NCBI GenBank assembly: GCA_965637545.1 | Contig: OZ281501.1 | Coordinates: forward strand, 15,004,001 to 15,068,000 | Direction: 5' to 3' | Length of the DNA: 64,000 nt | Origin: Phallusia mammillata | Lineage: Eukaryota | Part shown: in pieces, positions 1 to 64,000 of the stretch | How the letters are laid out: each line of letters opens with the position of its first letter | Position numbering within the stretch: the stretch's first letter is position 1 | Position numbers and translations under genes: made by a program | The notes under the pieces: generated by a model | Database searches by the model: none | What the model saw: only the letters and a program-made list of their open reading frames with translations | Told to the model about the DNA's origin: nothing

Positions 1-2538
1 TTCGTCTGGAGCTGGACAGGATATTATGCCACAAAACAGGTTTAGATCTGTCCAAGTAAAGTCTACAGTACATGTAACAACCGCACTACCAAATCCACGA
101 TGCCCTGAAAAACACAAACAATAGGTATAATTAGGTTATGAGTTGTTTAACATACAGAGTGGTAGAGTGTTAAAATTGGATTACGACTTATTGTGGTCCG
201 AATCAATTACGTTCTAGTTAGCCCCGAATCAAGCACGTTTAACCCAGTTAAACCTAATCCCGACCCGAAAGGTCAGGGTCAAGCTGAGTCGGACGTTGAA
301 GATAGTTTCTGCGTATTTTGGCATCGCGTCAAGTCTGTCTATTTTGGTTTTTAATCCGAAAAATCTTATTATTTTAAAGACTTTGAAACTCTTGGTTTGT
401 ATAGCTAGTCTTGACAAACCCGGAGTAAACTACTAGCATGGTTTGTCATCAAGTGTCAAAGTGGCAGTCAGATTTTTAGCTGTGCAGCCAATCAATGTCT
501 CCTAACATTCATTCTGGTCTTTATGTGTCATGAAAAAGACACTATCACAGAAGCAAATCTACAAATTCTGGTACAATACATAATATTCCAAATCATTGTG
601 TGCGAAGCTTTTTCAATGTTTAAGGAAGTCTATTTGCAATGTGCCAAGTTATCGCTGTCTGAACTAAAGGAAATTGGGGAAGTCATTAACATCGAAGAAA
701 AAACGAAAACATCAAGTTGTTGATTGTTTTCGTTGGTAATTTGTAAATGAATTAAAGAGTATTTTTTGACACTAAAGACTTATGCATAGTCGACCACAAT
801 TTATGTGTAGATCACTTTACACTGTAAAGTTTACAGCCTGACATAAACAAATACTGTATCATTTCTCCTGGGGGAATAAAGTCATTAAAAAAATTATTAT
901 GGGTAAAGTTATCATGAGTTAGAACATTCGCGACTCCAATTCAAAGTGCAAGGCGACCGCCTTGCGGGTCGCGCATCACAGGTTAAGAAACACTGATCTA
1001 GCTGCTTTGACAACCTGACCATTTTCACATCTCTTACCTTGCCGACATATGTAGTTAACTGATTGACCTGGACTGAATGCATCTTCCTGGGTGTCAGGAT
1101 AAGCATTGGCTTTGCGCCCAGGATACGAGCAACCTTCTGCAAAAAAACAAATTCGTGTGAAGTAGCAAATACTATTGCGCAATTGAACGAAATTAAGGCC
1201 TAAGACCATGCTACTCTGGTGCTTTAAAATAGTAACCAAGCCGGAACTACATACATGACGTACAATGTACAACAAGGTAGATGACATAAATTTCGAGTAG
1301 ATAGTATACGCACTACACATATACATATACAACTCTAAAGTTTTAAAGTAGTTCCTTTCATTTAAGGGTGAAGCATTAGAAAATAAGGACTGTTAACAAG
1401 ACACTTAATATAGCACTCTTGTAGAGAACTAGTTGCTTCGAAAAAAAAAAGAAATATAGTCTTGATATAGTCCCGAACAAAACTCATGGAATGGACCTCT
1501 GTTGTATTCCGTCGTACGCTCCGCAAAATTATCGACGTTATGTGCAGATAGAGGCCTAGTTAACAAACATTTTGCATTTATGTAACAGTGATCAAACGAA
1601 ATATGGGAAAAAATACTTTTAGAAAAACCGTTGTGACTCTTTTGTGCTTTACTTTACCAAATGTTTTCGTTGGTTGATTTGATATGTTGATTTTGGTTAC
1701 TTACTTATGCACTTTGCTTCTGTTCCCGACCATTTCTTGTCGCTGCGACATGACCGAAAAGCTTCACCCCTTAAACTATAGCCCTGGTTGCAAACATATT
1801 GAGCTCGAGAATTGTATTTTCTTGTTCTTCCGCGGTAGGTAACTCTTCCATCGGGTATCCCTGCCAGAGCTGGACATTCTGCCTCTGTGTAAATAACGCT
1901 TATTGATATGGAAAGCTGTCCTCGACTTATACAGTATAGCGCTATAACTAAATACTGGATTTTTTACTTTGGCTCATGGAAAACTAAAGACATAACACAA
2001 GAAGTATCGTTACATACTTGGATTAAAGCACGACAAGCCACAATCGTCGTCACAACGGCATTTCTTTAGAGCGCCCCTACAATCTACGTCCGTTGTACAA
2101 GGTTTCCTACATCTTCTGCCCTCTTCAACCAGGTCCATGAATCTTGGGCATCTTTGTGAATCGACTGCAAAATAAAACCAGTAAACTTGAATTTAGGTGT
2201 TTCGCATTACAAAATTGATCTAAGTCGTAACTTAGAACGCCTGATTTGGGTCGGAACAGAGTTGAAAAAAAAAAACGGAACAAGCCGAGGTAAAATAAAA
2301 GCCAGCAATATTTGAACCGGGAACTAATTGCTTTAAATAACCGTAAAACACAACTTTGAAATATTTTTCTGATCTATTTTTGTTAATATTTTTGTTGAAC
2401 ATCAAGAAAAAGGGATTAAAACCAGCAGCAACACACCATAAAGTGCTCAACTGCAGCTATAAAAAAATACAAAACGATTTACTACTCACCAATATGAAAC
2501 AATAAAGTTCCTACAAGAAGAACACACCACACTTTCAT
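1..2538 (-). CDS. Secreted WAP + CCP/Sushi repeat protein (LEV-9/Hasp-like), 3' end beyond the window
   Basis: GT-AG exons, all joined in phase 1: 2538-2490 (signal peptide [16 protein letters not shown]), 2164-2018 (WAP: [48 protein letters not shown]), 1884-1705 (CCP1: [13 protein letters not shown]...[30 protein letters not shown]), 1136-1038 (CCP2 first half: [32 protein letters not shown]), 104-1 (CCP2 second half and start of CCP3: [35 protein letters not shown]). The frame is open across all junctions. The LEV-9/Hasp label rests on domain order only. Confidence 0.88.
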
Positions 2539-3529
2539 GTTATGTTCTTCGTTTTTGTACAAAATTTCACAATTTTTTTGTCAGTTCATCTGGACGAACT
2601 TTTATTAACCTGTAGAAAACACGCCTTGTCTAAACGTAGAAAAAAAAGCATCTACAATGGCATTTCCGAAACATTGTTGTCATACCCAAGAACAAATAAA
2701 AAGCTCATTGCTACGCAATTATCAGGAAACAAAGTTTACAGATTTGTTCAGTCATGTATGGGAATTTTCTCCTGTATGCCCTGACAATTTTACATGGTTT
2801 TGTACAATTTATAGAGTACTAATTGATAATGAAGTCAGAGTGATCTATACATTTTGAATGTTTGTTCTAACTATTCCTGGCGGTTTAGCAGATCGCAATA
2901 AACAAATTCATACATTTGGTATGCAAATTCACTAACAGCCAAAAATACTTAAGTGAATTAACAATTATCCGGCCTTATGTTTGCCTGTAACTTTATAACA
3001 ACAATTTCGTTTTTGTGCCAAGCTAACCTTGAATGCTATTCGGTTCGGCAGCAATGTAATTTTACGCTTTAGCAAATTGAACGGGTGACGTCACATAATG
3101 CGCATCAGTTTGACGATTCGATTCCCTCATGTAAAGAAGCTTAGTAATAAATTCTGTATCGAAATAAACCAAATGGTAAATGATTTTTGCACTACACCGC
3201 TTTCTTCGTGTCTTAGACTATTTTAAACAAAATTAATGTTTCTAGTTCGTCCTTTTCACATTTGCACATGTGAATGAACCGTTTTTGTCGTAACGTATAT
3301 GTGTTTCGTTCTGACGCAGTATTCTATACATATTAAATTTATAAACAACTCTATGCTTTCTATGCTTCTTCAGCAAAGAACAAAGCTAAGTCTATTCTAA
3401 ATGAAGACTGTCTTTATTTTATCCAACAAAAACAACTAAAATGTCACAAACAATAACCAGCCTTCAACATAACAACAAAATGCGTCTTATTACATTTTTT
3501 ACAAGTAGAAGATTGTTATAGGATTATGT

Positions 3530-3950
3530 TAAAGCAAAATTTTCCAGTCTGCAAGTTTTTCGACTGAAGTCAGTGCTAATCACTCAAGCACTACTTCAAC
3601 CATTTTTGCTTTTCAACACGGCACGTAATTCTGTGATCGCTTGTGCAAAGCACCTGCAACTTCGCAAAGCACTGCAGGAAGCAAATACATTTGCGAACCA
3701 ATCTAGCGTTTTTGATGCCAATCTACCACAGGCACTTCCTGACTGAAACGACTTCGTGGCTCCCAAAAATTCCAATACCTTATGGGAACGTGCAACAACA
3801 AGCAAATGCCCTTTACTGAATCATGCGGTTTCCGGGAATCGGAAATCCTTTCTAAACCGAGAGAACTCAAATCGAAACTCTATTAGTTCTATAAATGCAC
3901 TTGAAAGATTTGAAAGAGCTTCCTGTCGTGCCTATTGCACCTTTTCAGTT
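3530..3950 (-). mobile_element. Interrupted reading frame, possibly a decayed retroelement gag-like fragment
   Basis: About 140 codons with 3 in-frame stops (ARQEALSNLSSAFIELIEFRFEFSRFRKDFRFPETA*FSKGHLLVVARSHKVLEFLGATKSF...LDWFANVFASCSALRSCRCFAQAITELRAVLKSKNG*). Visibly GC-richer than its flanks. The family assignment is only a resemblance. Confidence 0.2.
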
Positions 3951-4944
3951 GCCAAATGTGTGGTTGGTTGTGCGTCATTGGTGCCACACTGACTAGCTCC
4001 AGACGGGATTGGTGAAGGTGAAAAAATCAAATAGCTTCTGGTAAACACTCATCGAGTTTCGGTAGCATTTGTTCTGACCAACCAAAAACGACATGTAAAG
4101 GTTGATTTCCCTGGTCAAGGGGTAAAAAGCAGACTGTACCCTAGATTAGTGAAGGTAACTTATGCGGTAAAGGATTTACAATTTTTCTTAAAAGGGGAAA
4201 GGTTTTTAATTCAGATGTTGGATGCAGCCATTTTGTTCTTGTTGTACAATGTTAGTGTTACGCCTTCGGGTAATCTTGTTGTTTTCTTGAAGTTTTCTAT
4301 AGCAGCAGTCTACAAACGGAAGCAAGCATGGTTCAAGCAAGGACCATAAGTTGCCTGGGCTGGAACTTGTTATTAGACGTGTATTATGTGTTGAGTTTAG
4401 TTTATTTCGAGTGAAACAAATTGTGGCAGCACATTTGCGCTAAAATATTCACCAAGTTGCGCAACGATGAGACGTTATAAAACGCGACAAGTATAAGGCA
4501 CAATTGGTCGATAGATGGTAAAGGCGCTGCAGCAAGCGTTATGTAGTGGGACTAGCATTAAAGTTAAGGTTGGATTAATAGAATCTAAAACAACCCGTGT
4601 TAGGGAAATTAAAGAAAGATGCAGTAAAGAAGTGTAACATTGGAAGGTATATTGTTGCTTCAGTAAAAAGATTACTAGGCAAAATAAAATCTTTAAGAAG
4701 ACGCCTATTTGATTATTAACCGATGACACAACTAAACATAACTACACAGTTGTATCTAAATACTGTTGTGTCGTCTTTAACAGTTACTCATTACCTAACC
4801 ATGAAACGTTAAAAACTATGTTTCAATTCTCATGTAAAACGTTGGCTAAGTATTTTTCGAGAGTTAAACACACATTTATTTGTAGAAGTTTAAATTTAAA
4901 ATCTGAAACCTATATTCGCAGTTAAAATTTGGAATCCACGAAAT

Positions 4945-7900
4945 ATGCATAGCCTTCTGGCACTTGCAGTTCTTGCTCTTTGTATCATATGTAAGTGAAT
5001 ATTATATGGATATGTAGCGTGTTTAACGGTACATTTTGGACATAAACGATTTGACAGTCAAATTCGATTTGCAAGATTTGGGTCTAATAAATTTAAAAGC
5101 GTTTAGGTAACTACACATTTTTTCGCATTTACTTAAGTACATAAACGTAAATATAAACCGAGAGTATATATTTTTACCATCAAATTTTGCGTTACTTTTG
5201 TCACAGAATGTTTTGCCAATGCCATTTTCTTCCGTCAAAGTTATACGCTTAGGGATTGTGCGCTCTGACTGTTTAATTTGCAGCAAAGAAACATACGAAG
5301 CCAAGCTTGTCGTTAATCAAATGCGGTATTTTTTCAACTTAAATCATCCATCTCATATGACACACAAAACAAACTGGATTGGACATATTGCCGCATGTTT
5401 GCGCGCAAAATAAAAATCAAACTCAAATTTTTGTGTATCGGCCGAAAAAATGTGTAAATCTCTTACCTTATGGTTCAAATTTATGCAGCAACACAAGGTT
5501 CACGTTTATGTCGTGATGGTCGGTTTCAGTGCCCAGGTGACATTTGTCTCAACAATGACCAGTTGTGTGACGGAACGAACGACTGCTTTAATAACGAAGA
5601 TGAAAGCTACGAATACGCAAGATGCGGTGAGTGCAAAAATACTTAAAACACACAATTTAAAGCAAAGGGTAATTGTTGAAGTACGATGGAGCACAGTTGC
5701 TTTCTAGGCGCAAGGTCGTAGGTCCGAATCTTGTGTCGACTCCTGTGCATTTGTGATCAAACTCCAAAAATAAAGGAAGGGTATGGAGAGTATGGAAAGC
5801 AAACCAGTTCAGTAATGCAATTTAACGCTTTCTTTACACAAAAGCAAGATTTTTGTTATGTTTGTTATTAAATTTTAGTATAACTGTTAAATATAACAAA
5901 TGGTAAATATATTTTTCAAATTGCCAAGGTCGTTTTTGTAACAGATCAAAGAACTAGATCTAAAATCTTAAACTTGACATTATATATTATGCATTCCTGG
6001 TATTATTTTTAGCTTACCGGAATGTTTTAGTTCCCAAGCTAAACTTCGTTAAAAGCGAAGGATTTTATAAAACTTAGATCTATGTGAATTTCAGTTTTTA
6101 GATGCATAATGCCAACTCATATTTATACCTCTAAGTCGATCAATATGTAGGGGAATGCCCTCAGCGCGATTCTGATGCGGCTCAAGCTGCTGGACAAGAC
6201 TGCAGAAAACCTTGCACTTCTGACTTCGATTGCAGGAAGAAGAAGCGTTGCAGGTGTGACGGCCATTGCGGGATGTCCTGTTTCAATCCAAGTAAGTATC
6301 TTTTTGCTTTAAATATTCGGACAAAAATACTATTCACTTGTACATCAACAGGCATCGATAACCGCTGCTGTTGTTTTGTTGCTTTACGATACCCTAGTCT
6401 GTGTGTTACGTGCATTTGAAGAGAACTGTGGATCCAAATTTAATGAATTGCTTAAGTGCACAAAACTGTAACGAAATTTGTTGATAAGTGATATAAACCA
6501 CTAATAATATTACAGATTTTGCTAAGCTAAAATACAACTAGTTTTCAATGAAACAAATTAAACAAAAAGACCACACAACAACGAAACTTACCAGTGTAAT
6601 TTTATTTGTGAAAGTTATCATGATGGTAATAATTGTTGGTTCCGGGTAAAATGTATTTAACAAGTTGGTGTGAATTCAAGGCGGTAAAATTTTCTATCCA
6701 TTTCTGTAATCCACAGATTTGGAGTGCGAAGGAAATCCACCGACGGTAAACGGAAGCACTGGATTCAAAGTTTATCGTTTCGTCAATCATTCTCTGGTCC
6801 GGGTGACAGAGTATTTTCAGTTTGACGACTTTGTTGAGTATTCTTGTCCCGCCGGCATGGTCTCAATTGGTCCTCAAATTCGATGCACTTCGCGCAAAAC
6901 GTGGACCGATGCTCAAGTGCACTGTGCAGGTAAAAATGTGTCATACTGTTACGAAGGCTTGTGGAAGAATAGGAACGTTAATTGAATGTGTTAATTGAAA
7001 TTGAAAATAAAACAAGATTTCTTGTCATCTAACCACAAAATCGTCATTACACATGTGTGTCCAGTTTACTACAACTATTTTTTTTTAGTACAACTAATAA
7101 CTAATTTTATACAACTTATAATATGTTTGTGTCTCTGGTTAGATACGTTGGTCATTTAGTTTATTGTTTGGAACAAATGATAGTCATTTAGTTAAATAAA
7201 GGGTAATAAATGGCCCGTTTTACTAGTGATGTACAGATTTTTTTGGCCGAATTAACCTTTTTCACAAACATTCAGTTGGGCAAAAACGATTTTGGTACGA
7301 ACACAAATTCAAAGCGTAAATCGTGTATTTTCTGCTTAATAAGGAACCCAATTATCTTTTTAACTGCGCAAAAACTAAAATCACGTTTAATTTACGATCT
7401 TTAAAACTTTAGCCTCCACCCGGCAATAACTCATTCATTATGTAATAGCTGGAGAGTTAATTTATAGTGAAACTGTTTGCCTGATAGTAAAACTTATGTT
7501 TACATGTTAAACACGTAGCATAATAGATGCTTCAGTTGATTTGGCAAAGAAAGCCGACTCGGTGCATCACTGCGTTTGAGTTAAGTTTATTTCGCTTGGT
7601 AAAAGGCCAACTTAACTACTTCGCACAAAGGGTGCTAGCAATTAGATTAACGTTTTCAGCCCTGTGACTAAATCAAGTTGTGCATTCCCAACTTAACATA
7701 GTTTTGTAACTGAATGTAAAAGTAAATTCACAAAAACAAACAAATAGGCAAACTCAAATAAATTACTTAATCAAAACATGCGTTTAAATTAAGTTCTGTT
7801 GTTGCAGTTAAGTGTCGACCTGATAGCTACAGCGTAGGACTCTACAATCTGACTTGCGGAGAAGATTGTGTCACAGATGAAGATTGCACTGGCACGCAGA

Positions 7901-10900
7901 GATGCATGTGTGATGGTCCATGTGGAAGAAAGTGCGTCGACCCCCGTAAGTCAACATTAAAGTAATTAGGCTCTACGAATTTTGAAATGTTTGGTTTTAA
8001 AAGACGCCAAACAACGAAGACAAACAAGTAACCGTTGCTATACAAGTCATAGTAAACTGAAGCTTTCAATGCACCTACATCAATCTGTGTTACTCGTTTT
8101 GCAATGTATAATATCAATTTCGCCGATTTAATTGCATCCTCAGTTCTACGCAATAAATTCGTAGCTTGAATCATCTGTACTTAGTGCACGTTGGTTCAGG
8201 ACGATTTCTGCAAAAGCACAACTTATACAAGTAACTTATACACAATTTAAAATTTCCACATTCTTAAAGATTTTGCACAGTTTAAACCAGGGAGTCGAAC
8301 CGCTTGTTATATGGGTTCGGGTTTTTATTGTTTTGCTTTATGGGGCTTGGGTTCGTTTCAGGTTTTAAAAAATGTATGTTTTAGGGTTAGGGTTATTTCC
8401 GGTTCGAGCAAATTACTGTTGCGGTTTTCAAACCGATTACAATCCCTATTCTTTTAAAATAATTCTGCTCATTATCTATATGGCCTTGTTTTTGACCGTG
8501 TACTGCGGGAAAGCTTTAAGTTCGTTGGTTTTGACACGCCCTATAGCTGTTGTCTCGTGTCTATTCTTCAGTACGCTGTTTTGAAAAAAATATCACAAAA
8601 CATAACACAGGCTGCATTTTTACTGGTTCGATGTCGGTTTAACACTAAACAAAATGTAGGGTTCAACTCCGGTTCGAAGTTTAATAAAATCGTAATTTAA
8701 GATTCAAGTTTAATGAAATAAACCGCTCAAACTGGTTGGCGCGTTCGACTCCCTGGTTTAAACACAACCTCTAATTAGGAGTGTAAAAAAACATAAAAAT
8801 TAGTAAAAATTGTTTTTGGAAGTATTGAAATATTGTGTTAGTTTAATGGTGCGATTCTAGGCAATTTGTTGAGATTACAATTGTACTGAAAACCAGGCGT
8901 AAGAAACGATTCAAATTCTGATGCACTTGTTTCAAACATGTTTATTTAATATGTAAGCTATTGCTGTCAGGCATAATATCAAGTTTTATAGAGTTCTTCT
9001 GGCAATTGCATTTTTGTTCGTACTACGTGCATTCATTGTTATTTACCCTAATGAAGGCGACCTGTTATATAGGACGTCGAAACGTCGGAATAACAATACA
9101 TTTGCCAGAAGAGCTCTATAAAACTTGATGTTTATTTAATTAGGCCTACCATATTTACATCAACAAAAAGGAGGACACATTATTGAAAAAACATAAAAAG
9201 CTTTTTTAGGGCCCAATAACAAGAGCAAAATATATTAGACTTTTTTGGCAGTCAAATGATCCAATATGAAGTTAAGCGGTAATCACAATATTTTCATTAA
9301 CGTGCTATGTAAAATCCACCCATATTTCTTAAAATAAGCTGAAGATGTAGTCCTCGGCTGTTTTTAAAGGCATAACTGCACCATTGATATTTAGTAAATC
9401 AAAAAAATCAAAAAGGAGGACATTTGGGCACTTTTTATGGTCCTCCGAGGACAACTTGGTTTTTGTTAAAACGGAGGACATGTCCTCCAAAAAGAGGACG
9501 TATGGTAGGCCTAATTTAATGAGTATGTTTTAGATGTGAATTGCTCCGCTGCGCCCTCTAGGATACACACGAGAGTTGAGTACACAGATGAGGGAATTAA
9601 CCGGATTGCCAACTATCTTTGTGATTCCGGACACTACTTGGCAAGTGGGGACGCGTCACACAAATGTTCAAATTCCGGTCAATGGTATGGAGATCCAGTG
9701 ATATGTGAAGGTTGGTTGGAGCAGAAAGTGTATGTTGATTTATCCTAGTTCTATACCATGTTTTCATCACCAAAAAGGAAAACATATTGCTGAGAAAAAC
9801 ATGTAAGTATATTAACAGCTACTTACAGCACCAGCGAAAATAAAACCATGAGATATTTAACGAAATCCACGCAGTCAATAAATTTAGTCCAGTATGGATA
9901 AAGTTTAAATAAACGTTTAATTTTAAATCAACGATAAACACAACTTACACCAAATATGTGTTTGTGGTGTCACAAAGCTTGTGTGTTTAAAATGCACCTG
10001 TACTTTATGAAAAGATTAACTGAATGTGTGTTTTTATGAAAAGATTAACTGGATGTGCTGTTTTTATGATTGTGACCTAGTAAAATTTATGATTGTGACG
10101 TTAGTAAAATCCGAAAATTCTAGTGCATTGGAACATTATTTGTTGACCTCGGAGGCCATGAAATTTCCTGTTTAATTTAATTACTGACAGAAGCAAAGAT
10201 TTGCGATAAATGTAAATCCTAAGAAAGATTCTAAAATATTGAAACTGACACACATTTTACGCATTCAATGGCTTACCTATAAAATATACCTTACCATATG
10301 AAAACTTTGCTTTTTCAAACGTCAACGCAGACGGTGCGTTTTGGGCATCGTACCAACCATTCCTGAAAAGCAACATGTAATCATTACAAATTAGGTTGCA
10401 ATACAACTATATATTGGTACATGAACATAAATTTGGTACATCAAAACTTTGATTAAAATAGATGCACTGATTAACAGATTTATACAGTCGTATGCTACAG
10501 CACCAGTAATACCTTCACAAAGAAACACCTCCATCAGTTGACAGCAGTAAACACGTTAACGTTATTTTCACTTCATACTTTACTGAAATAACTAGAATCT
10601 TGCAAGTTAAACTGAAGCTTTCCAACCAACAAACTTCCCAACTGCCCTAGCAAGCACGAACGTATGTTTGTGCGAAAACTAAAGCTTTGGGTGTGGCTGG
10701 CACCAAAGTCTATATAAAACACAAGTTGTCCAACCTATTGTTACGCAATTAAGCCTATGGAGTCATTTTGTGTCCAAAATGATACAGCGGGTATGGAAAA
10801 ATAACACATAAATTGTCTGATTTTTACAACATGGAGAGCTTCGACGCGAATTTGATTCGCCAAATTGAATGAAAATTTCGGGTTCTAACATTTCAACGCA

Positions 10901-13900
10901 ATATTAAAAGCTAAATTGCTGTTTTTCATGTAAATTTGGCCGCTTAATTTTCATGTGAACTTTAAATATTTGCGTTCAGCGAACATTATCACGCTCAAAT
11001 GTTACTACTCAAAAGCTTTATTCGATTTGGCCTATCAAATTCGCGTTAAAGCCCACCAGTTTGTAAAAATCAGACAATTTATGTGTTTTTCCCTATACCT
11101 GCTGTATTAATTTGGACACAAAATGGCGTCCATGCGGCTCTATCGCGTAACAAAGGGTTGGACTACTAACATAACATAGGAACACCATACATGGATTTGA
11201 AGAGCAACTTAATCATAACCATAACTGCCAAGCTTTTATATCAACAAGTTCCTTGGCAATTATGTTTATGTTCACTTTTTTAGACGTACCACCATACTTG
11301 GTAAATCAATTTTTTAACTTATAATTTCTATCATATAGATTTGCACTGAACATTACCCGTAATTAATTTGCATCCTCAAGTTAAACATTGTGTCATCATT
11401 GCAGTCTATTTCACAATATTGTTCAGTGTGTCAAACTCAGGTTATGTTTGGTCAAATGGTTAAACGGTTGGGAAGGTGTCCAAAAAGTCCAAACAGTAAA
11501 AACTTTTGAAATAACCTATATGTAACAACAAAACAAACTTCAGGAAAGTTTTCGATCATAATTTTACTCGGGTATTTTAAACCACAATTTTAGAAATCTT
11601 CTGTGGTGATCCAACAAGGCACCTTGCTCGGCGAAATCTAATTCTCGAATCCGAAAGAAATGATACTTACGCTGTTAACTCGACGGTGCGATTTCGCTGC
11701 CAGTCAGGCTACGTTTTGAGCGGAGCAGCGAACCGTACGTGCATGGAAAACGGACGTTGGAGTGGATTATTGACAGGATGTCAATTCTTGGGTAAGATTT
11801 AAACATTGCCTTACCCGATATGGGAGCGCCGTGGCAAGTACTTATTTTAGTGTGACCTAATTTGGAACAATAAATTTATAATAAAATTATTATTTTGGGC
11901 TTCCTTTAAATAATTGCTGTTGCTTTTTTGAGTGCAAAATAATTCTTATAATCGTGCTTTAATCAGTCAGTAAAGTTTATAAACGTACAGTGTGTTGTGT
12001 GAGGCTGCTTATGTCAAACTGAAAATCTAATTTTGTAAAGCAAGCCCGCGTTTTGTCATTAAGCTGTCTAAAACATAAGATAAAATTGGGCATCTTTAAA
12101 AACGATTTTTGCGACCCACTCATAACAGGATGTGCAGCGAGAAAGTGGCTGAAAACACTGTCTTCGACTTACGAATAAAGTATAGATTCGCTACGATTTT
12201 TTTCGTTACATGCAAGCTTATTATGAGTATACCTAGTGTAAGCTGTGACCTACATTTCCCAAATTAAGTTGTACACGTGCAAGTTCGTAACTATCAAAAT
12301 ATATGTTTGTCAAACCCAACAAGCCCAACCACAATGTTACACAACAACAGGTGCAACTCGTTCAAAACGCTTTATTGCATGCGCAATCAGTGCCGATTTG
12401 ATTGAAGGAAACAGTAGTTCTCGAATGTAGTTCATTCGAAATACTTCCGCAAGCTCAAACGTCTGCAAGTTTAAACAACATGTTTACCACACGCCCTGTG
12501 CCCTCATAAGATGACAAAAAGGTCACATTTACCTAGCAAGAATCTAGTTTTGTTAAATGTAATGTCTATCTTTCTCGCTTTGTCAACATTCAACACGGGT
12601 TGTAGTATCGTATTCAATTGCTAATAGCCAAGAAATTACGTCGTAAATTTATAAACGTTTTTTTTAACAAAATGAAATCTTGTCCCTTTCCTGACCAATT
12701 CAAGTTTGCGACTTGCCGCCACACTCTATCTAAATTCTATCTCAAAAAATGAATCCCCCAGTTTTTACTTGGAAACTCATTTCCCAGAGATGTTGCAATA
12801 ACAATAACTAGATAGGGGACCGCATTAACAGCATGTTGTCTTTCCCCAGTTTTCACTTAGAAACTCACTTTTTAAAGAAGTTGCAATAACAATATCTTGA
12901 TAGGGAACCGCGTTAACAGCATCTTGTTATAGTTTGTAAGCAGCAATGTGACCAAAATATTAGCTAAATGACTTATGAGTTATTTATCTACTGCGGGATA
13001 TAAAAACTCACGTTTTTATATTTACCACAACCACGTCCGTTCACAGCCTTTTATATGCAACAACTATAGTGCGCCACACACAGGCAAAGGAAAAAAAAAC
13101 TGTTACAGAACTGCTGACCGAACAAAATACCAATAATTCAACGCGAAGTCACAGACACAAATGAAAGCATTACAGTTGTAGCCTAATTTGTTTTGTACAA
13201 GACTTGACCTGCGTCGGTTGTCGCTTGTCGTTGTTAACTTATTTTAAATCATCAAAATTATTAATGAAAAACACTTAAGGTAGTTGAATCAAAAAATTTT
13301 ACTGTAAAAAACGTTTTCATCAGATCACTCAATAAGAAATCATACTAACCTACTTTAGGTCAACAAAGAAGATGCCCTGACCCCGGAGTACCAGTGCACG
13401 GAAGTAGAGATGGTGATGACTTTGACGAATCCCGTACAGTACGTTTCGAATGCGATCCGAACTATACCATGGAGGGAGAAGCAGACCAAGTGTGTTTGTG
13501 GTCTTTGGAATGGAGTGATGGTGGAGCACCGCTTTGCCTGGGTAGGCATTTTGTGTGTATTAAATTCCTGACTTTTTGGTTATGTTTTAATATATTTTGC
13601 ATTCCTTTACTTCAGACAACTATAAACGTGCATGTGTAAATTTAGAAAAAAAGGATATGTACGTGGCTTTTAAGCATGATTCTTCCTTTCAGATGCTATT
13701 TGTTTGTTTTGCCTTCTTGGCTGTCATTTCCTCGGTTATCGTTCGTTTTGGATCTTTGCACTAATACCAAAACTTAACTTGCATCAAACTTTTGCATTTT
13801 TGTTTTGTATAGTATTTCTAACTTTGTGATTATACAATAAACAGACCCTAGGTACCCAGACAGTGCGAGCGACTCTCTCCGCAAACTTGCTGGAAGCGTT

Positions 13901-16900
13901 GCAACCCTCCCTCAGCGTGGCTTTGGACGTTCGATTTCCACGACGGAAGGCAAACACCACGAAATTGCTTTCATATTTGATGCGTCCGACAGCATTAAAG
14001 ATGTCCAGTTTATGTATGCAATCGCATTTGCAAAGAACTTAGTAAAAAGGGTATGATTTTTTAATATAAGAGAGCAACACATGCAAAAAACTGATTTCAC
14101 TGTAACATACCTTTTGCAGCTTTCAAATTACCAAGCTAGCATCAATTATGGATTAATGGTGTTTGGTAGTGATTTCGAAGTGAGGATTCGTTTGCAAGAT
14201 AATCAACAAAACTCTACAGCTGTTCTCGTTGAGCTTCGCAATTGTCTAGAGGATTATAGAAGCGGTGAGAAATTCATACGTTAAGTTGTATAAGTTTTAT
14301 TTCGCTTAGGTGAAAGAGAACATAGCGACACAATAGCACTAAGCAGAAAAATTCTGCCCAATGGTGAAACGTTTTGGAGCGCAAAACGGATGGAGGATCT
14401 AGGGCTGTTATCACACAAATATTATATGATTTTTTGAAATTTGTAATTATTTCAAAATTTTTTAAATAATTTCAAATACAAGCAAATAGTTTTTTCTATG
14501 CAATAAACCTCGATATATGTGCAAAATCAATTTTACATTTTTATAAAATTGCGGTTACACAGAAGCACTGCAACATATGTTTTCAGCCGTATATTAATGT
14601 TCATTTACCCATTCCCCCAAAAATGTTGGACAAAAAAGCATGACAATTTACTGTTTATTCCGGTATTAGTTACACCCAGGAATAACTAAAGTTATTCAAG
14701 CAAGTAAATAAAATGTTATAGATCACAACTCAATTCAGCAAGTATCCAAGAAAAAGCTGTTGAAATAAAGTGAAAAAATACACACGGAAATACATATGGA
14801 TTTGCAAAATTACGGAGAGTAACTGAAGCATGTCTCTATCTGTACTAATTTATTATTTTAAACAGAAAAAAAAGAAGTAGCCTAGATTTAATGACTATAC
14901 GAACTTACAAATTCATTTCGTAATTTCAACTACCCTTATTTAATAATGACTCTGGGCCTGTATCAGATATTCTAGATTATTGGTATTCTAAATCATGTAT
15001 AAGGTATTCTAAATTATTTAAATTATTTGATTATTTGAGTTGAAAGGAAAAAAATTATTTGAAAATTTCAAAACCTTTATTTGATAACAGCTCTAGGTGG
15101 ATCATGGTTGAACGCGCTGCAGCCACGCCAATTTTCTTGTGGTAAAAAGCATTGTGTTTCAGAAAAGTGCAATTTTTACAGGACTTTTTACCGAAAGATT
15201 ACGAGGCAACACGGCAACTAACAAAGCGCTAAAGGAAATTGGCAAACAAATGGCAATAAGCTCAAACAATGATCGTGATAAGGAACGACATTTCTTTTTA
15301 TTTACAGATGGTAAGTAGTTCTGTATTGTAAACGTAACTTGTTTGAGTAACTTGTTTCATGCAGGAAAAACAAATGAAGGAGAAAATCCGTATCAAACCA
15401 AAAATGAGATGCTTAATGAATTTGGTGATGTTCTCGAGGTGACCAGTTTCAAAATTTTTGTTTTAAAGTTTGTGTAAAATATTCTGTTTTTTTTTAAGTT
15501 TTGTTTGTTCATTTTTAAGCGAATTTTAAGCCGGTGCGCGAACGACATGTAATTGAGTGAAAAGTTGTTTTTTAGATTTCAATACTGAGCGAGTCTAGGT
15601 CTTCAGCAAAATATAAAGTTTAAACAACCCATAAACAAGTTAAAATTGGATGCTTTGAGTTTAAAGTGCAGAATAATTTAACCGGGTAATAATACAATGC
15701 CATCATATTCAAATAATTGCCCAAATATGCATATAAATGCACAGAGGAATGTCGCCCATTTTTGACAATTGCAGAAATGTTTTGCTTCTGAGTAAAAGTT
15801 GCTTACAATTTAACGCGGTCGGGTACATCTTAGATATACGTTGTCACGGCATGCACGTCGTGCAAAAATTTCGATCAGGAATCTCGAGACGCCGAGAAAG
15901 AGATGAGGCGGTTGGCAAGCAAACCCGAAAACTTTATTCGAATAGAGAACTATTACCTTCTTAACACTTACCTTGACGAGGTCGCAAATTTTACCACTGG
16001 TGAGTCATGTCACTTTAAGTAAAGTTGAGTGAGAGACATTTTGGATACAAATTTTAACGCACATAACACTACAATAATTCTAGAGGTAAATGTTTAACAT
16101 TAAATGTATTTAAGTCATATATGCATAATGTATGAGTATCTATTCAGATTTTCAGTTTTTTGTGGATTGGAACATTTGACAGCTGTCTGGTTAAATGAAG
16201 GATATGTGAAATGTTTTGTTTACAACATAAAAGCAATCAGTTTCACTTTGTATGACACTGAATCTAAATATTTGTAAATTTTTTCCCGTGATCCAATTTA
16301 AGTTGTTCAACCATGCGATATCAAGCAAGACCATGCCCCCGATACGGTGTTTCATATAAACTGTTTATAGTACTTTGGCTATATTAGGAAACAAAAAGAC
16401 ACAAAGGCGAAATATCATAAAAATCTGACGTTTTTGACTTTAATACGTTTTGTGACCGTATTGCTACAAACACTGCAACCCACATCAAACAAAAAGTTGC
16501 AAAAAGCCAATAGATGGCGTAAAGACCTAAAATATCACATTAGCACCTAAACAGGAATGGTGTTCGGAACTAAAGCTTTAAAGTTAGTTTTATTGGCATT
16601 TTTTAAAACCTTCTCCAACCCAGACAGCTTTGGTCATAAGCATTTGGATCATTTCCACTGGGCACCAATGCTCTTTGCACCAACCATCATTATTTAGCAC
16701 TTTTTGTTAGATTTTTAAACGAAAATTTTAAACCAGATACAGTATGAATTAGGACGAAACGATGCAGCGAAATTCTGTATTATTTTGTTTGAAAAAGTGT
16801 TAGTTTTTTACAAACAAAGTAGGAGCAGTTAATAACAGGGAGCAAAATACCTCAGCCACAAAGTAACAACTATGCCAAAGGAACTATTTTTTAAACATAC

Positions 16901-19900
16901 CGGATATACAATGTGATAATCACACATACACGTAACATAAATGTATTGGTACTAAAACTAATTTACTCCCAATGATCTTTACTTCTAGATTTAAAGAAAT
17001 GCGGCCAAGCTGGGAAAAAGGACAGTATTTTCCACAAAAAGGCGTTCGGCCGCGTCATTGGAGGAGGTAAATCAAAAAGAGCCTGGCCGTGGCAAGCTGC
17101 AGTAATGCCTAAAAATGGATTAACAGTTTACAGTGTAAGTGGCCTTTGTTTCAATAAGAAGTCCGCGTTCAAAAAAGTTCGCTCTGAGAATTAATTTAAA
17201 ACGTTTTTGGTCGATGCAACTATCTTACTATGGCGCTTTATAATGCCCGTGTAGCTGCATCGCGTTCTATTATCACATTCTACTTTATATTTATAAGGTC
17301 CCTTTGGTGTCCCACCAGGTTTTTTTTAAGGTTTGGTTTGGGTGACCGCAAAGTAGTTTTAAGAGACCGCAAGTGTTTCATTTCAATACCAAAAAATAGC
17401 CATTTTTCCTAAAGCTGTAGTTGCAAGTCCAAATTTTGGGAAACCGCTACGGTCCCCCAAAACACCATAAAAAAACACTGCTTCATTTTTAAAATTTACT
17501 TATTTTCCATCGGTTTCACTTAATGATTCTTTACCTTCACAGAGCTTTAAAGGGATATTCTCTGGTGGAAGCCTTATCAATCAGCAATGGGTTCTTACAG
17601 CCGCTCATATATTTGACAACTACGCCGACATCGAACAGCTGACAAGCACCCTGGCTGTGGCAGTAGGTAATAACAACTTTTTTAATACCGTTTCGTCTTC
17701 CTTTGTCGGATGGCGCTTGTAAATCTGTGATATTTTTTCTTTTTGTCAGGTATTTTCGTGCGGCCAAAGCCTAGACAAGCCATTAACCCGGCCATGAAAG
17801 TTTTCCAACCGCGAAGAATTTTTATTCATCAAGATTTTGATCGAGAAGATCGCGATGGAAGAAACAACTTTGATCATGACGTGGCACTGGTACGATTTAA
17901 TATTGTTTCAAAACAGAATCTCAGTTTCACGTTTGTTAAATTTTGATGGCTCATTGGAAAAATGAGTGTGGTCAGTATTTTGTTTTGCTGCAAACTAAAA
18001 AAAACTTCTAAGAAATGTGATACTTTCAATTGCCTTAGAGATGAAGCGAAACATTTCACATTCAATTTGAACAAAATGAGTGAAAAAAACGTTATGCCAT
18101 TTGATTTAGCTTGTAACTGAAATAAAAGGAAACCAACAACGCCGCTGGTAGTTGATTTTTTACAATGTTATCAGTGCTGTAAAATATCAAGATTTTAACA
18201 GATATAATATAAAACAATCACATAATGAAACGGAATATAACCCAATCTAATTGGATCGTTTGTTGAGATTGCAATAAGAAACAAAGGTTGTTTAGATTCG
18301 AATCGGTGTGGCACTTCGAGCCATCAGAGATGGAATTGATTGGGTTTGGTCGACCAGAAAACCAGAGTTTGACGGAACTATCCCCCTTTCACCCTATGTG
18401 AGACCAATATGTCTGCCCTGCAGCAATACTTGTGTCCCCATTGACAAGTACGTGGACCAGAATGGAAACCGAATAATTGAAGATGGAGACTCCGAGGATG
18501 TCAAATGTCAAAAGAAAGGCAAGTGGAATGACAGTACAAAACACGCGTGCAACAAAAATTTGCGCGTTAACCTTGACTTGGTAATAATCAAAGTGTAAAA
18601 TCCCAACTTTGTCGTTAGATATAGTTTCGTCCTCGCGAGAAAAACAGACAAACAATAGACTAAAAATTGTACAAATCATTTACCGAATTATCATGTTTTC
18701 AAACTTAAATTTGTAAACATTTCGAATCAAGTATGAATTTTCCCCTTGTTCTGACCACATATTTTTCCTCAAAATGCCCCACAAATTCTGTACAATTTAA
18801 ATTGGACTTGTTGGGTTGTACAGCTATTGCAACACAGGCAAGCATTTACAACGCTTTCTGTATGCAGGAAGATGGATAGTCGATGACTATGTTGAAGTTA
18901 GCAGAATACCTGTGATCGTTACAGGATTTGGAAGATGGACTTTGTCTACTAACAAAACGGTCCCAATTCCGTACCGTCTTAAGGAAGCAGTCCAACAAAT
19001 CCAGTCAGATGCCTCGTAAGTTTGAGTTGATAACAGTAATGTGATGAAGCGTTAGTGAGAACGCACCTTGCAATTATTCAACCTTTAACCAGGCCTTAAT
19101 GTTCGAATTTGGTCTTGGCGCTCTGTCATACGTCGTTAATGCTAAACCATTTGACTTAACCAGTAGTTCTCAACGTAAAGTAGTTCGATTTATGAGAATC
19201 GAGTGACAATTCTCTCAGAAGTTGTCATTTTGTTTTGCGCATGTCATTTCTTCTTCTATACGAATTTTAATGACAAGATTTACATTTGCATAAAAAATAT
19301 TGTAAAATTGTTTAGTTGCGGCAGTGTTTAAGAGATGATTAGTGGTGCTTTAATATTTTTGAATGCTTGTATCACCAGATGCAATGAAGAAGTTGAAAAG
19401 ATAGCACGATCGGGAATACGTTTTTTGTACACTAATCAGATGATTTGTGTGAAAAGTCCTGAGTGGTTGAATACGGTGTCTGACACATGTCAGGGAGATA
19501 GCGGTGGACCTCTTATGCGAGAGGTATATGTGCAATTGGGTAGTAAGCTTAATACAAAGTAAATCTATGTTGTTGTTTTTTCAAATGGTAAGTTGGTGAT
19601 CATTTACTCAAAACAAAGTTTTTAATGCCACTTCGAGCATTAGCAGTAGCTAACAAGAGTTGTAAACGTGCCAACTTTTTCGAATAATTTGAAAAAAGTT
19701 ATTTTTTTTAATCCTGACTACTTCTGAAAGCTTACGTCATCGAACGCAGGTTTAGGCATATAAACAACATTACAACCTTGGTTTTAAGTACAAGAACCCG
19801 AATACCGGAGAATCGTGTTGGATTCAAATTGGAATTGTCAGTTTTGGCTACAGCTGCGCTAAAGTTCATAAAGATGGATCTGTGTATCCATCATTTTACA

Positions 19901-19956
19901 CAGAAGTTTCCAAGGTTCAAAGTTGGATTGAATCAACGATGAACGATAATCCTTAA
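4945..19956 (+). CDS. CFB: Complement factor B/C2-like serine protease with extra LDLa and WAP domains (about 1029 aa)
   Basis: 21 exons: 4945-4990, 5284-5325 (uncertain, can be skipped in frame), 5489-5626, 6151-6291, 6717-6929, 7808-7945, 9534-9710, 11594-11791, 13359-13541, 13845-14050, 14120-14264, 15182-15310, 15365-15438, 15834-15999, 16989-17134, 17543-17666, 17750-17889, 18296-18518 (GC donor), 18868-19015, 19379-19523, 19789-19956. Total 3090 nt in one open frame. CCP-CCP-CCP-vWA-protease core; MIDAS DASDS...T...TDG; triad TAAH / DHDVAL / GDSGG; Bf-type ICLPC motif. Confidence 0.93.
5489..5626 (+). CDS. Factor B-like gene: LDL-receptor class A exon
   Basis: [39 protein letters not shown]: six Cys and the acidic DC...DE motif; phase 1-1 exon. 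Confidence 0.9.
6151..6291 (+). CDS. Factor B-like gene: WAP (four-disulfide core) exon 1
   Basis: [47 protein letters not shown]: eight Cys, CxC in place of the usual CC; tag|...|gtaagt; phase 1-1. Confidence 0.88.
6717..6929 (+). CDS. Factor B-like gene: CCP1 exon
   Basis: [12 protein letters not shown]...[31 protein letters not shown]: four Cys plus the conserved Trp; phase 1-1. Confidence 0.88.
7808..7945 (+). CDS. Factor B-like gene: WAP exon 2
   Basis: [46 protein letters not shown]: eight Cys, CxC variant; phase 1-1. Confidence 0.88.
8288..8755. mobile_element. hAT-type MITE, 468 bp
   Basis: 13-bp TIR CAGGGAGTCGAAC / GTTCGACTCCCTG; perfect 8-bp target duplication GTTTAAAC (8280-8287 and 8756-8763); internal GGTTCG repeats. 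Confidence 0.85.
8978..9129 (+). mobile_element. Short element with 28-bp terminal inverted repeats enclosing a decayed hammerhead-type core (Penelope-like remnant)
   Basis: atcaagttttatagagttcttctggcaa versus ttgccagaagagctctataaaacttgat (1 mismatch); core 9048-9088 CTAATGAAGGCGACCTGTTATATAGGACGTCGAAACGTCGG. Confidence 0.6.
9141..9513. mobile_element. MITE with TAGGCCTACCATA termini
   Basis: 13-bp TIR; repeated GAGGACA sub-terminal motifs; flanking direct repeat ATTTAAT (9134-9140 and 9514-9520). Confidence 0.75.
9534..13541 (+). CDS. Factor B-like gene: CCP2, CCP3 and CCP4 exons (9534-9710, 11594-11791, 13359-13541)
   Basis: Each exon is one CCP with 4 Cys and Trp. The last ([27 protein letters not shown]) has the CPDPG.P start typical of the CCP preceding the vWA domain in Bf/C2. 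Confidence 0.9.
10726..11165. mobile_element. MITE with imperfect TIRs of about 105 bp
   Basis: 10726-10829 is the reverse complement of 11061-11165 (gtccaacc..ttgttacgc..ttttgtgtccaaa..acacataaattgtctgatttttacaa); right end in TA. Confidence 0.75.
12754..12927. repeat. Diverged tandem duplication, period about 89 bp
   Basis: Two copies of tccccagtttt...gaaactca...gttgcaataacaata...gataggg.accgc.ttaacagcat.ttgt. Confidence 0.75.
13845..15999 (+). CDS. Factor B-like gene: linker and vWA domain exons
   Basis: QRGFGR|[22 protein letters not shown]...GNTATNKAL...[13 protein letters not shown]...[10 protein letters not shown]...[17 protein letters not shown]; MIDAS residues intact; five exons, with introns as short as 54 and 69 nt. 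Confidence 0.9.
16989..19956 (+). CDS. Factor B-like gene: trypsin-family protease domain exons
   Basis: KCG...AFGR|VIGG...AWPWQAAV...[19 protein letters not shown]...DHDVAL...VRPICLPC...VTGFGRW...[13 protein letters not shown]...[12 protein letters not shown]...[14 protein letters not shown]; catalytic Ser codon AGC at 19500-19502. Confidence 0.92.
17316..17480 (+). repeat. Dispersed repeat, copy 1 (small TIR element)
   Basis: caggtttttttaaggtttggtttgggtgaccgc...aagagaccgcaagtgtttcatt... matches the reverse complement of 20659-20778 with few differences; ends in aaaaaaacactg. Confidence 0.75.
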
Positions 19957-20658
19957 ATGTTTCTGACAAATTTTTTCGCTTAATTTTATACAATCCGGTC
20001 AATTTTTACACCTACTCACAAACGTCTGCTTTTATGTTGAAAAAATGCCCAGCATGTTCCAGACACACGTGTGTAGATATACCCACCAAAAAAGTTTGAC
20101 AAACAACCCACTTATTGTATTTGCAATGAAATGTTTTGCTGGTCCCTGTTTTTGAAACTTTGTTATTTCTCTTGACTTTGATTTTTTAATTGAAGCATCC
20201 TAAATACTTATGAAACTTCCGCTAAATGATTTAGACGCACACGACGTACTTTGTGCAATAATTTTGTATTGTTTTGTGCCTACTTATAGTAGAAGTTGTA
20301 ATCGTGTATACTTTGCATCTACTGAAATATACGACTTATAAGTCCACAAGATGTCGCTCACGTACCGTGTATATTTTTTATTAGTCGAATCTAAACATTT
20401 CAGTTGGTTTCCAACACACATGCAATATGATTAACCCCGTGTCTTTACATTTCGTAGGCGCCCAAAATACGACGTTGTATAAATGAAACATTTCAAATTC
20501 AAGATTTTTGTGTGTTTTAGGTGATGCTCTTTGAATATGCTTTTGGCTAAACGTAGTCACAAACTTTTATTCGATTCACCTCTCATATTGAAAAGGTTGT
20601 AGTCATTTGTTCGGGGGTTTATGATCTAACTCACAAACAGTGTCCCCCAAATTTCTCC

Positions 20659-20778
20659 AGCGGTTTCCCAAAATTCCCGTTTAAGCAAATATGGCTATTT
20701 TTTTGGTATTTAAATGAAACACTTGCGGTCTCTTAAAACTACTTAGCGGTCACCCAAACCAAACCTTAAAAAAACCTG
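20659..20778 (-). repeat. Dispersed repeat, copy 2 (inverted relative to 17316-17480)
   Basis: agcggtttcccaaaatt...gaaacacttgcggtctcttaaaactact.agcggtcacccaaaccaaaccttaaaaaaacctg. Confidence 0.75.
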
Positions 20779-23700
20779 CTCACAAATAAAGAGCGTTAAC
20801 AGCTTCCCGTGTGAGCTATTGTAGGCAAAACTGGCTGTTTAGTTTGAGCGCACATCGTGGCTTTGCATAGATTTTGGCATTACTTGCATGGCAAAATGGC
20901 TGTATTATCAACTGGTAATTTGGCTTTCAATATGATAATGTGCAAATGGTTTTAATAAATCACGAAACTAGAAGAATTATTATTATCCAAGTGAGAAAGA
21001 AAACAAAACTTACATAGTACATCGTGTGAAGTTTCCTCTTTGCAGCCGCGCAGCCCCTGCATACTGGCGTGTTGTATTTTACGCAGCGTGAATTGAATGC
21101 CACTTTTCGTCTCGCTCAGCAATTTTCCAGTTTGCCAAGTTGCCGGCTCCAAACGAAGCTGACTTGCCCTCTGGGTGTGACGGAAGATCACCGGGCCACT
21201 GCGCACAATCTAACACAGGAAAAAATGTGTTCAGCCAAACTCCCTTTTCAAGATCATAAGTTCACGTGACTTCCAGACTGGGCGGGAAGTTGGTCACGTG
21301 ATTTCTCCACGTGCCTCGCATTAGGTTTAACAAAAATTTTGTGACAAGAATTCATACAGTCGTTTCGGTATTGATTTGAAAAATTAGCTGCGGTTAAAAT
21401 CACTTTCTGACAAATATGTTGTAAACAACTATGTTGTATTTGTGGACTCACTTTTACATGCCAAAATGACGGTGAAGGTTCATCGTTCTTTTACGCCTAA
21501 TATACTTTTTATATCTAAGCTATAAGCAATACAAACTGCAAATACAACTAACAAGAATTCTATCGTTCTAAAATTTAAAAATGTTTAATAAAGATATAAT
21601 AGATAGCTCGTACATTACGTTTGGTGGATTATGCACCTTTGATGCTACTATTTTTACGTTTATTGTTGCAGAAAAAATAAATAAAAACGAAATGGTTTTG
21701 ATGACATTTGTTACTGTAACATGCAAAAAAAGGATTTTAGCATTAAATGACATTTTATTCGGTTGGTTCGATTTTGTCTGTGTTGCATCAACGAACTTGG
21801 CAGCAGGAATGTTTTGCAAATATACGGAAAAACCGGTTGCAGCGATTAGATAGGCACCGATATTGGAGCGCATTTGAGGAATGTGGAAAAACTAGACCGT
21901 CACTTGGGCGACGAAGTAGACAGTAAGGTTGCTGCAAGTTCATTGTAATTAGGTCAACTTGTAATAGTGCTGATACAAGCCTTTGTGGTTAAAGTTTTTA
22001 TTTGAACTGTTTGTCCAAATTTGCCATACAATGAATTGCTTCTTTGGAAAATAAAATTCGGACACCAAATTTTTTTCAGCAATGCGAAGTTAATTATTAG
22101 ATGAAAACAAAAAACTGCATCGTTACCTAAATATTTTTAACTTGCCTGAAAACGTTTTTTTGTAGTGAAGACGTTTTTTTGTAGTGAAGGAATAACTTTT
22201 TCCATTGTTCATATCCCCACCCAAGTTGCAGGTCGCATTCCTCTCATTTGCGACACGCTTCACCGCTTGCACGTCACGCACCACTTGCCTCCGTCACGCT
22301 TTTGCGTTCCAGAAGTCGAGGCACGCGAGCTGGGGGTCGTTTCCCAAACCTGTTTCAAGCTTGAGGCCTCCACGCTGCATTGCCGCTGGAATGAAACGAA
22401 TGAAAATTCTGCTTTGACGGCCGAAGGCACGGGGGTAAAAACCGCCGCGCCAGAAATTCTTCACGTGTGATGGGCGAGGCAATCCAGTTACGTGCTGGGA
22501 ACAGCTCGGCATTCCTCACTTTGAGCCCTGGGGCACGACTGAAGAGGTTGTGCGGTAAATTGACCCGCGTCTGTGCAGCAGCAGCACATGCAAAGCCCGC
22601 ACGAATGCATCGCTGCATAGCAAATGTTTAGGAAAATCGCAAGGTCGGTATTCGAAATGTCTGCGTCTCACGCGATTGGAAACCAGCTGTATATGGCGCA
22701 GTAGCGGAAATTGGGCCAAGGTAAATTAAAAATGCTACCTTTTGCCGAAAGAATTTTATCAGAAACTTTATGGCAAGTCTGATATCTTATGTTGTCGTTG
22801 TGGTGTTCGACAATGAGAAAATCACAAATATTGTTTCAAAACAAAACCCTTAGGGCAAAACGTAACATAGAAGCACAAAAAAAACAAGTCGTAATGCAAG
22901 CACAATGGTTTTGGTTGTGTGTAAATGGTCAGCCGTTGAAGTAACAGTAAATGTCGAGTTCTGAAGAATTCCACCACCACTACCACTGGCTAAATCTCTC
23001 CTTATTCCACGCCTTCCTTTTCTAAACGTTCCATTTTAAGGCTGCAACCTGCCAGGCGTTGGTCCTGTCATGCATTGCTTGTCGGAATGCTACGTCGTGA
23101 CGTAATCCCTTCCGTTGCCGCTGGTACGATGCGTTACCATGAGTAGAGAGCTCGAATGCTTCAATAACGTGTCCCATATTCCGGTGCAGTGTCAGCGTTT
23201 CCGTGTGTGCCAATCGCACAATGTATGCGCTCAATTTGGGAACTCGCAACTGTGGCATTCTCATACTGCAGCCCAGGCGATTATCTAACCATTTTCAGCA
23301 TAGCAATAAAGCAAAAAGAAGCAGTTAAAACCAGGAGATAGAAGCTATGGCAAAAGAGGGTTCAGGAATTGTTTACGGTTTTGCATGAAATGGACCGTTT
23401 GTAGACATAAGGCTAAAAAAGGATCTAATGAAATTTGGATTTGGCGAATTTTTATAGGTTTGCTATGTGAAACGCCGACATTATCGTTGTGAAGAGAGTT
23501 TTAGTTTAAAAGCAGGTGGTTCTGCCTGTTAGGAATGCCGTAGCGTTAGTACTATTGCGAAACTTATTCATAAAAGTCATAATTTCCAGGTATAACGCTT
23601 TCGTGGTATTAGAAATGAACATTTACGTACGTTTCTTTTATGGTCTCTTAGGTACATGCTAGAACACTGTTAAAAAGAAATTTGCTCTCGACGCGTCCCT

Positions 23701-25890
23701 GTTGGACCTGTGACGTCAAAAACAAGCGCGTTTGCATTCTAAAACAATGACGACGCGACTCGATCGAGCAATCCAGCAACATAAATGGAACGACGGACCA
23801 CTGACGTTACTCAGGAAGGTGCCAGTATGTAAAGAAGCTTATTCAGGTATTGTGCAAACTTGTCTATTGTTAATGTAGCCCAATTACATACAGGCATAGA
23901 AGTACTTTATCACGTTATCCTGTAAACTATGTACATTACAACCGCAAGTGTGGTTCTGGGTTTCGTGCTCGTGGGGCCGGAAACTTGGATTTAGGATTCA
24001 AATAATGTTCGTTTTGTCTTTTTCACTAACACACATTTGTAAATAAGTTTCATTGTTTGGTAATTTCAGTACTTATTCTACAAATATAACATAAACATAC
24101 ATTACAACTTCAATGGTTTTAAATTGACGAAAAATTTGTTACTTTGTAAAAAAATGTTTTTTTTTACTCTCAAACCTGCATAAACAAGTTGACTGTGACA
24201 GCGATTGCGTTTAATTACTAAGGCCCGGGCTGTATGTAACATACCGATGCAATTTGACATAGGTAGGTTCAACACTAGGCACATATATAGTGACAATGAA
24301 ATCAGCTCTGCTTTAAATACTGTTTATTTAGTTTGTAGTAAATTTGTTTATTTGAAATGTAATTTGTAATTATCATAATTAATCAAGGCCTTTACCAAAA
24401 CAATTACGTTTTTATTGTTTTTTTAATTGTACCTACTCCTATGAAAGTAAAAATGTGGAAGTAACGAGATAAAGTTGTGTCATTTCACCAAGCAAATATC
24501 GAGTAGCAAATAGGAATATACTTTTGAAGAAGTTACTGACATGGGTTCGAACCCGGTCTCATATATGTTTGTAGCTTTGGCCCTCTCTGAAGAAAATTAT
24601 ATTTTGTTTAACTAGAAAAAAAAAAAACTATCCGAGCCCAGGTGTAAACAAACCTATGTGGCCATATTGTAACATCTAACAACATGACACAAACAACGTA
24701 ATTCTGTTGGGCAGCATACGGCCAGGCAGGTTATTACGTTGTTGTGTTGTTACAGTATTACATTTTCAGGGGTGGCAAATGCTAAGTGTGGACGTAGCAA
24801 TTAGGTTTGTCACGTTTGCCAATCGAAGCCAAAGTTCCACTGCTTTTGGCATGCGTTTGTGCAAAGGTACGAAGTCCTTACTGATAAGGGCATGGAGCAC
24901 TTATGCGTATATTGACTGTGGATAACTTGTTTGCGAATGCAGATATAACAACCTGGCACTTCCATGCACTGCTTTGCCCAATTAAAACCTTGTAAAGGTT
25001 AACGAACTTATTTTACTGAAACTGACATTGTGGTGTAACTCCGCAACTGTAAACGAACGCTGCTTTCATGTCAAAATTTTATTTCGTATCTGGTTGCAGT
25101 GCAATTTATGTTTTAGTTAAAAAATGACACAAACGAAAATATACTACAAAATATTTTTGTTGGCAAACCATTTTCACGGTGTCAGTCAGTTTGAGGTTTA
25201 TCGTGTAACATACACTTTTTAGCGATCCGCTATTTATAGTTTTGGAAGGCACTAAAAGCAAAAGCAAATAGTAGAAAAAGTATAAGTTTTTGTAAAACGA
25301 AATGTACATTTTGATACCAACCAAATATTGCGACAAATAATGCTGGTTCCATTTTTATCTCACTATAGGAAGCGACTGTTGTTAATTCCGTGTATTTTTA
25401 GCGTTGTTAAAGCAGTTCATCACGTGGTGGCCTTGTTAAGCATGAAGTGTTTGTGCAACTGAGGGGGAGGCTTATCTCGATCGTGACCTTTCACCCCCAG
25501 CGATTATCGGTAGTTAATGATGTAACAATAGCGAGCGATTGACGCCCTTCGGAAGCTTGACGTGGGAAATTCACACCGACGCAAACAGTGGCCTGCTGCA
25601 AACCAGGCACGCTTGTTTGCCTTTTAACAACAATGTGTAGACAAATTTCCATGAATTTTGATTGACAAGTGAATGGCTGAAGGTAGTGCTGGTTTCCAAA
25701 TTTCTGGACTCCAAACGCGATAGTTTGCAGTTTAACTGGGGAAAGTTGCTGTGCTTATTGTATAGTCGCATATAAAGCAAAAACACAGAAACTTGAGATG
25801 AGGACAGGTATTTTATGAGTTCTTACTAAGGTGCTTTGGTTTTTGTAAGCAGGGCAACCACAGCAATCGAATGTGAAGCACTACTTTTAA

Positions 25891-26000
25891 TTACAACCCA
25901 ACACACAAATCCGAAAAGTTTTGTGTCATCTTGTGTAACAAAATTTACAACCCAAAACATAAATCAAAACGTTTTTGTGTCATCATGTGTAACAAAATCG
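25891..26000. repeat. Tandem duplication, period 54 bp
   Basis: ttacaaccca...ttttgtgtcatc.tgtgtaacaaaat occurs twice. Confidence 0.7.
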
Positions 26001-29000
26001 TTACACTTGATAAGTTGCACTTGTCTTTGCAAAATCGGTTGGCTTCAAAATCCCCAAAATCATATTTCCGTTCCAAGCGTGTAGGTTGGTAAAGGGTGCG
26101 GTTTCTAATCAAAAGAATCACATTTCAAAAGATATGCATCATAGCAAAAATATCAATCCCATTCCGACCACCCCGCACTTAATTACTAAATTTTCCGCTG
26201 CAAGTTTCCTTTCTAGGCGTCAAAAGCTACATTATGTTGGTTGACTGTAAACGCCATGGACCATTTTGATCGAGCGAGGTTTTAAGTAGCTTGCGACCTG
26301 TTAATGCCAGCGGGCCTAGGCTATTGCACTTTGGTGACAGAATTCCGGCTATGCTGGACTGAAGCTGTCTACAACGATTGAAATTTTTCCACTGATGTTT
26401 AAACACTTGACCTCACTCAAGTAACGAATTACAGAGTTAGTGGCTGGTGGTACCGACTTTTGATTTTGGATGGTTAAGAGTGAATGGGATTCCAATTGAT
26501 TTGTAAAATTGTCCTTAGCAGTGTCATTGCAATATGAGTTTAGGCAAACGGTTTTATCTGAATCCGGTGTTTTTGACTGTGGTAACTGTTGAACTGTTAA
26601 CTTTGATAATGTAAACAAGGTAGAAAATGTAGGATGACGTAATCATTGGAAAAATTTGTTTTCCAAATCTTTTAATAGTAATGCAAACATTGAAATTTTA
26701 CAAAACTTTCCATTTTCTTTTAAAATTATGCATTAAAATGTTGGGAAATGCAGTTTCTTCACTTGGAAAAAATGTGGCAATCGATTTCCAAATGTCAAAA
26801 ATTTTGAGCAAAAATGCAAGACTTTTTTTCCATTTGTTTGCATAAACGGCAGTAACACTCAAGTTGCGCAATAACTTTTTGGGTGTTGCACCTTACCACA
26901 GCTAAAACTTGCTGCAAAGTTTGAGTGCGATTTCCAATGCAAAGTGCTCCTAAATTCGAATCCGTGCTCTGGGATAGAGAACACACTCGCGAGAGAAAGA
27001 GAAGAGAGAAAAAGGCAAAAATTGGCGTGACCTCTGGGTCAAAACGCACCAGGGAAAAAAGACGCCTTTCCTTCTCGGGTTTGCACATTCCAAGCGCATC
27101 CCGTCACTAAAATGAGTTAGGTGGGTTTGGAAGCATCTGCAAAGTATACTGGATTGTTTAGAAATTTAGGTTCTGTTATATAAACTGCAGAGAGGATTAA
27201 TGTCAAGCAATATGTGATAGGTTTCAGATGATATGCTATGAATGCAAAAAATGTGTATGGTTTAGGATTTGTTGCGACTTGGTTTACCTTTTTGTCCGTC
27301 CCAAAAATTCTACGTTTGTGTGTAGTGGTATGAGGGGTTCATAGAAATCAACCTATTTATGTTGTATATGTTGTTGGATTTTGCAGTTTTCATTTTATTG
27401 GATATTTTGCCCTTAGCGGAATCATACCGGAAACAGTCGTAAGCAAATCCTAATACGGTTGAGATTTCCAGCCTTTTGCACAAATATGTTTGCGCAATAC
27501 AGTTTTGCCATCAGCAACTAAACCACGAAGAAGCAAGTGCCCTCAATGCGCAATGGTCACTTTAAAACCTTGTTTCGAGATCAGGCGACATGCCTTGGGT
27601 AATCTAGTTTATCCCTGCAACAACCCTCTATACCTAAAACCAAACGAACCGAAGTAATTTCTAAGAAGGGAGCTCGAAATTTGAAATTAGCAGAGAATTT
27701 TTTCAGGCGATTTTTGGAATTTTAGTGATTCTGGTTACTTAAAACTTAGATACAGGATACCTTATTACGTCACTGTCCGAAATTCGTGTTTACGAAACGG
27801 AAATGAAATCCATGGAAAGCAACGTTGGGGAAACGATTGTGACGTAATGTGCCCGCGCGATACGCTTTTCCGCGGTCATGACGCCATGTTGTGATCAATG
27901 GCACAATGATATATGTTTTTTGTAGTAAAGTATTTTAAGTTATTTTTTTGGCTTAGGTAGTAACATAACATGACATGCAACCATTACAGCAATCATGCTT
28001 TTTTTAGGTTGGTTTCAACCAGTTGCAACCTCACTAAAATCTTTTGTGTTACTCAAGGGGTTATGAAATTGTGCTCCTGTTTTGCTTGTACCTTTTATTT
28101 TTAAGGTTATCGTCTAAAAAATTATGAAAGGAAGCTTAAAATATGTGATTAGGATTTTTTTTACAAAGCGCAAGCTGGCTTGCTACATATTGTTAATAAA
28201 GTCACTTACAAGGAATCTTATCTAGAGTTTGTTTGAGCAACAGTTTGGCGGGATTAGTTTGTGATGAAAACGTATATTTCGAATTCGATCAAGGGGTAAT
28301 TGAGGAAAGTAGTTGAGTACCTCTGTCAAAAGGGTACACAAAATGTAACTTTCGCTCATAAAATTTACATTTAACGGGTTTTTCATACACTTGACTCACC
28401 AGCTATACAAGAAAAATAACCGAAAACCTATTCAATCGTTGTAGCGACTTCAGGGGTTTAGTACAATAGTTCGGTAGTAACAAAATACGCAGCTTTATAG
28501 CATTTTAGTTTGACAAGGAACAAAACCACACTGGAATTTAGAGCTTGTCTTGTCGCCGGCGTCGCCAGTTATGCGTGTAATACCCCGCCCCTCAGAAACG
28601 CGTGTTCAAAGTCAGAAGTTGTGCGTTATGACTGATGGATTTTGCAATGCCATTGATTTTTGCACCCTTTTTGCGAATATTTTTAACTTCAAATTAGGTT
28701 AAAGTTAAATATACCAGTTTCTACAACATGGCTGTAGAGTGTAGACATTATCATCATGGCTATAAATCTACGCTCACTCAAGTCGGTATAGGCTGCTGCT
28801 CCGGGTCATTATACGCCATGTTCAAGAACATGTTTTATAATCTGTTCAAAGTTATTATTTTTTAAGTTATAGATATAGATGTCCTGGTGCTTTTGCAACA
28901 TGCGGCGATTTCAACAGGAGTAACAAATCGGGCATTAGGCGTGTTGTATAACCTTAGTTCAGAATATGCTTACCAAGCCAAAAAAACAATTTAAAATATT

Positions 29001-32000
29001 CATGCGGAATTTGCAACGGAAACTTTTACATACCCAGTCGATCTTCATACGATTAAGAGCGTCATCATTTATTCTTTTGTTTTGGCATGAAAGGTGTCAA
29101 AGTAAATTTCGATCTAAACCACTGACCTAGACATCCTTTATGCCCTCGGCCTACCAGTAACGCTGAAAACTGTAACATTAGCCCGGTTGCACATATAACT
29201 GTTAATGTGATGTTGCACCGTCATCTTTAGTAAATTTATTCGGTTTCGGACTGAAATTTTGTATTGATTTTAGTACTCATATATAGGGCTTGGTCATGCT
29301 CGATTATAGAAATCATATCACCTTGTACGATTTCTATGATCCAGCCCCGAGGCAAATTTGAAGAATTGGAAGTTTTAACCGCAAAATCCTGGCATAAGTC
29401 CACTTTTTACCGCACCTGAACATCACAAGGCTTCCCTGGGCTTGCGCTAGGCACCCATGCGTGTAACACCGCCAGTGGCTTAAGGAATTTGCCTAAACTT
29501 GTCCCGGATAAAAACGATTTTTAATCCTTTGTTCACAAACTATCGTTGCGTGAACTTAATCGCAGCATATTGTAAAATCTTTCAGTTCTGTGTTAGGATC
29601 ATTGTGTAACGTAAAGAGTTTCGAAATTTTGTACAGCTAATTACCTAATCCTAAATAGATGCCAAAATGGGCGTGCCGTATGGTGACCGTGTTTTTTGTG
29701 ACATCTGTTACAATAACAAACAAACAAAATAAGCGCATTTGGCACCTCAGTATTAAACCAATTTAATTTTTGAAATTAATGCAATTAATTTTGAACTGTT
29801 CAAATTACCAATTTACGTAGGTTTTTTACCAATTTACGCCTTTTTCCGTAATTTAGTAAGACTACAAAATGTTACAAAAATAAGTTTGAGAACATTTGTA
29901 GTAGTATTTTTGCAGTTGTGGAATCTTTAACTCCTGTTTCCCCCATTTGATGTGTTACATTTACACACACGTTGATTTGGCCTTGTAACCTCCGCCAAAA
30001 TTTGAAATACCAGGAATGCAACAGACAAAATTTCTACGTAGCCCCGCCCTTGTATGTGGAACACCGAGGGATGCAATGCAGACGAAAAAGTCGGAAACCA
30101 GAGGTACAAGCTTCCACAGGTCGGCCTTAGTTCGCCGTCGGAACGCTCCAGTATTTTTTCCTGCACCGACTCACGTTTTGCAGCATTCGGCGACGTCGAT
30201 ATGACAACTTGCTCATTGTGTGCCCGATGCCGGTAAAAAAGGCCAATAGGACGTAACAAAAGCGAATGCGACCCGGTCTACAAGAGTTCTTTGGGCCCTC
30301 AGGGCATGCCAAAGAGGAGTTAAGATAATGACGCCCTTTTTATTGTACTTATGCGCCGGTCTCAAAAGCCAAACGTTATTTATTTTCGCTTTTATTGCTG
30401 GAATGGCTCGGAGCCGTGCGAAATCAAGTCGTTCCTTTTCCCAAATGTCGCTCCCGGGGCGACTGTAAACCAACCTCTTGCCACCTTAACATCGTAACTC
30501 ACTCCTCGTCAAATTACGCGCGCATTTTTTCACCTACAATGCCGGTTGCACAATTCCCGAACCCCGAGGTCAAGCCGCGGCGAACCTGCGCACCGGTTCT
30601 AGTTAAAGGTTAAAGCATTGCTCCACGCCCGCAACAATTTGGAGTAGCGTTTTCGAAAGCTGGAAAGGAGGTTGAACTTGACCTTTTTGCGAATGATGGT
30701 GGCATTTGTTTGACTAAAATGTGGCGAAATAGTATTGTTTGGTTACACTGTTCATAAATGTAAATGCGATCTTAGTTTAAAGTTGTATTAAAGAGTAGAC
30801 AGCCCAGACAGAACGACAGCAAGATTACCTTTTTGCAATGAGATAAATATTCAAATTTGTTGTAAATAGGTGGCCATAAACTTTATAGTTTGAATGAAAG
30901 GATTTTTGTTTTAATTGTATAACAATCAAGTCAGGAAGGCTCCTTAAAAGCAAACATACATTTCATTTTTACAGTTAGGTGTCTCATACATTTAGCAAAT
31001 GCCCACAAAGCTTAAACATTGGTTGTGGCCTTCAATAGTTGTAGCAACCAAAATGCGTTATTTGGCAATGGTTTGCATTTATTACACTAATTAAAGCAGC
31101 AGTGAATTTCGAGACGTTTGACAAGTAGTATTATCATTATTATTACGGCCACATATTTAAAGTTGCAATCAGTTCCTTTAAGGTTTTGATTCAGGATTTT
31201 TGTACAGCACACCAGAGAATAAAAAATAACTTTTCGTGACCGTTGAACTTTCGACCGCTTTAGAGTTAAAAACCTAATCTCCGAGAATTGTTAATAGTTC
31301 GTCTTGTATTGATTGTTTCCATTGACAATGGGTTGTTTTGTATGTTGTTTATTCTTATCTTTGAGCGAAACAAACGACAGAAACACCGACCAAACTGACT
31401 TAACTTAGGTGAAAGGTCAATGACGGAAACAATTATTCAGCAGGGCGTGTTTAGTGCGTCGCCATGACTCAGCAATTCCACTGAAGCAATAGAGCAGGGG
31501 GAATTTCGTGTAACTTGGTTCTGGCAGCACATTTCCACTCGCTTGATGCTCGCGTGACAGAACTTAATGCCGCTTTTTCCCTTTCCCGGTATCCTAGTAA
31601 ACGCCATTATGTGCCAGATTTGTGCCATGCTATCACCCCATGCTTTTAACGACCCTCTTCGTGGAAGAAAGCACTTTCTAAATCAGCGTCTAGTTAGTTT
31701 CCAGCACGATTCTCCGGGCTTAAGTGATCTATTCGGCCCAATTTTCTACATTTGGAAATTTAATTTTTGTCCCTTAAAAAGTTATTTTCGAAGTTTTTTT
31801 AATAACCGAGCAGAAATTTGCGATATTTCAACACGTTTAATAAAATAGATCGTCATTAATTCCGAAAGGGCTTTTTCGTCATAAAAATATTTCACATTCC
31901 ACTATTACGTCAACTAGCGCAGGTACTGTTTGTCCGAATTAATTGATAAAATCTGACAAATGGGGAATAAGGACACCTTAAGCACCAATAAATCAACAGC

Positions 32001-35000
32001 AATTATATTACTAAATTTACAAAGTGTGACCCATAGTTGTATGTCGTTTAATTTGCTCATTGCCTCCAGTAATCTTTACCACAAACCGCAACGAAAAATG
32101 TTACACAAACCGCGAATAAACTAAGTACAAAACTTGCCATTCCCTGACTTATATCCTGCCATTGATCTTTCAATAAAAGTAATTGCTTTATTTTCTGCGA
32201 AGCCACCCGATAAGTGAACTTTATTCCTTGCGTATTCGCTATACACGTTGCTTTCGAGCAATTCTTAAACATGAGGCACGTTTTTGCACTTTCACATGAA
32301 ATCGTGACGCAATTCTGTCCCTTTCCAATCGCTATTAAGTTGTCAAGGGTCAAGAAGGGAAGACCGCTTTGCGAAGGGTATTTACAAATATCAAGATCTT
32401 TAGGGGTCAATCTGGCCGTAATGCCATACAAATGTCAAATAGTGGGTTCGTATTACACCCAAATGCTGCAAGGTTAATTGTTAACAGTTGTGTGTTACAT
32501 TACTGTGAATATATTATTAGTTTGTTCTTATAAGTAACTGAAAAACAGTTCGTAGATTATTATCATTGAAAAAGTTTTTAATTGTCCGGTAAAGTTTTGA
32601 AACGGATTTGTGTGTCTGACAAAAAAACAGCGCGACTTCGGCACGAAATGAAAATGGGGGGCTTGCAAAATTATTATTGCTTGTAATTATGTTTCTTCCA
32701 CATAGCAATAACATTTTCTAGGGACTTGGGTTAACATCAGTTCTTTTGCCAATAGTCGATTGAATTTTCTAAGAAACAGATTGGCATGCAGTTGTGCGCC
32801 TCTTGCAAATTTTGTCTTATTCCTTTTTCTGCCAGAAACACTGACGTACAGTGTTTCGAAAAAAAAATCGCTAGGTCAATTGCGTCTGCGCATTGTTACG
32901 CCAAACGAATTTAAATGTGCCTACGTCTTTGCCGGATCTACGCTATACACCTTAGCAGTATGTGCAAAGTCCTTCCGGAGTGTATAAATGCAAATTGAAG
33001 ATTTTTGCTGTTTAAATACAGCCCAGTAACAATGCAGAGCACTATAGTGGTACAAGATTGTAAGGTCAACGTATCTTGCGTTGCAACAGAAACTTGTACT
33101 TGCAGTAAAACTTTAGCCCAGGCGTATGATTTTCAGATGTGTAAACAGACTATAACATATCCAATGCAATGTGTGGCTTGAATGGAGTTTAGAGATCAAC
33201 TGAAAATTGTAAGGGTTAATGGGCAGAACTCTACAGTTAAGAAATAATGGTTGCTTGGTGGTGATAGGGAGTGGCCAGTTGTCAGCGTTGCAATGCATAT
33301 CATCCAAGGCATGCAGTTTGGTCAAAATGAGTTAAAATAATTTGCGGTAAAGTTACATTGCTTATGTCGGTATCTTAGGGTGTGAAGCCTTTGACACATT
33401 TTAAAAAATGTTTTGATATTGTTGTTGTCATAGTCAAGGGGGGAAAGCCGCGAATGATTTGGTGGAAATTTTCCCTTAGGTTTGAACAAATGAATGGGTA
33501 TTAATTCACAAACGATGATTTCCGGTGGAGGTTACGTCGGGTAATGGCTGTTTGCAGGCACATTGACGTGAACCAATGATTAAATGCAAGCATAGTTTTG
33601 TTTTAAGATTTTGCGATGTTCACAGCGTGTGAAAGTCGTATAATTTCACGAATGTAATTGAGTGTAGAATAAAGAAACCATAATATATTTGAAATAGGAT
33701 TTTTTATTTTTGGCAAATAGTCGATAGTTATGCCTAGCATTTGGAATGCAGCTATTCTTCACCACAAACGAGCAGCTTTTAAGTGAAAGACTTGTCAGCG
33801 CGGGTTTTGAGTAGGCTACGTCTGCTACAAGAAAATAAACCAATGCCTAGTTTTATGCCATAATAATATCAAAGAGTTTTTCCCAACTGATATGTGTATC
33901 AAAATTCGAATTATTTTAGCAGGAATTACAAAAAGGAAATACAAAGTTAAAAGTTATATAGTCGACTGTACTTAGTTAACCAACAGCAACCAAAACATTA
34001 CGTAACTTTTAGACACCGCCTACGAAAATTCCACTTTACCATCGGCGACATACAGTTCCAACTTTGTTGCCCATCAATTTTCGTGCCTTTACGCAACCCT
34101 TGGTTTTCGGGAGCTCTCCATGGCTCTATCCTATCATATCCTGATTACAAACTGCACGACAATGTCACCCCCCATTAATCTTGTCTCAATTTTCTGTCCA
34201 CATTTCCCGTGCAGTCGTTAACATAGGCGCTCAAACGCCTCGCCGCCGTAACTACTGTTTACATATAGAAACGCTTTGGGTGCACTTTTTGAAAGCCCGT
34301 CAGTTCAGCGTAGCTTTAGATTGCGGCGAGAACCTTTTTTCATTGTTGTTGTTAGCTTAGATTGGCCTGTCACCTGCTAGATATTGTCCACAAATAGGTA
34401 AATGGTCATAATCTGGCCAAAGTATAGCGTGTTTCAGGTGCCTAATTACAGCAATTCGCAGTTACATGGTGTTTATTTGACACTCTGGATTTGACTTTAA
34501 ACCAGGGAGTCACAAATATAGTGTTTTGTGTGCGAGGCATGAGGTGTGGTACAATTTTTCATTGTGCATGACTCCAATTTATCCAAGATTGAGTACTCTG
34601 AGTTATCAGACAGCAGTTTTGAAGTAGTATAACAGTATAGTCTCATACGTTTTAAGCCCCGGTATAGGATTTTACCTTCATTCTTGGCTAGCGTCTAGTT
34701 AAGGTTAAACTATTTAAAATAACTGTGTTTAAAATTCACGCTGTACAAATGAAATTGAATGTAACATCAGCAGTCAGTCATAGTTATTTATGTGCACGCT
34801 TACTGCAAAAGCCAAACAGTTTAAAAAAGGTATAGCTGTGTATGCAGAGCTATACAGTTTTGGCCTATCCCATGCAATCTGTAAACTTCCCATGATAGAT
34901 AACAGGAAGGCGCAACTTTATAACAATATCCGTAAAATAGGATAAACGGATATTTTCGTCACGAATGGATGTGGTAAACGGTAATTTTTCATTTCCCATA

Positions 35001-38000
35001 GGTTTTGTATCAGCTGCAGTTTCAAATTGAAAATAAGGTTGTTTTTTTGTTTTACGCCAATGGTGTGTAGAATGCTACAAAATTATTAAGAAAGTATGGC
35101 TTTGAAACCAATGGTTTGCCGTGATTCGCAGTAGTAATTGCTGTAGCTTTTTTAAACTGGTAGAGATGTCATTTACAACCCCCTAATATTGTCGAAAAGC
35201 GGTTCATACAGTTTTTAGACCAAGTTCAGCCTTTTTCCAAAAAAAACTTCGAAATGCAATATTACCGTTGGCTGGTGATTATTCGAATTTGCAAAGTTGC
35301 TTATAATTAGCATTTTTACAATTTGACTTTCATGGTATTTATGTTACATGTTTGTAAGTTTTACCTTTCGTGTTGTTTATTTTTCTTGATACCCTAACAA
35401 ATTTGCATGGGGTTGAAAAAGTTTTCAAAATTAGCTAAGGTTTAAGATTCAATCAAAACGTTAATAACGCAATTGTTTTCGCTACATTTTTGTCCAAACG
35501 AATTTACGCTGAGAAACTAGTGATTTTTGCGCAACATTTAACCACAAATGTTTTACCCGAGCAATTTGTATTTTACCTCTACTGGAGCCGTCAATGTTTA
35601 AAAACACACAAACGCGATCGGGGTGCAAGAAAACAAATAACACTCACCTAGTTTGTAATCGTCAATATTTCGTATGTCACGTCAAAACCGCTAATAGTAC
35701 CAATTGAATTGTGTTGCTGCCAATTGGTTTCGGGAAAGCGAGGGGCAGATATTTGGAACCAACTGGGAATTCGTGATGGGAAAAGTTAGCTTTCTTCGAA
35801 AGACCTCAAACGTGTTAGATGGTGGTGCGACAAAGCAAACTGCAACAGATGTTGCGAAAAGGTTGCTGCTTTTATTTGTACGCAGACGAGTCAGTGAATT
35901 AATTTGCTATGGGGTATGCACTTGTAACTTGCAGTTATGGTTTCATCCACTAATTTTAGGTGAAAGGTTTCGGGTTTAAAGCCCGCTAAATGTTTTTTGT
36001 TTTAAATGACATGTTTTTGGATGATATTTAGTTTTACAATTTTGTTTTGTTTTATCTAAACAGCTAGTACCCTTTGACAAAAACTTTTTTAAACAAAAAC
36101 TTTATGCTAACAAAGTTAAAACGAGGTTACTTAAATTATTGGGATTCAAATTTGATTGGAAAATACCTTGGAAAAAACATTATCTCATACTACCGACGAT
36201 TTGTGTTTTCATTAAAGGTAAGTTTAAACTTTGCTTACGGTTTATAAAACTGCTCAATGAGCTGGATACCAAATGCTTTGCGTCGAGCTGTGACGTCACT
36301 ATTGCATGACGTAATCAAACATCCCTGTCGCATCTTACGTCAGATACAACCTGTTGGAGTTAAGTAAAATATATTTTGCAATGGTTATGCTTTTTTATTG
36401 GTGCTGCAGACTGTTTAGCGTCAGCTGTTATTGTTAACAGACCGTTGCAGGACGCCCAGTTTTTTGGGCTCATGACGGGTTGTGTTTTGATGACAGCGTC
36501 GCATCGCCGTCGTTTGGTTTTAATTCTCCACGTAAATGCGACAGGAAAACGCAGTACAGCTTCGTCAGCGTTTGCGCGTTTTTCGTCATATCATCTGCAG
36601 CCATTTACACCAGGTTTTGTGGCATTTTTTGTTGTTGCGAAACCATGATTTGTCACACCGTGGTGTCTGTTGATCACCGTGGATGCGAAAACTCAACAAT
36701 AATTATGATTAGGAACCAAATACATTGCGTTTTATCTTGCTATGCTGCAAAACACTGATCATGCAGGCGATTCTTTGTCATCCAATAATGTAGTGTATAC
36801 TTTGTAGGATTCGCTCTTAGCATGTTTATTGGGTTTACGCAGTTGCTCGAACGATATCTTTCTAATCGAAAATAGACAAATGTCTTCTTGGGCAGTTACT
36901 TACAATAAACCATGCATAAACAGATGCAGTCGATTTCATAGTTGCTGTTGATTAATATTTTGCAAGTCTAGAGTCTAATGTTTGTAAAAGTGTGCCAAAG
37001 ACCTTTATTATTTCAATGCAGAGTTTTGGGGTGGGTGGCAAGACTAATATGGGTTTGGGAAAATTTGGTCTTAAACTCGCATTCAGCGCCCTACAGAAGG
37101 GGCAAACCCTTGTTAAGCATAAGACAAACGTTGACGCATTTGTAGATTAGAAGAAGCGTAACCATATAGCAGCAACCGAAAATATAATCCCAAAAACGGC
37201 AGTCTGATGATGTGTTACGCATAGAGTATGTTTCTATCGATTTATATGCAAAGTTGCTACAACGTACGTTGAATTATTAGTTCTGCCGTCAATGCAACAG
37301 TCAATTAACCCATATCCTACCCGTACGTTAGGTCCAATTGAAAATGTGAGCGTTTTTGCTGCTGCGCAAAACATCGCTTCCTTCCGTTTGTGGTAACTGC
37401 TGCGTTTTTGGAGACAGCTAGGCGTTAGTTTGGATTGCACAGACAGTCTTCATATGGCTGTTGCTGCGATGTTGACGATATGTTATTGTCTGAAATCGAT
37501 GTTTTGAAAGCTAGTAGCGTTTGATGGCAGTGGGCACAGCGATTGCATGTGGAATCGCATTTAAATCAAATCATCGTTTGCATTTGATTTGAGCATTCTA
37601 AGTCAAACGAATCGACTGGCACTTTAGGTTCATGCGTAGAACACGTTTGAAGCAAAAACTAGGATTGTGTTAAAACTAGAGACTCGATGAAAAATCCATC
37701 AAATCCACACTTACGGAGAAGCGGCAGTTATATTAATGGTTTGGACAGTCAATCATAGTAATCGTTAACAAATACATTTGTGTACCAAATTACACATCAA
37801 CAGTCAGTTTAACGTTGTAAAGCGGGTTCTCAAGCGCACGTTGTACGTTCATCTGTGATATGTTTGTTATTCGATCGTAATTCAAAAACAGGCGCTACAA
37901 ATTGACCAAATTTGTCAAAAAACGCGTTTCATTTGGCTGCAGTGAACTTGGCATTCTTGTGAAACCTGATGAAAGTTTATTTCGTCCACAAACAATATAA

Positions 38001-39019
38001 AACATCTAATGTCAACTGATAACCTTATAAGAGTCAAGGTAGAATTTTAGTTTTGTGAACATGTGTTTTGGTTGGATCGAACATCGCCTGTACATGATGT
38101 GTTGTCGCAGGTAAAGTAAAGGTCTTACCTCAGACGTATGGAAAAGTGGGACACCAAAAGACAATTAAAAAGTCCCAGCGCAGGTGCAAGAGAGCAAGTG
38201 GTGTCCTTTGAATGTCCGCAGGCGTTTCGTACGAGCCATGCGCAATTTGCACCAGGAACTTCGCCTGGTGTTTTCAGGCTTCCAAACTACTGTTTGTAGC
38301 AAGAACTCGAATCTAGAGGTTAACCGGTTTCGTGGGAAAGCTGTTAAATGTGTTATTGTATATTATGCTGGGGCGAATGTTATTTTACATAATAAGACAT
38401 TGAATCAAAGAAAGGGTACATACAAAAGGTAGAGTCTGATAAATATGAGCTTAATGAGTTTAATATATTAAAAATTTAGTTTAAAAATTTGGGACTGAAA
38501 AGTTATATAGGCAAAAACATCAGAGTTTATCGGGTAGCTTAGTGAGGATTGGGTGTTTAATATTTTGAACTTGCTTAGATGAAAGTGTTTCTAAATGAGT
38601 CGTTGTATGCGAAATATTTTTTATTAAAAACAAGGTTGTTTTGTGTAAAGTATTTAGCAAAGAGGATTTATTTACTGATGTTTGAAAATTAGCTTTTGCT
38701 TTAAAAGTGTATCAAAATTGTTTTTTAACAAATTAACTTTCATGTTGTATTGTAAATTTTACGAAAACGTTAAAAACTTATTGTACAAAAAAATAGTAAT
38801 AAAAGTCAACGATACGGACACCATTTTATGTCCCAAACCAGCTGCCTACAGCACTGGGCATGCAAAATGGCGTACGGCAGTGGGCCTTGCGATCACACGA
38901 GAAACAAGGCTTCTAAATCTCGAACGCGGCCATTAATTGTGATTGTTACGTGTACAGTGGGGAATTGTTGCAACGACAATCCAAACAATTAGCTTTGTTG
39001 CTTGACAGAAGGCGTTGTT

Positions 39020-42000
39020 ATGCCCGCGGCTAGTATGGAAGTGAGTAACTCCACTGCAGATCCAACTGATTCCAACTCCCCACCACAGCTGGACACGTCA
39101 TCAGGCAATGACGTGGACGCATGGAAAGGCGAAGTGACGTCCCCGCGACGTAATGATACCCGAAATGACGAAAGTAAGCTGATATGTTTTGTTTTGTCTA
39201 AATTTTGACGCTCTTCATTGATCCGTTTTGTTGTCATTAGTTAGCTTAGAGTTTGTATCAAGGCGGTGCTAACCAACATAAGTGGTGGGTTAAACCGATG
39301 CAACCAAAAGTAATGTCCAACATGTTCTCTCTAAGTCCTTATCTAATGCGACGTTATGATAGTATGGCGCAATGAGAATGTGGCAAAAGATCATTGACCA
39401 CTTAATCGTTAAGTTTTCTTGTATGAGATTCACAATTATCGTCGGTGTTAAACTTCAACAACGTTATTACTTTGCACCAACGTTGTTTAAACAATTTTTT
39501 TAACAACTTGACGCATTTGAACAACCCGATGTACTATTAAATCAAAAGTATTGTGTTAAAACTCCCAGGTATTTTTTTTAAATTAATACACAGTTACATA
39601 CAGTCGTACGATTTACTCGTGCTAGAGTTCAAATCAGTTCAAATAGTTCCACGTTTAACCGACCGCCAAAAACGATGTAAAAAATATCAAACCAAGTTCC
39701 CAGTGAACTGCAGTGTACTTTGTTCGCAAGGTCACTTGGTGGGAAACAGGCGTATTTTATGCATTGATCGATTATTCCCGCTTGCAAGGTGGGAAGTTCG
39801 ATGCCCGCCGATTCATCAAACTTGTTTTCTGTGTATTGGATTAACAAAGATCAGAAACAGATAAAAGGTCGCGAATTTTGGAATCGAGGCCAATCCAAAT
39901 GCCACTAAAAAGCAACGATTGTTCAATTCGACCTTTTACACCACAAACAATGGACCTTTTTCAAATTGTTGTAACTTGGTCCAAAAGGTTGTGGCTGAAT
40001 TTCGCACCAAAAACACCACAAGCATAAAAAACACTCAAACTTGTTGAGAATATTGCTGGCACATATGGCTTTTGTTTTACGTTTCGGCAATTGGGTTATT
40101 GTCAGTAGCCTATAGGCCGAAACGTTTGATAAGACAAACAAGTTTAAAGTATCAGTCTAGTTATCACCAAAGTCTGTAAATAGTGTTTCTGAAACATGCA
40201 TACTTCAATAACTACTTTGATTGTTTGTCACTCAGTTGAAAAGTTACCAATAAAACAACCTCAACTCCTCAAATTTGCTTTGGGGTTGGGCCAAACCACT
40301 CCTGTGTGGCCAAACATCGTATTAAAACTTAACATTGGTTACTTTTTGACAGGCGACGAAGCAAATGAAAACAAATTGGAACAATCAGCTTCTTCACCAG
40401 AGCAGTCAGACCTCTTAGGAACTTCCCGATTCACCCAATCACCCACTAGGGGCTCGCCGAGCCAACCCGCTCGCCCCCTGCTGGTGGCCAGCCCCTCCCA
40501 GTTGTCAGCAGGTGAGTCGGGCAGCGCGAATTTTTAATGTAAACAGGAAAAAGTGGGGGAGCAAAGTCCGTGATCAACAAAGGCTTGTCTATACATATTG
40601 GGAAGTTGTTACTGGGATTAAGACAAACTTCCGTAATTCTGATGAACCGCTGTGACGTCATGGCCTTTCCTCCCAGACCCACGAAACAGCTCCTCTGTGG
40701 TTCACGTGACGTACGCCCTTGAACTCGAAATTACGAAGCGGATTTTACACTGTGTAATATGGGATTTGGAAAATTCCATAAGAAACGCTCACATTTGTTT
40801 GTAATTCGCGCTGTCATTTTCCCGAATTAAATATGATAAAAAGCGTCACAACCTAAAAAAATTAATGCTCAGAAAAATGTAGCCACGTCATGCTTATCAG
40901 CTCAGACAAACACATTAACGATTTCTTACCTGTGTCAGTTTAGAGTGGGATAAAAGGTACAAAAAAACTTCCTATTAAATGAGTAAAAAATTACATAAAC
41001 AACAACACTTGCAGTATTGCTTCCATGTGTTGATATTGTTTACCGTATTGCTCCCACGTATTTCATCTAGCAGTGGCGAAAAGGTGTCAAAAGGCCAAAT
41101 TTGGGACAAGGGTATTGAGAATTGGGTCGTATTTAGAGGTGACTCACGGCAAATCGTCTGTCTCGAGGTGGATACGGTTTACGTCAAGGTATTCGCTCTT
41201 CGCGTATCGATTCTCCTTTAAGCAATCGTTGTTTGCGTACTCGATATGAAAGTAAAATTATTACGAATTATTTTAAAACCGTTAGCTGACGCAGTAAGTT
41301 TAATAATACCATGTTTACAATTGTTCTTGCAATCCCGTTTTGTACAATATGAAGTCTTATTAGGAAAGCATTACTTCTCTATGTAATGTGAAATTGGAAA
41401 ACAATTTATCGACGCAGAATGCTTTTTTCAATGGCTGACCTAAATTTTAACACTTTTCAAAAACATATTCAGTGGTGCAGAATATTCGGTACTTTGAGAA
41501 AAAAAATACTTTATTTTATGGTTCACTTAAAGTAAAAGTCTAAAAGTAATGGTCTATCTGAACGCAGGAAATTTCAGAGTTTATTTCAACCACACCTGAA
41601 AAATATTTTTTAGCCATTAAATTTGTAAGCGTGATAAGAAAAAAGTCGACTTTAGCTTTTGTACAATTTCTTCAAGCATTCGTTATAATTATTGATGTTC
41701 CTATGTTCACTTGTTGGCAACGGGATACATTTATCATTTACGGACATTTATAAAGTGTTTCGACTTTACTTCAAAACTGTTAAACAGCTAGTGCTAGACG
41801 TTGACTCAAGCCGTCGGGGTGTTTACGTTTAAACTCTGAATAATTGGAAGGCTTCCTCTCCGTCGCACTGCCTTGATTGATATGAGCCCGGGCCATCAGG
41901 GGCGTCAGCACAGTTTCTGGAAGCTTGCAGGAATGTTTATGTTTCAGGGGCTAACGTACGGGAAATCATCACCGATGCTGATAACACTGTGTAGATAGGG

Positions 42001-45000
42001 TCCAGCGGGAATATTATGCGACTTTTTATATTTGTAATGGTTTTGCTTGCGTTTGTGGTGCGGTATGCCAATGTGTTGTTGTTAAATGCAATTGATAATA
42101 TTTCGGTACAGTTTTGTAATGAACTAATATATATATTTGGCTATATCTTTGACGTCGAAAATGATTTGAATACCGCCTTATGCATGTGTGACCGTTTCTT
42201 GTTGGGGATGAAACCGCAGTTGTTTCAGGATAAAGATACAGTTTAAATTTAATGTTCAACTAAAGTTTATTGTTACAAAATACGAAGCGAATGAAAATAA
42301 CTGCATTAAAATAAGCTGTTTTCATAAACACACGGTAAAACAAAATGCACTGTTGTATGGAGTGATTGTGCATTTTGAGCAACCATTTGGCATCTTTAAA
42401 CACTGGTGGCAAAAAATGGCAAAAATGCCCTGCGGATAAATTGCCACCATGACTAACCCAGCTGGCGCAATTTTAAATCAAAACATTTTCCATTTTAATA
42501 ATCGGAGTCCAACGCACCTACAAACAATAGATGGACTCATGAAGTGATTCACATTTCCATCTATTATGTCCCACGCATTGTTTTCACACAGCTGTGAATA
42601 TTATTTGTCCAAACTCGATAAAGTTGCCATGATATTACGTGGAAACCAAATCTATGTGCTGGGATGATGATATGACTGTGGTATGTTCGTGGTGTTGTGA
42701 AAAATGTAATATTGCTGTCTGTAGAATATGGGATCTTTTAATTCTACCGTTCCCGCGTGAGGTTTGTTATAACTACTTTCTCAGTTGTGTAGGGTATGAG
42801 CTTTTTATCAAAAGTTTATGAAATTGCACTCATTCCATAATGCATACCACAAAACGTTGTAAAAATACACTTGGGTAACTTTTAATAACAAGTGGTTACT
42901 ATTATGGTGCTAAAAAAATCAATGGTGAAACTTCCGCAACAGTTACAAAAAAGCAAGTGAAACTAAATCAATTATTTGAAACATGCTTTGAGAAAGCATT
43001 CATATACATTCAACTTATGCGGATTAAGCTTAATTCCTATTTTACGCGGCGAATTCCATACTGTGTTGCGATCCAACAACTGCGCAGCAACCTCGAATTA
43101 AAAGTTCAAAGGTCAAGGGTCGCCGCGGTCGATTGTTCTGGACCAAGTTCATCTTTTGATCTCTCTTATGATTGGTAGGTTCAGCGAACAGCACAAGCAC
43201 TTCGGAGTCCAAATCCCAAGCGCGCAACTTAAACCTCATCACTTGCGAGGAATGCGGATTGATTTGCGCCGGACAGAGTCACTACCAAGTTCACATTAGG
43301 TCGCACACTGGTAAGAATAAAGTGTCAATAAGTTCGCTAGCAGGGGTGAACTTTTTCAACATATTGTAAATATCCAATTTTAGGGCAAAAATTGCATCAA
43401 GTTTCAAAACGTCCATTTGGAACTTTAACAATTTTGAAGATAATGTATTTTTAATGATAGAAATTAATTTAAAGTAATCTCTTTTTTAAATTTTAAATTT
43501 CAAACCTCATGGAAGCATCCAGATACCACGATAAGAATCTGATCATTTTCCCAAATTTGTAAAAAAATAGGGTCGTTTGTTTGGTATTTTAATGATAATA
43601 CATAACGTTTAAATATCTCCGAATATTTACAACTTCGTCGTTTATAACAAAGAACCATAAATGTACAAATAGGTTTTGGTGTATTTTACTCAACCGCGTT
43701 GTTATTGTACCACATGAGCAGTCATTGTTTTCTTGTTAATGAAGTCTTCTTGCATATGGCTAGTTACTAATAGCATCGGTGCAAATTTATTAGCTTTTTG
43801 GACGTTCAACCTTTATTAGACTTACGTGTTTCAGGAGAGCGCCCTTTCAAGTGCAACATATGCGGGGTAGCGTTCACACAGAAAGGAAATCTACGGCGTC
43901 ATTACAAGATTCATTCGGAGGAGAAACCTTACCAGTGTCCTGTGTGCTCGTACAGATGTCGAAGACGGGATGCATTAAATGGACACATGAGAATACATTC
44001 AGGTGATGCCCTAAACTTATTTGTGCATTTTTTTGGAAACAGCCAAACAGTAAGGTCCTAGATCTAATGGTTTCGGTTGGCCCAAAGAAAGAAACAGTTG
44101 CAATGACTTATTGGACTAAGACGCTTATGGGCTACATTCGAAAATCCTGCTCGGAATTAGTACTCAGCAGCGCACCGGGTTCAAAGAATAAAACTTAATT
44201 CCACGTACTGGTGTGGCAATGAGTGTTTAAGTCTCTAAAAAAATAAACGGAATTAAAGCTACTACTTGTAAGTCTTAGGAAAGTGTTATAATTACCGCAG
44301 AAACTGTAGTAAACTTAAAAACAACAACATGCCATTTGAGTTTTAGAATTATGGGTAACACACAAGTGACATTAAGTCATTGTTTAACGGAGATTTTTAC
44401 TTGCATATTTATGACAACAATCAATGTATTGTAATAGCTGAGTCTAAATTTTATTTGTTTTTCATAATGTTCATTTTACTCCAGTCAGTACGATATGTTG
44501 TTATTGTTTTGATTTAGATGTGCGTCCCTACCGATGTGTCTACTGCGCACGAAGCTACAAATCAAGACAGTCACTTAAAGAGCACGAATACCAATGTCCC
44601 TACAAGAACGACCCAGTGGCTCAAGGTGAGTTTTTGTTTCATATTCAACAAACATTTTTGCCAACCTTTCATTAAGTATATTTCGGGAGAAATTAAATTT
44701 GGTTTTTGTTAATTTATTTGCTCTGGTAATTTCAATATTTGCTCAGCATTGTTTTTTTTTCGTATATGTGCTTGTCTGTATCTTTTTCAACTTTGTCATT
44801 TTTGTTTCCTAGTTTTCGCTCTTTTTTCATTTGGTTGTGAGCAGAAAATTGCAAGCACCTTTCACGGCGAATTGAAATCCCAAGCCCTTTAAATATCCTT
44901 TTGAAAACCACAACCAACTTGAACATTTTTGTTTCCGGCGATTTAGGCATCATCGTGCATAATAAGCGCCTAAAAGTTAGAAAAACCTAATTTCCGCATT

Positions 45001-48000
45001 CCAAACGAGACAGGTGGTTGGAATTGAAACCACGGCATTTGGAAAATATAATTAGTGGTTAAGCGATTACACGGTGAGCAGTTTGTACACGCAAGCTTGT
45101 GACAAGTGATTTTTGGACAAAAGCAAATTGGTTAACACTTTATCAGCTCGCATTACTAATACAAACGAAGTTTAAACATAATGAAAATGAAACGTTTTTA
45201 CACATGGTAATCGTTTCAATGAAAAATGGCGTTATTAATGTTATATGTTACTTGACTTGAAAAAAAAAAAATAATAATAATAAAGCAGTGCTTTGGTCTT
45301 GAATTTGGTCAACAAACAGTGTTCTAAAAAAGATATCAGTCTCTTGTTGAAATTAAATTGATTTTGTTATTTTATTTTCGACCAGTTGCAAAATTAAACA
45401 TAATTTTAAAAAGCTTTAGAACGTATATTAATATTGCAAAGCAAGGTCGACTGATTTTGCATGTGTCAGTTTAAAATAAACTTATAAAGCAAAGGGCAAC
45501 TAAAACTTGGCACATAGCATTCTCCAAGTCAAGCAGTAAGATATGGGCTTGAAAATGTTTAAAAGTTGCATAATCGGTTGATCTATATTTATCATCGCTA
45601 AACCAAAATAAACTGATGCCAAACAAAGCAGGTTTTGGTGCTTAGTAGGCACGCCCAGCATATCGCACACCTAAGGGAAAAGAAGGTGCCTGTAATGCGC
45701 TGAATTCAATTCTGGCTGCTGTCGACCATTAATTCTTATGTGTCATATAAAAACTCCCAAACTCTATTGGTTGTGGCAGCTTGGATCATTAGTTTTTATG
45801 GCAGAGCCTAATGGCTTCCTGTCATGCTCGGTTATTTTGATGTGTTGTTTCCATTTGGCGCTGATTTACGTTTAATTGGGCTTTTTGCCAAGCCCATTAA
45901 ATCACTTAGATACTCTAATTTACCTTTTAACCCCGCGGTTTGCAAAACAACAACTTTTACTAAACACGGTTATTCCGTTTTTTTTTGCATATTGCCATTC
46001 AGCATGAAATGAAATGGTATGAAATGAAATGTTTTAGTATTGAAGGTTCTGGTATCATGCTTAAAAACTATCTTGGAAAGACAAAAATGCCAGAGAGTAT
46101 GTATACAGTAAACAAATATTTAGAAGCCTTCATATCACACATGTAGGCAATTTCTGGTAGGAAATAATCCACGTAGCAGCGTCTGCAATTAAACGTATCG
46201 ACCATATACAATTCCTCTGTCTGTTATGTTTTCATAAAGTTCCGCATCCAATTCTAATACGAATGTATTCCATCTGTTTCACAAGTCCGAGAGCGTAATT
46301 TTGACAACAAACAGGTTTTGCTGCTTTAGGCAACTGGTAACAGCTGTTAACGATTTAAAGTGTGCGTGCATTCATTTAATGGTTCATGTTTTTGTTTTCC
46401 CTTACAGGACAACAAGGAAACGCTGGTTCTCCTGCAAAAACAAACATATCCGAGAAGCAAACAAACAAATTATCTCCGATTCAATCATCTTTTACCCAAG
46501 CACAAGCTCTACAACGGATCCTTCCGTCCTCCGTAATCCCATCAGTGTTACAAAACCAACAGCTTCTAGGCCTAAACAATGCCACCAACTCGCTTATGCA
46601 AACATCAGGATCAGCGACAAGCAGCAGCGGGAAACGGAAGGCGTCGAACCCGCAAAAATTTACAAGATTTAGTAAAGCTACTTCGAGTTCACTTGTCGAA
46701 GCACCAAAGACCTCGTCGTTTATGAATAACTCAGTGGCGAATGCTTTGCAGTTTATGCCGTCTTTGCTGAACACGATGATGCAACAAAGACAGTTGCAGG
46801 AAAATTTAGCAAGACAAGAACCGGAGGTATGTGAGTTTTGGCCTAATTTTTCGTTTTTCCTTGCAGTTAATGTTCTGTAAACATTGACCTTACCAGCTGA
46901 CATGTTTTGTACAAGTTTCATATTACAACTGATTTTGTGTTGGGATACAGGGGTAGTTTTTTTTAATATCAAGCATGACATAATAAGCGTGTCAACATAC
47001 AGTAGTATTCTGTTGTATTCTAGTATTCTGTAACAAATAAATACAGTTCAGTGAAGAGTATCCGGAGCTTATATAAGAGCAAACACTTCAAAAACTTTGT
47101 CAAACGTTGCGAATGTATCCCATTGCGGTTTAGGACCAAAATAAATCCTAATCTCGGCTCATACTTGCTACTCTTTGTTTGTCGTTCTGCATGGAACTTT
47201 TTAATTGGCCAATAAATCATTAAACCATTGCTTAGAACCTGCATGCGTTAACCATCGGAAACACCTTTGCAGTTCAGCATTGCTAGGTCATAAAATTTCA
47301 TAGTTTTTTTTACAATATCGCAACTTTTTTCAGGAGAGAATGTCGCCACAACAAGACGTAGCCATCGACTTTTCGGCAAAACGACCTTTTATCCATGGTA
47401 AGAACTTAAACTTTTGTCTCCGATATTGCTAGATTGCACGTCTTTGTGTTGTTCTGTAGGTTTCCAAAAGCCTAGAACAGCAAATTCCTTGCGCATGCAT
47501 TTATGTTTCGCTTGACCATTGACCTTTCGTTTGCTTGTGCCTTAACGCAGCCCCCGCCAGCAGTGAAACGGAACGAATCTCTTACGCCACCAAGCGGCCG
47601 AGAATCGACGGTGAGTTTGTTCTGGCGACCACCAGTGATTCTGGAGATCAAGAAAACGGGAGAATTAGCCCCAGTGAAGTCGCCAAGAGCGCTTTTACAG
47701 CTTACACATCTGCCGAAGGTTTATTTTGAAATTTGAGTTCGATTTTTGCTATTTAGTTTGTTTAGTTATTAACTATTGGGTGTGTTTATTTTGTATTTAT
47801 CTCTGACGAGGAATGCACAACGTGTAGCCTGCATGTGACCAGTTAATTAACGCACAAGATTACCTTTTTATGCGTTTTTTTTTGCTATATTCTAAACATG
47901 TTCTCATTTCATTTTTAAAAATATGATCCTTTCTTTGAAAAACCTTCACGGGAATGTATTTATAACCGTTAAAACTCTGTATTTCCAGATGTAGGCAGCT

Positions 48001-49009
48001 ACCTCAGCAGCATGTACGCCAATACCGAAGCCAATGGTCAACAGAACTTCAATAACGAGAAACTTTCTGGCAGCGCCCGTAGAAAGAGGCCAAGATATAT
48101 GAATGAACGCGTTCTTGATGCTCGGGAATCCCCCAACCCTATTGATTCGAAACCATTGGAGGTATGAAGTGTATGCGTAAGGTGGCGATAAAGGGCTGGG
48201 ATTGACTGGGGTAGATTTGAAGTTAATATGAGTCTTAACTTGGAAAAATCATAAAAAAATGTTGACATACAATTCTTTGTGAATCTTTGACATACAATTC
48301 TTTGTAAAAATTCTTTGTGAAAAATGTTTTTTTTTAACTTGTGGATGTCATTGAACCATTTTTTATCTTTTAGATTGACACTGAGAATGGATATTACAAC
48401 TCCAAGTCTTCTCCCGAGAGATCTCAACATTTGACGCCTAAATTGTCTCGCTACGTCAGGAGTCCTGGTGCTACGTCACTGGACCTGTCAAACGAGCGCG
48501 CGTTGAAGCGTGAAGACGCCGCTGTGAAAGACGACGAGCAGAACGTGCGGTTACTAGGCAACCTGCAGTCGGGCGATGCTTCCCGCTCCGGAATTCGCCT
48601 CTTCCTGACAACGGAAGCGCATGGCGACATCCAGGAGTTGAAAGCTTTCGTCTGTTCCCACTGTCATTGCCTATTCCTTGATCACGTGATGTTCGCCCTC
48701 CACGCCGGTTGCCATGGTTTCCACGACCCACTCGAGTGTAACGTATGTGGTTACCGGGCAACCGACCGTTATCAGTTTCAGTCGCATTTGACTCGCGGGG
48801 AGCATCTAGTGGTGGGAATGAGCACCGGCAGCACCGAGTCCGACGATCCCGACGCAGCTCTTTCTTCCAAGATGAGCGACGGCGGCGACAAGGTCGATAC
48901 AAGGTCATTGAGTCGTGCCGATGACGCACCTGTCGCCTTGACAACCATGTCAAAATCGGAAAGCCCGCTGATGCACCGTTTTCCAACCAAGGCCATTGTG
49001 AGGTATTAA
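39020..49009 (+). CDS. IKZF1: Ikaros-family C2H2 zinc-finger transcription factor (about 690-726 aa); likely pro-orthologue of vertebrate IKZF1-4
   Basis: Exons 39020-39173, 40353-40511, 43179-43310 (ZF1 [21 protein letters not shown]), 43835-44002 (ZF2-3 [23 protein letters not shown]...[10 protein letters not shown]), 44518-44625 (C2HC ZF4 ...EHEYQC), 46408-46826, 47334-47397, 47551-47610 or 47551-47718, 47989-48161, 48374-49009 (dimerisation fingers [51 protein letters not shown]). All junctions are in phase. Confidence 0.93.
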
Positions 49010-51653
49010 TGCACTAGCATTTTGCTACGTCATATTGACGTCACTTTTAGTATAGTGACGTCAAACGAAGCTGCATTGATCCAGATCATGCACTTCGATA
49101 CGCAATTTTTGTCGGTACATTTCCATTTATAAGTTGCACATAAACTTTATTCCAAGCTGTTCTATTCATAATAGTACGTTCTTAATCGTTGGTACATTGC
49201 ACCTTAGTCTAATTTACGCCACTTTACGCTATCGGTAGATGGCGCTGAGCTTCGTCCAAGTGGGCGCCTTCCTGTTTTTGTCAGTTGTATTTGTTTATTA
49301 ACATGCTACTCCAGACAGTGCTTTTTAATTGGGCGATTCCCCATTGACATTTTGCGACTTATTTTATGCTAAACTCTGCTGCCTACCCCGTACGTCTTTT
49401 GTAATTATCGCGCGTAAATTTTTGCTTATGTAGAGTGATGTTCGCACAATGTTCTACCTCCGTGCACTTACTAGGTCTTGTAGTTCCCCGCACCTAATAA
49501 GTGTTTATCAGAATCTCGTTTCAAACATGAATAATGTGATGCTTTCAGAATATTTTCTCGGTCTTTGTTGAAACAGATACGTAATTTTTTTACCGACTTG
49601 TTGCAACAAGACAATGTATTTTGTTGGTACAAGGATTTTTAAGTTTTAACATGATGATTACAATTATAGAAATAGGGTAATGTTATATTTGCTTAAATTT
49701 TATAAATTGCTGCGCATAATGAATGTTTTTCCATGAAAAGTGGGTTACAAAATCGAATTTTATCAAGCTTACCACGCGGTGTGCTAATAACTGTTTTTAC
49801 CTAGTACTCACAACATTTAACCTATTGACACTTTATTGTTTACCTTGATCTTGCGAAAGCATCTATTTCAAACTTTCTCACGCCACCAGTGGTTGCCGTA
49901 TCAGTGGCTGTGCAAGTTTAAATCAAGTTGCGTTGGACGCGAAGTAATTGTTGCCGTATAGATATTAGCCTGCAGTTTCATGAAATTATGCAATTTGGTA
50001 TATGCAACCACGGGACCTCGATTTTTGCTCTTAGTGATCAGCTGTTTGCAATTTAGTCACCCCTTCTTTAATTCACATTCACAATTGCCCTTCCAGTCCA
50101 CATTTGCAACTACTCTTAACGTGTGCATTTTTTCTTAATGTGTGCATTTAATTTTTACTGCACTGAAATATTAGTACACTTGCGACAACTTAAAATCAAC
50201 TGTTTACGCAAAGTTTCACAGAACTTTGTTGCACTGGCAGTGTTTTTCAACTACATATTGCCTGTAAACCCGAAATATACATGTTTATTCCAACTTCCAC
50301 CCATAGTGCTACCTCTAAACCTCCTCCCCACCCTTCCCAATGACCTCAAGTGACCCCTTCGAATCATTGTCACTAAGCTCTTCACTCTGTCTTCAACCTG
50401 CCACAGAAACCGTATTGTTTGAAATTCTAATTTTTTTATTGCTATAACCGCATTTTATTAACACGAATGTACGTTCATACATACATAAATAAGTTATATT
50501 TATATATAATTTTAAATTTCGTGCTTTTTCGTGCATTGTCGCACTTTCTTGTAGCTTTTCATTGTGCACACGCATTTTTGGTGTAACATTTTTGTTCTAT
50601 ACTGCGCAAAGTGCAATTAGCCTTTTTTCCTTAATTATATTTAACACCAAGTTCTTGCCGAGGTAATTAAGACCGCTAAAAACATCTTACCAAAAAAACT
50701 TTTACTTTAGCATTTCTACTTTTGGGGACTTATTGTCGAACAAGATTTTGCAAGGCAGATAAAACGTACTAACACATCTATCAAAAATTTTGCCACTTTA
50801 ACATCGCTTTAACTACCAAGTCCTCATTGCCCTAAAATTCAAAAACAAGCAGCAGCCGTAACAACTTAAAAAACACAATTATGTAATCAAACTCTCATCC
50901 AATCACAATTCGTTTAACTTAAGTCCACTGTCCCGTAACGACTAACTTTACTCATATTAGTTACCTTTTCAACCCTCGAAGTGTTTCCATTTGCAGAATC
51001 AAGCCATTTTCAATCTTGTAGGATTGAATCTTCTTGAGCCATAAAACCGCATTGCAACCTTCTAAAGGGCATTCAATCTTTTTCATTAAGTAAAACGGCT
51101 ATAATTCAAAAATCTCTTTTTCTCTATCATGGTTGTTTACAAAACTATCTACACTAGAGTGTTAAAAACCGTCAAGATAGGCGCTCTGTCGATTATGCTT
51201 TAATTTAACGCTATACCAGTATTACTAATATCATGGATTAAAGACAATTTAATTATCTTTTTTATGAATTGTGTTATTTTCGTTTTTGTGTTGGTGATTC
51301 TTTTTCCTCACAATGATGAAAGTCCTCACAAAACGTGCAGATTGATTTCTGTTGCTATTTGATTTTTGTAAGTGTTATTATATTACAGTGCCTTTGCTTA
51401 ATGTTAAAATGAGTGTTTTCTGTATTAGTATACACATTTGTAAATATTTAGAACAGATGTTTGTAAACCTGAGCAAATTCTTGTAGTTACATGTGCTACG
51501 CAAAAATATCCTTTAACCCACTTTTAAACTTTACCTGACGTCAGTTTTAGCCTACATAACAAAACAAAAAATTTGAGAGGTAACAAATAATGTTGCCGGG
51601 GCAGGGTGGCAGTTTTCCAGCCCAATTCGGCTGGTTTTGGACCTCAAGTTGGG

Positions 51654-51870
51654 TAGAGCTACTAACACTGAGATTTGGCTTAGGCCCGGTCTTGAGAACT
51701 TCTGGTAGGTGGCGCAACAAAGCGTAGGCGTTTATGGTGCTGTTACAGCAATTGGGGATTATGGTAAGAATAATTGCTGAGTCAGCACCATAAACGCCTA
51801 TGCTCTGTTGCGCCACCTACCAGAAGTTCTCAGACATGGCCTAAGCCAAATCTCAGTGTTAGTAGTTCTA
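51654..51870. mobile_element. Foldback element: two arms of about 100 bp around an 18-nt loop
   Basis: 51654-51753 pairs with 51772-51870 (about 8 mismatches, 1 indel); flanked by acctcaagttggg (51641-51653) and acctcaagttgcg (51871-51883). Confidence 0.85.
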
Positions 51871-53028
51871 ACCTCAAGTTGCGGTTGCGTTTTTTAGCCT
51901 GATTGTCAAAAAGGCGTGTTTTCTTATTTTACATGCATTTGGACTTACATGCGCCAATGCAAAGGTTGAATGACGATCACATTGGGCTCGTTTTGGGCTT
52001 TTTACAAGCAGAGTGATGACCCACAAGCCAATCACTCACTGTTTTCTCACCTCAATAAAATAACATGAAATGGAATGTGTAATTGTTGCTTAGCATTGTG
52101 ATGCAGCACATCAATCACGTGATTTTGTTGACAAACCGCGGGATTTTTACCTTAGTGTTTTTCAATCAGAAAAGAATTTTAGGCGAGAATTTTCACTTTA
52201 TTTGTTGAATTTGTACAGAAAGAACTTGAATTCTTTGTTTAATTTTGCGTCGTGTATCTATTTTGTAGCACACAGGAGATAAAAATGTGAACAATTGTTC
52301 TGTAGGTAATATTATCCCAGGCGTAAGTTTTCATTTTACACGAGTGCATCTTTTGTTTTCTTTGTTACCCGGGCTTGTTTTCCACGCCCTTCAATCGGAA
52401 AAGGTGGAGAAGGTAAGGTCAAAATAAATCCAAACATTATAGGTCAACTTATTTTGTCACTTAAAAAAAAGTTACGACTTGCAAGCAGTTTTTTCAGACA
52501 TACAGTTATTTATTCTTTCATAAATAAACTCTGCTAAAAGTTACAGTAACAGTGTACACAATGTTCAGTAACACACAAAAAAATAACATTTTGAAGATAA
52601 AACAAAAATTTCCTTTCTCTTCACAGCATGCCAACACAAATCAACATTTTCCATTAAAACTTTTTAAAAGTTTCTTCTCTGTTAATCTCACAGTATTAGA
52701 AATTGAGGTGTTTAATGGATAGGCAGCTAAATCAATAGACTACACTTAAATAATGCTGACATGTTTTGAAACTTTGGTATATGTTAAAATTAGTTCGCTG
52801 TAAATTACTTTTTTTTCTGATGTTAAATATGCATTTGAATGGTAAAAAGGTATCCTCTTGTAGTGAACTTATACAATGTGATGAAAACTGCCACTTGGGA
52901 CCATCTGTAAAAGTCATATAGGGTATTAATATTTCAAATTGATAACTTTTTTACCACATGATAATGTTAAAATCTACTACTTTTAGGTAACTTCCTAACT
53001 CCATGTTAACTTGGACAAGTCAAGAGTG

Positions 53029-54589
53029 TTACTCAGTGGAAGATTCCGATATGGGTTTTAGCTGTTCAATAAAGCTCTTGGTTGCAGGTTTTGCTTTTCG
53101 TTTTGTAGCTTCACTGGTGACTTGATTATGTTGTGCTGATTTCATACCCTCGGTATCCTTAGATGGTCGCCTGGTGCTGGCTTTTACAACAGGTAATCCA
53201 CCCGACTGCACACTTTGACGTGTTTCACTCAGGCGTTGTAGCATTCTCATGACCTTCAGCTGCTCAGTGAAGTGCTGATTTATCATGTTTAGTTTATCAA
53301 TATGTGACATTTCTGACAGCGGTAACCAATGTCTTGTATGACAGGTTTCGGCTAGATTGTCAATTGCCATGGTAATACGGCCAAGTTCACCAATCAGTGT
53401 ACGATGTGATAGTGTTGTGTCCCCAGCCTCTTGTTCAAGTCGCTGTACCCGTTGGGTCAGTGTTTCTTGGTATGTTTGCAATTCAGACATTTCACTGTTG
53501 ATCATCAACTTTTGCTTTTCACGCTCTTGTTTCAACTCTTCAAGTTCTCTCTGTCCCTGCTCTATGTCCTTCGCCATTGTGGTGTTCCGCTGCAGCAAAT
53601 TAGCATGAGTTGCAGCCAAGCCTTCATAGCGCTGAATCACACTTTGTATCATGTTTTCACCAGTCATTTCAAGGTAGTTTTCTGGTAAAATGTCAATAAC
53701 TTTCATCATGTACTCTTCATATTTCTTGTAACTTTCCAGTTTTTTTAGTAGTGCTGCTTTGTTGTCCTTTGTTGTGTCTAATTCAGATTTAACTTCCAGT
53801 AACTCTTTAGCTCTTACTTTATTTTCCTTTACTTCGAGTTGATACTTTCGCATTGCTCGAGTCCTTTTGGCATCATTTTCCTTGAGAAACCTGTCAAACT
53901 TTGTTACTCTGTCTTTAATTTTCTCCTGTCTTTTCTTAAGAGCTTCCTCTTTGGCCTTGTTTTCTGCCATCCGCTTGCGAAATTCTTCTCTTTTTTCTGC
54001 AAGCTCTTTGTCAATTTCCTCCACCTCCACAGCTTTGCGAAGCAAGGATGTTTTCTGCAAGGTATTGATTCCAGTGTGAAGTAACTTGTCTGCCGTCTCC
54101 TTGACAATTGGAAAGCGACGGATGTCATCATCTGAAAATAAACACAACTAATATTCATGTTCTGTGCTTATATTTTCAATGCATAATTTTTGCAATACTT
54201 AAACCTAATTCATGTATCAGCAGTAAGGGGAAATTATGTATATTTTCATGGCATTTGAATAAAGCCAACCACTTTTAACAATAACATGTTAATCATTGAA
54301 ACAAAATTATGAATAGCATAATAACTAAAATTGTCCACAACCAATTGTACATGTTTATTTTCACTAGTGTATTTTCACTACATTAAAAAAGATATTTGCC
54401 AAATTTACAAAATATTGAAAATAAAGTCCAAATTTTTCATGAACACACATAATGCTTAACCATGATACAAACTATTCAATCTGGTTTACCCTCTGCCTGC
54501 TGTTCATTGAGTTGGGTGACAAAAACATTTCTCTTTTGTTGCTCAAGGTTTAGCTGGTAAGAGTTATTTTCTGTGCTTGAAAGAGGCAT
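53029..54589 (-). CDS. DUF4200 coiled-coil protein (CCDC42/CFAP73/CCDC197 family), about 400 aa
   Basis: Exon 54589-54490 (MPLSSTENNSYQLNLEQQKRNVFVTQLNEQQAE) joined in phase 1 to 54131-53029 (372-aa ORF in the track). Long heptad-rich segment KREEFRKRM...LKKRQEKIKDRVTKFDRFLKENDAKRTRAMRK is typical of the family. Confidence 0.82.
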
Positions 54590-54782
54590 CTTGATGAAGT
54601 ACCACAAATTGGTCTTCTTTTACATTACACCTAAATACCTGAAATACAGTATCATGAAATAACTGCAGTCAATAATAGAAAACAATATTGCATCAAAAAA
54701 CTTTTATGATTAGGGAATTTTTACCACATGTAAAAATTTCGGTTTAATACATGGCAATGGCAGCAAAAGCTGGGATACACTT

Positions 54783-56261
54783 TTACAATGTACTGTCAGA
54801 TTTCGGTTTTGCAGACCTAGCATAGAGCACCACCATAGGTTTTCCAATCAACTGATATCCATTAACAGAATTTAGAGCTTCTTTGGCTGTTTTAACACTT
54901 GGCATTCCTACAAAGGCTTGGCCCTTCATTCGTCCTTGTGTCATAACTCTCACATCAAACATTTTTGCTTCTTCCTCATTGTCAAAATCAACAAATGCAC
55001 CAAAGATATGCCGCATATCCTTATCTGTAACCTTTTTAGACAGGTTTTTGACATATAGTCGACAAGACGGTTCCCCTGGACGATAATTTTTAAACACAGA
55101 GTGTGATGACATGTCTTTACTGCTTAATCTACCAGAATCTAATTGTTTTCTGGATATGAAATCAAAAGATATTTTGTAATCACTATCATCTTCTTCAGTG
55201 TTTACATTTTCTGTAGCATGCTTAGGCTTAATTCTTCCGAAGCCAGACCCAGTTTCTTCGGCAGAAATTGCATCGTTAGTCTTATCTTCAGATAATTCAA
55301 TGGATGAAGGCAATTTTAACTTAATATGCTTAGTGGCTGCACTAACTTCAGATTTGTCAAAAAGTATGCCATCTTTGTCACCAGTCTGGTGAGTTTGTTT
55401 GGCCTTTAATGTGTCTGTGTCCTTTAGTCGTGCCAGCTTTCGTTTTGGTGAACTAGAAATTGCCTTTCTCTTCCGTTTTAAAACCCTAAGTACTTTTTCT
55501 GGAGGCAATAGATTGGGGTCGAATTTTTTCGATGTGTCTTCATTGCTGCTTTCATATTCAGACTCTGTGTTACTCACCATTTCAACATCACTTTCTTCCA
55601 TGTCATTATTCCCACCTGCAGAATTAGGCTGCAAAGTTTCATTAACATTCAATGCCTGTTTTATGTGTTCTATCAGCATTGGAGGAATATGTGTTGCTTG
55701 CGAAAATGGACAATACATGTTCATTTTGTTCATCAAATGCAAAACTTGGGTGTAAAACTTTGGAACTGTAACCAGAGCAGCACAAATATTCAACAAAATG
55801 TTGGAGTTTGGTTCAGGATATTTGTATTTTAATCCAGGATTTGCAGGATATTTCAAACCAAACCCAGGAGCAATTGGAGGCAGTCTGCGGCAGAACTGAC
55901 ATTTTTTACTATCAGTATTAATTTTATTAATAGCTTCTTTAGGTTTAGGTTCAGTCTCTGTTTTATCACTGTCGTTTATTCTGTCATCAGTGTTAATTTT
56001 TAGTAAATCATCATGACATTTTCTGGCATATTCAACTGACAGAGTAAAATCTAGTATTTCCAACTGATGTAACTTTGTCAAAGCTTCCTTTGCATTATTA
56101 TCGTTTTCAAATGTTATAAATGCAGTGTTTTTGAATCGTCCATGGTCTGGCATTATCCTGATGTCTTTGGGACCAAACAACTCAAACAATTGTTTCTTTT
56201 CATTTTGACTAAGACTCGGTGGAAGATGCTTAACAAATAGTGTCTTTTTGTAATTTGACAT
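54783..56261 (-). CDS. RNPC3: RNA-binding region-containing protein 3 (U11/U12 snRNP 65K), single exon, 492 aa
   Basis: N-terminal RRM (LFVKHLP...TAFITF...LHQLEIL), signature YKYP.P...NI..AL..VPKFYTQVLHLMNKMN, C-terminal RRM (YRPGEPSCRLYVKNL...GRMKGQAFVGMPS...GKPMVVLYARSAKPK). Confidence 0.95.
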   Translation of the reverse strand: MSNYKKTLFVKHLPPSLSQNEKKQLFELFGPKDIRIMPDHGRFKNTAFITFENDNNAKEALTKLHQLEILDFTLSVEYARKCHDDLLKINTDDRINDSDKTETEPKPKEAINKINTDSKKCQFCRRLPPIAPGFGLKYPANPGLKYKYPEPNSNILLNICAALVTVPKFYTQVLHLMNKMNMYCPFSQATHIPPMLIEHIKQALNVNETLQPNSAGGNNDMEESDVEMVSNTESEYESSNEDTSKKFDPNLLPPEKVLRVLKRKRKAISSSPKRKLARLKDTDTLKAKQTHQTGDKDGILFDKSEVSAATKHIKLKLPSSIELSEDKTNDAISAEETGSGFGRIKPKHATENVNTEEDDSDYKISFDFISRKQLDSGRLSSKDMSSHSVFKNYRPGEPSCRLYVKNLSKKVTDKDMRHIFGAFVDFDNEEEAKMFDVRVMTQGRMKGQAFVGMPSVKTAKEALNSVNGYQLIGKPMVVLYARSAKPKSDSTL

Positions 56262-56637
56262 TGTGAAGTAATAAATTCATAACCCTACAAGCAAGCTGCA
56301 TAAAATGTATTGCAAACTAAAACAAACATACTGTTGAAAGTTTGTTAACTGTTGAATGATGTTAGATTTTAATTAGTTTGTTCTATTCCGTATCACTAGG
56401 AAAAATCAAAGTAGCAAATAATTTTAAATAATGCACAATATTTGATTGAATGTTAACTAACCGCATTACCCGAACTTAGTAAAACTTACACTAGCTTGGC
56501 AAAACTTTCATTTTTGCGTTGAAACAATTGACAAATATCCAATTTTATAATTTCAATTTCAACGTTGTGGATATTTTATTTCTTGCGCTGCTTTGCCTCT
56601 AGTGTCAGGAGTTTTATTCCAGAGAAATAATATACAA

Positions 56638-56651
56638 CTTGCCATGGCAAC
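56638..56651. promoter_or_regulatory. RFX X-box
   Basis: CTTGCCATGGCAAC, 13/14 match to the palindromic GTTGCCATGGCAAC; about 380 bp upstream of the RNPC3 ATG. Confidence 0.65.
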
Positions 56652-59600
56652 CGTTAGATTACTTTTTAACCTGGTAACATATATGTCAGTTTATGCAAGC
56701 CAAATTTTGACGGGAAAATATTTAATGAATGTTAACTGATTTAACATTATATTTTCCAGTTTTGCAAAGGTTTAAATTGCCTAATGATTTAACTAATGAT
56801 TCACGCAAAACAAACAATGGTAAGCGTTTGCTAAGATCCAATGCAGAAGCAGAACCATTAAAACTTACATCTGGTCTCGTTCTGCATTATTCCAAACTTT
56901 GGGTAGTTTCCAAAACCATACGTAGCGGTTTCGTATGTATCAGTTTGATTTTTGTGTTAAATCTGTTGATTACTGGTGGATTTCAATTTCGCTACATTTT
57001 ATTGCTGACAATTACAGCAATGCAGGCTACCATTCTGCTTTTTGCACAGCCCACTCACATGGCGTACTGTGGGTGTAATTAATCAAGTTATCCACAGGCA
57101 AAATGTTCGGAAACGTGTGTTTTCCTAAAGCAGAACAGTAAAGCGAGGTTGTCACAGAGCCAGGATGTCTACTTTCCTATTATCCAGAAGTCAGATTCGA
57201 TGGTATTTTAGACAGCTATAGTTTCACTAAAGTTTAAAAAGGATTAGAGTTTCTGCCAAATCTTGTTTTTTTTAAAAAACTTAACTGACCCAATAACTAC
57301 AGAACAATAATTTTACTGGTTGCTGAGGGATGTATAAGTAGTATAGCCTCGTCTGCCAATGGAAAACTGCGGTTTGAGCTGTGACAAAAGTTGAAAAGTT
57401 TTCGTCCTGTTTATTTATTGTGCTGATCTGCAAGTTATATTAAATGAGCGAAAAGTTAGTGCTGTAAAAGTTGTAGATGTAAGTGCAGACTTGTGAATGC
57501 TTGCATTAGGTTTACAATATCCAACAACTTTAGGTTATTTTATTATTACGCAATAAGGATGTGAAAAGTTGCTGGTAACCCTTTTTTGGCAAACTTACAT
57601 CATCCTCTAGCAATTTGACGCCAAAAAGCGCTTTATGAAAAAATACATGATGAGTTCAAACGAGGTCGTAGGCTAGGCTGTTAACATTAGGCAGCGTTTT
57701 AAACAGGTTTCAAACTAAGCAGACGGTTGTAATTTAATAGGCCCAAAAGTTTTGTAAATTGAGATCTATGAAGTGTTACGTCATATCCTGGTCAGAAGAA
57801 AATGTCATTCAAACCTGCTTGACCTATTGGGATTAGTTGGCATAAAAAGTTTGTAATAACATGAAATTATTTCCCATGCTTTTAATCTGGGTTCTATCAA
57901 CCCCAAGAGTTGTACACTTTGCAACATGTGTTTTGTTATTTTAATGTTTTCCAGAACGTAGAAAATAGTAGAAATAATGTCCAACAGGTTTACCAAAGTG
58001 AACTAACGGCTCATTTAACGCAGTGGTTACGCATGTAGCCTAGGCTAATGTTACAGACTTGACAAACAAACAAAGAGTTACAAACCAACCATGTTTTTTG
58101 GGCAGCAAGTTATTCTGTCCAAAAATAGCAGATATGATTTTTTGCTTTTAGGTATAAGTTGCTGACTGTACATGCTAGCTGAAAAAAAAGCAAATCAAAG
58201 ATTTAAATTTTTTTTGATTTAAACACATTTAATTTTTTGCCTGTAGCCTACACACACATTATTCGTACATGGTTGTTATTTCCCCCGTGTATCATTCAGG
58301 TTTAGCAATATGTTTAACAATTTCATAGTCTAATTTAAGCTGTGTTTTACCAAAAAAGGCGCCATACTACTCGCTTTGAAATATATGCTGCTGATAAAGA
58401 TTTTATTTCTCCAAACAGCCAGTTAGGTTGTTTTCAAAACAAACCCCTTTATTGTCGCAATTACCAAGCGCTTGCGTACGGGAAGCGATGTATCTACGTT
58501 AGTGTGGAAGTTGAGAAATAACAACCAGCAGCTAATTAGGAAATAAGCGACACAAATCTGAAAGAGCCGACATACTTTTATCTGGTCTATATCGTTGCGT
58601 CTCTTGTGCTAGCTTGGTGTGCGGTGTTGAACAGGCGTTCTCTGATTGATTCTTTTGCCAGTTTATGTTGTTAAATGTGCGTTTGTTTTTTAAAAACTTT
58701 TTTGCATTAAAATATGTTTTGTTTAGGAATTTTGTAATTCTGTTTGAAAAACAGATCAGAAAAATATTGAAAATTTTGCCGTTTTACGTTATTTTAGATT
58801 GCCATGTTAATTTTTTACTTTTAGTACACGAAAAGCCAATATTACGTAATGGTTACAAAATTGATGAGCTGGTGGCACGTGATTTTCGACACACGTGCTT
58901 ATATGCAACAAACTATATAGTGTTGTAGTGACGGCAAGCCAGTGAGCATCCGTTAAGTGGCCAGCTTTAGCAAACCGGAAGTATCATGTTGCCAATAAAA
59001 GAGGTCTTAGTGCTAACACACTGACAGGGTTGCAAAGTGGTCAAAAATCCTTTTTATATCGAGGATTTGAGTGAAAAAATACTTAATTGTATTCATAATT
59101 TTAGGCAGGCTTAGCATAAACTATAATTTTAGTCAGGTTTAGTATGTTGTGTAAATGTCCTGGCTTTTGTGTAAATTGTGGCAAATAATGTTCTGGGTGT
59201 TGTTTTTTGTTGTGAAAAGGATTTTTTTGAAAAAAGTCTCAACTAAGTACCGGTACTTAAAATAGAATATCCACCTAAAACTCCAGATGTATTTTAGCAG
59301 TGATTGTGATACATGGTAAATCATTTGAGGCAGTAAACGTTTTGTATCTGCGTCTTTTAACAATATATACCCCTCATATTTCTGCCTTATTTCAGTCCAC
59401 TGTAAGGTTGTATATACCGAGTTTTTATGTGTAATTTATATGTTGCAACTGAAAAAAAAAGTTGAAAATTTTTTTTTTCGGCGATGACGCAATGTCCTTC
59501 GAGTAAAAACTGTATGCAGTTGCTCTCTAGCTTAAACCCTTCCCAAAACACACCAGTATTGTTGTACATTTGTCAAAGCTGCTTTATGAAGACCTTCCGC

Positions 59601-59660
59601 AATTCATAAGTTACGGTACTTTTTTGCTCTACTGGTATACTGGCAATTGTATATAGCTGA

Positions 59661-59700
59661 TCTGACGTTTTGACGTCCTACTCAAGTCGCCTTCATCGCA
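59661..59700 (-). mobile_element. Second decayed copy of the hammerhead-type motif
   Basis: Minus strand reads TGCGATGAAGGCGACTTGAGTAGGACGTCAAAACGTCAGA. It aligns with 9048-9088, and similarity continues to ataca.ttgccag downstream in both copies. Confidence 0.55.
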
Positions 59701-60934
59701 CCAAACTTTCCCTTACGTGTTCTAACTTCAGGCTTTTCACATCTTCGGATGCGACTTCTTCACAAAATGCAGGTCTTTGTTGGCGGCGTATTAAGACAAT
59801 AATCAGGTAAAGGCACAACAAAAGACGACAATGGTTTGCTTAAACCCCGTTCGCTAGCTGTGTTGCTTAACAATACAATAAGAAAGTGTTTAATCTAGAG
59901 AACCCTCACCATCTGTTACGCATCAAAGGATTGACGGTTGTTACGTCACACATAGCTGTCCAAGCCTCCAGATCAAATTGCAAGTGGTGATTCAGGCGTG
60001 TATATGTTGCACAGCACCAGGCTTTTGACTGAACTAATCAAGCTGTAGGGCACAAGCGCCTTTTTTACGTTTCCGGCACCTAGAAAGGACCTCGCAGCAC
60101 CCACAAAAGTTGATGCATTCCAACTGGTGTAAGGCTATGCGACAGGCATATGCAAGATTTATGCTGTGTGGTAGACTAGCATGCTTTTTTGTTTTGGAAC
60201 AGTTCAATGTGTGACAGGTTAGGTGTGTTGACAATGCTATAAAGTTAAGTGTGCGTTGTGCAAAGATTTAAAAGTTACAGCAATCATTACTTGATGGTAA
60301 ATCAAATCAGTGAATTATAATTGTCTGTTTTTTTTTACCAGGAATATACATTTAAAAACAGGTTTTGAAAGTTCAGCAGTCTTAGCAGAAGGCGCTTAAT
60401 TGTGGTTAGATGTTTCTGATATAAACGTTGTAGCTAATGATGACATTAATTTATGTGGTAACTTGTTTGCATGCGCATAAAAATATGACAACATGATGTA
60501 CGGGTGGTTAATAAAATAGCGAGAGGAAGTTGAATTTGTGGCTGGAGGTTTTAACGAATGCCGATGCTGTTTAACAGCAATTGCTCGAGCGGCCGGGTTA
60601 TCTATCAACCAGCCGCAAACAGATGGTTGTACAGAACGGGAGGCGGAGGCCTGTCTGCGATTTGGTGAAAAACGAATTACTTACCATTGAAAAAAAATAC
60701 TAAAATGCAAAATGTTAAAGGTCAAAAATCAGAAACAGAAAAGTTTGTGCGTAGCACATATCGACTGCTAAACTTTAAAAAGGTACAGTAAGCAGCTTTT
60801 GCAATATCACGAGTAGCAACAATTGGTTCAGGGCTAGCATTATACAGAATTACATGTGTTGCATTTAGCAGGAGTATTGTCAACATGGATTGTCTATAAC
60901 TGTCTCCTGTTATAAAATGATACATGATGTATAG

Positions 60935-61770
60935 CAGGGGCGTCCAACCTTTTTGGTCAAAGGGCCACATGCGGTTTACGAATGATTGGGCGGGCCACTT
61001 GAGTGTTACTGCTAATTTGGAATCTTAGAAATAGCTGTCTTATAATTTCTAGTTAAAATCCTCACACCGAAATTCTAATATTAGAAATGTGTATTATCCT
61101 CGTTTACAAAGAACAAACACACATCCACACCAAGATATTGTTAAGTCAACAAAGTTTTTCCCACACGTCAACATTTCAATGTGAACTGTGAAGTTTGGCA
61201 CTATTTTTCTCTAACAAGTTTGGCAATATTCGGTGAGATGGACGATGGAGCAAAGCGAAGCGATTTTTCCATATAGCTGTCAGAAATTACTGATCTTACA
61301 AGGGATTTAAAGTAACATGTGAACCTTTCTTGGAAAGTTCTGTTAGCGTTACTTGCTTTTTGTTTCCTGTTTGGCATAATCTATATCACTGCAGAGTTCG
61401 TAAGATGTTTTACTGCTAAATGCATTTTGCGCGAGTCTCTGATACCAGATGTATGTTAATGAACCAAGAAACATTACTGACTGACTCTTGAAGCACGAGT
61501 CAGATTGTGACATAACAATGTATAAATTGTGATGCGTAACAATGCGCATTGTGACGCAATAAAAGTAACTTAAACAGTTGTGTATTACTACTCTATTAAC
61601 AAAGAAATAAAGCACACAATAAATGCCAATTTATCGGAATGAAAGTTCGCCATAAATTACGTAGGCGATTAAGTTGCTAATTTGAGTCATTTAAAAAAAT
61701 ACCACGCGGGCCACTCAGAACCTTCCTGCGGGCAACTTGTGGCCCGCGGGCCACGGGTTGGACACCCCTG
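60935..61770 (-). mobile_element. Non-autonomous hAT (Charlie-like) element, 836 bp, with a possible transposase C-terminal remnant
   Basis: TIR CAGGGG(C/T)GTCCAACC; perfect 8-bp TSD ATGTATAG (60927-60934 and 61771-61778); GGGCCAC/GGCCCGCGGGCC subterminal motifs; minus-strand MFLGSLTYI resembles the hAT MFGSTYxCE motif. Confidence 0.85.
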
Positions 61771-61993
61771 ATGTATAGCATAGAATATTAATGCATGTTA
61801 TGTGTGCAATTTAAACGCATCCATTAACAGGCGCTTACGTGGTAAAGCTTGTTGGAAACGTGCTGAAATCATGTGACTCATACTAGTTCGTTTTTTTCCT
61901 TTTCTAGATCGGATTGCCTTAGTCTGGTATCGTGCATTCTGTAAAACCTAATGTTTGCTTTACAAGTGAAACTTTAACCAACCGTTCTACACG

Positions 61994-62691
61994 ATGACCA
62001 CTGTGGCCACCCTAATTACACTGGGCCAATTGGATCAGTTTACCACCTCTTCGAACTGTTTAAATTGCACCGGTTTAAATCAAACAAACGAATATCAAGG
62101 ACAGTGCAAATGGAATCAATTGAATACAGCTCTTGTTGTTTCGTTACTTGTGACACTGTTTTTGAACATTTTTGCTTCGATTATTCTATTCCGGGTTCCC
62201 TTGGTAACCGTTCGTGGCCGTAGCAACCCGGTATACCTTTGTATTCGATTCCTAAACATCAGTGACGTTGCTCAGGTTGGTATCACCGTAGTGTAGTAAT
62301 TTACATATATACAGTGATTGCAGTTTAAGCAATTTATTCAAAAGTAACTGACTTTTCACATTTTCGTAAGCAAGGAGCTAGCTTTCATTATGGTCCACAG
62401 AGCACTGTTAAGAATATTTAAACGAAATAAGAGTTTGTTGACTTATTCCTGATCAGTAGTTTTCGTTTTTATAAAAAAAATTGTGCTTTTCAGAGTTTGT
62501 TACTTCTTGTTATGCCTGCTTTTGCGGACCCGGACTGCGTTTGGTTGGGAGGATCAATAAGTTGCAGCATAATGGGATTTATGGCTCTTTTCCTACTCCT
62601 AGCGTCTCCCCTCATCACTATCCTCATGGCGTTTGACCGTGTTATAGCTCTGTACCAGCCGTTCAAGTATCGAAGTCACCTCGGTCTAAGG
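61994..62691 (+). CDS. Class A GPCR, prostanoid-receptor-like; first two coding exons (TM1-TM3), remainder not found in the window
   Basis: Exons 61994-62275 and 62494-62691, phase 0. N-terminal NCT/NQT glycosylation sites, TM1, LNISD (TM2), W.GGSISCSIMGFMALFLLLASPLITILMAFDRVIALYQPFKY (TM3 and DRY-equivalent) resemble the prostanoid-receptor MA.ER..A...P..Y segment. Confidence 0.78.
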
Positions 62692-64000
62692 GTAAGTGGT
62701 TGTCTATCCTGTGCACTTAAAATAGACAAAATATATATGCTGTAAAATTGACTAATTCTAATGCTGTTTAAGCGGCGTTTTTTACCCAATAAGAAAATGC
62801 GTTTTTATACGGTAGTGTCATCTGTGGGGATAATCAATGGATGTGTTAAAGGGATTTAACGAGACCCACGCAGACCTGTTTATTCACACCAAAGTCGGCA
62901 TTTTTTGTGGTGTACTGTAGAATATCAAAAACTGTGCTACAGTTTTGTCTTACAAATCCATTTTATTCCTTGATGATAAAACAAACATTTGTTTTTGCTC
63001 ATGTTGAGTCCACCGATTTTTAAGTCATCCATAATTTTAAAATTTAAATGGAAAACGTTAAAAGAGAAATTCAAATCACATCTTTACTTATGGAATTTCC
63101 TGGATACACATATCGTTGGTATTTTAGCGCGACGTATAACGAACGTTGATTGACTTCCAATGTCAAGGGCTTCCTCGAAAATGCATTCTTGCAGGCACGT
63201 TTCTGATATTTTGCTTGGCAAACAAACCGGCATCACACCAGCACTGTAATAGGAAGGTTGCATCATTTGCAAGCCTTACTTCCGCTTTTGTTGTCTATTT
63301 GCTTGCAATGAGGACAGTATCCTCGCATACTGCCATCAATCATTGAGATGTTCCCTGAGAACGTACCATATTAAGTTACACGTCAAGATAATATGTCTTG
63401 TATATATATATCGCATGAACTCAAAGTCAAATGGTCGGGAAACACTTACCGTTGATATACAGATCCTATCAATTTGCGTATGCAAGACAGTATAATGTTT
63501 TTTCAGAGATTTGCAATAGGCGTGGACGTTAAAAAGACACAACCTAAATTCCTTCACATATGAAGTAGGGCGTTATTTGCCTATCGCGCACATTCAGTTT
63601 TCATGTTCGTTTCTAAAACTTTACCACTTTACATCTTTTGCATCGTTAAAATGTGATTTCTGTTGCTGTTGTAACTGGTCTACAATCTTCATCAAAGCTA
63701 ACGATGCCTTGATAACGTTGGCGTAGGTAGCGGAAGTTACTGCTACGTTCAAAATCATCTGATAATTTGACAGCTACTCATGCAATATCTAAGTGTAGTG
63801 ACTACAGAAAAGGTAGTGTAAAATAAACTGAAATTAGGCGGTGTCCATATATTTTTTCTTTCATTGCTTGAAATATTGGCAGAAAAGCAAAATTTGCAAG
63901 GTCAAAATGTTGTAATAAATCCGATTCAAATATTTGGAGCATATTGAAGTTTATTAGTCATTCATTGATTCAATCCAATTTGTAATCCAAAAACAAGGTA

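Follow-up and report, generated by a model that had tools for sequence, protein, structure and literature searches.

Deep paralogy as a likely origin of the WAP exons shared by factor B and its divergent WAP-CCP neighbour in the ascidian Phallusia mammillata

In Phallusia mammillata, a gene for complement factor B (Bf) and a gene for a secreted protein with WAP and CCP domains stand head to head, and both carry near their start a WAP exon followed by a CCP exon. Has factor B captured this unit from its neighbour, are the two genes inverted paralogues, and does the DNA between them act as a shared promoter for a protease and its putative regulator, as the original prediction suggested? These questions were addressed in a window of 64,000 nucleotides (contig OZ281501.1, positions 15,004,001 to 15,068,000), whose features are listed in Table 1. 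The answer that we consider rather likely is that these are two separate genes of an old ascidian cluster, probably regulated separately, and that the likeness of their WAP exons reflects deep paralogy and not a recent transfer between neighbours.

The two start codons (2538 on the minus strand, 4945 on the plus strand) lie 2407 bp apart, in agreement with the divergence of 2.4 kb that had been noticed. Both genes have a signal exon and later a phase 1-1 WAP exon of the CxC form, ending in AATCCAA/gt and followed by a CCP exon. This common layout, including the AATCCAA/gta ending, had been read correctly; the two WAP cores quoted with it are exact, and their match at 22 of 31 columns amounts to 22 of 30 in the HMM alignment, a gap column having been counted.

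Table 1. Features of the divergent WAP-CCP/factor B locus (positions within the window)
Feature	Position	Strand	Basis or remark
Minus gene exon 5, CCP2 second half and CCP3 start	1..104	-	Translation compared with P0002; X6/X7 loose end before 1037 matches 71-103
Minus gene exon 4, CCP2 first half	1038..1136	-	RNA contig joint 1136/1705; translation identical to P0002
Minus gene CCP1 exon, 180 nt, phase 1-1	1705..1884	-	Pfam Sushi 41.5 bits; joints in RNA contigs
Minus gene WAP exon, 147 nt, phase 1-1, CxC	2018..2164	-	Pfam WAP 27.4 bits; joints 1884/2018 and 2164/2490 in RNA contigs
Minus gene exon 1: 5' UTR, ATG 2538, signal peptide, phase 1 end	2490..2630	-	Sequence; RNA contigs X6/X7
Intergenic spacer	2631..4944		At most 2314 bp, from known minus 5' end to plus ATG
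Factor B exon 1: ATG, signal peptide, phase 1 end	4945..4990	+	Sequence; P0003
Factor B LDLa exon	5489..5626	+	Pfam Ldl_recept_a 31 bits; spliced to WAP1 in X7 contig
Factor B WAP1 exon, 141 nt, phase 1-1, CxC	6151..6291	+	Pfam WAP 25.7 bits; splices in X7 contigs
Factor B CCP1 exon, 213 nt, phase 1-1	6717..6929	+	Pfam Sushi 20.6 bits, 0.1 under the 20.7 cutoff; X7 contig
Factor B WAP2 exon, 138 nt, phase 1-1, CxC	7808..7945	+	Pfam WAP 26.8 bits; boundaries via P0003 comparison
Factor B CCP2 exon	9534..9710	+	tblastn of P0003, 95% identity
Rest of factor B: CCP3, CCP4, vWA, serine protease	11593..19953	+	Open frames; tblastn of P0003; Pfam VWA and Trypsin on P0003

The plus-strand gene encodes a factor B, as the order CCPs, vWA and trypsin-like serine protease is found in P0003, which maps to it exon by exon and is identical to the spliced N-terminus at 266 of 284 positions. 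The full order is signal, LDLa, WAP1, CCP, WAP2, three more CCPs, vWA and serine protease, in about 1018 amino acids. The MIDAS motif DxSxS of the vWA domain reads DASDS in the frame 13841-14053, and the catalytic motifs TAAH, DHDVAL and GDSGGP lie in the frames 17471-17719, 17731-17943 and 19332-19559, respectively. The WAP1 exon ends in TTCAATCCAA/gtaagt, and the X7 contig running on past 6291 matches 6717-6746 at 29 of 30 positions. WAP2 is a third WAP exon of the same kind within the window. No second Bf copy was found there by open frames or by tblastn, which matched within 1-20 kb only.

Splicing of the minus-strand gene is documented by RNA-like contigs of X6 and X7, in which its introns (1137-1704, 1885-2017 and 2165-2489) have GT..AG ends with 0 mismatches. 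The contigs cover 2490-2630 and 2490-2611 of the first exon (coding part 2538-2490) and are spliced to 2164, and the 5' UTR reaches at least 2630; the WAP exon ends in TTTAATCCAA/gtatgt. The gene continues past the left edge of the window, with about 2.66 kb of the X6 contig lying left of 1037, and its product is P0002, identical to the spliced translation encoded in the window at 193 of 193 residues. According to Pfam and a regex map, P0002 is a secreted mosaic of 1611 amino acids, arranged as signal, WAP-CCP4-(weak MAM)-EGF-CCP3-TSP1-EGF-CCPs, with the weak MAM-like stretch at 307-418, the EGFs at 441-471 and 934-961, and TSP1 at 707-754; its strongest generic matches are CR1/CR2-like proteins. 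P0002, P0004 and P0207 had no exact match in the contig collection. Two continuations had been envisaged for this gene. A Bf paralogue ending in vWA and serine protease is not what P0002 represents, Pfam finding no VWA or Trypsin match and no GDSGG motif being present, and whole-gene inverted paralogy is rejected since these domains are missing. The other continuation, further CCPs as in LEV-9 or Hasp, was borne out in part, as P0002 has a WAP and then CCPs, plus other domains.

How distinctive is the WAP exon shared by the pair? With the gathering score of Pfam PF00095 (20.8 bits) defining a WAP and 20.7 bits a Sushi domain, all three WAP exons of the window score above threshold. They have eight cysteines, yet Cys5 and Cys6 are one residue apart (CRC, CRC and CMC) and do not form the canonical adjacent CC. 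A profile search of 1.84 billion proteins yielded 210 WAP domains, of which 205 have this CxC form, and WAPs of this type head proteins of Anopheles, Drosophila, thrips, Caenorhabditis remanei, amphioxus and corals; judged by sequence, the CxC WAP is a conserved subtype and not a defect. The WAP exons of Clavelina have the same phase-1 boundary, two of them reading ATTAATCCAA/gta. The CxC form and the AATCCAA/gt boundary were thus rejected as shared derived marks of the pair, both being family-wide.

Is the linkage of the two gene kinds peculiar to Phallusia, a finding that would have counted against the original prediction? Bf-type protease genes and WAP-CCP mosaic genes are also linked in Clavelina and Styela. 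In Clavelina they are arranged in tandem, Bf coming first and the WAP-CCP part after it in the same orientation. In Styela, P0143 (P0002-like, WAP-CCP4-MAM...) stands head to head with a WAP-CCP2-protease gene, the starts being about 0.9 kb apart; the Bf-like gene that carries a vWA is a different one. Among the matches of word-based searches for which P0002 and P0003 served as queries, none could be assigned to Ciona, which says nothing on absence. In a second Phallusia protein, P0005, a protease of the Bf type (51% identity to P0003) is joined to CCPs that share 85% identity with P0002.

Within the window, tblastn of P0003 matches the minus-strand WAP exon at E = 1.7e-8, and at this level of similarity the homology between the neighbouring WAP exons is real and not a matter of chance. 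Their cores are identical at 22 of 30 positions (family median 16, 90th percentile 20), and the description of the exons as closely related holds in relative terms only. It does not single out the pair, as the cores of other genes match Bf WAP1 equally or better: P0005 reaches 24 of 30, and six further distinct cores tie at 22, including Clavelina proteins and the amphioxus P0034. Seven other distinct cores in all, from other genes, thus equal or exceed the neighbour in matching Bf WAP1, and eight do so for one or other of the two window exons. Over WAP and CCP together, the minus unit is 43% identical to that of Bf WAP1 and 62% to that of P0005, the Bf WAP1 unit itself being 49% identical to an amphioxus and 45% to an Anopheles unit. 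At the nucleotide level, the two loci match only along 50 nt inside the WAP exons, no similarity was found between introns or flanks of the neighbours, 15 of the 27 identical residues are coded by different codons, and synonymous sites are saturated (pS 0.79, with pN 0.30). Downstream of the WAPs, the two CCPs are unlike each other, and the Bf exon is 33 nt longer. A recent duplication or gene conversion is rejected, given a pS of 0.79 and a similarity confined to 50 nt of the WAP exons; any transfer would have to be ancient, since synonymous sites are saturated and the flanks share no similarity. These values also point to strong purifying selection, synonymous sites being saturated at a pN of 0.30.

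Could such an older transfer have taken place, a linked WAP-CCP gene having supplied or replaced the WAP1 exon of Bf, with or without its CCP, within the phlebobranch lineage? In that case, the neighbour's lineage or a P0005-type paralogue would have served as donor, by way of phase-1 exon shuffling or gene conversion in the cluster. The best core matches of WAP1 are P0005 and then the neighbour, although the latter shares its rank with six other cores, including that of amphioxus. The trees, proposed with the original prediction as a check, are divided. In the poorly resolved WAP-only tree, Bf WAP1 lies nearer to the tunicate clade with the neighbour and P0005 than Clavelina Bf WAP1 does, and apart from the latter, and from this position an exon-level exchange in the Phallusia lineage is possible. 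In the WAP+CCP tree, by contrast, the WAP1-CCP1 units of the window's Bf and of Clavelina Bf form a pair (96/85), and the former is excluded from a tunicate-only clade (99/95) that contains the minus unit, the Anopheles Hasp-like unit falling elsewhere, although deep forks are weak; WAP2 units group at 99/92. The CCP-only tree agrees, placing Bf CCP1 with Clavelina Bf (98/84). By the WAP+CCP tree, the WAP1-CCP1 head of Bf predates the Phallusia/Clavelina split. AU tests with the window units as sisters gave p = 0.117 and 0.197 over 106 columns and 0.148 for the WAP alone, and sisterhood is thus not rejected. In Styela, the WAP-CCP unit of a Bf-like gene and the unit of the P0002-like gene linked to it come out as sisters (99/91, 60% identity), which argues that exchanges or local duplications occur in the cluster, and P0005, which mixes parts of both gene kinds, suggests that recombination between them does occur. 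With the saturated synonymous sites, the dissimilar flanks and the unlike CCPs also set against it, a local origin of the Bf WAP1 exon is considered unlikely.

Taken together, what stands of the alternative between capture and inverted paralogy is a pair of divergent neighbours with a homologous WAP-then-CCP start; whole-gene paralogy is excluded by P0002, and a recent capture finds no support in the unit tree or in the saturated sites. According to the deep paralogy that we favour, an ancient block common to both gene starts, namely a phase 1-1 exon devoted to a CxC WAP with a CCP exon after it, would have multiplied in tunicates via tandem and inverted duplication and phase-1 exon shuffling, and would thus have been placed at the head of many tunicate genes, including Bf-type proteases. 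Strong purifying selection on the WAP subtype may have kept the resemblance of the exons visible, and the head-to-head orientation would be one local arrangement within the cluster.

Would the spacer act as a bidirectional region that co-expresses a convertase protease and a secreted WAP/CCP regulator, the divergent arrangement being under selection? The two gene kinds are linked in three ascidian species, and the Styela pair is also divergent, with starts close together, although its partner is not a vWA-bearing Bf-like gene and the Clavelina genes share one strand. Known complement regulators have the CCP-array fold, and Ciona CCP proteins have been named as candidate complement regulators (PMC5465252); for the minus gene, the role of regulator is putative, with no known binding or regulatory activity. 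The spacer contains repeat-like high-depth spots at about 2700-3100 and 4411-4456; an Rfam scan of it matched no family, and a repeat scan revealed no notable internal repeats. Divergent DNA contigs of the same species cover it poorly, with little of 3100-4300 covered and 4700-5299 uncovered (at 90% or more). Bidirectional promoter pairs are usually defined by divergent starts within roughly 1 kb and correlated expression. Like them, the present genes diverge with nothing annotated between; unlike them, their known ends are up to 2.3 kb apart (at least 2630 for the minus gene, the ATG at 4945 for the plus gene). RNA-like runs X6-X9 hold part of 1-6300 (share 0.08), which in X6 and X7 is the spliced minus mRNA, whereas the 3' half of Bf is in no RNA-like run, including those with the full minus mRNA, and the only two Bf RNA contigs are shallow and 7-9% divergent from the window. 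As contigs cannot measure expression level, this gives a weak negative hint on co-expression from a shared promoter; judged only by presence or absence in contigs, the two genes would probably, if weakly, be regulated separately. A functional two-gene module is accordingly held to be improbable.

A broader scenario appears quite doubtful: the ascidian ancestor would already have had a divergent pair, with a WAP-CCP-MAM mosaic facing a WAP-CCP-headed Bf-type protease, derived from inverted duplication of a promoter-signal-WAP-CCP cassette and kept in Phallusia and Styela since the spacer would co-regulate the C3 convertase protease and a controlling CCP partner. If true, the pair would be a primitive convertase-regulator module. 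An assembly artefact behind the arrangement is very improbable: no support for it was found, and even if the assembly may derive from X1 and X2, the runs of the only study in which most of the stretch is present, these contain 0.91 and 0.78 of the sampled words of 1-6300, the window is free of N runs, and a comparable arrangement exists in Styela.

With deep paralogy as the favoured origin of the WAP exons, the locus bears on the gain and loss of domains in the complement protease factor B, and offers a concrete example of phase-1 module shuffling within a linked gene family, together with candidate CCP partners of the convertase. It also calls for caution, as recent exchange cannot be read from a 70% match of short cysteine-rich domains if the whole subtype is so conserved.

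How does the pair compare with known systems? LEV-9 of C. elegans has one WAP and 8 CCPs, and Hasp of Drosophila one WAP and then up to 17 CCPs (PMC9083331). P0002 resembles them in its signal peptide and its single N-terminal WAP with CCPs directly after; CxC-type WAPs also head the Drosophila, Anopheles and Caenorhabditis proteins recovered, and some Clavelina relatives are named 'lev-9-like' by NCBI. P0002 differs in not being CCPs-only, with a weak MAM-like stretch, two EGFs and TSP1 between the CCPs, and in belonging to a tunicate-specific expansion linked to Bf-type proteases. The plus gene shares the CCP-vWA-serine protease core of factor B/C2, as in vertebrate Bf, Ciona CiBf-1/2/3 and Halocynthia Bf. 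Its four CCPs and about 1018 amino acids are close to the Ciona Bf proteins, tabulated with 963-999 amino acids and 4 CCPs, and its LDLa domain has a counterpart reported in Halocynthia Bf (both PMC4714745). It differs from these ascidian Bf proteins in interleaving two CxC WAPs with its first CCPs, the domain table of PMC4714745 listing no WAP; a literature search on WAP, factor B and ascidian found no relevant paper. The WAP-CCP-WAP-CCP head is common to the plus gene and Clavelina Bf-like proteins, and the WAP-CCP heads of ascidian Bf-type proteins are of the same kind as those heading the WAP-CCP proteins recovered from insects, a nematode, amphioxus and corals. Lastly, the cluster recalls the vertebrate RCA cluster of tandem CCP-only regulator genes in its genes for CCP-rich secreted proteins and its growth by tandem duplication, and departs from it in including a gene for the convertase protease and in having WAP-headed members, which are candidate regulators.

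The head-to-head pair with similar WAP exons at the left end of the window is confirmed, and everything that the original prediction gives for it (coordinates, peptides, phases of the exons, letters at the splice sites) matches the sequence; the interpretation built on them is supported in part. An ancient WAP-CCP head and a linkage conserved among ascidians are common to factor B (Bf) and its neighbour, but they are not inverted paralogues. The window is AT-rich eukaryotic DNA (~36% GC) and has zero N runs. All three WAP exons exceed the Pfam gathering score for WAP, the Bf LDLa exon falls in the Pfam family Ldl_recept_a, and Sushi scores reach 41.5 bits for the minus-strand CCP exon and 20.6 bits for Bf CCP1, slightly below the 20.7 cutoff. 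Far from the pair, and bearing no relation to it, are, at 43774-49006 and 53032-56276, C2H2 zinc-finger open frames on the plus strand; the minus strand has one long frame of coiled-coil type and another of RRM type.

Exons of the divergent pair, and related arrangements in two other ascidians
Feature	Position	Strand	Remarks
Minus gene, signal-peptide exon	2538-2490	-	ATG at 2538, phase 1 end
Minus gene, WAP exon	2164-2018	-	147 nt, phase 1-1
Minus gene, CCP exon	1884-1705	-	180 nt
Minus gene, half-CCP exon	1136-1038	-	
Minus gene, exon crossing left window edge	104-1	-	
Bf, signal exon	4945-4990	+	ATG at 4945
Bf, LDLa exon	5489-5626	+	
Bf, WAP1 exon	6151-6291	+	141 nt, phase 1-1
Bf, CCP1 exon	6717-6929	+	213 nt
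Bf, WAP2 exon	7808-7945	+	phase 1-1
Bf, three further CCP exons, vWA, serine protease	end 19953	+	
Clavelina locus L001, Bf-like gene with WAP1 and WAP2		same strand	WAP-CCP part ~5 kb downstream of those exons
Styela locus L002, P0143 gene		-	start ~0.9 kb from start of plus-strand CCP-WAP-CCP2-protease gene

The plus gene reads as a factor B of layout LDLa-WAP-CCP-WAP-CCP3-vWA-SP, whose vWA domain carries a DASDS MIDAS motif and whose serine protease carries His, Asp and GDSGG motifs. The database protein P0003 (1018 aa, Phallusia mammillata 'CiBf-3 complement factor B-3 precursor') aligns to it exon by exon, with 266 of 284 N-terminal residues identical, which makes Phallusia the most likely source of the window. 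In the RNA-like run X7, one contig splices the LDLa exon to WAP1, and a second continues from 6291 into letters agreeing at 29/30 with 6717 onward; since both diverge from the window by 7-9%, their source is a different allele or a Bf paralogue. The 93.7% N-terminal identity of P0003 and the 7-9% difference of RNA-like contigs at 5487-6291 likewise suggest that this species has a second allele of Bf or a paralogue of recent origin.

The minus gene product is P0002 (1611 aa), as the spliced minus-strand N-terminus is identical to it at 193/193 residues. Its joints 1136/1705, 1884/2018 and 2164/2490 are present in contigs of X6 and X7, two RNA-like runs from the same organism, with GT..AG ends and zero mismatches; RNA contigs extend to 2630, giving a 5' UTR of at least 92 nt, and the X6 contig continues for ~2.66 kb to the left of position 1037. 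P0002 begins with a signal peptide, a WAP domain (20-65), four CCPs and a weak MAM-like stretch (307-418), followed by an EGF (441-471), three CCPs, a TSP1 (707-754), an EGF (934-961), and CCPs until the C-terminus. The gene thus ends in CCPs and not in a vWA-protease, and since a search of P0002 found no vWA, trypsin domain or GDSGG motif (nor a transmembrane segment), the proposal of a Bf paralogue in inverted orientation falls. Judged by its fold, the product would most likely be secreted and serve, through its many CCPs, as a binding or scaffold protein.

Are the two WAP exons closely related, as was proposed? A profile of both, searched against 1.84 billion representative proteins, returned 148 hits, and the CxC form occurs in 205 of the 210 WAP domains of the recovered proteins. 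CxC WAP domains head proteins in Anopheles, Drosophila, thrips, leafhopper, wasp, Caenorhabditis remanei, amphioxus and two corals; the subtype is old. The exon design is common to Clavelina and the window: six WAP exons of one Clavelina locus end one base past the last codon, two of them reading ATTAATCCAA|gta. The neighbours' cores are identical at 22/30 columns (median 16, 90th percentile 20 among 142 distinct cores); Bf WAP1 nevertheless shares 24 columns with P0005, a second Phallusia protein, and ties at 22 with six other distinct cores, including Clavelina proteins and the amphioxus protein P0034, while four cores match the minus WAP better than Bf WAP1 does and three more tie. When WAP and CCP are compared as one unit, identity between the neighbours is 43%, against 62% between the minus unit and P0005 and 52-57% between the minus unit and three units from Clavelina. 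For the Bf WAP1 unit, identity is 49% with amphioxus, 47% with Clavelina Bf and 45% with an Anopheles protein. The divergence of the two exons is old, as shown by a saturated synonymous difference proportion (0.79), by differing codons at 15 of 27 identical residues, and by nucleotide similarity between the loci restricted to 50 nt inside the WAP exons. Because the form is family-wide and old, the exon design common, the identity non-unique and the divergence old, the resemblance is not special; several unlinked or foreign WAP exons are as close to each of the two as they are to one another.

A maximum-likelihood tree of 63 non-redundant WAP+CCP units (106 columns) speaks against capture of the Bf WAP-CCP unit from this neighbour as the best-supported history. 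In two Bf-like proteins of Clavelina, the first unit is the partner of Bf WAP1-CCP1 (96/85, starred), with amphioxus branching next (93/93), and WAP2-CCP2 joins the second units from Clavelina (99/92). P0005 is the partner of the minus unit (90/84), within a 31-row clade (99/95) that lacks Bf WAP1 and whose looked-up members all come from Phallusia, Clavelina or Styela. A CCP-only tree agrees, uniting Bf CCP1 with Clavelina Bf CCP1 (98/84). The WAP-only tree settles no branching order and places Bf WAP1 nearer the tunicate clade. AU tests did not reject holding the two window units together (p = 0.117; with their partners p = 0.197), nor, with WAP only, orthology with Clavelina Bf WAP1 (p = 0.30) or sisterhood with the neighbour (p = 0.15), so that on 50-100 columns an old exon-level exchange may still have taken place.

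Linkage of Bf-type and WAP-CCP genes is kept in Clavelina and Styela, whereas orientation is not, the former showing a same-strand tandem and the latter a head-to-head pair. At L001 one gene model fuses the Bf-like gene with the WAP-CCP part; a second such tandem unit comes next, and beyond it a gene whose domains are Sushi, TSP1, Lectin_C, EGF and fn2. Accession numbers and contigs place many Clavelina WAP-CCP and Bf-like genes on one chromosome. The two tandem repeats of Clavelina lepadiformis (L001, 10001-31167) have public models fused into proteins of 1.3-1.9 thousand residues. The Styela protein P0143 resembles P0002 in its N-terminal layout, with a WAP-CCP4-MAM head before Lectin_C, TSP1 and more CCPs. 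Further downstream, in the model of the adjacent plus-strand gene, lies a WAP-CCP-vWA-protease (Bf-like) part, with more WAP-CCP-protease genes after it; the Bf-like unit is sister to that of P0143 (99/91, 60% identical). This Styela clava cluster is dense (L002, 1-57406), and a 90% identical second copy of the 5' part of the CCP-WAP-CCP2-protease gene stands ~21 kb downstream. Heads thus move or duplicate locally inside the ascidian cluster, to which the mixed parts of P0005 (WAP-CCP2-protease-CCP3) also point: its protease is 51% identical to that of Bf, and over two CCPs (residues 606-741) it matches P0002 475-610 at 85% identity. P0005, which is encoded nowhere in the window, is either a paralogue combining both gene kinds or a transcript model that is itself chimeric. 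The protein model P0222 of the coral Oculina patagonica carries a CxC WAP, two CCPs, MAM and trypsin, beside a CCP2-protease part and a vWA-CCP6 part, so that WAP-CCP-MAM and WAP-CCP-protease combinations may be older than bilaterians.

Between the known ends, the spacer measures at most 2314 bp (2631-4944), with zero Rfam matches and zero notable internal repeats; at 90% identity, divergent DNA contigs from the same species account for a small part of it. DNA runs show very high contig depth at 4411-4456 (up to ~2600) and ~2700-3100 (~190). These two spots have numerous loose ends on either side and look like dispersed repeat fragments; the 4418-4456 piece is also present in RNA-like contigs. 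Runs X6-X9 each contain 0.08 of the sampled words from 1-6300, which in X6 and X7 are spliced minus-gene mRNA, and the 6.7-kb Bf 3' half is absent from the listed RNA-like runs (shares 0.00-0.03), although contig presence cannot gauge expression level and allelic divergence strips indexed words. Minus mRNA without the Bf 3' half hints weakly that the two are not tightly co-expressed, and a shared promoter would be no more than a candidate reading. Moderately probable, in our view, is an ancient ascidian cluster grown by duplication and phase-1 module shuffling, within which the minus gene and Bf would act and be regulated separately.

Compared with known systems, the plus gene is like Ciona Bf in its four CCPs and its size (963-999 aa in a published table, PMC4714745); that domain table gives LDL_A for Halocynthia and WAP for no species (PMC4714745). 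For the minus gene product, LEV-9 has one WAP and eight CCPs, and Hasp has up to seventeen CCPs after its single WAP (review, PMC9083331); by analogy, the product could be a binder of C3b-like ligands in the manner of CCP regulators, or could organise matrix in the manner of LEV-9 and Hasp.

Follow-up and report, generated by a model that had tools for sequence, protein, structure and literature searches.

Two WAP-type modules in the pro-region of a complement factor B from the ascidian Phallusia mammillata

The factor B gene, its neighbour and its transcripts

The window analysed here, a 64,000-nucleotide stretch of Phallusia mammillata DNA with zero N, contains an intact complement factor B (Bf) gene on the plus strand (4945-19956). 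Its 20 exons form one open frame that extends from the ATG at 4945 to the stop codon at 19954-19956 and encodes 1015 amino acids, with the modules arranged in the order signal peptide, LDL-receptor class A (LDLa), WAP, CCP, WAP, three further CCPs, vWA and serine protease. The original prediction, made from the letters of this stretch, had proposed an intact spliced frame with the same order from LDLa to protease, and an individual phase 1-1 exon for each N-terminal module; the 20-exon model and the Pfam matches bear out the former, and the latter holds for exons 2-8. The model departs from the 1029-residue translation given there at only three junctions, all in the protease part, which we placed by alignment to CAB3230286.1 (P0001), a P. 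mammillata cDNA product of 1018 amino acids deposited as 'CiBf-3 complement factor B-3 precursor'. Full-length domain scans were run on this orthologue, and the window protein was scanned against Pfam exon by exon. An Rfam scan of positions 1-22000 at gathering scores returned no matches.

Exon 1 (4945..4990) supplies the start codon and a signal peptide of 15 residues and ends in a phase-1 donor, whose GT..AG joint to exon 2 is present in RNA-derived contigs from both runs used, X3 and X10. Exons 2-8, from LDLa through CCP4, share phase 1-1 and have AG/GT borders throughout. Exon 2 (5489..5626) encodes the LDLa module (Pfam Ldl_recept_a, 31.2 bits; cut-off 24.1), with RNA-supported joints on both sides. 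The two WAP modules are encoded by exon 3 (WAP1, 6151..6291) and exon 5 (WAP2, 7808..7945), which score 25.7 and 29.3 bits, respectively, against a gathering cut-off of 20.8 for Pfam WAP (PF00095). Between them, in the genome as in the RNA contig, lies exon 4 (6717..6929), encoding CCP1, an extra CCP that is atypical and long and that falls just below the Pfam Sushi cut-off (20.6 bits as against 20.7). The remaining CCPs, CCP2 (exon 6, 9534-9710), CCP3 (exon 7, 11594-11791) and CCP4 (exon 8, 13359-13541), match Sushi at 28.4, 44.4 and 33.8 bits.

Exons 9-13 (13845-14050, 14120-14264, 15182-15310, 15365-15438 and 15834-15999), where the model is collinear with CAB3230286.1, encode a linker and the vWA domain. 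The linker carries a candidate scissile site, QRGFGR/SIS, ahead of the vWA; the MIDAS motif of the latter is present (DASDS, NTATN, FTDG), and the single-exon Pfam scan picks up a weak VWA start. The serine protease, stop codon included, is encoded by exons 14-20 (16989-17134, 17543-17666, 17750-17889, 18296-18518, 18868-19015, 19379-19523 and 19789-19956); the intron after 18518 is GC-AG. The protease retains the triad of His (TAAH), Asp (HDVAL) and Ser (GDSGGP), along with Asp189, and an FGR/VIGG site marks the start of the domain. In the orthologue, Pfam scores are 64 bits for VWA and 111 bits for Trypsin.

The layout of factor B and C2, in which a single chain begins with CCPs, continues with one vWA and ends in a chymotrypsin-fold protease, is present in full, and the closest relatives of the encoded protein are named factor B, that of P. 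mammillata coming first, followed by those of Styela, Halocynthia and Ciona. We identify the gene as a Phallusia-type complement factor B, the predicted pro-enzyme of the C3 convertase. With vertebrate factor B and C2 it shares three CCPs (CCP2-CCP4, 9534..13541, are the counterparts of those of vertebrate Bf), a vWA with MIDAS, a serine protease and, in the stretch that leads from the last CCP to the vWA, an Arg bond; unlike the window protein, the vertebrate proteins have no LDLa, WAP or fourth CCP. Vertebrate Bf also lacks Asp189 and the classical R/VIGG site, both of which the ascidian Bf protease possesses.

Head-to-head upstream of Bf, a second gene starts on the minus strand (2013..2538), with its start codon at 2538 and a WAP exon at 2159-2016. 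The protein that it encodes (P0006; 1611 amino acids) is secreted and combines the WAP with 12 Sushi, EGF and TSP1 modules; its deposited sequence is an exact match to the window.

The N-terminal half of the Bf model can be followed in RNA. A 3800-nt RNA-derived contig of run X3 passes from exon 1 through LDLa, WAP1, CCP1 and WAP2 to CCP2, with joints that coincide with the predicted splice sites (4990/5489, 5626/6151, 6291/6717, 6929/7808 and 7945/9534), and contigs of run X10 back three of these five. Among the RNA-derived contigs of the two runs, none skips a WAP exon, let alone both. The WAPs indeed belong to Bf, as had been claimed: they lie in one frame with the Bf body and are kept in the spliced RNA contigs and in the deposited cDNA product.

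The RNA contigs are only ~93% identical to the window, and their source may be a divergent allele or else a paralogue located nearby. Most of the differences are silent (24/36 codons), and every Cys is unchanged; the exact match of the deposited neighbour protein suggests that a paralogue may be the source. The window protein and CAB3230286.1 are 89.7% identical end to end, with 2 gap positions, a difference of about a tenth that would make the window copy an allele, a copy from a sibling lineage or a recent paralogue. Conceivably, the window copy could be a silent or decaying paralogue, and a different Bf gene of this chromosome the origin of the RNA and the deposited cDNA, given that the contigs are ~7% off the window in DNA and CAB3230286.1 ~10% in protein, whereas the deposited protein of the neighbour is identical. 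However, the 20 exons are all open and every splice site is intact; the catalytic triad and the MIDAS motif are preserved, as is each Cys, and the differences are largely silent; moreover, ascidian immune genes are often very polymorphic. We regard a silent copy as unlikely.

Identity of the two cysteine-rich modules

Besides passing the Pfam threshold, the two modules show the cysteine signature of the WAP fold. WAP1 has the pattern C-x14-C-x3-C-x5-C-x5-C-x-C-x3-C-x3-C, and across the 58 modules compared, eight Cys positions and a single Asp do not vary. The adjacent C5-C6 pair (CC) is absent, being replaced by C-x-C in 58/58 modules, which aligns to the CC of elafin with a one-residue insertion; the Pfam WAP model accepts the same variant in Hasp and in a LEV-9-like protein. 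By sequence, the modules have their best solved-structure relatives in elafin (E 0.0017) and SLPI, which are also the best fold matches in PDB, so that the two WAP domains read in the original prediction appear to be real. Elafin, SLPI and the waprins share with the ascidian modules the eight Cys and an aligned C-terminal core, C-x5-C-x5-CC-x3-CG-x2-C; they differ in that C5 and C6 are adjacent instead of one residue apart, and in a C1-C2 loop of 6 residues as against 12-15 in the ascidian modules.

In the structural comparison, it is the ranking that favours WAP. An AF2 model of the 46-residue WAP1 module reached a pLDDT of 93, and the nine best Foldseek matches of this model are all WAP proteins, but with E values of only 0.24-2, none of them significant; omwaprin is among the structural matches. 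Scores against known WAPs are weak (VIA Z 2.2-2.7, rmsd 5.6 Å over 39 residues): a core of ~28-31 residues superposes at 2.2-2.4 Å, and the N-terminal loop, which is unlike that of solved WAPs, does not. We classify the two extra modules as a C-x-C variant of the WAP four-disulfide core, with predicted membership in the LEV-9/Hasp subtype.

Previous descriptions bear on this assignment, since the primary Ciona Bf paper reportedly gives the extra domains as two LDLR modules and one CCP, and an LDLa identity of the modules would fit the number and position of the Ciona extras (two Cys-rich modules and one CCP). However, the modules have eight Cys where LDLa has six, they lack its acidic Ca-binding cluster, and the true LDLa exon of the window gene is a separate module. 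When ten isolated modules were scanned at E up to 10, the matches were to Pfam WAP only, with zero to PF00057; we rejected the LDLa identity, to which we attach almost no credence. The modules orthologous to those of the window in other species score 15-28 bits against Pfam WAP, two of the ten isolated ones being without a match; the ascidian Bf modules lie close to the threshold, and they are lost in full-length scans. Among the matches listed in precomputed Pfam annotations, WAP is named for just one Clavelina Bf, and domain tables in the literature searched list only LDL_A and extra CCPs (PMC4714745). No Bf paper naming WAP was found in the literature searched, which lacked the primary Ciona and Halocynthia papers, and the earlier view that nobody has called these ascidian Bf modules WAP may be right.

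Distribution among ascidians and likeness to LEV-9 and Hasp

Bf relatives were collected with the vWA-protease part of a C. savignyi Bf as the query, the whole of CAB3230286.1 having retrieved CCP-rich proteins and no ascidian Bf. Every ascidian Bf tested (Ciona Bf-1/2/3, C. savignyi, Clavelina, Styela and Halocynthia) has a pair of homologous WAP-like modules, and the two-WAP layout is conserved across three ascidian orders; Pfam WAP had no match in the single amphioxus Bf and the single frog Bf (P0207) compared. The Bfs of Ciona (Q5H875, Q5H874) and Halocynthia roretzi (AAK00631.1), like CAB3230286.1, agree with the window protein in family and module order, those of Ciona, Styela and Halocynthia being 32-36% identical to it along the Bf body. 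In Ciona Bf-1, each WAP is likewise a single exon with phase-1 borders. The second WAP-like modules of the ascidian Bfs tested, including WAP2 of the window, form one clade with 99/98 support in a tree of 58 WAP modules, whereas Phallusia WAP1 does not group with the other ascidian Bf WAP1 modules in this tree of only 46 columns. Variation is superimposed on the common layout: LDLa, present in Phallusia, Styela and Halocynthia, is missing from Ciona and most Clavelina Bfs; in Halocynthia the CCPs number five; and a Clavelina Bf with four WAP modules also occurs.

The body of three CCPs, vWA and serine protease preceded by WAP-CCP-WAP is, as judged by sequence, a shared architecture of ascidian Bf, seen in every one tested. 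The proposal that the window encodes a special shuffled variant does not survive this comparison, in which the architecture turns out to be standard in ascidians at the sequence level. The gene is already known in kind, since the same predicted layout occurs in ascidian Bfs published 20 years ago; what may be new is the naming of the modules as WAP, not the gene.

Both WAP1-CCP1 and WAP2-CCP2 of the window consist of a C-x-C WAP immediately before a CCP, and the same succession, a C-x-C-D-x2-C-G WAP followed directly by a CCP, is found in LEV-9 of C. elegans and Hasp of Drosophila, which, unlike Bf, have neither vWA nor protease. Window WAP1 shares 57% identity with the WAP of bee Hasp and 61% with that of the head-to-head neighbour, a protein with LEV-9/Hasp-type WAP-CCP layout; a C-x-C WAP also occurs in a protein of Clavelina listed by NCBI as lev-9-like. 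LEV-9 and Hasp are secreted WAP and CCP scaffold proteins that act at cholinergic synapses (PMC9083331). Most likely, Bf acquired the WAP modules in the ancestor of ascidians, through the shuffling of phase 1-1 exons out of a gene of LEV-9/Hasp type. Ancient exon shuffling has long been suspected for ascidian Bf, and a LEV-9/Hasp-type WAP-CCP gene would provide a concrete type of donor for it.

Possible roles of the WAP modules in the pro-region

With respect to function, we favour a structural or binding part in the Ba-like pro-region over that of a canonical protease inhibitor. The WAP modules would be rigid, disulfide-locked elements of the pro-region that lengthen or position the CCP arm through which C3b is bound, or that engage a partner, and a cut at the FGR/S bond ahead of the vWA would cause them to depart with the Ba-like fragment. 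In elafin, P1-P1' sits between C2 and C3. By alignment and residue count, this loop comprises 3 residues in the ascidian modules vs 8 in elafin, and the canonical binding loop therefore cannot form as it does in elafin.

In the same region, WAP1-type modules have a conserved basic pair straight after C2 (C-R-K-x-C), where inhibitory WAPs place P1-P1', and a pseudo-substrate role is thus conceivable. Under such a scheme, the modules would be working regulators that cover or pseudo-inhibit a protease, either the trypsin-like Asp189 enzyme of Bf or an activating one, and that after cleavage travel with the Ba-like fragment as a soluble inhibitor. The WAP is a known inhibitor fold with elafin and SLPI as the best solved relatives, the basic pair recurs in several forms (CRKPC, CRKSC, CLRKC), and the Bf protease has both Asp189 and the classical FGR/VIGG site. 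Against this, the C2-C3 loop is short, WAP2 has no basic residue after C2 (CGEDC), and the WAP of LEV-9, which belongs to this subtype, is not required for the sole function assayed, receptor clustering (PMC9083331). We consider working regulation of a protease improbable. The wider proposal, in which the C-R-K-x-C of WAP1 might dock as a pseudo-substrate in the Asp189 protease of Bf or in MASP and the Ba-like fragment might be a releasable inhibitor or antimicrobial, appears to us similarly improbable.

Direct antimicrobial or microbe-binding activity of the released Ba-like fragment, conferred by the WAP modules, would be in line with the antibacterial activity of some WAP proteins, the presence of omwaprin among the structural matches and the basic character of WAP1 (RKPC...RKKKRCRC). 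WAP2, however, is acidic, and the modules are placed between CCPs with no free end, so that such an activity seems to us highly improbable. The explanation that we consider probable on the whole is a shared ascidian Bf architecture with LEV-9/Hasp-type WAPs that serve a structural or binding role in the pro-region.

Within the ascidian Bf family the window gene is nothing out of the ordinary, and a near-identical cDNA product has already been deposited. A correction of the record may be useful, in that the extra Cys-rich modules of the ascidian Bfs tested are WAPs of the LEV-9/Hasp subtype, and the two in-frame phase 1-1 WAP exons are a clean, testable object. Should the WAPs prove to be regulators, they would represent a layer of alternative-pathway control that is missing in vertebrates.

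Structure and transcripts of the factor B gene

The complement factor B (Bf) gene starts with an ATG at 4945 on the forward strand, in a 46-base signal-peptide exon that closes with a phase-1 GTAAGT donor and is followed by stop-free segments carrying signatures of cysteine-rich modules; the window contains no N. Joining these segments at AG/GT borders gave a final model of 20 exons and 1015 residues, with the stop at 19954-19956. Exons 2-8 encode one module each, in phase 1-1 throughout, in the order LDLa (5489-5626), WAP1 (6151-6291), CCP1 (6717-6929), WAP2 (7808-7945), CCP2 (9534-9710), CCP3 (11594-11791) and CCP4 (13359-13541); five exons for vWA (13845-15999) and seven for the protease (16989-19956) complete the gene, all on the forward strand. 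The protease part includes a GC-AG intron (18519-18867; donor AAAG/GCAAGT, after 18518), which was placed solely because the orthologue sequence demands that junction. The original prediction had 1029 residues and differs at three protease-part junctions, which were set here from the orthologue; the rest of that model agrees with ours.

When Pfam was run exon by exon, both WAP exons exceeded the cut-off of 20.8 bits (WAP1, 25.7; WAP2, 29.3), as did LDLa for Ldl_recept_a (31.2 against 24.1) and CCP2, CCP3 and CCP4 for Sushi (28.4, 44.4 and 33.8 against 20.7), with CCP1 narrowly short of it at 20.6 bits. A WAP-bearing Bf, as initially proposed, is confirmed. The model contains a DASDS MIDAS motif, the catalytic His, Asp and Ser, and Asp189 in the protease. 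Two similar Arg sites are present, QRGFGR/SIS ahead of vWA (13919-13945) and FGR/VIGG at the protease N-terminus (17040-17066), the latter corresponding to a classical zymogen activation site that is absent from vertebrate Bf.

Among the runs on record as RNA there was no near-identity match to the stretch, and four RNA runs under the same species label were compared at 90% likeness. A single 3800-nt contig from run X3 spans 5489-5628, 6153-6291, 6717-6924, 7803-7945 and 9534-9710 unbroken and additionally has the joint 4990>5489, with all joints falling on predicted GT..AG sites within 2- and 5-base ambiguities. Contigs from run X10 back the joints LDLa>WAP1, CCP1>WAP2 and WAP2>CCP2, and no contig of the four runs skips a WAP exon, rare isoforms being beyond the reach of contigs. 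The RNA contigs diverge from the window by about 7%, with 24 of the 36 changed codons synonymous and all cysteines retained, and the residue changes are those of P0001, the P. mammillata orthologue (CAB3230286.1, 1018 aa, named 'CiBf-3 complement factor B-3 precursor'). This protein was the top match (E 1e-36, two matched stretches) when a profile from the window's three WAP modules was searched against 1.84 billion representative proteins, and it is 89.7% identical to our model end to end, with two gap positions. Since the window encodes the deposited protein of the upstream neighbour (P0006) without a difference, the RNA contig and P0001 may represent a divergent allele of the window gene or a recent paralogue. 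In both cases they prove that the spliced WAP-bearing architecture exists in P. mammillata, and they are no proof of expression of the window copy itself. That all 20 of its exons are open and its residues conserved speaks for a functional window copy.

At the 5' end, the RNA contigs cease matching at 4931, within the region 4922-4944 and just past a possible acceptor cgcag (4917-4921), and roughly 330 more letters at the 5' end of the X3 contig lie elsewhere, suggestive of an additional 5'-UTR exon upstream, or of a trans-spliced leader together with other sequence. Many RNA-derived contigs (summed depth up to ~1000) also cover the intron stretches 8249-8445, 8840-9233, 9431-9627 and 10613-10800, and these contigs show loose ends as well as joints on the opposite strand near 8986/9117. 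The stretches belong to dispersed repeats that are transcribed and have inverted arms; scanning them with Rfam at gathering scores matched no family.

Identity of the WAP modules

Several observations besides the Pfam scores bear on the WAP assignment. Across 58 aligned modules, eight cysteines and one Asp are invariant, and a profile search of PDB sequences placed elafin first (E 0.0017) and SLPI next, the C-x-C of the modules aligning with the CC of elafin through a one-residue insertion. In an AlphaFold2 model of WAP1 (mean pLDDT 93), the C-terminal core superposes at 2.2-2.4 A over ~30 residues and the N-terminal loop misfits; in Foldseek the top nine places all go to elafin, nawaprin, SLPI and omwaprin, with weak scores (E 0.24-2, TM ~0.5), and VIA-align scores are likewise weak (Z 2.2-2.7). 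We provisionally class the ascidian Bf modules as a divergent subtype of WAP.

Scored in isolation, modules of other species reach 15 to 28 bits with Pfam WAP, straddling the 20.8 cut-off, and two are unmatched; Ldl_recept_a matches none of them, so that an LDLR/LDLa assignment was rejected. A full-length hmmscan of P0001 (E up to 0.001) left WAP unreported, and its residues 60-112 in isolation score 25.0 bits (E 2e-5); a standard pipeline can lose short cysteine-rich modules in long proteins. Full-length Ciona Bf-2 scores 20.0 bits, marginally below the cut-off, and in precomputed Pfam lists WAP appears for one Clavelina Bf only. A 2016 domain table gives Ciona Bf four CCPs and nothing else and Halocynthia Bf five CCPs plus LDL_A, the latter named in the text as the ascidian extra (PMC4714745). 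In the searchable literature, which did not include the primary Ciona and Halocynthia papers, no link of tunicate factor B to WAP was found. The primary Ciona paper reportedly describes the additional domains as two LDLR modules plus a CCP; that LDLR pair would then be the WAP modules described here, since Ciona Bf runs from the signal peptide directly into WAP1 without a PF00057 match.

A layout shared by ascidians and its possible source

The original prediction took the gene for a special shuffled Bf variant, a reading only partly supported, since the layout is standard in the ascidian Bfs examined. A local search with the window WAP profile (signature C...C-x3-C...C...C-x-C-D-x2-C-G-x2-C) found two modules each in Ciona intestinalis Bf-1 (P0177), Bf-2 (Q5H875, P0178), Bf-3 (Q5H874, P0180) and F6SWZ3, in two C. 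savignyi and two Styela clava Bfs, in the Bf published for Halocynthia roretzi (AAK00631.1, P0100), and in Clavelina Bfs, except for one with four; Sushi, VWA and Trypsin are present in all of these, and the same search found no module in one amphioxus and one frog Bf. Moreover, in the 58-module tree the second modules of the ascidian Bfs all fall into a single clade (support 99/98), and each WAP module at the Ciona Bf-1 locus has its own exon with phase-1 borders. Together, these features indicate that the three sampled ascidian orders inherited the WAP-CCP-WAP front end from a shared ancestor. Ciona Bf-1 and Bf-3 lie head-to-head ~4 kb apart, Bf-3 upstream (locus L001, 1-22201, GCA_018327825.2), and the annotated Bf-1 product (975 aa) is probably truncated at its 5' end, because it begins inside WAP1 without a signal peptide. 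A Clavelina lepadiformis Bf (P0183, 1230 aa) has four WAP-like modules ahead of vWA, so the WAP-CCP cassette was repeated further in that lineage.

Bee Hasp, whose WAP is 57% identical to Bf WAP1, begins with the same C-x-C WAP subtype, as does a Clavelina protein named lev-9-like by NCBI, and the head of a Caenorhabditis protein with WAP and 10 Sushi matches Pfam WAP; LEV-9 consists of WAP and 8 CCPs, and Hasp of WAP and up to 17 CCPs (PMC9083331). Head-to-head with Bf lies a gene of this WAP-then-CCP layout (1-2538, reverse strand; ATG 2538), the two start codons being 2.4 kb apart. Its WAP exon (2159-2016, reverse strand) is 61% identical to Bf WAP1 at the protein level, its CCP exons continue past the left window end, and the window exons match exactly the deposited 1611-aa protein P0006 (WAP, 12 Sushi, EGF and TSP1). 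Given the phase 1-1 exons, the simplest history would be the shuffling of a WAP-CCP cassette from a LEV-9/Hasp-type gene into Bf; the 58-module tree is too short for donor assignment. C-x-C WAP also occurs with CCPs and a protease, without vWA, in Phallusia P0011 and in Ciona and Styela proteins named 'clotting factor C-like' by NCBI.

Predicted role in the pro-region

Elafin carries its inhibitory P1-P1' bond immediately after the second cysteine (C2), in a C2-C3 loop of eight residues, whereas in the Bf modules this loop has three and the C1-C2 loop is of double length. For LEV-9, whose WAP belongs to this subtype, the module was dispensable in the sole function assayed (PMC9083331). Because of the shortened loop and this dispensability we prefer a role in structure or partner binding in the Ba-like pro-region and give it, as part of the overall reading, about an even chance; action as regulators is also conceivable, because WAP1-type modules retain a basic pair directly after C2. 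Databases already contain both the Bf gene and its architecture, and what the present analysis adds is a likely re-annotation of these modules as LEV-9/Hasp-type WAP.

What the first reader, a model, noticed from the sequence alone, without database searches (positions are those of the whole stretch)
53029..56651. RNPC3 and a ciliary-type coiled-coil gene appear to form one transcription unit (operon or shared leader exon)
Seen (minus strand): only 193 nt separate the RNPC3 stop (54783) from the next ATG (54589). A clean acceptor tatttcag| (AG 54640-54639) lies 49 nt before that ATG. RNPC3 has its own acceptor ttgtag| at 56285. A perfect GTAAGT donor sits at 56489, just downstream of an X-box. 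Known: Ciona has SL trans-spliced operons with almost no intercistronic DNA. Inference, two models: (a) an SL-resolved dicistronic operon; (b) one non-coding leader exon spliced either to intronless RNPC3 or across it to the coiled-coil gene. Either would couple a minor-spliceosome component to a cilia gene. An out-of-frame upstream ATG 19 nt before the RNPC3 start may add translational control.
Basis: partly seen in the sequence, partly recalled or inferred. Interest (0 to 1): 0.75.

Follow-up and report, generated by a model that had tools for sequence, protein, structure and literature searches.

The report
Sea-squirt RNPC3–CCDC42 trans-spliced operon
Two unrelated sea-squirt genes, a minor-spliceosome protein (RNPC3) and a cilia coiled-coil protein (CCDC42/CFAP73-like), abut with no spacer, and the second gets the ascidian spliced leader exactly at the predicted site, which makes this an ordinary ascidian operon rather than a new kind of gene coupling.

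Summary
The genome is Phallusia mammillata, not Ciona. The upstream gene is a single-exon RNPC3 (U11/U12-65K). The downstream gene is a two-exon DUF4200 protein identical to the public 'CCDC42 homolog' of Phallusia.

RNA contigs from four studies were laid on the stretch:
- They skip the 358-nt intron, so they are RNA.
- The downstream mRNA ends at AG 54640-54639. One contig carries 11 further letters that, with that AG, spell the last 13 nt of the ascidian spliced leader.
- RNPC3 contigs run 3' to 54640, so there is no intercistronic DNA.
- The proposed leader exon (56490 upward) has no coverage, and no junction uses the 56489 donor.

Model (a), an SL-resolved dicistronic operon, is supported, although no two-gene precursor was seen. 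Model (b), a shared leader exon, is not.

The layout is textbook for Ciona-type operons: single-exon 5'-most gene, no spacer, no AATAAA. The same-strand pair recurs in Ciona, Clavelina and three unnamed ascidians. It is absent in Styela, where RNPC3 has introns, and in a hemichordate.

The X-box is real (13/14) but not conserved. The uATG is real but not conserved.

The scan confirmed the same leader at other loci of this genome.

The parts
56638..56651 (.). X-box-like palindrome (CTTGCCATGGCAAC on +), about 350 nt upstream of the RNPC3 acceptor; candidate RFX site in the promoter region of the unit
   Evidence: 13/14 to consensus; 1 match found against 0.03 expected per 64 kb. Not conserved upstream of RNPC3 in Ciona, L003, L005 or L009.
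56287..56637 (-). Presumed outron and core promoter of the unit. No RNA contig beyond 56339; TSS not mapped.
   Evidence: Zero coverage at 56362-57700 in 4 runs. X2 and X5 contigs run through the acceptor to 56339 and 56311. The length fits Ciona outrons, mean 438 bp (PMC4691747).
56484..56489 (-).
   Evidence: Sequence present. No joint from it and no coverage of the putative leader exon.
56285..56286 (-). AG acceptor before RNPC3; probable SL trans-splice site (inferred)
   Evidence: Contigs of X17 and X1 end at 56284 and 56283, the first bases after the AG. No SL letters were retained there.
56230..56280 (-). Out-of-frame uORF (16 codons plus stop) overlapping the RNPC3 start
   Evidence: Read from the sequence. 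Not present after the acceptor in Ciona, L003 or L005.
54783..56261 (-). RNPC3 (U11/U12-65K, RBM40) coding sequence, single exon, 492 aa
   Evidence: One contig covers 54646-56339 without a joint.
54641..54782 (-). RNPC3 3'UTR, which also holds the pyrimidine tract of the downstream acceptor. No AATAAA; one ATTAAA 35 nt after the stop.
   Evidence: RNPC3 contigs reach 54640 (X17), 54646 (X2), 54663 (X1) and 54689 (X5). Motifs.
54639..54640 (-). AG trans-splice acceptor of the CCDC42 homologue, which is also the intercistron boundary
   Evidence: Downstream-gene contigs end at 54639/54640. The X2 contig carries 11 loose letters that, with this AG, give the last 13 nt of the SL. The 13-mer is absent from the window.
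54590..54638 (-). 5'UTR of the CCDC42 homologue, with a start-stop ATGTAA at 54625-54620
54490..54589 (-). CCDC42-homologue coding exon 1 (33 codons plus 1 base)
   Evidence: The joint 54131/54490 is present in all 4 runs.
54132..54489 (-). GT..AG intron, 358 nt
   Evidence: Skipped in contigs of all 4 runs.
53029..54131 (-). CCDC42-homologue coding exon 2 with stop; DUF4200 coiled coil
   Evidence: 100% identical to P0001.
52489..53028 (-). 3'UTR of the CCDC42 homologue, with AATAAA at 52514-52509; end of the unit
   Evidence: Contigs end at 52489, 52497 and 52529. Sequence.

Best explanation
This is a two-gene, Ciona-type, SL-resolved operon in Phallusia mammillata.

Proposed mechanism:
- One promoter lies upstream of 56339, perhaps near the X-box at 56638-56651.
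- It drives a precursor that runs through the single-exon RNPC3 gene into the CCDC42/CFAP73-like gene.
- Each precursor molecule is either cleaved and polyadenylated at the AG 54640-54639, which gives RNPC3 mRNA, or trans-spliced there to the 16-nt spliced leader, which gives capped CCDC42-homologue mRNA.
- RNPC3 itself is probably also trans-spliced, at AG 56286-56285.

Shown here: SL on the downstream mRNA at the predicted site, upstream transcripts reaching that site, the cis-intron, and no use of the 56489 donor.

Inferred: the common precursor, the single promoter, SL on RNPC3, and the either/or processing (taken from Satou et al. 2006).
For: -: in four runs from four studies the downstream-gene contigs stop at 54639/54640. 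The X2 contig adds 11 letters whose reverse complement plus the genomic AG is CTATTTGAATAAG.
- this is the 3' end of the SL ATTCTATTTGAATAAG (PMC1488885, Table 1).
- that 13-mer occurs nowhere in the window, so it comes from elsewhere (in trans).
- RNPC3 contigs extend 3' to 54640, 54646, 54663 and 54689, which leaves no intercistronic DNA.
- Ciona operons are defined by exactly this layout. Cistrons abut at the AG, 16 of 18 lack AATAAA, and 60% have a single-exon 5'-most gene.
- there is no AATAAA between the RNPC3 stop and the AG.
- the same-strand RNPC3 to CCDC42 order is kept in Ciona, Clavelina and three unnamed ascidian lineages, although published work notes rapid loss of microsynteny in tunicates.
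- another follow-up on this genome saw the same SL at predicted acceptors.
Against: - No contig bridges 54640 with 31 or more letters on both sides, so the dicistronic precursor was not seen.
- All data are assembled contigs. They cannot show poly(A) sites, true 5' ends or rare forms.
- No TSS data were available, so a promoter inside RNPC3 is not excluded.
- In the other ascidians the stop-to-ATG gap is 318 to 1880 nt, so the tight abutment may not be general.
- No SL letters were seen at the RNPC3 acceptor.
Confidence: 0.75

Rival explanations
1. Two overlapping but independent transcription units. The CCDC42 homologue has its own promoter inside the RNPC3 coding region or 3'UTR. Its outron overlaps the end of RNPC3, and SL trans-splicing merely trims that outron, as it does for about half of all monocistronic ascidian genes.
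For: - No bridging contig was found.
- Trans-splicing is not specific to operons; about 50% of Ciona genes are trans-spliced.
- Relatives have gaps of 0.3-1.9 kb, which could hold a promoter.
- A cilia or sperm gene and a housekeeping splicing factor would be expected to need different regulation.
Against: - Satou et al. treat the zero-spacer layout as the hallmark of polycistronic transcription.
- No X-box-like site or other recognisable element lies in the 142-nt 3'UTR or in the intergenic gaps of relatives.
- Conservation of the order across fast-rearranging tunicate genomes argues for a shared unit.
Confidence: 0.17
2. A non-coding leader exon ending at the 56489 donor is cis-spliced either to RNPC3 at 56284 or across it to 54638.
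For: The donor GTAAGT and both acceptors exist in the sequence. A TATA-like stretch follows the X-box.
Against: - Coverage at 56362-57700 is zero in four runs, although the RNPC3 body is assembled at depths of 8-21.
- The only joint reported is the 358-nt intron.
- The letters attached at 54640 are the SL, not the sequence that precedes 56489.
- Two contigs read straight through the 56285 acceptor into unspliced upstream DNA.
Confidence: 0.03

Closest known systems
Ciona intestinalis/robusta SL-resolved operons (Satou et al. 2006, PMC1488885; KH set of 1,310 operons, PMC2760879)
   Same: [quoted passage not shown]
- The same 16-nt SL, of which 13 nt were seen here.
- No AATAAA in the upstream cistron.
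- A single-exon 5'-most gene.
- Functionally unrelated members.
   Different: - The host species is Phallusia mammillata.
- The dicistronic precursor and the poly(A) site were not observed here.
- Whether the orthologous Ciona pair (gap 318 nt) is in the KH/KY operon list could not be checked.
C. elegans SL1-type operons without intercistronic sequence
   Same: The poly(A) site of the upstream gene and the trans-splice site of the downstream gene coincide, and the same SL serves monocistronic and operon genes.
   Different: The nematode examples keep a canonical AATAAA. The lineage and the SL are unrelated.
RFX/X-box controlled ciliary genes
   Same: A near-perfect palindromic X-box lies in the promoter-proximal region of a unit that contains a DUF4200 axonemal-type gene. 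The hemichordate orthologue has a 1-mismatch X-box 153 nt before its ATG.
   Different: - The site here lies upstream of RNPC3, not of the cilia gene itself.
- It is not conserved in five other ascidian loci.
- Styela has a similar site in intron 1 of an unlinked RNPC3.
- Binding is untested.

Membership tests
Ciona-type SL-resolved operon | Neighbouring genes on the same strand | tested here: met
   Both ORFs are on the minus strand, 193 nt from stop to ATG.
Ciona-type SL-resolved operon | Downstream cistron receives the spliced leader | tested here: met
   The X2 contig has 11 loose letters which, with the AG, give the last 13 nt of ATTCTATTTGAATAAG, joined at 54638. The 13-mer is not in the window.
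Ciona-type SL-resolved operon | No intercistronic DNA: the upstream mRNA ends at the acceptor AG | tested here: met
   The RNPC3 contig of X17 reaches 54640, and the others reach 54646-54689. The poly(A) tail itself is not visible in contigs.
Ciona-type SL-resolved operon | Polycistronic precursor RNA | tested here: inconclusive
   No contig bridges 54640. Contigs drop rare nuclear precursors.
Ciona-type SL-resolved operon | Single promoter upstream of the first gene, none internal | not testable with these tools
   Needs TSS-seq or CAGE, or a promoter deletion.
Ciona-type SL-resolved operon | Typical accessory traits: upstream cistron lacks AATAAA; 5'-most gene is single-exon | tested here: met
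   (only an ATTAAA, about 105 nt before the AG). The RNPC3 ORF is uninterrupted and covered by one contig. Literature values.
Shared non-coding leader exon (cis-spliced alternative first exon) | The leader exon is present in mature RNA, with junctions to the downstream acceptors | tested here: not met
   No coverage at 56362-57700 and no such joints in 4 runs.
RNPC3 / U11-U12 65K | Two RRMs with the family-specific extended C-terminal RRM; full-length orthology | tested here: met
   Pfam RRM_1 twice. Match to 3egn/5obn RBM40 at E 1e-45. Vertebrate RNPC3 aligns at about 40% identity over 99% coverage.
CCDC42 / CFAP73 (DUF4200) family | DUF4200 coiled-coil domain; closest to CFAP73/CCDC42 rather than CFAP100 | tested here: met
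   PF13863 at E 1e-25. CFAP73 chains score E 8e-18 to 1e-12, against CFAP100 at 3e-4. Public names are 'CCDC42 homolog'. Ciliary location in ascidians was not tested.
Functional RFX X-box | Consensus match, promoter-proximal position, conservation, RFX binding | tested here: inconclusive
   The match and position are met. Conservation is not met in Ciona, L003, L005 or L009. Binding is not testable here.

The most novel reading that the evidence does not exclude
In the common ancestor of phlebobranch and aplousobranch ascidians, RNPC3 lost all its introns (a processed copy) and came to lie between the promoter and the first exon of the cilia gene CCDC42/CFAP73. This would have created an operon that has been held together since. 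In Phallusia a housekeeping minor-spliceosome gene would therefore be transcribed from an RFX/X-box ciliary promoter. It would be a dated, polarised example of how single-exon 5'-most operon genes arise.
Probability: 0.2. Interest if true: 0.55.

Novelty: new member of a known kind. Interest (0 to 1): 0.3.

Why it matters
The finding gives a cleanly documented operon in Phallusia mammillata, a species for which I found no published operon description in the library searches. It also shows that Phallusia uses the Ciona spliced leader, at least its last 13 nt.

The comparative result has modest evolutionary interest. The pair is kept, with an intronless RNPC3, in six phlebobranch or aplousobranch-type lineages. 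In Styela, RNPC3 is unlinked and carries introns. [quoted passage not shown]

It does not reveal a new mechanism. Nothing indicates a functional link between minor splicing and cilia.

Tried and rejected
- **Shared leader exon:** rejected on RNA evidence.
- **Relic of a retroposed spliced leader upstream of the RNPC3 acceptors:** only the Ciona site reached the 1.6% tail of the background, one of seven tests, so this is not significant.
- **Conserved X-box:** degenerate scans found nothing upstream of RNPC3 or in the intergenic gaps of Ciona, L003, L005 or L009-11. The Clavelina site has 2 mismatches and lies inside the long ORF.
- **Conserved uATG:** rejected.
- **Bacterial-type promoter/terminator scan:** uninformative for a eukaryote.
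- **Dicistronic RNA contigs via exact-protein look-ups:** the Phallusia proteins were not on record. The Ciona protein returned only the genome. The Logan contig L007 was genomic, not mRNA.
- **Literature:** no paper links Ciona to CCDC42, and the only RNPC3 hit is a minor-intron survey.
- **Spliced CCDC42 model:** it was never submitted as a joined sequence. The exons were searched apart by reference, and the join rests on the RNA joint and on the identical public protein P0001.

Full report
**Observation**

I read 52500-57200 on the minus strand and listed the ORFs. Every coordinate in the finding is right.
- The RNPC3 ORF runs 56261..54783 (492 aa, uninterrupted).
- The next ATG is at 54589, 193 nt after the stop.
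- The acceptor tatttcag has its AG at 54640-54639.
- The acceptor ttgtag has its AG at 56286-56285.
- A GTAAGT begins at 56489.
- An out-of-frame ATG at 56280 opens a 16-codon uORF across the RNPC3 start.
- The palindrome at 56638-56651 matches the X-box consensus at 13 of 14 positions. One such match was found against 0.03 expected per window.

**Gene identities**

The upstream protein has two RRMs. Its C-terminal RRM matches the solved human RBM40/U11-U12 65K domain at E 6.6e-46. Vertebrate RNPC3 proteins align at about 40% identity over 99% of the length.

The downstream gene has two coding exons, 54589-54490 and 54131-53029. It carries DUF4200 (E 1e-25). It is closest to CFAP73 chains in axoneme structures (E 8e-18 to 1e-12), with CFAP100 far weaker.

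I searched the exons separately by reference and never submitted the joined model. A public 400-aa protein named 'CCDC42 homolog, Phallusia mammillata' (P0001) is identical to exon 1, the split codon and exon 2. The window is therefore Phallusia mammillata, not Ciona. Notes from other follow-ups on this genome agree.

**RNA evidence**

One run from each of four studies was laid on 51900-57700. All are assembled contigs, so they show presence but not ends or levels.
- All four skip 54132-54489 with GT..AG ends, which shows that they are RNA.
- Downstream-gene contigs stop at 54639/54640 in three runs.
- The X2 contig continues with 11 letters that lie on nothing in the stretch. Their reverse complement followed by the genomic AG reads CTATTTGAATAAG. 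These are the last 13 nt of the ascidian spliced leader ATTCTATTTGAATAAG (PMC1488885, Table 1).
- That 13-mer is absent from the whole window even with one mismatch, so it was added in trans.
- RNPC3 contigs run 3' to 54640 (X17), 54646, 54663 and 54689. No untranscribed spacer remains between the two mRNAs.
- At the RNPC3 5' end, two contigs stop at 56284 and 56283, directly after the AG. Two others read on unspliced to 56311 and 56339.
- Nothing is assembled between 56362 and 57700.
- The only joint reported is the 358-nt intron.

**Interpretation**

This is the architecture that defines Ciona operons.
- Most upstream cistrons lack AATAAA (16 of 18) (PMC1488885).
- 60% of operons have a single-exon 5'-most gene (PMC2760879).

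Here the RNPC3 3'UTR has no AATAAA, only an ATTAAA about 105 nt before the AG. RNPC3 is single-exon. The terminal gene ends conventionally, 12-20 nt after AATAAA 52514-52509.

Model (a) is therefore supported. The common precursor was not seen, because no contig bridges 54640. An internal promoter cannot be excluded without TSS data.

Model (b) is not supported. The leader exon is absent from RNA, and the letters attached at 54640 are the SL. RNPC3 is probably SL trans-spliced at 56285, but that is inferred only from where the contigs end. If the TSS lies near the X-box, the outron would be about 300-350 nt. That falls within the published range for Ciona (mean 438 bp; PMC4691747).

**Comparison with other species**

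An intronless RNPC3 followed on the same strand by the CCDC42 homologue occurs in:
- Ciona (L001, gap 318 nt; 50% protein identity);
- Clavelina (L002, gap 848);
- three unnamed ascidian lineages from environmental assemblies (L003, L005, L009-11; gaps of about 1100-1880).

A fourth environmental locus (L004) had too little upstream DNA to judge.

In Styela clava, RNPC3 has at least six coding exons, and no DUF4200 gene lies within 10 kb. In the hemichordate Ptychodera, the CCDC42 homologue has no RNPC3 neighbour.

The pairing and the intron loss thus look like a shared trait of the phlebobranch/aplousobranch side of the ascidians. They have been kept despite the rapid loss of microsynteny reported for tunicates (PMC5753386). 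Whether the wider-gap species still run the pair as an operon is unknown.

**X-box and uATG**

The X-box is statistically unusual and well placed. However, I found no counterpart upstream of RNPC3, or between the genes, in Ciona, L003, L005 or L009-11.

Evidence from other species is mixed.
- Ptychodera has a one-mismatch site 153 nt before its CCDC42 ATG.
- Styela has a one-mismatch site in intron 1 of its unlinked RNPC3.
- The Clavelina site has two mismatches and lies inside the long ORF.

I put its function as an RFX site at roughly one in three.

The uATG would sit in the mature 5'UTR, but it is not conserved. A test for a relic spliced leader at the acceptors gave nothing significant.

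**Verdict**

This is a real and well-supported operon of a well-known ascidian kind, so it is ordinary in mechanism. About a fifth of Ciona genes lie in such units, and their members are functionally unrelated as a rule. The pairing of a minor-spliceosome protein with a cilia protein is therefore most likely incidental. The modest added value is the documentation in Phallusia, the conservation pattern, and the intron-loss polarity.

Noticed in passing
L001:1816-9565 (Ciona HT chromosome record AP043575.1): In Ciona the pair is preceded on the same strand by two more single-ORF genes: an enoyl-CoA hydratase (ECH_1) and a G-patch/FtsJ protein (CMTR1-like). That makes four head-to-tail genes with gaps of 318-717 nt, possibly a longer operon. 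These two genes are not upstream of RNPC3 in Phallusia.
   Followed up: partly
L008:10479-10492 (Styela clava): A one-mismatch X-box (ATTGCCATGGTAAC) lies in intron 1 of the intron-bearing, unlinked RNPC3. This weakens the idea that the Phallusia X-box belongs to the cilia gene.
   Followed up: no
L006:9848-9861 (Ptychodera flava): A one-mismatch X-box (GTCACCATGGTGGC) lies 153 nt upstream of the ATG of the CCDC42 homologue. This is consistent with RFX control of this gene family in deuterostomes.
   Followed up: no
window 54620-54625 (-): A start-stop element (ATG directly followed by TAA) lies in the 49-nt 5'UTR of the CCDC42 homologue, downstream of the trans-splice site.
   Followed up: no
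window 51651-51873: A nested inverted repeat (arms of 61 nt at 92% and 42 nt at 90% complementarity) looks like a foldback or MITE-like element. It lies about 600 nt beyond the end of the operon, and an RNA contig of run X1 covers 51900-52073 next to it.
   Followed up: partly
window 43798-49009 (+) and 61994-62745 (+): These are the flanking genes. One is a C2H2 zinc-finger gene (Ikaros-like finger pattern by eye) that converges on the operon. The other is a rhodopsin-family GPCR fragment (7tm_1, E 3e-7) about 5 kb upstream on the other strand. About 5 kb of DNA without ORFs lies upstream of the X-box.
   Followed up: partly
window 56284 and the homologous sites L001:6243, L003:4546, L005:3555, L002:5502: In all five ascidians examined, the first bases after the acceptor AG in front of RNPC3 read GTTA or GGTTA. 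This is a small conserved motif at the presumed trans-splice site.
   Followed up: no
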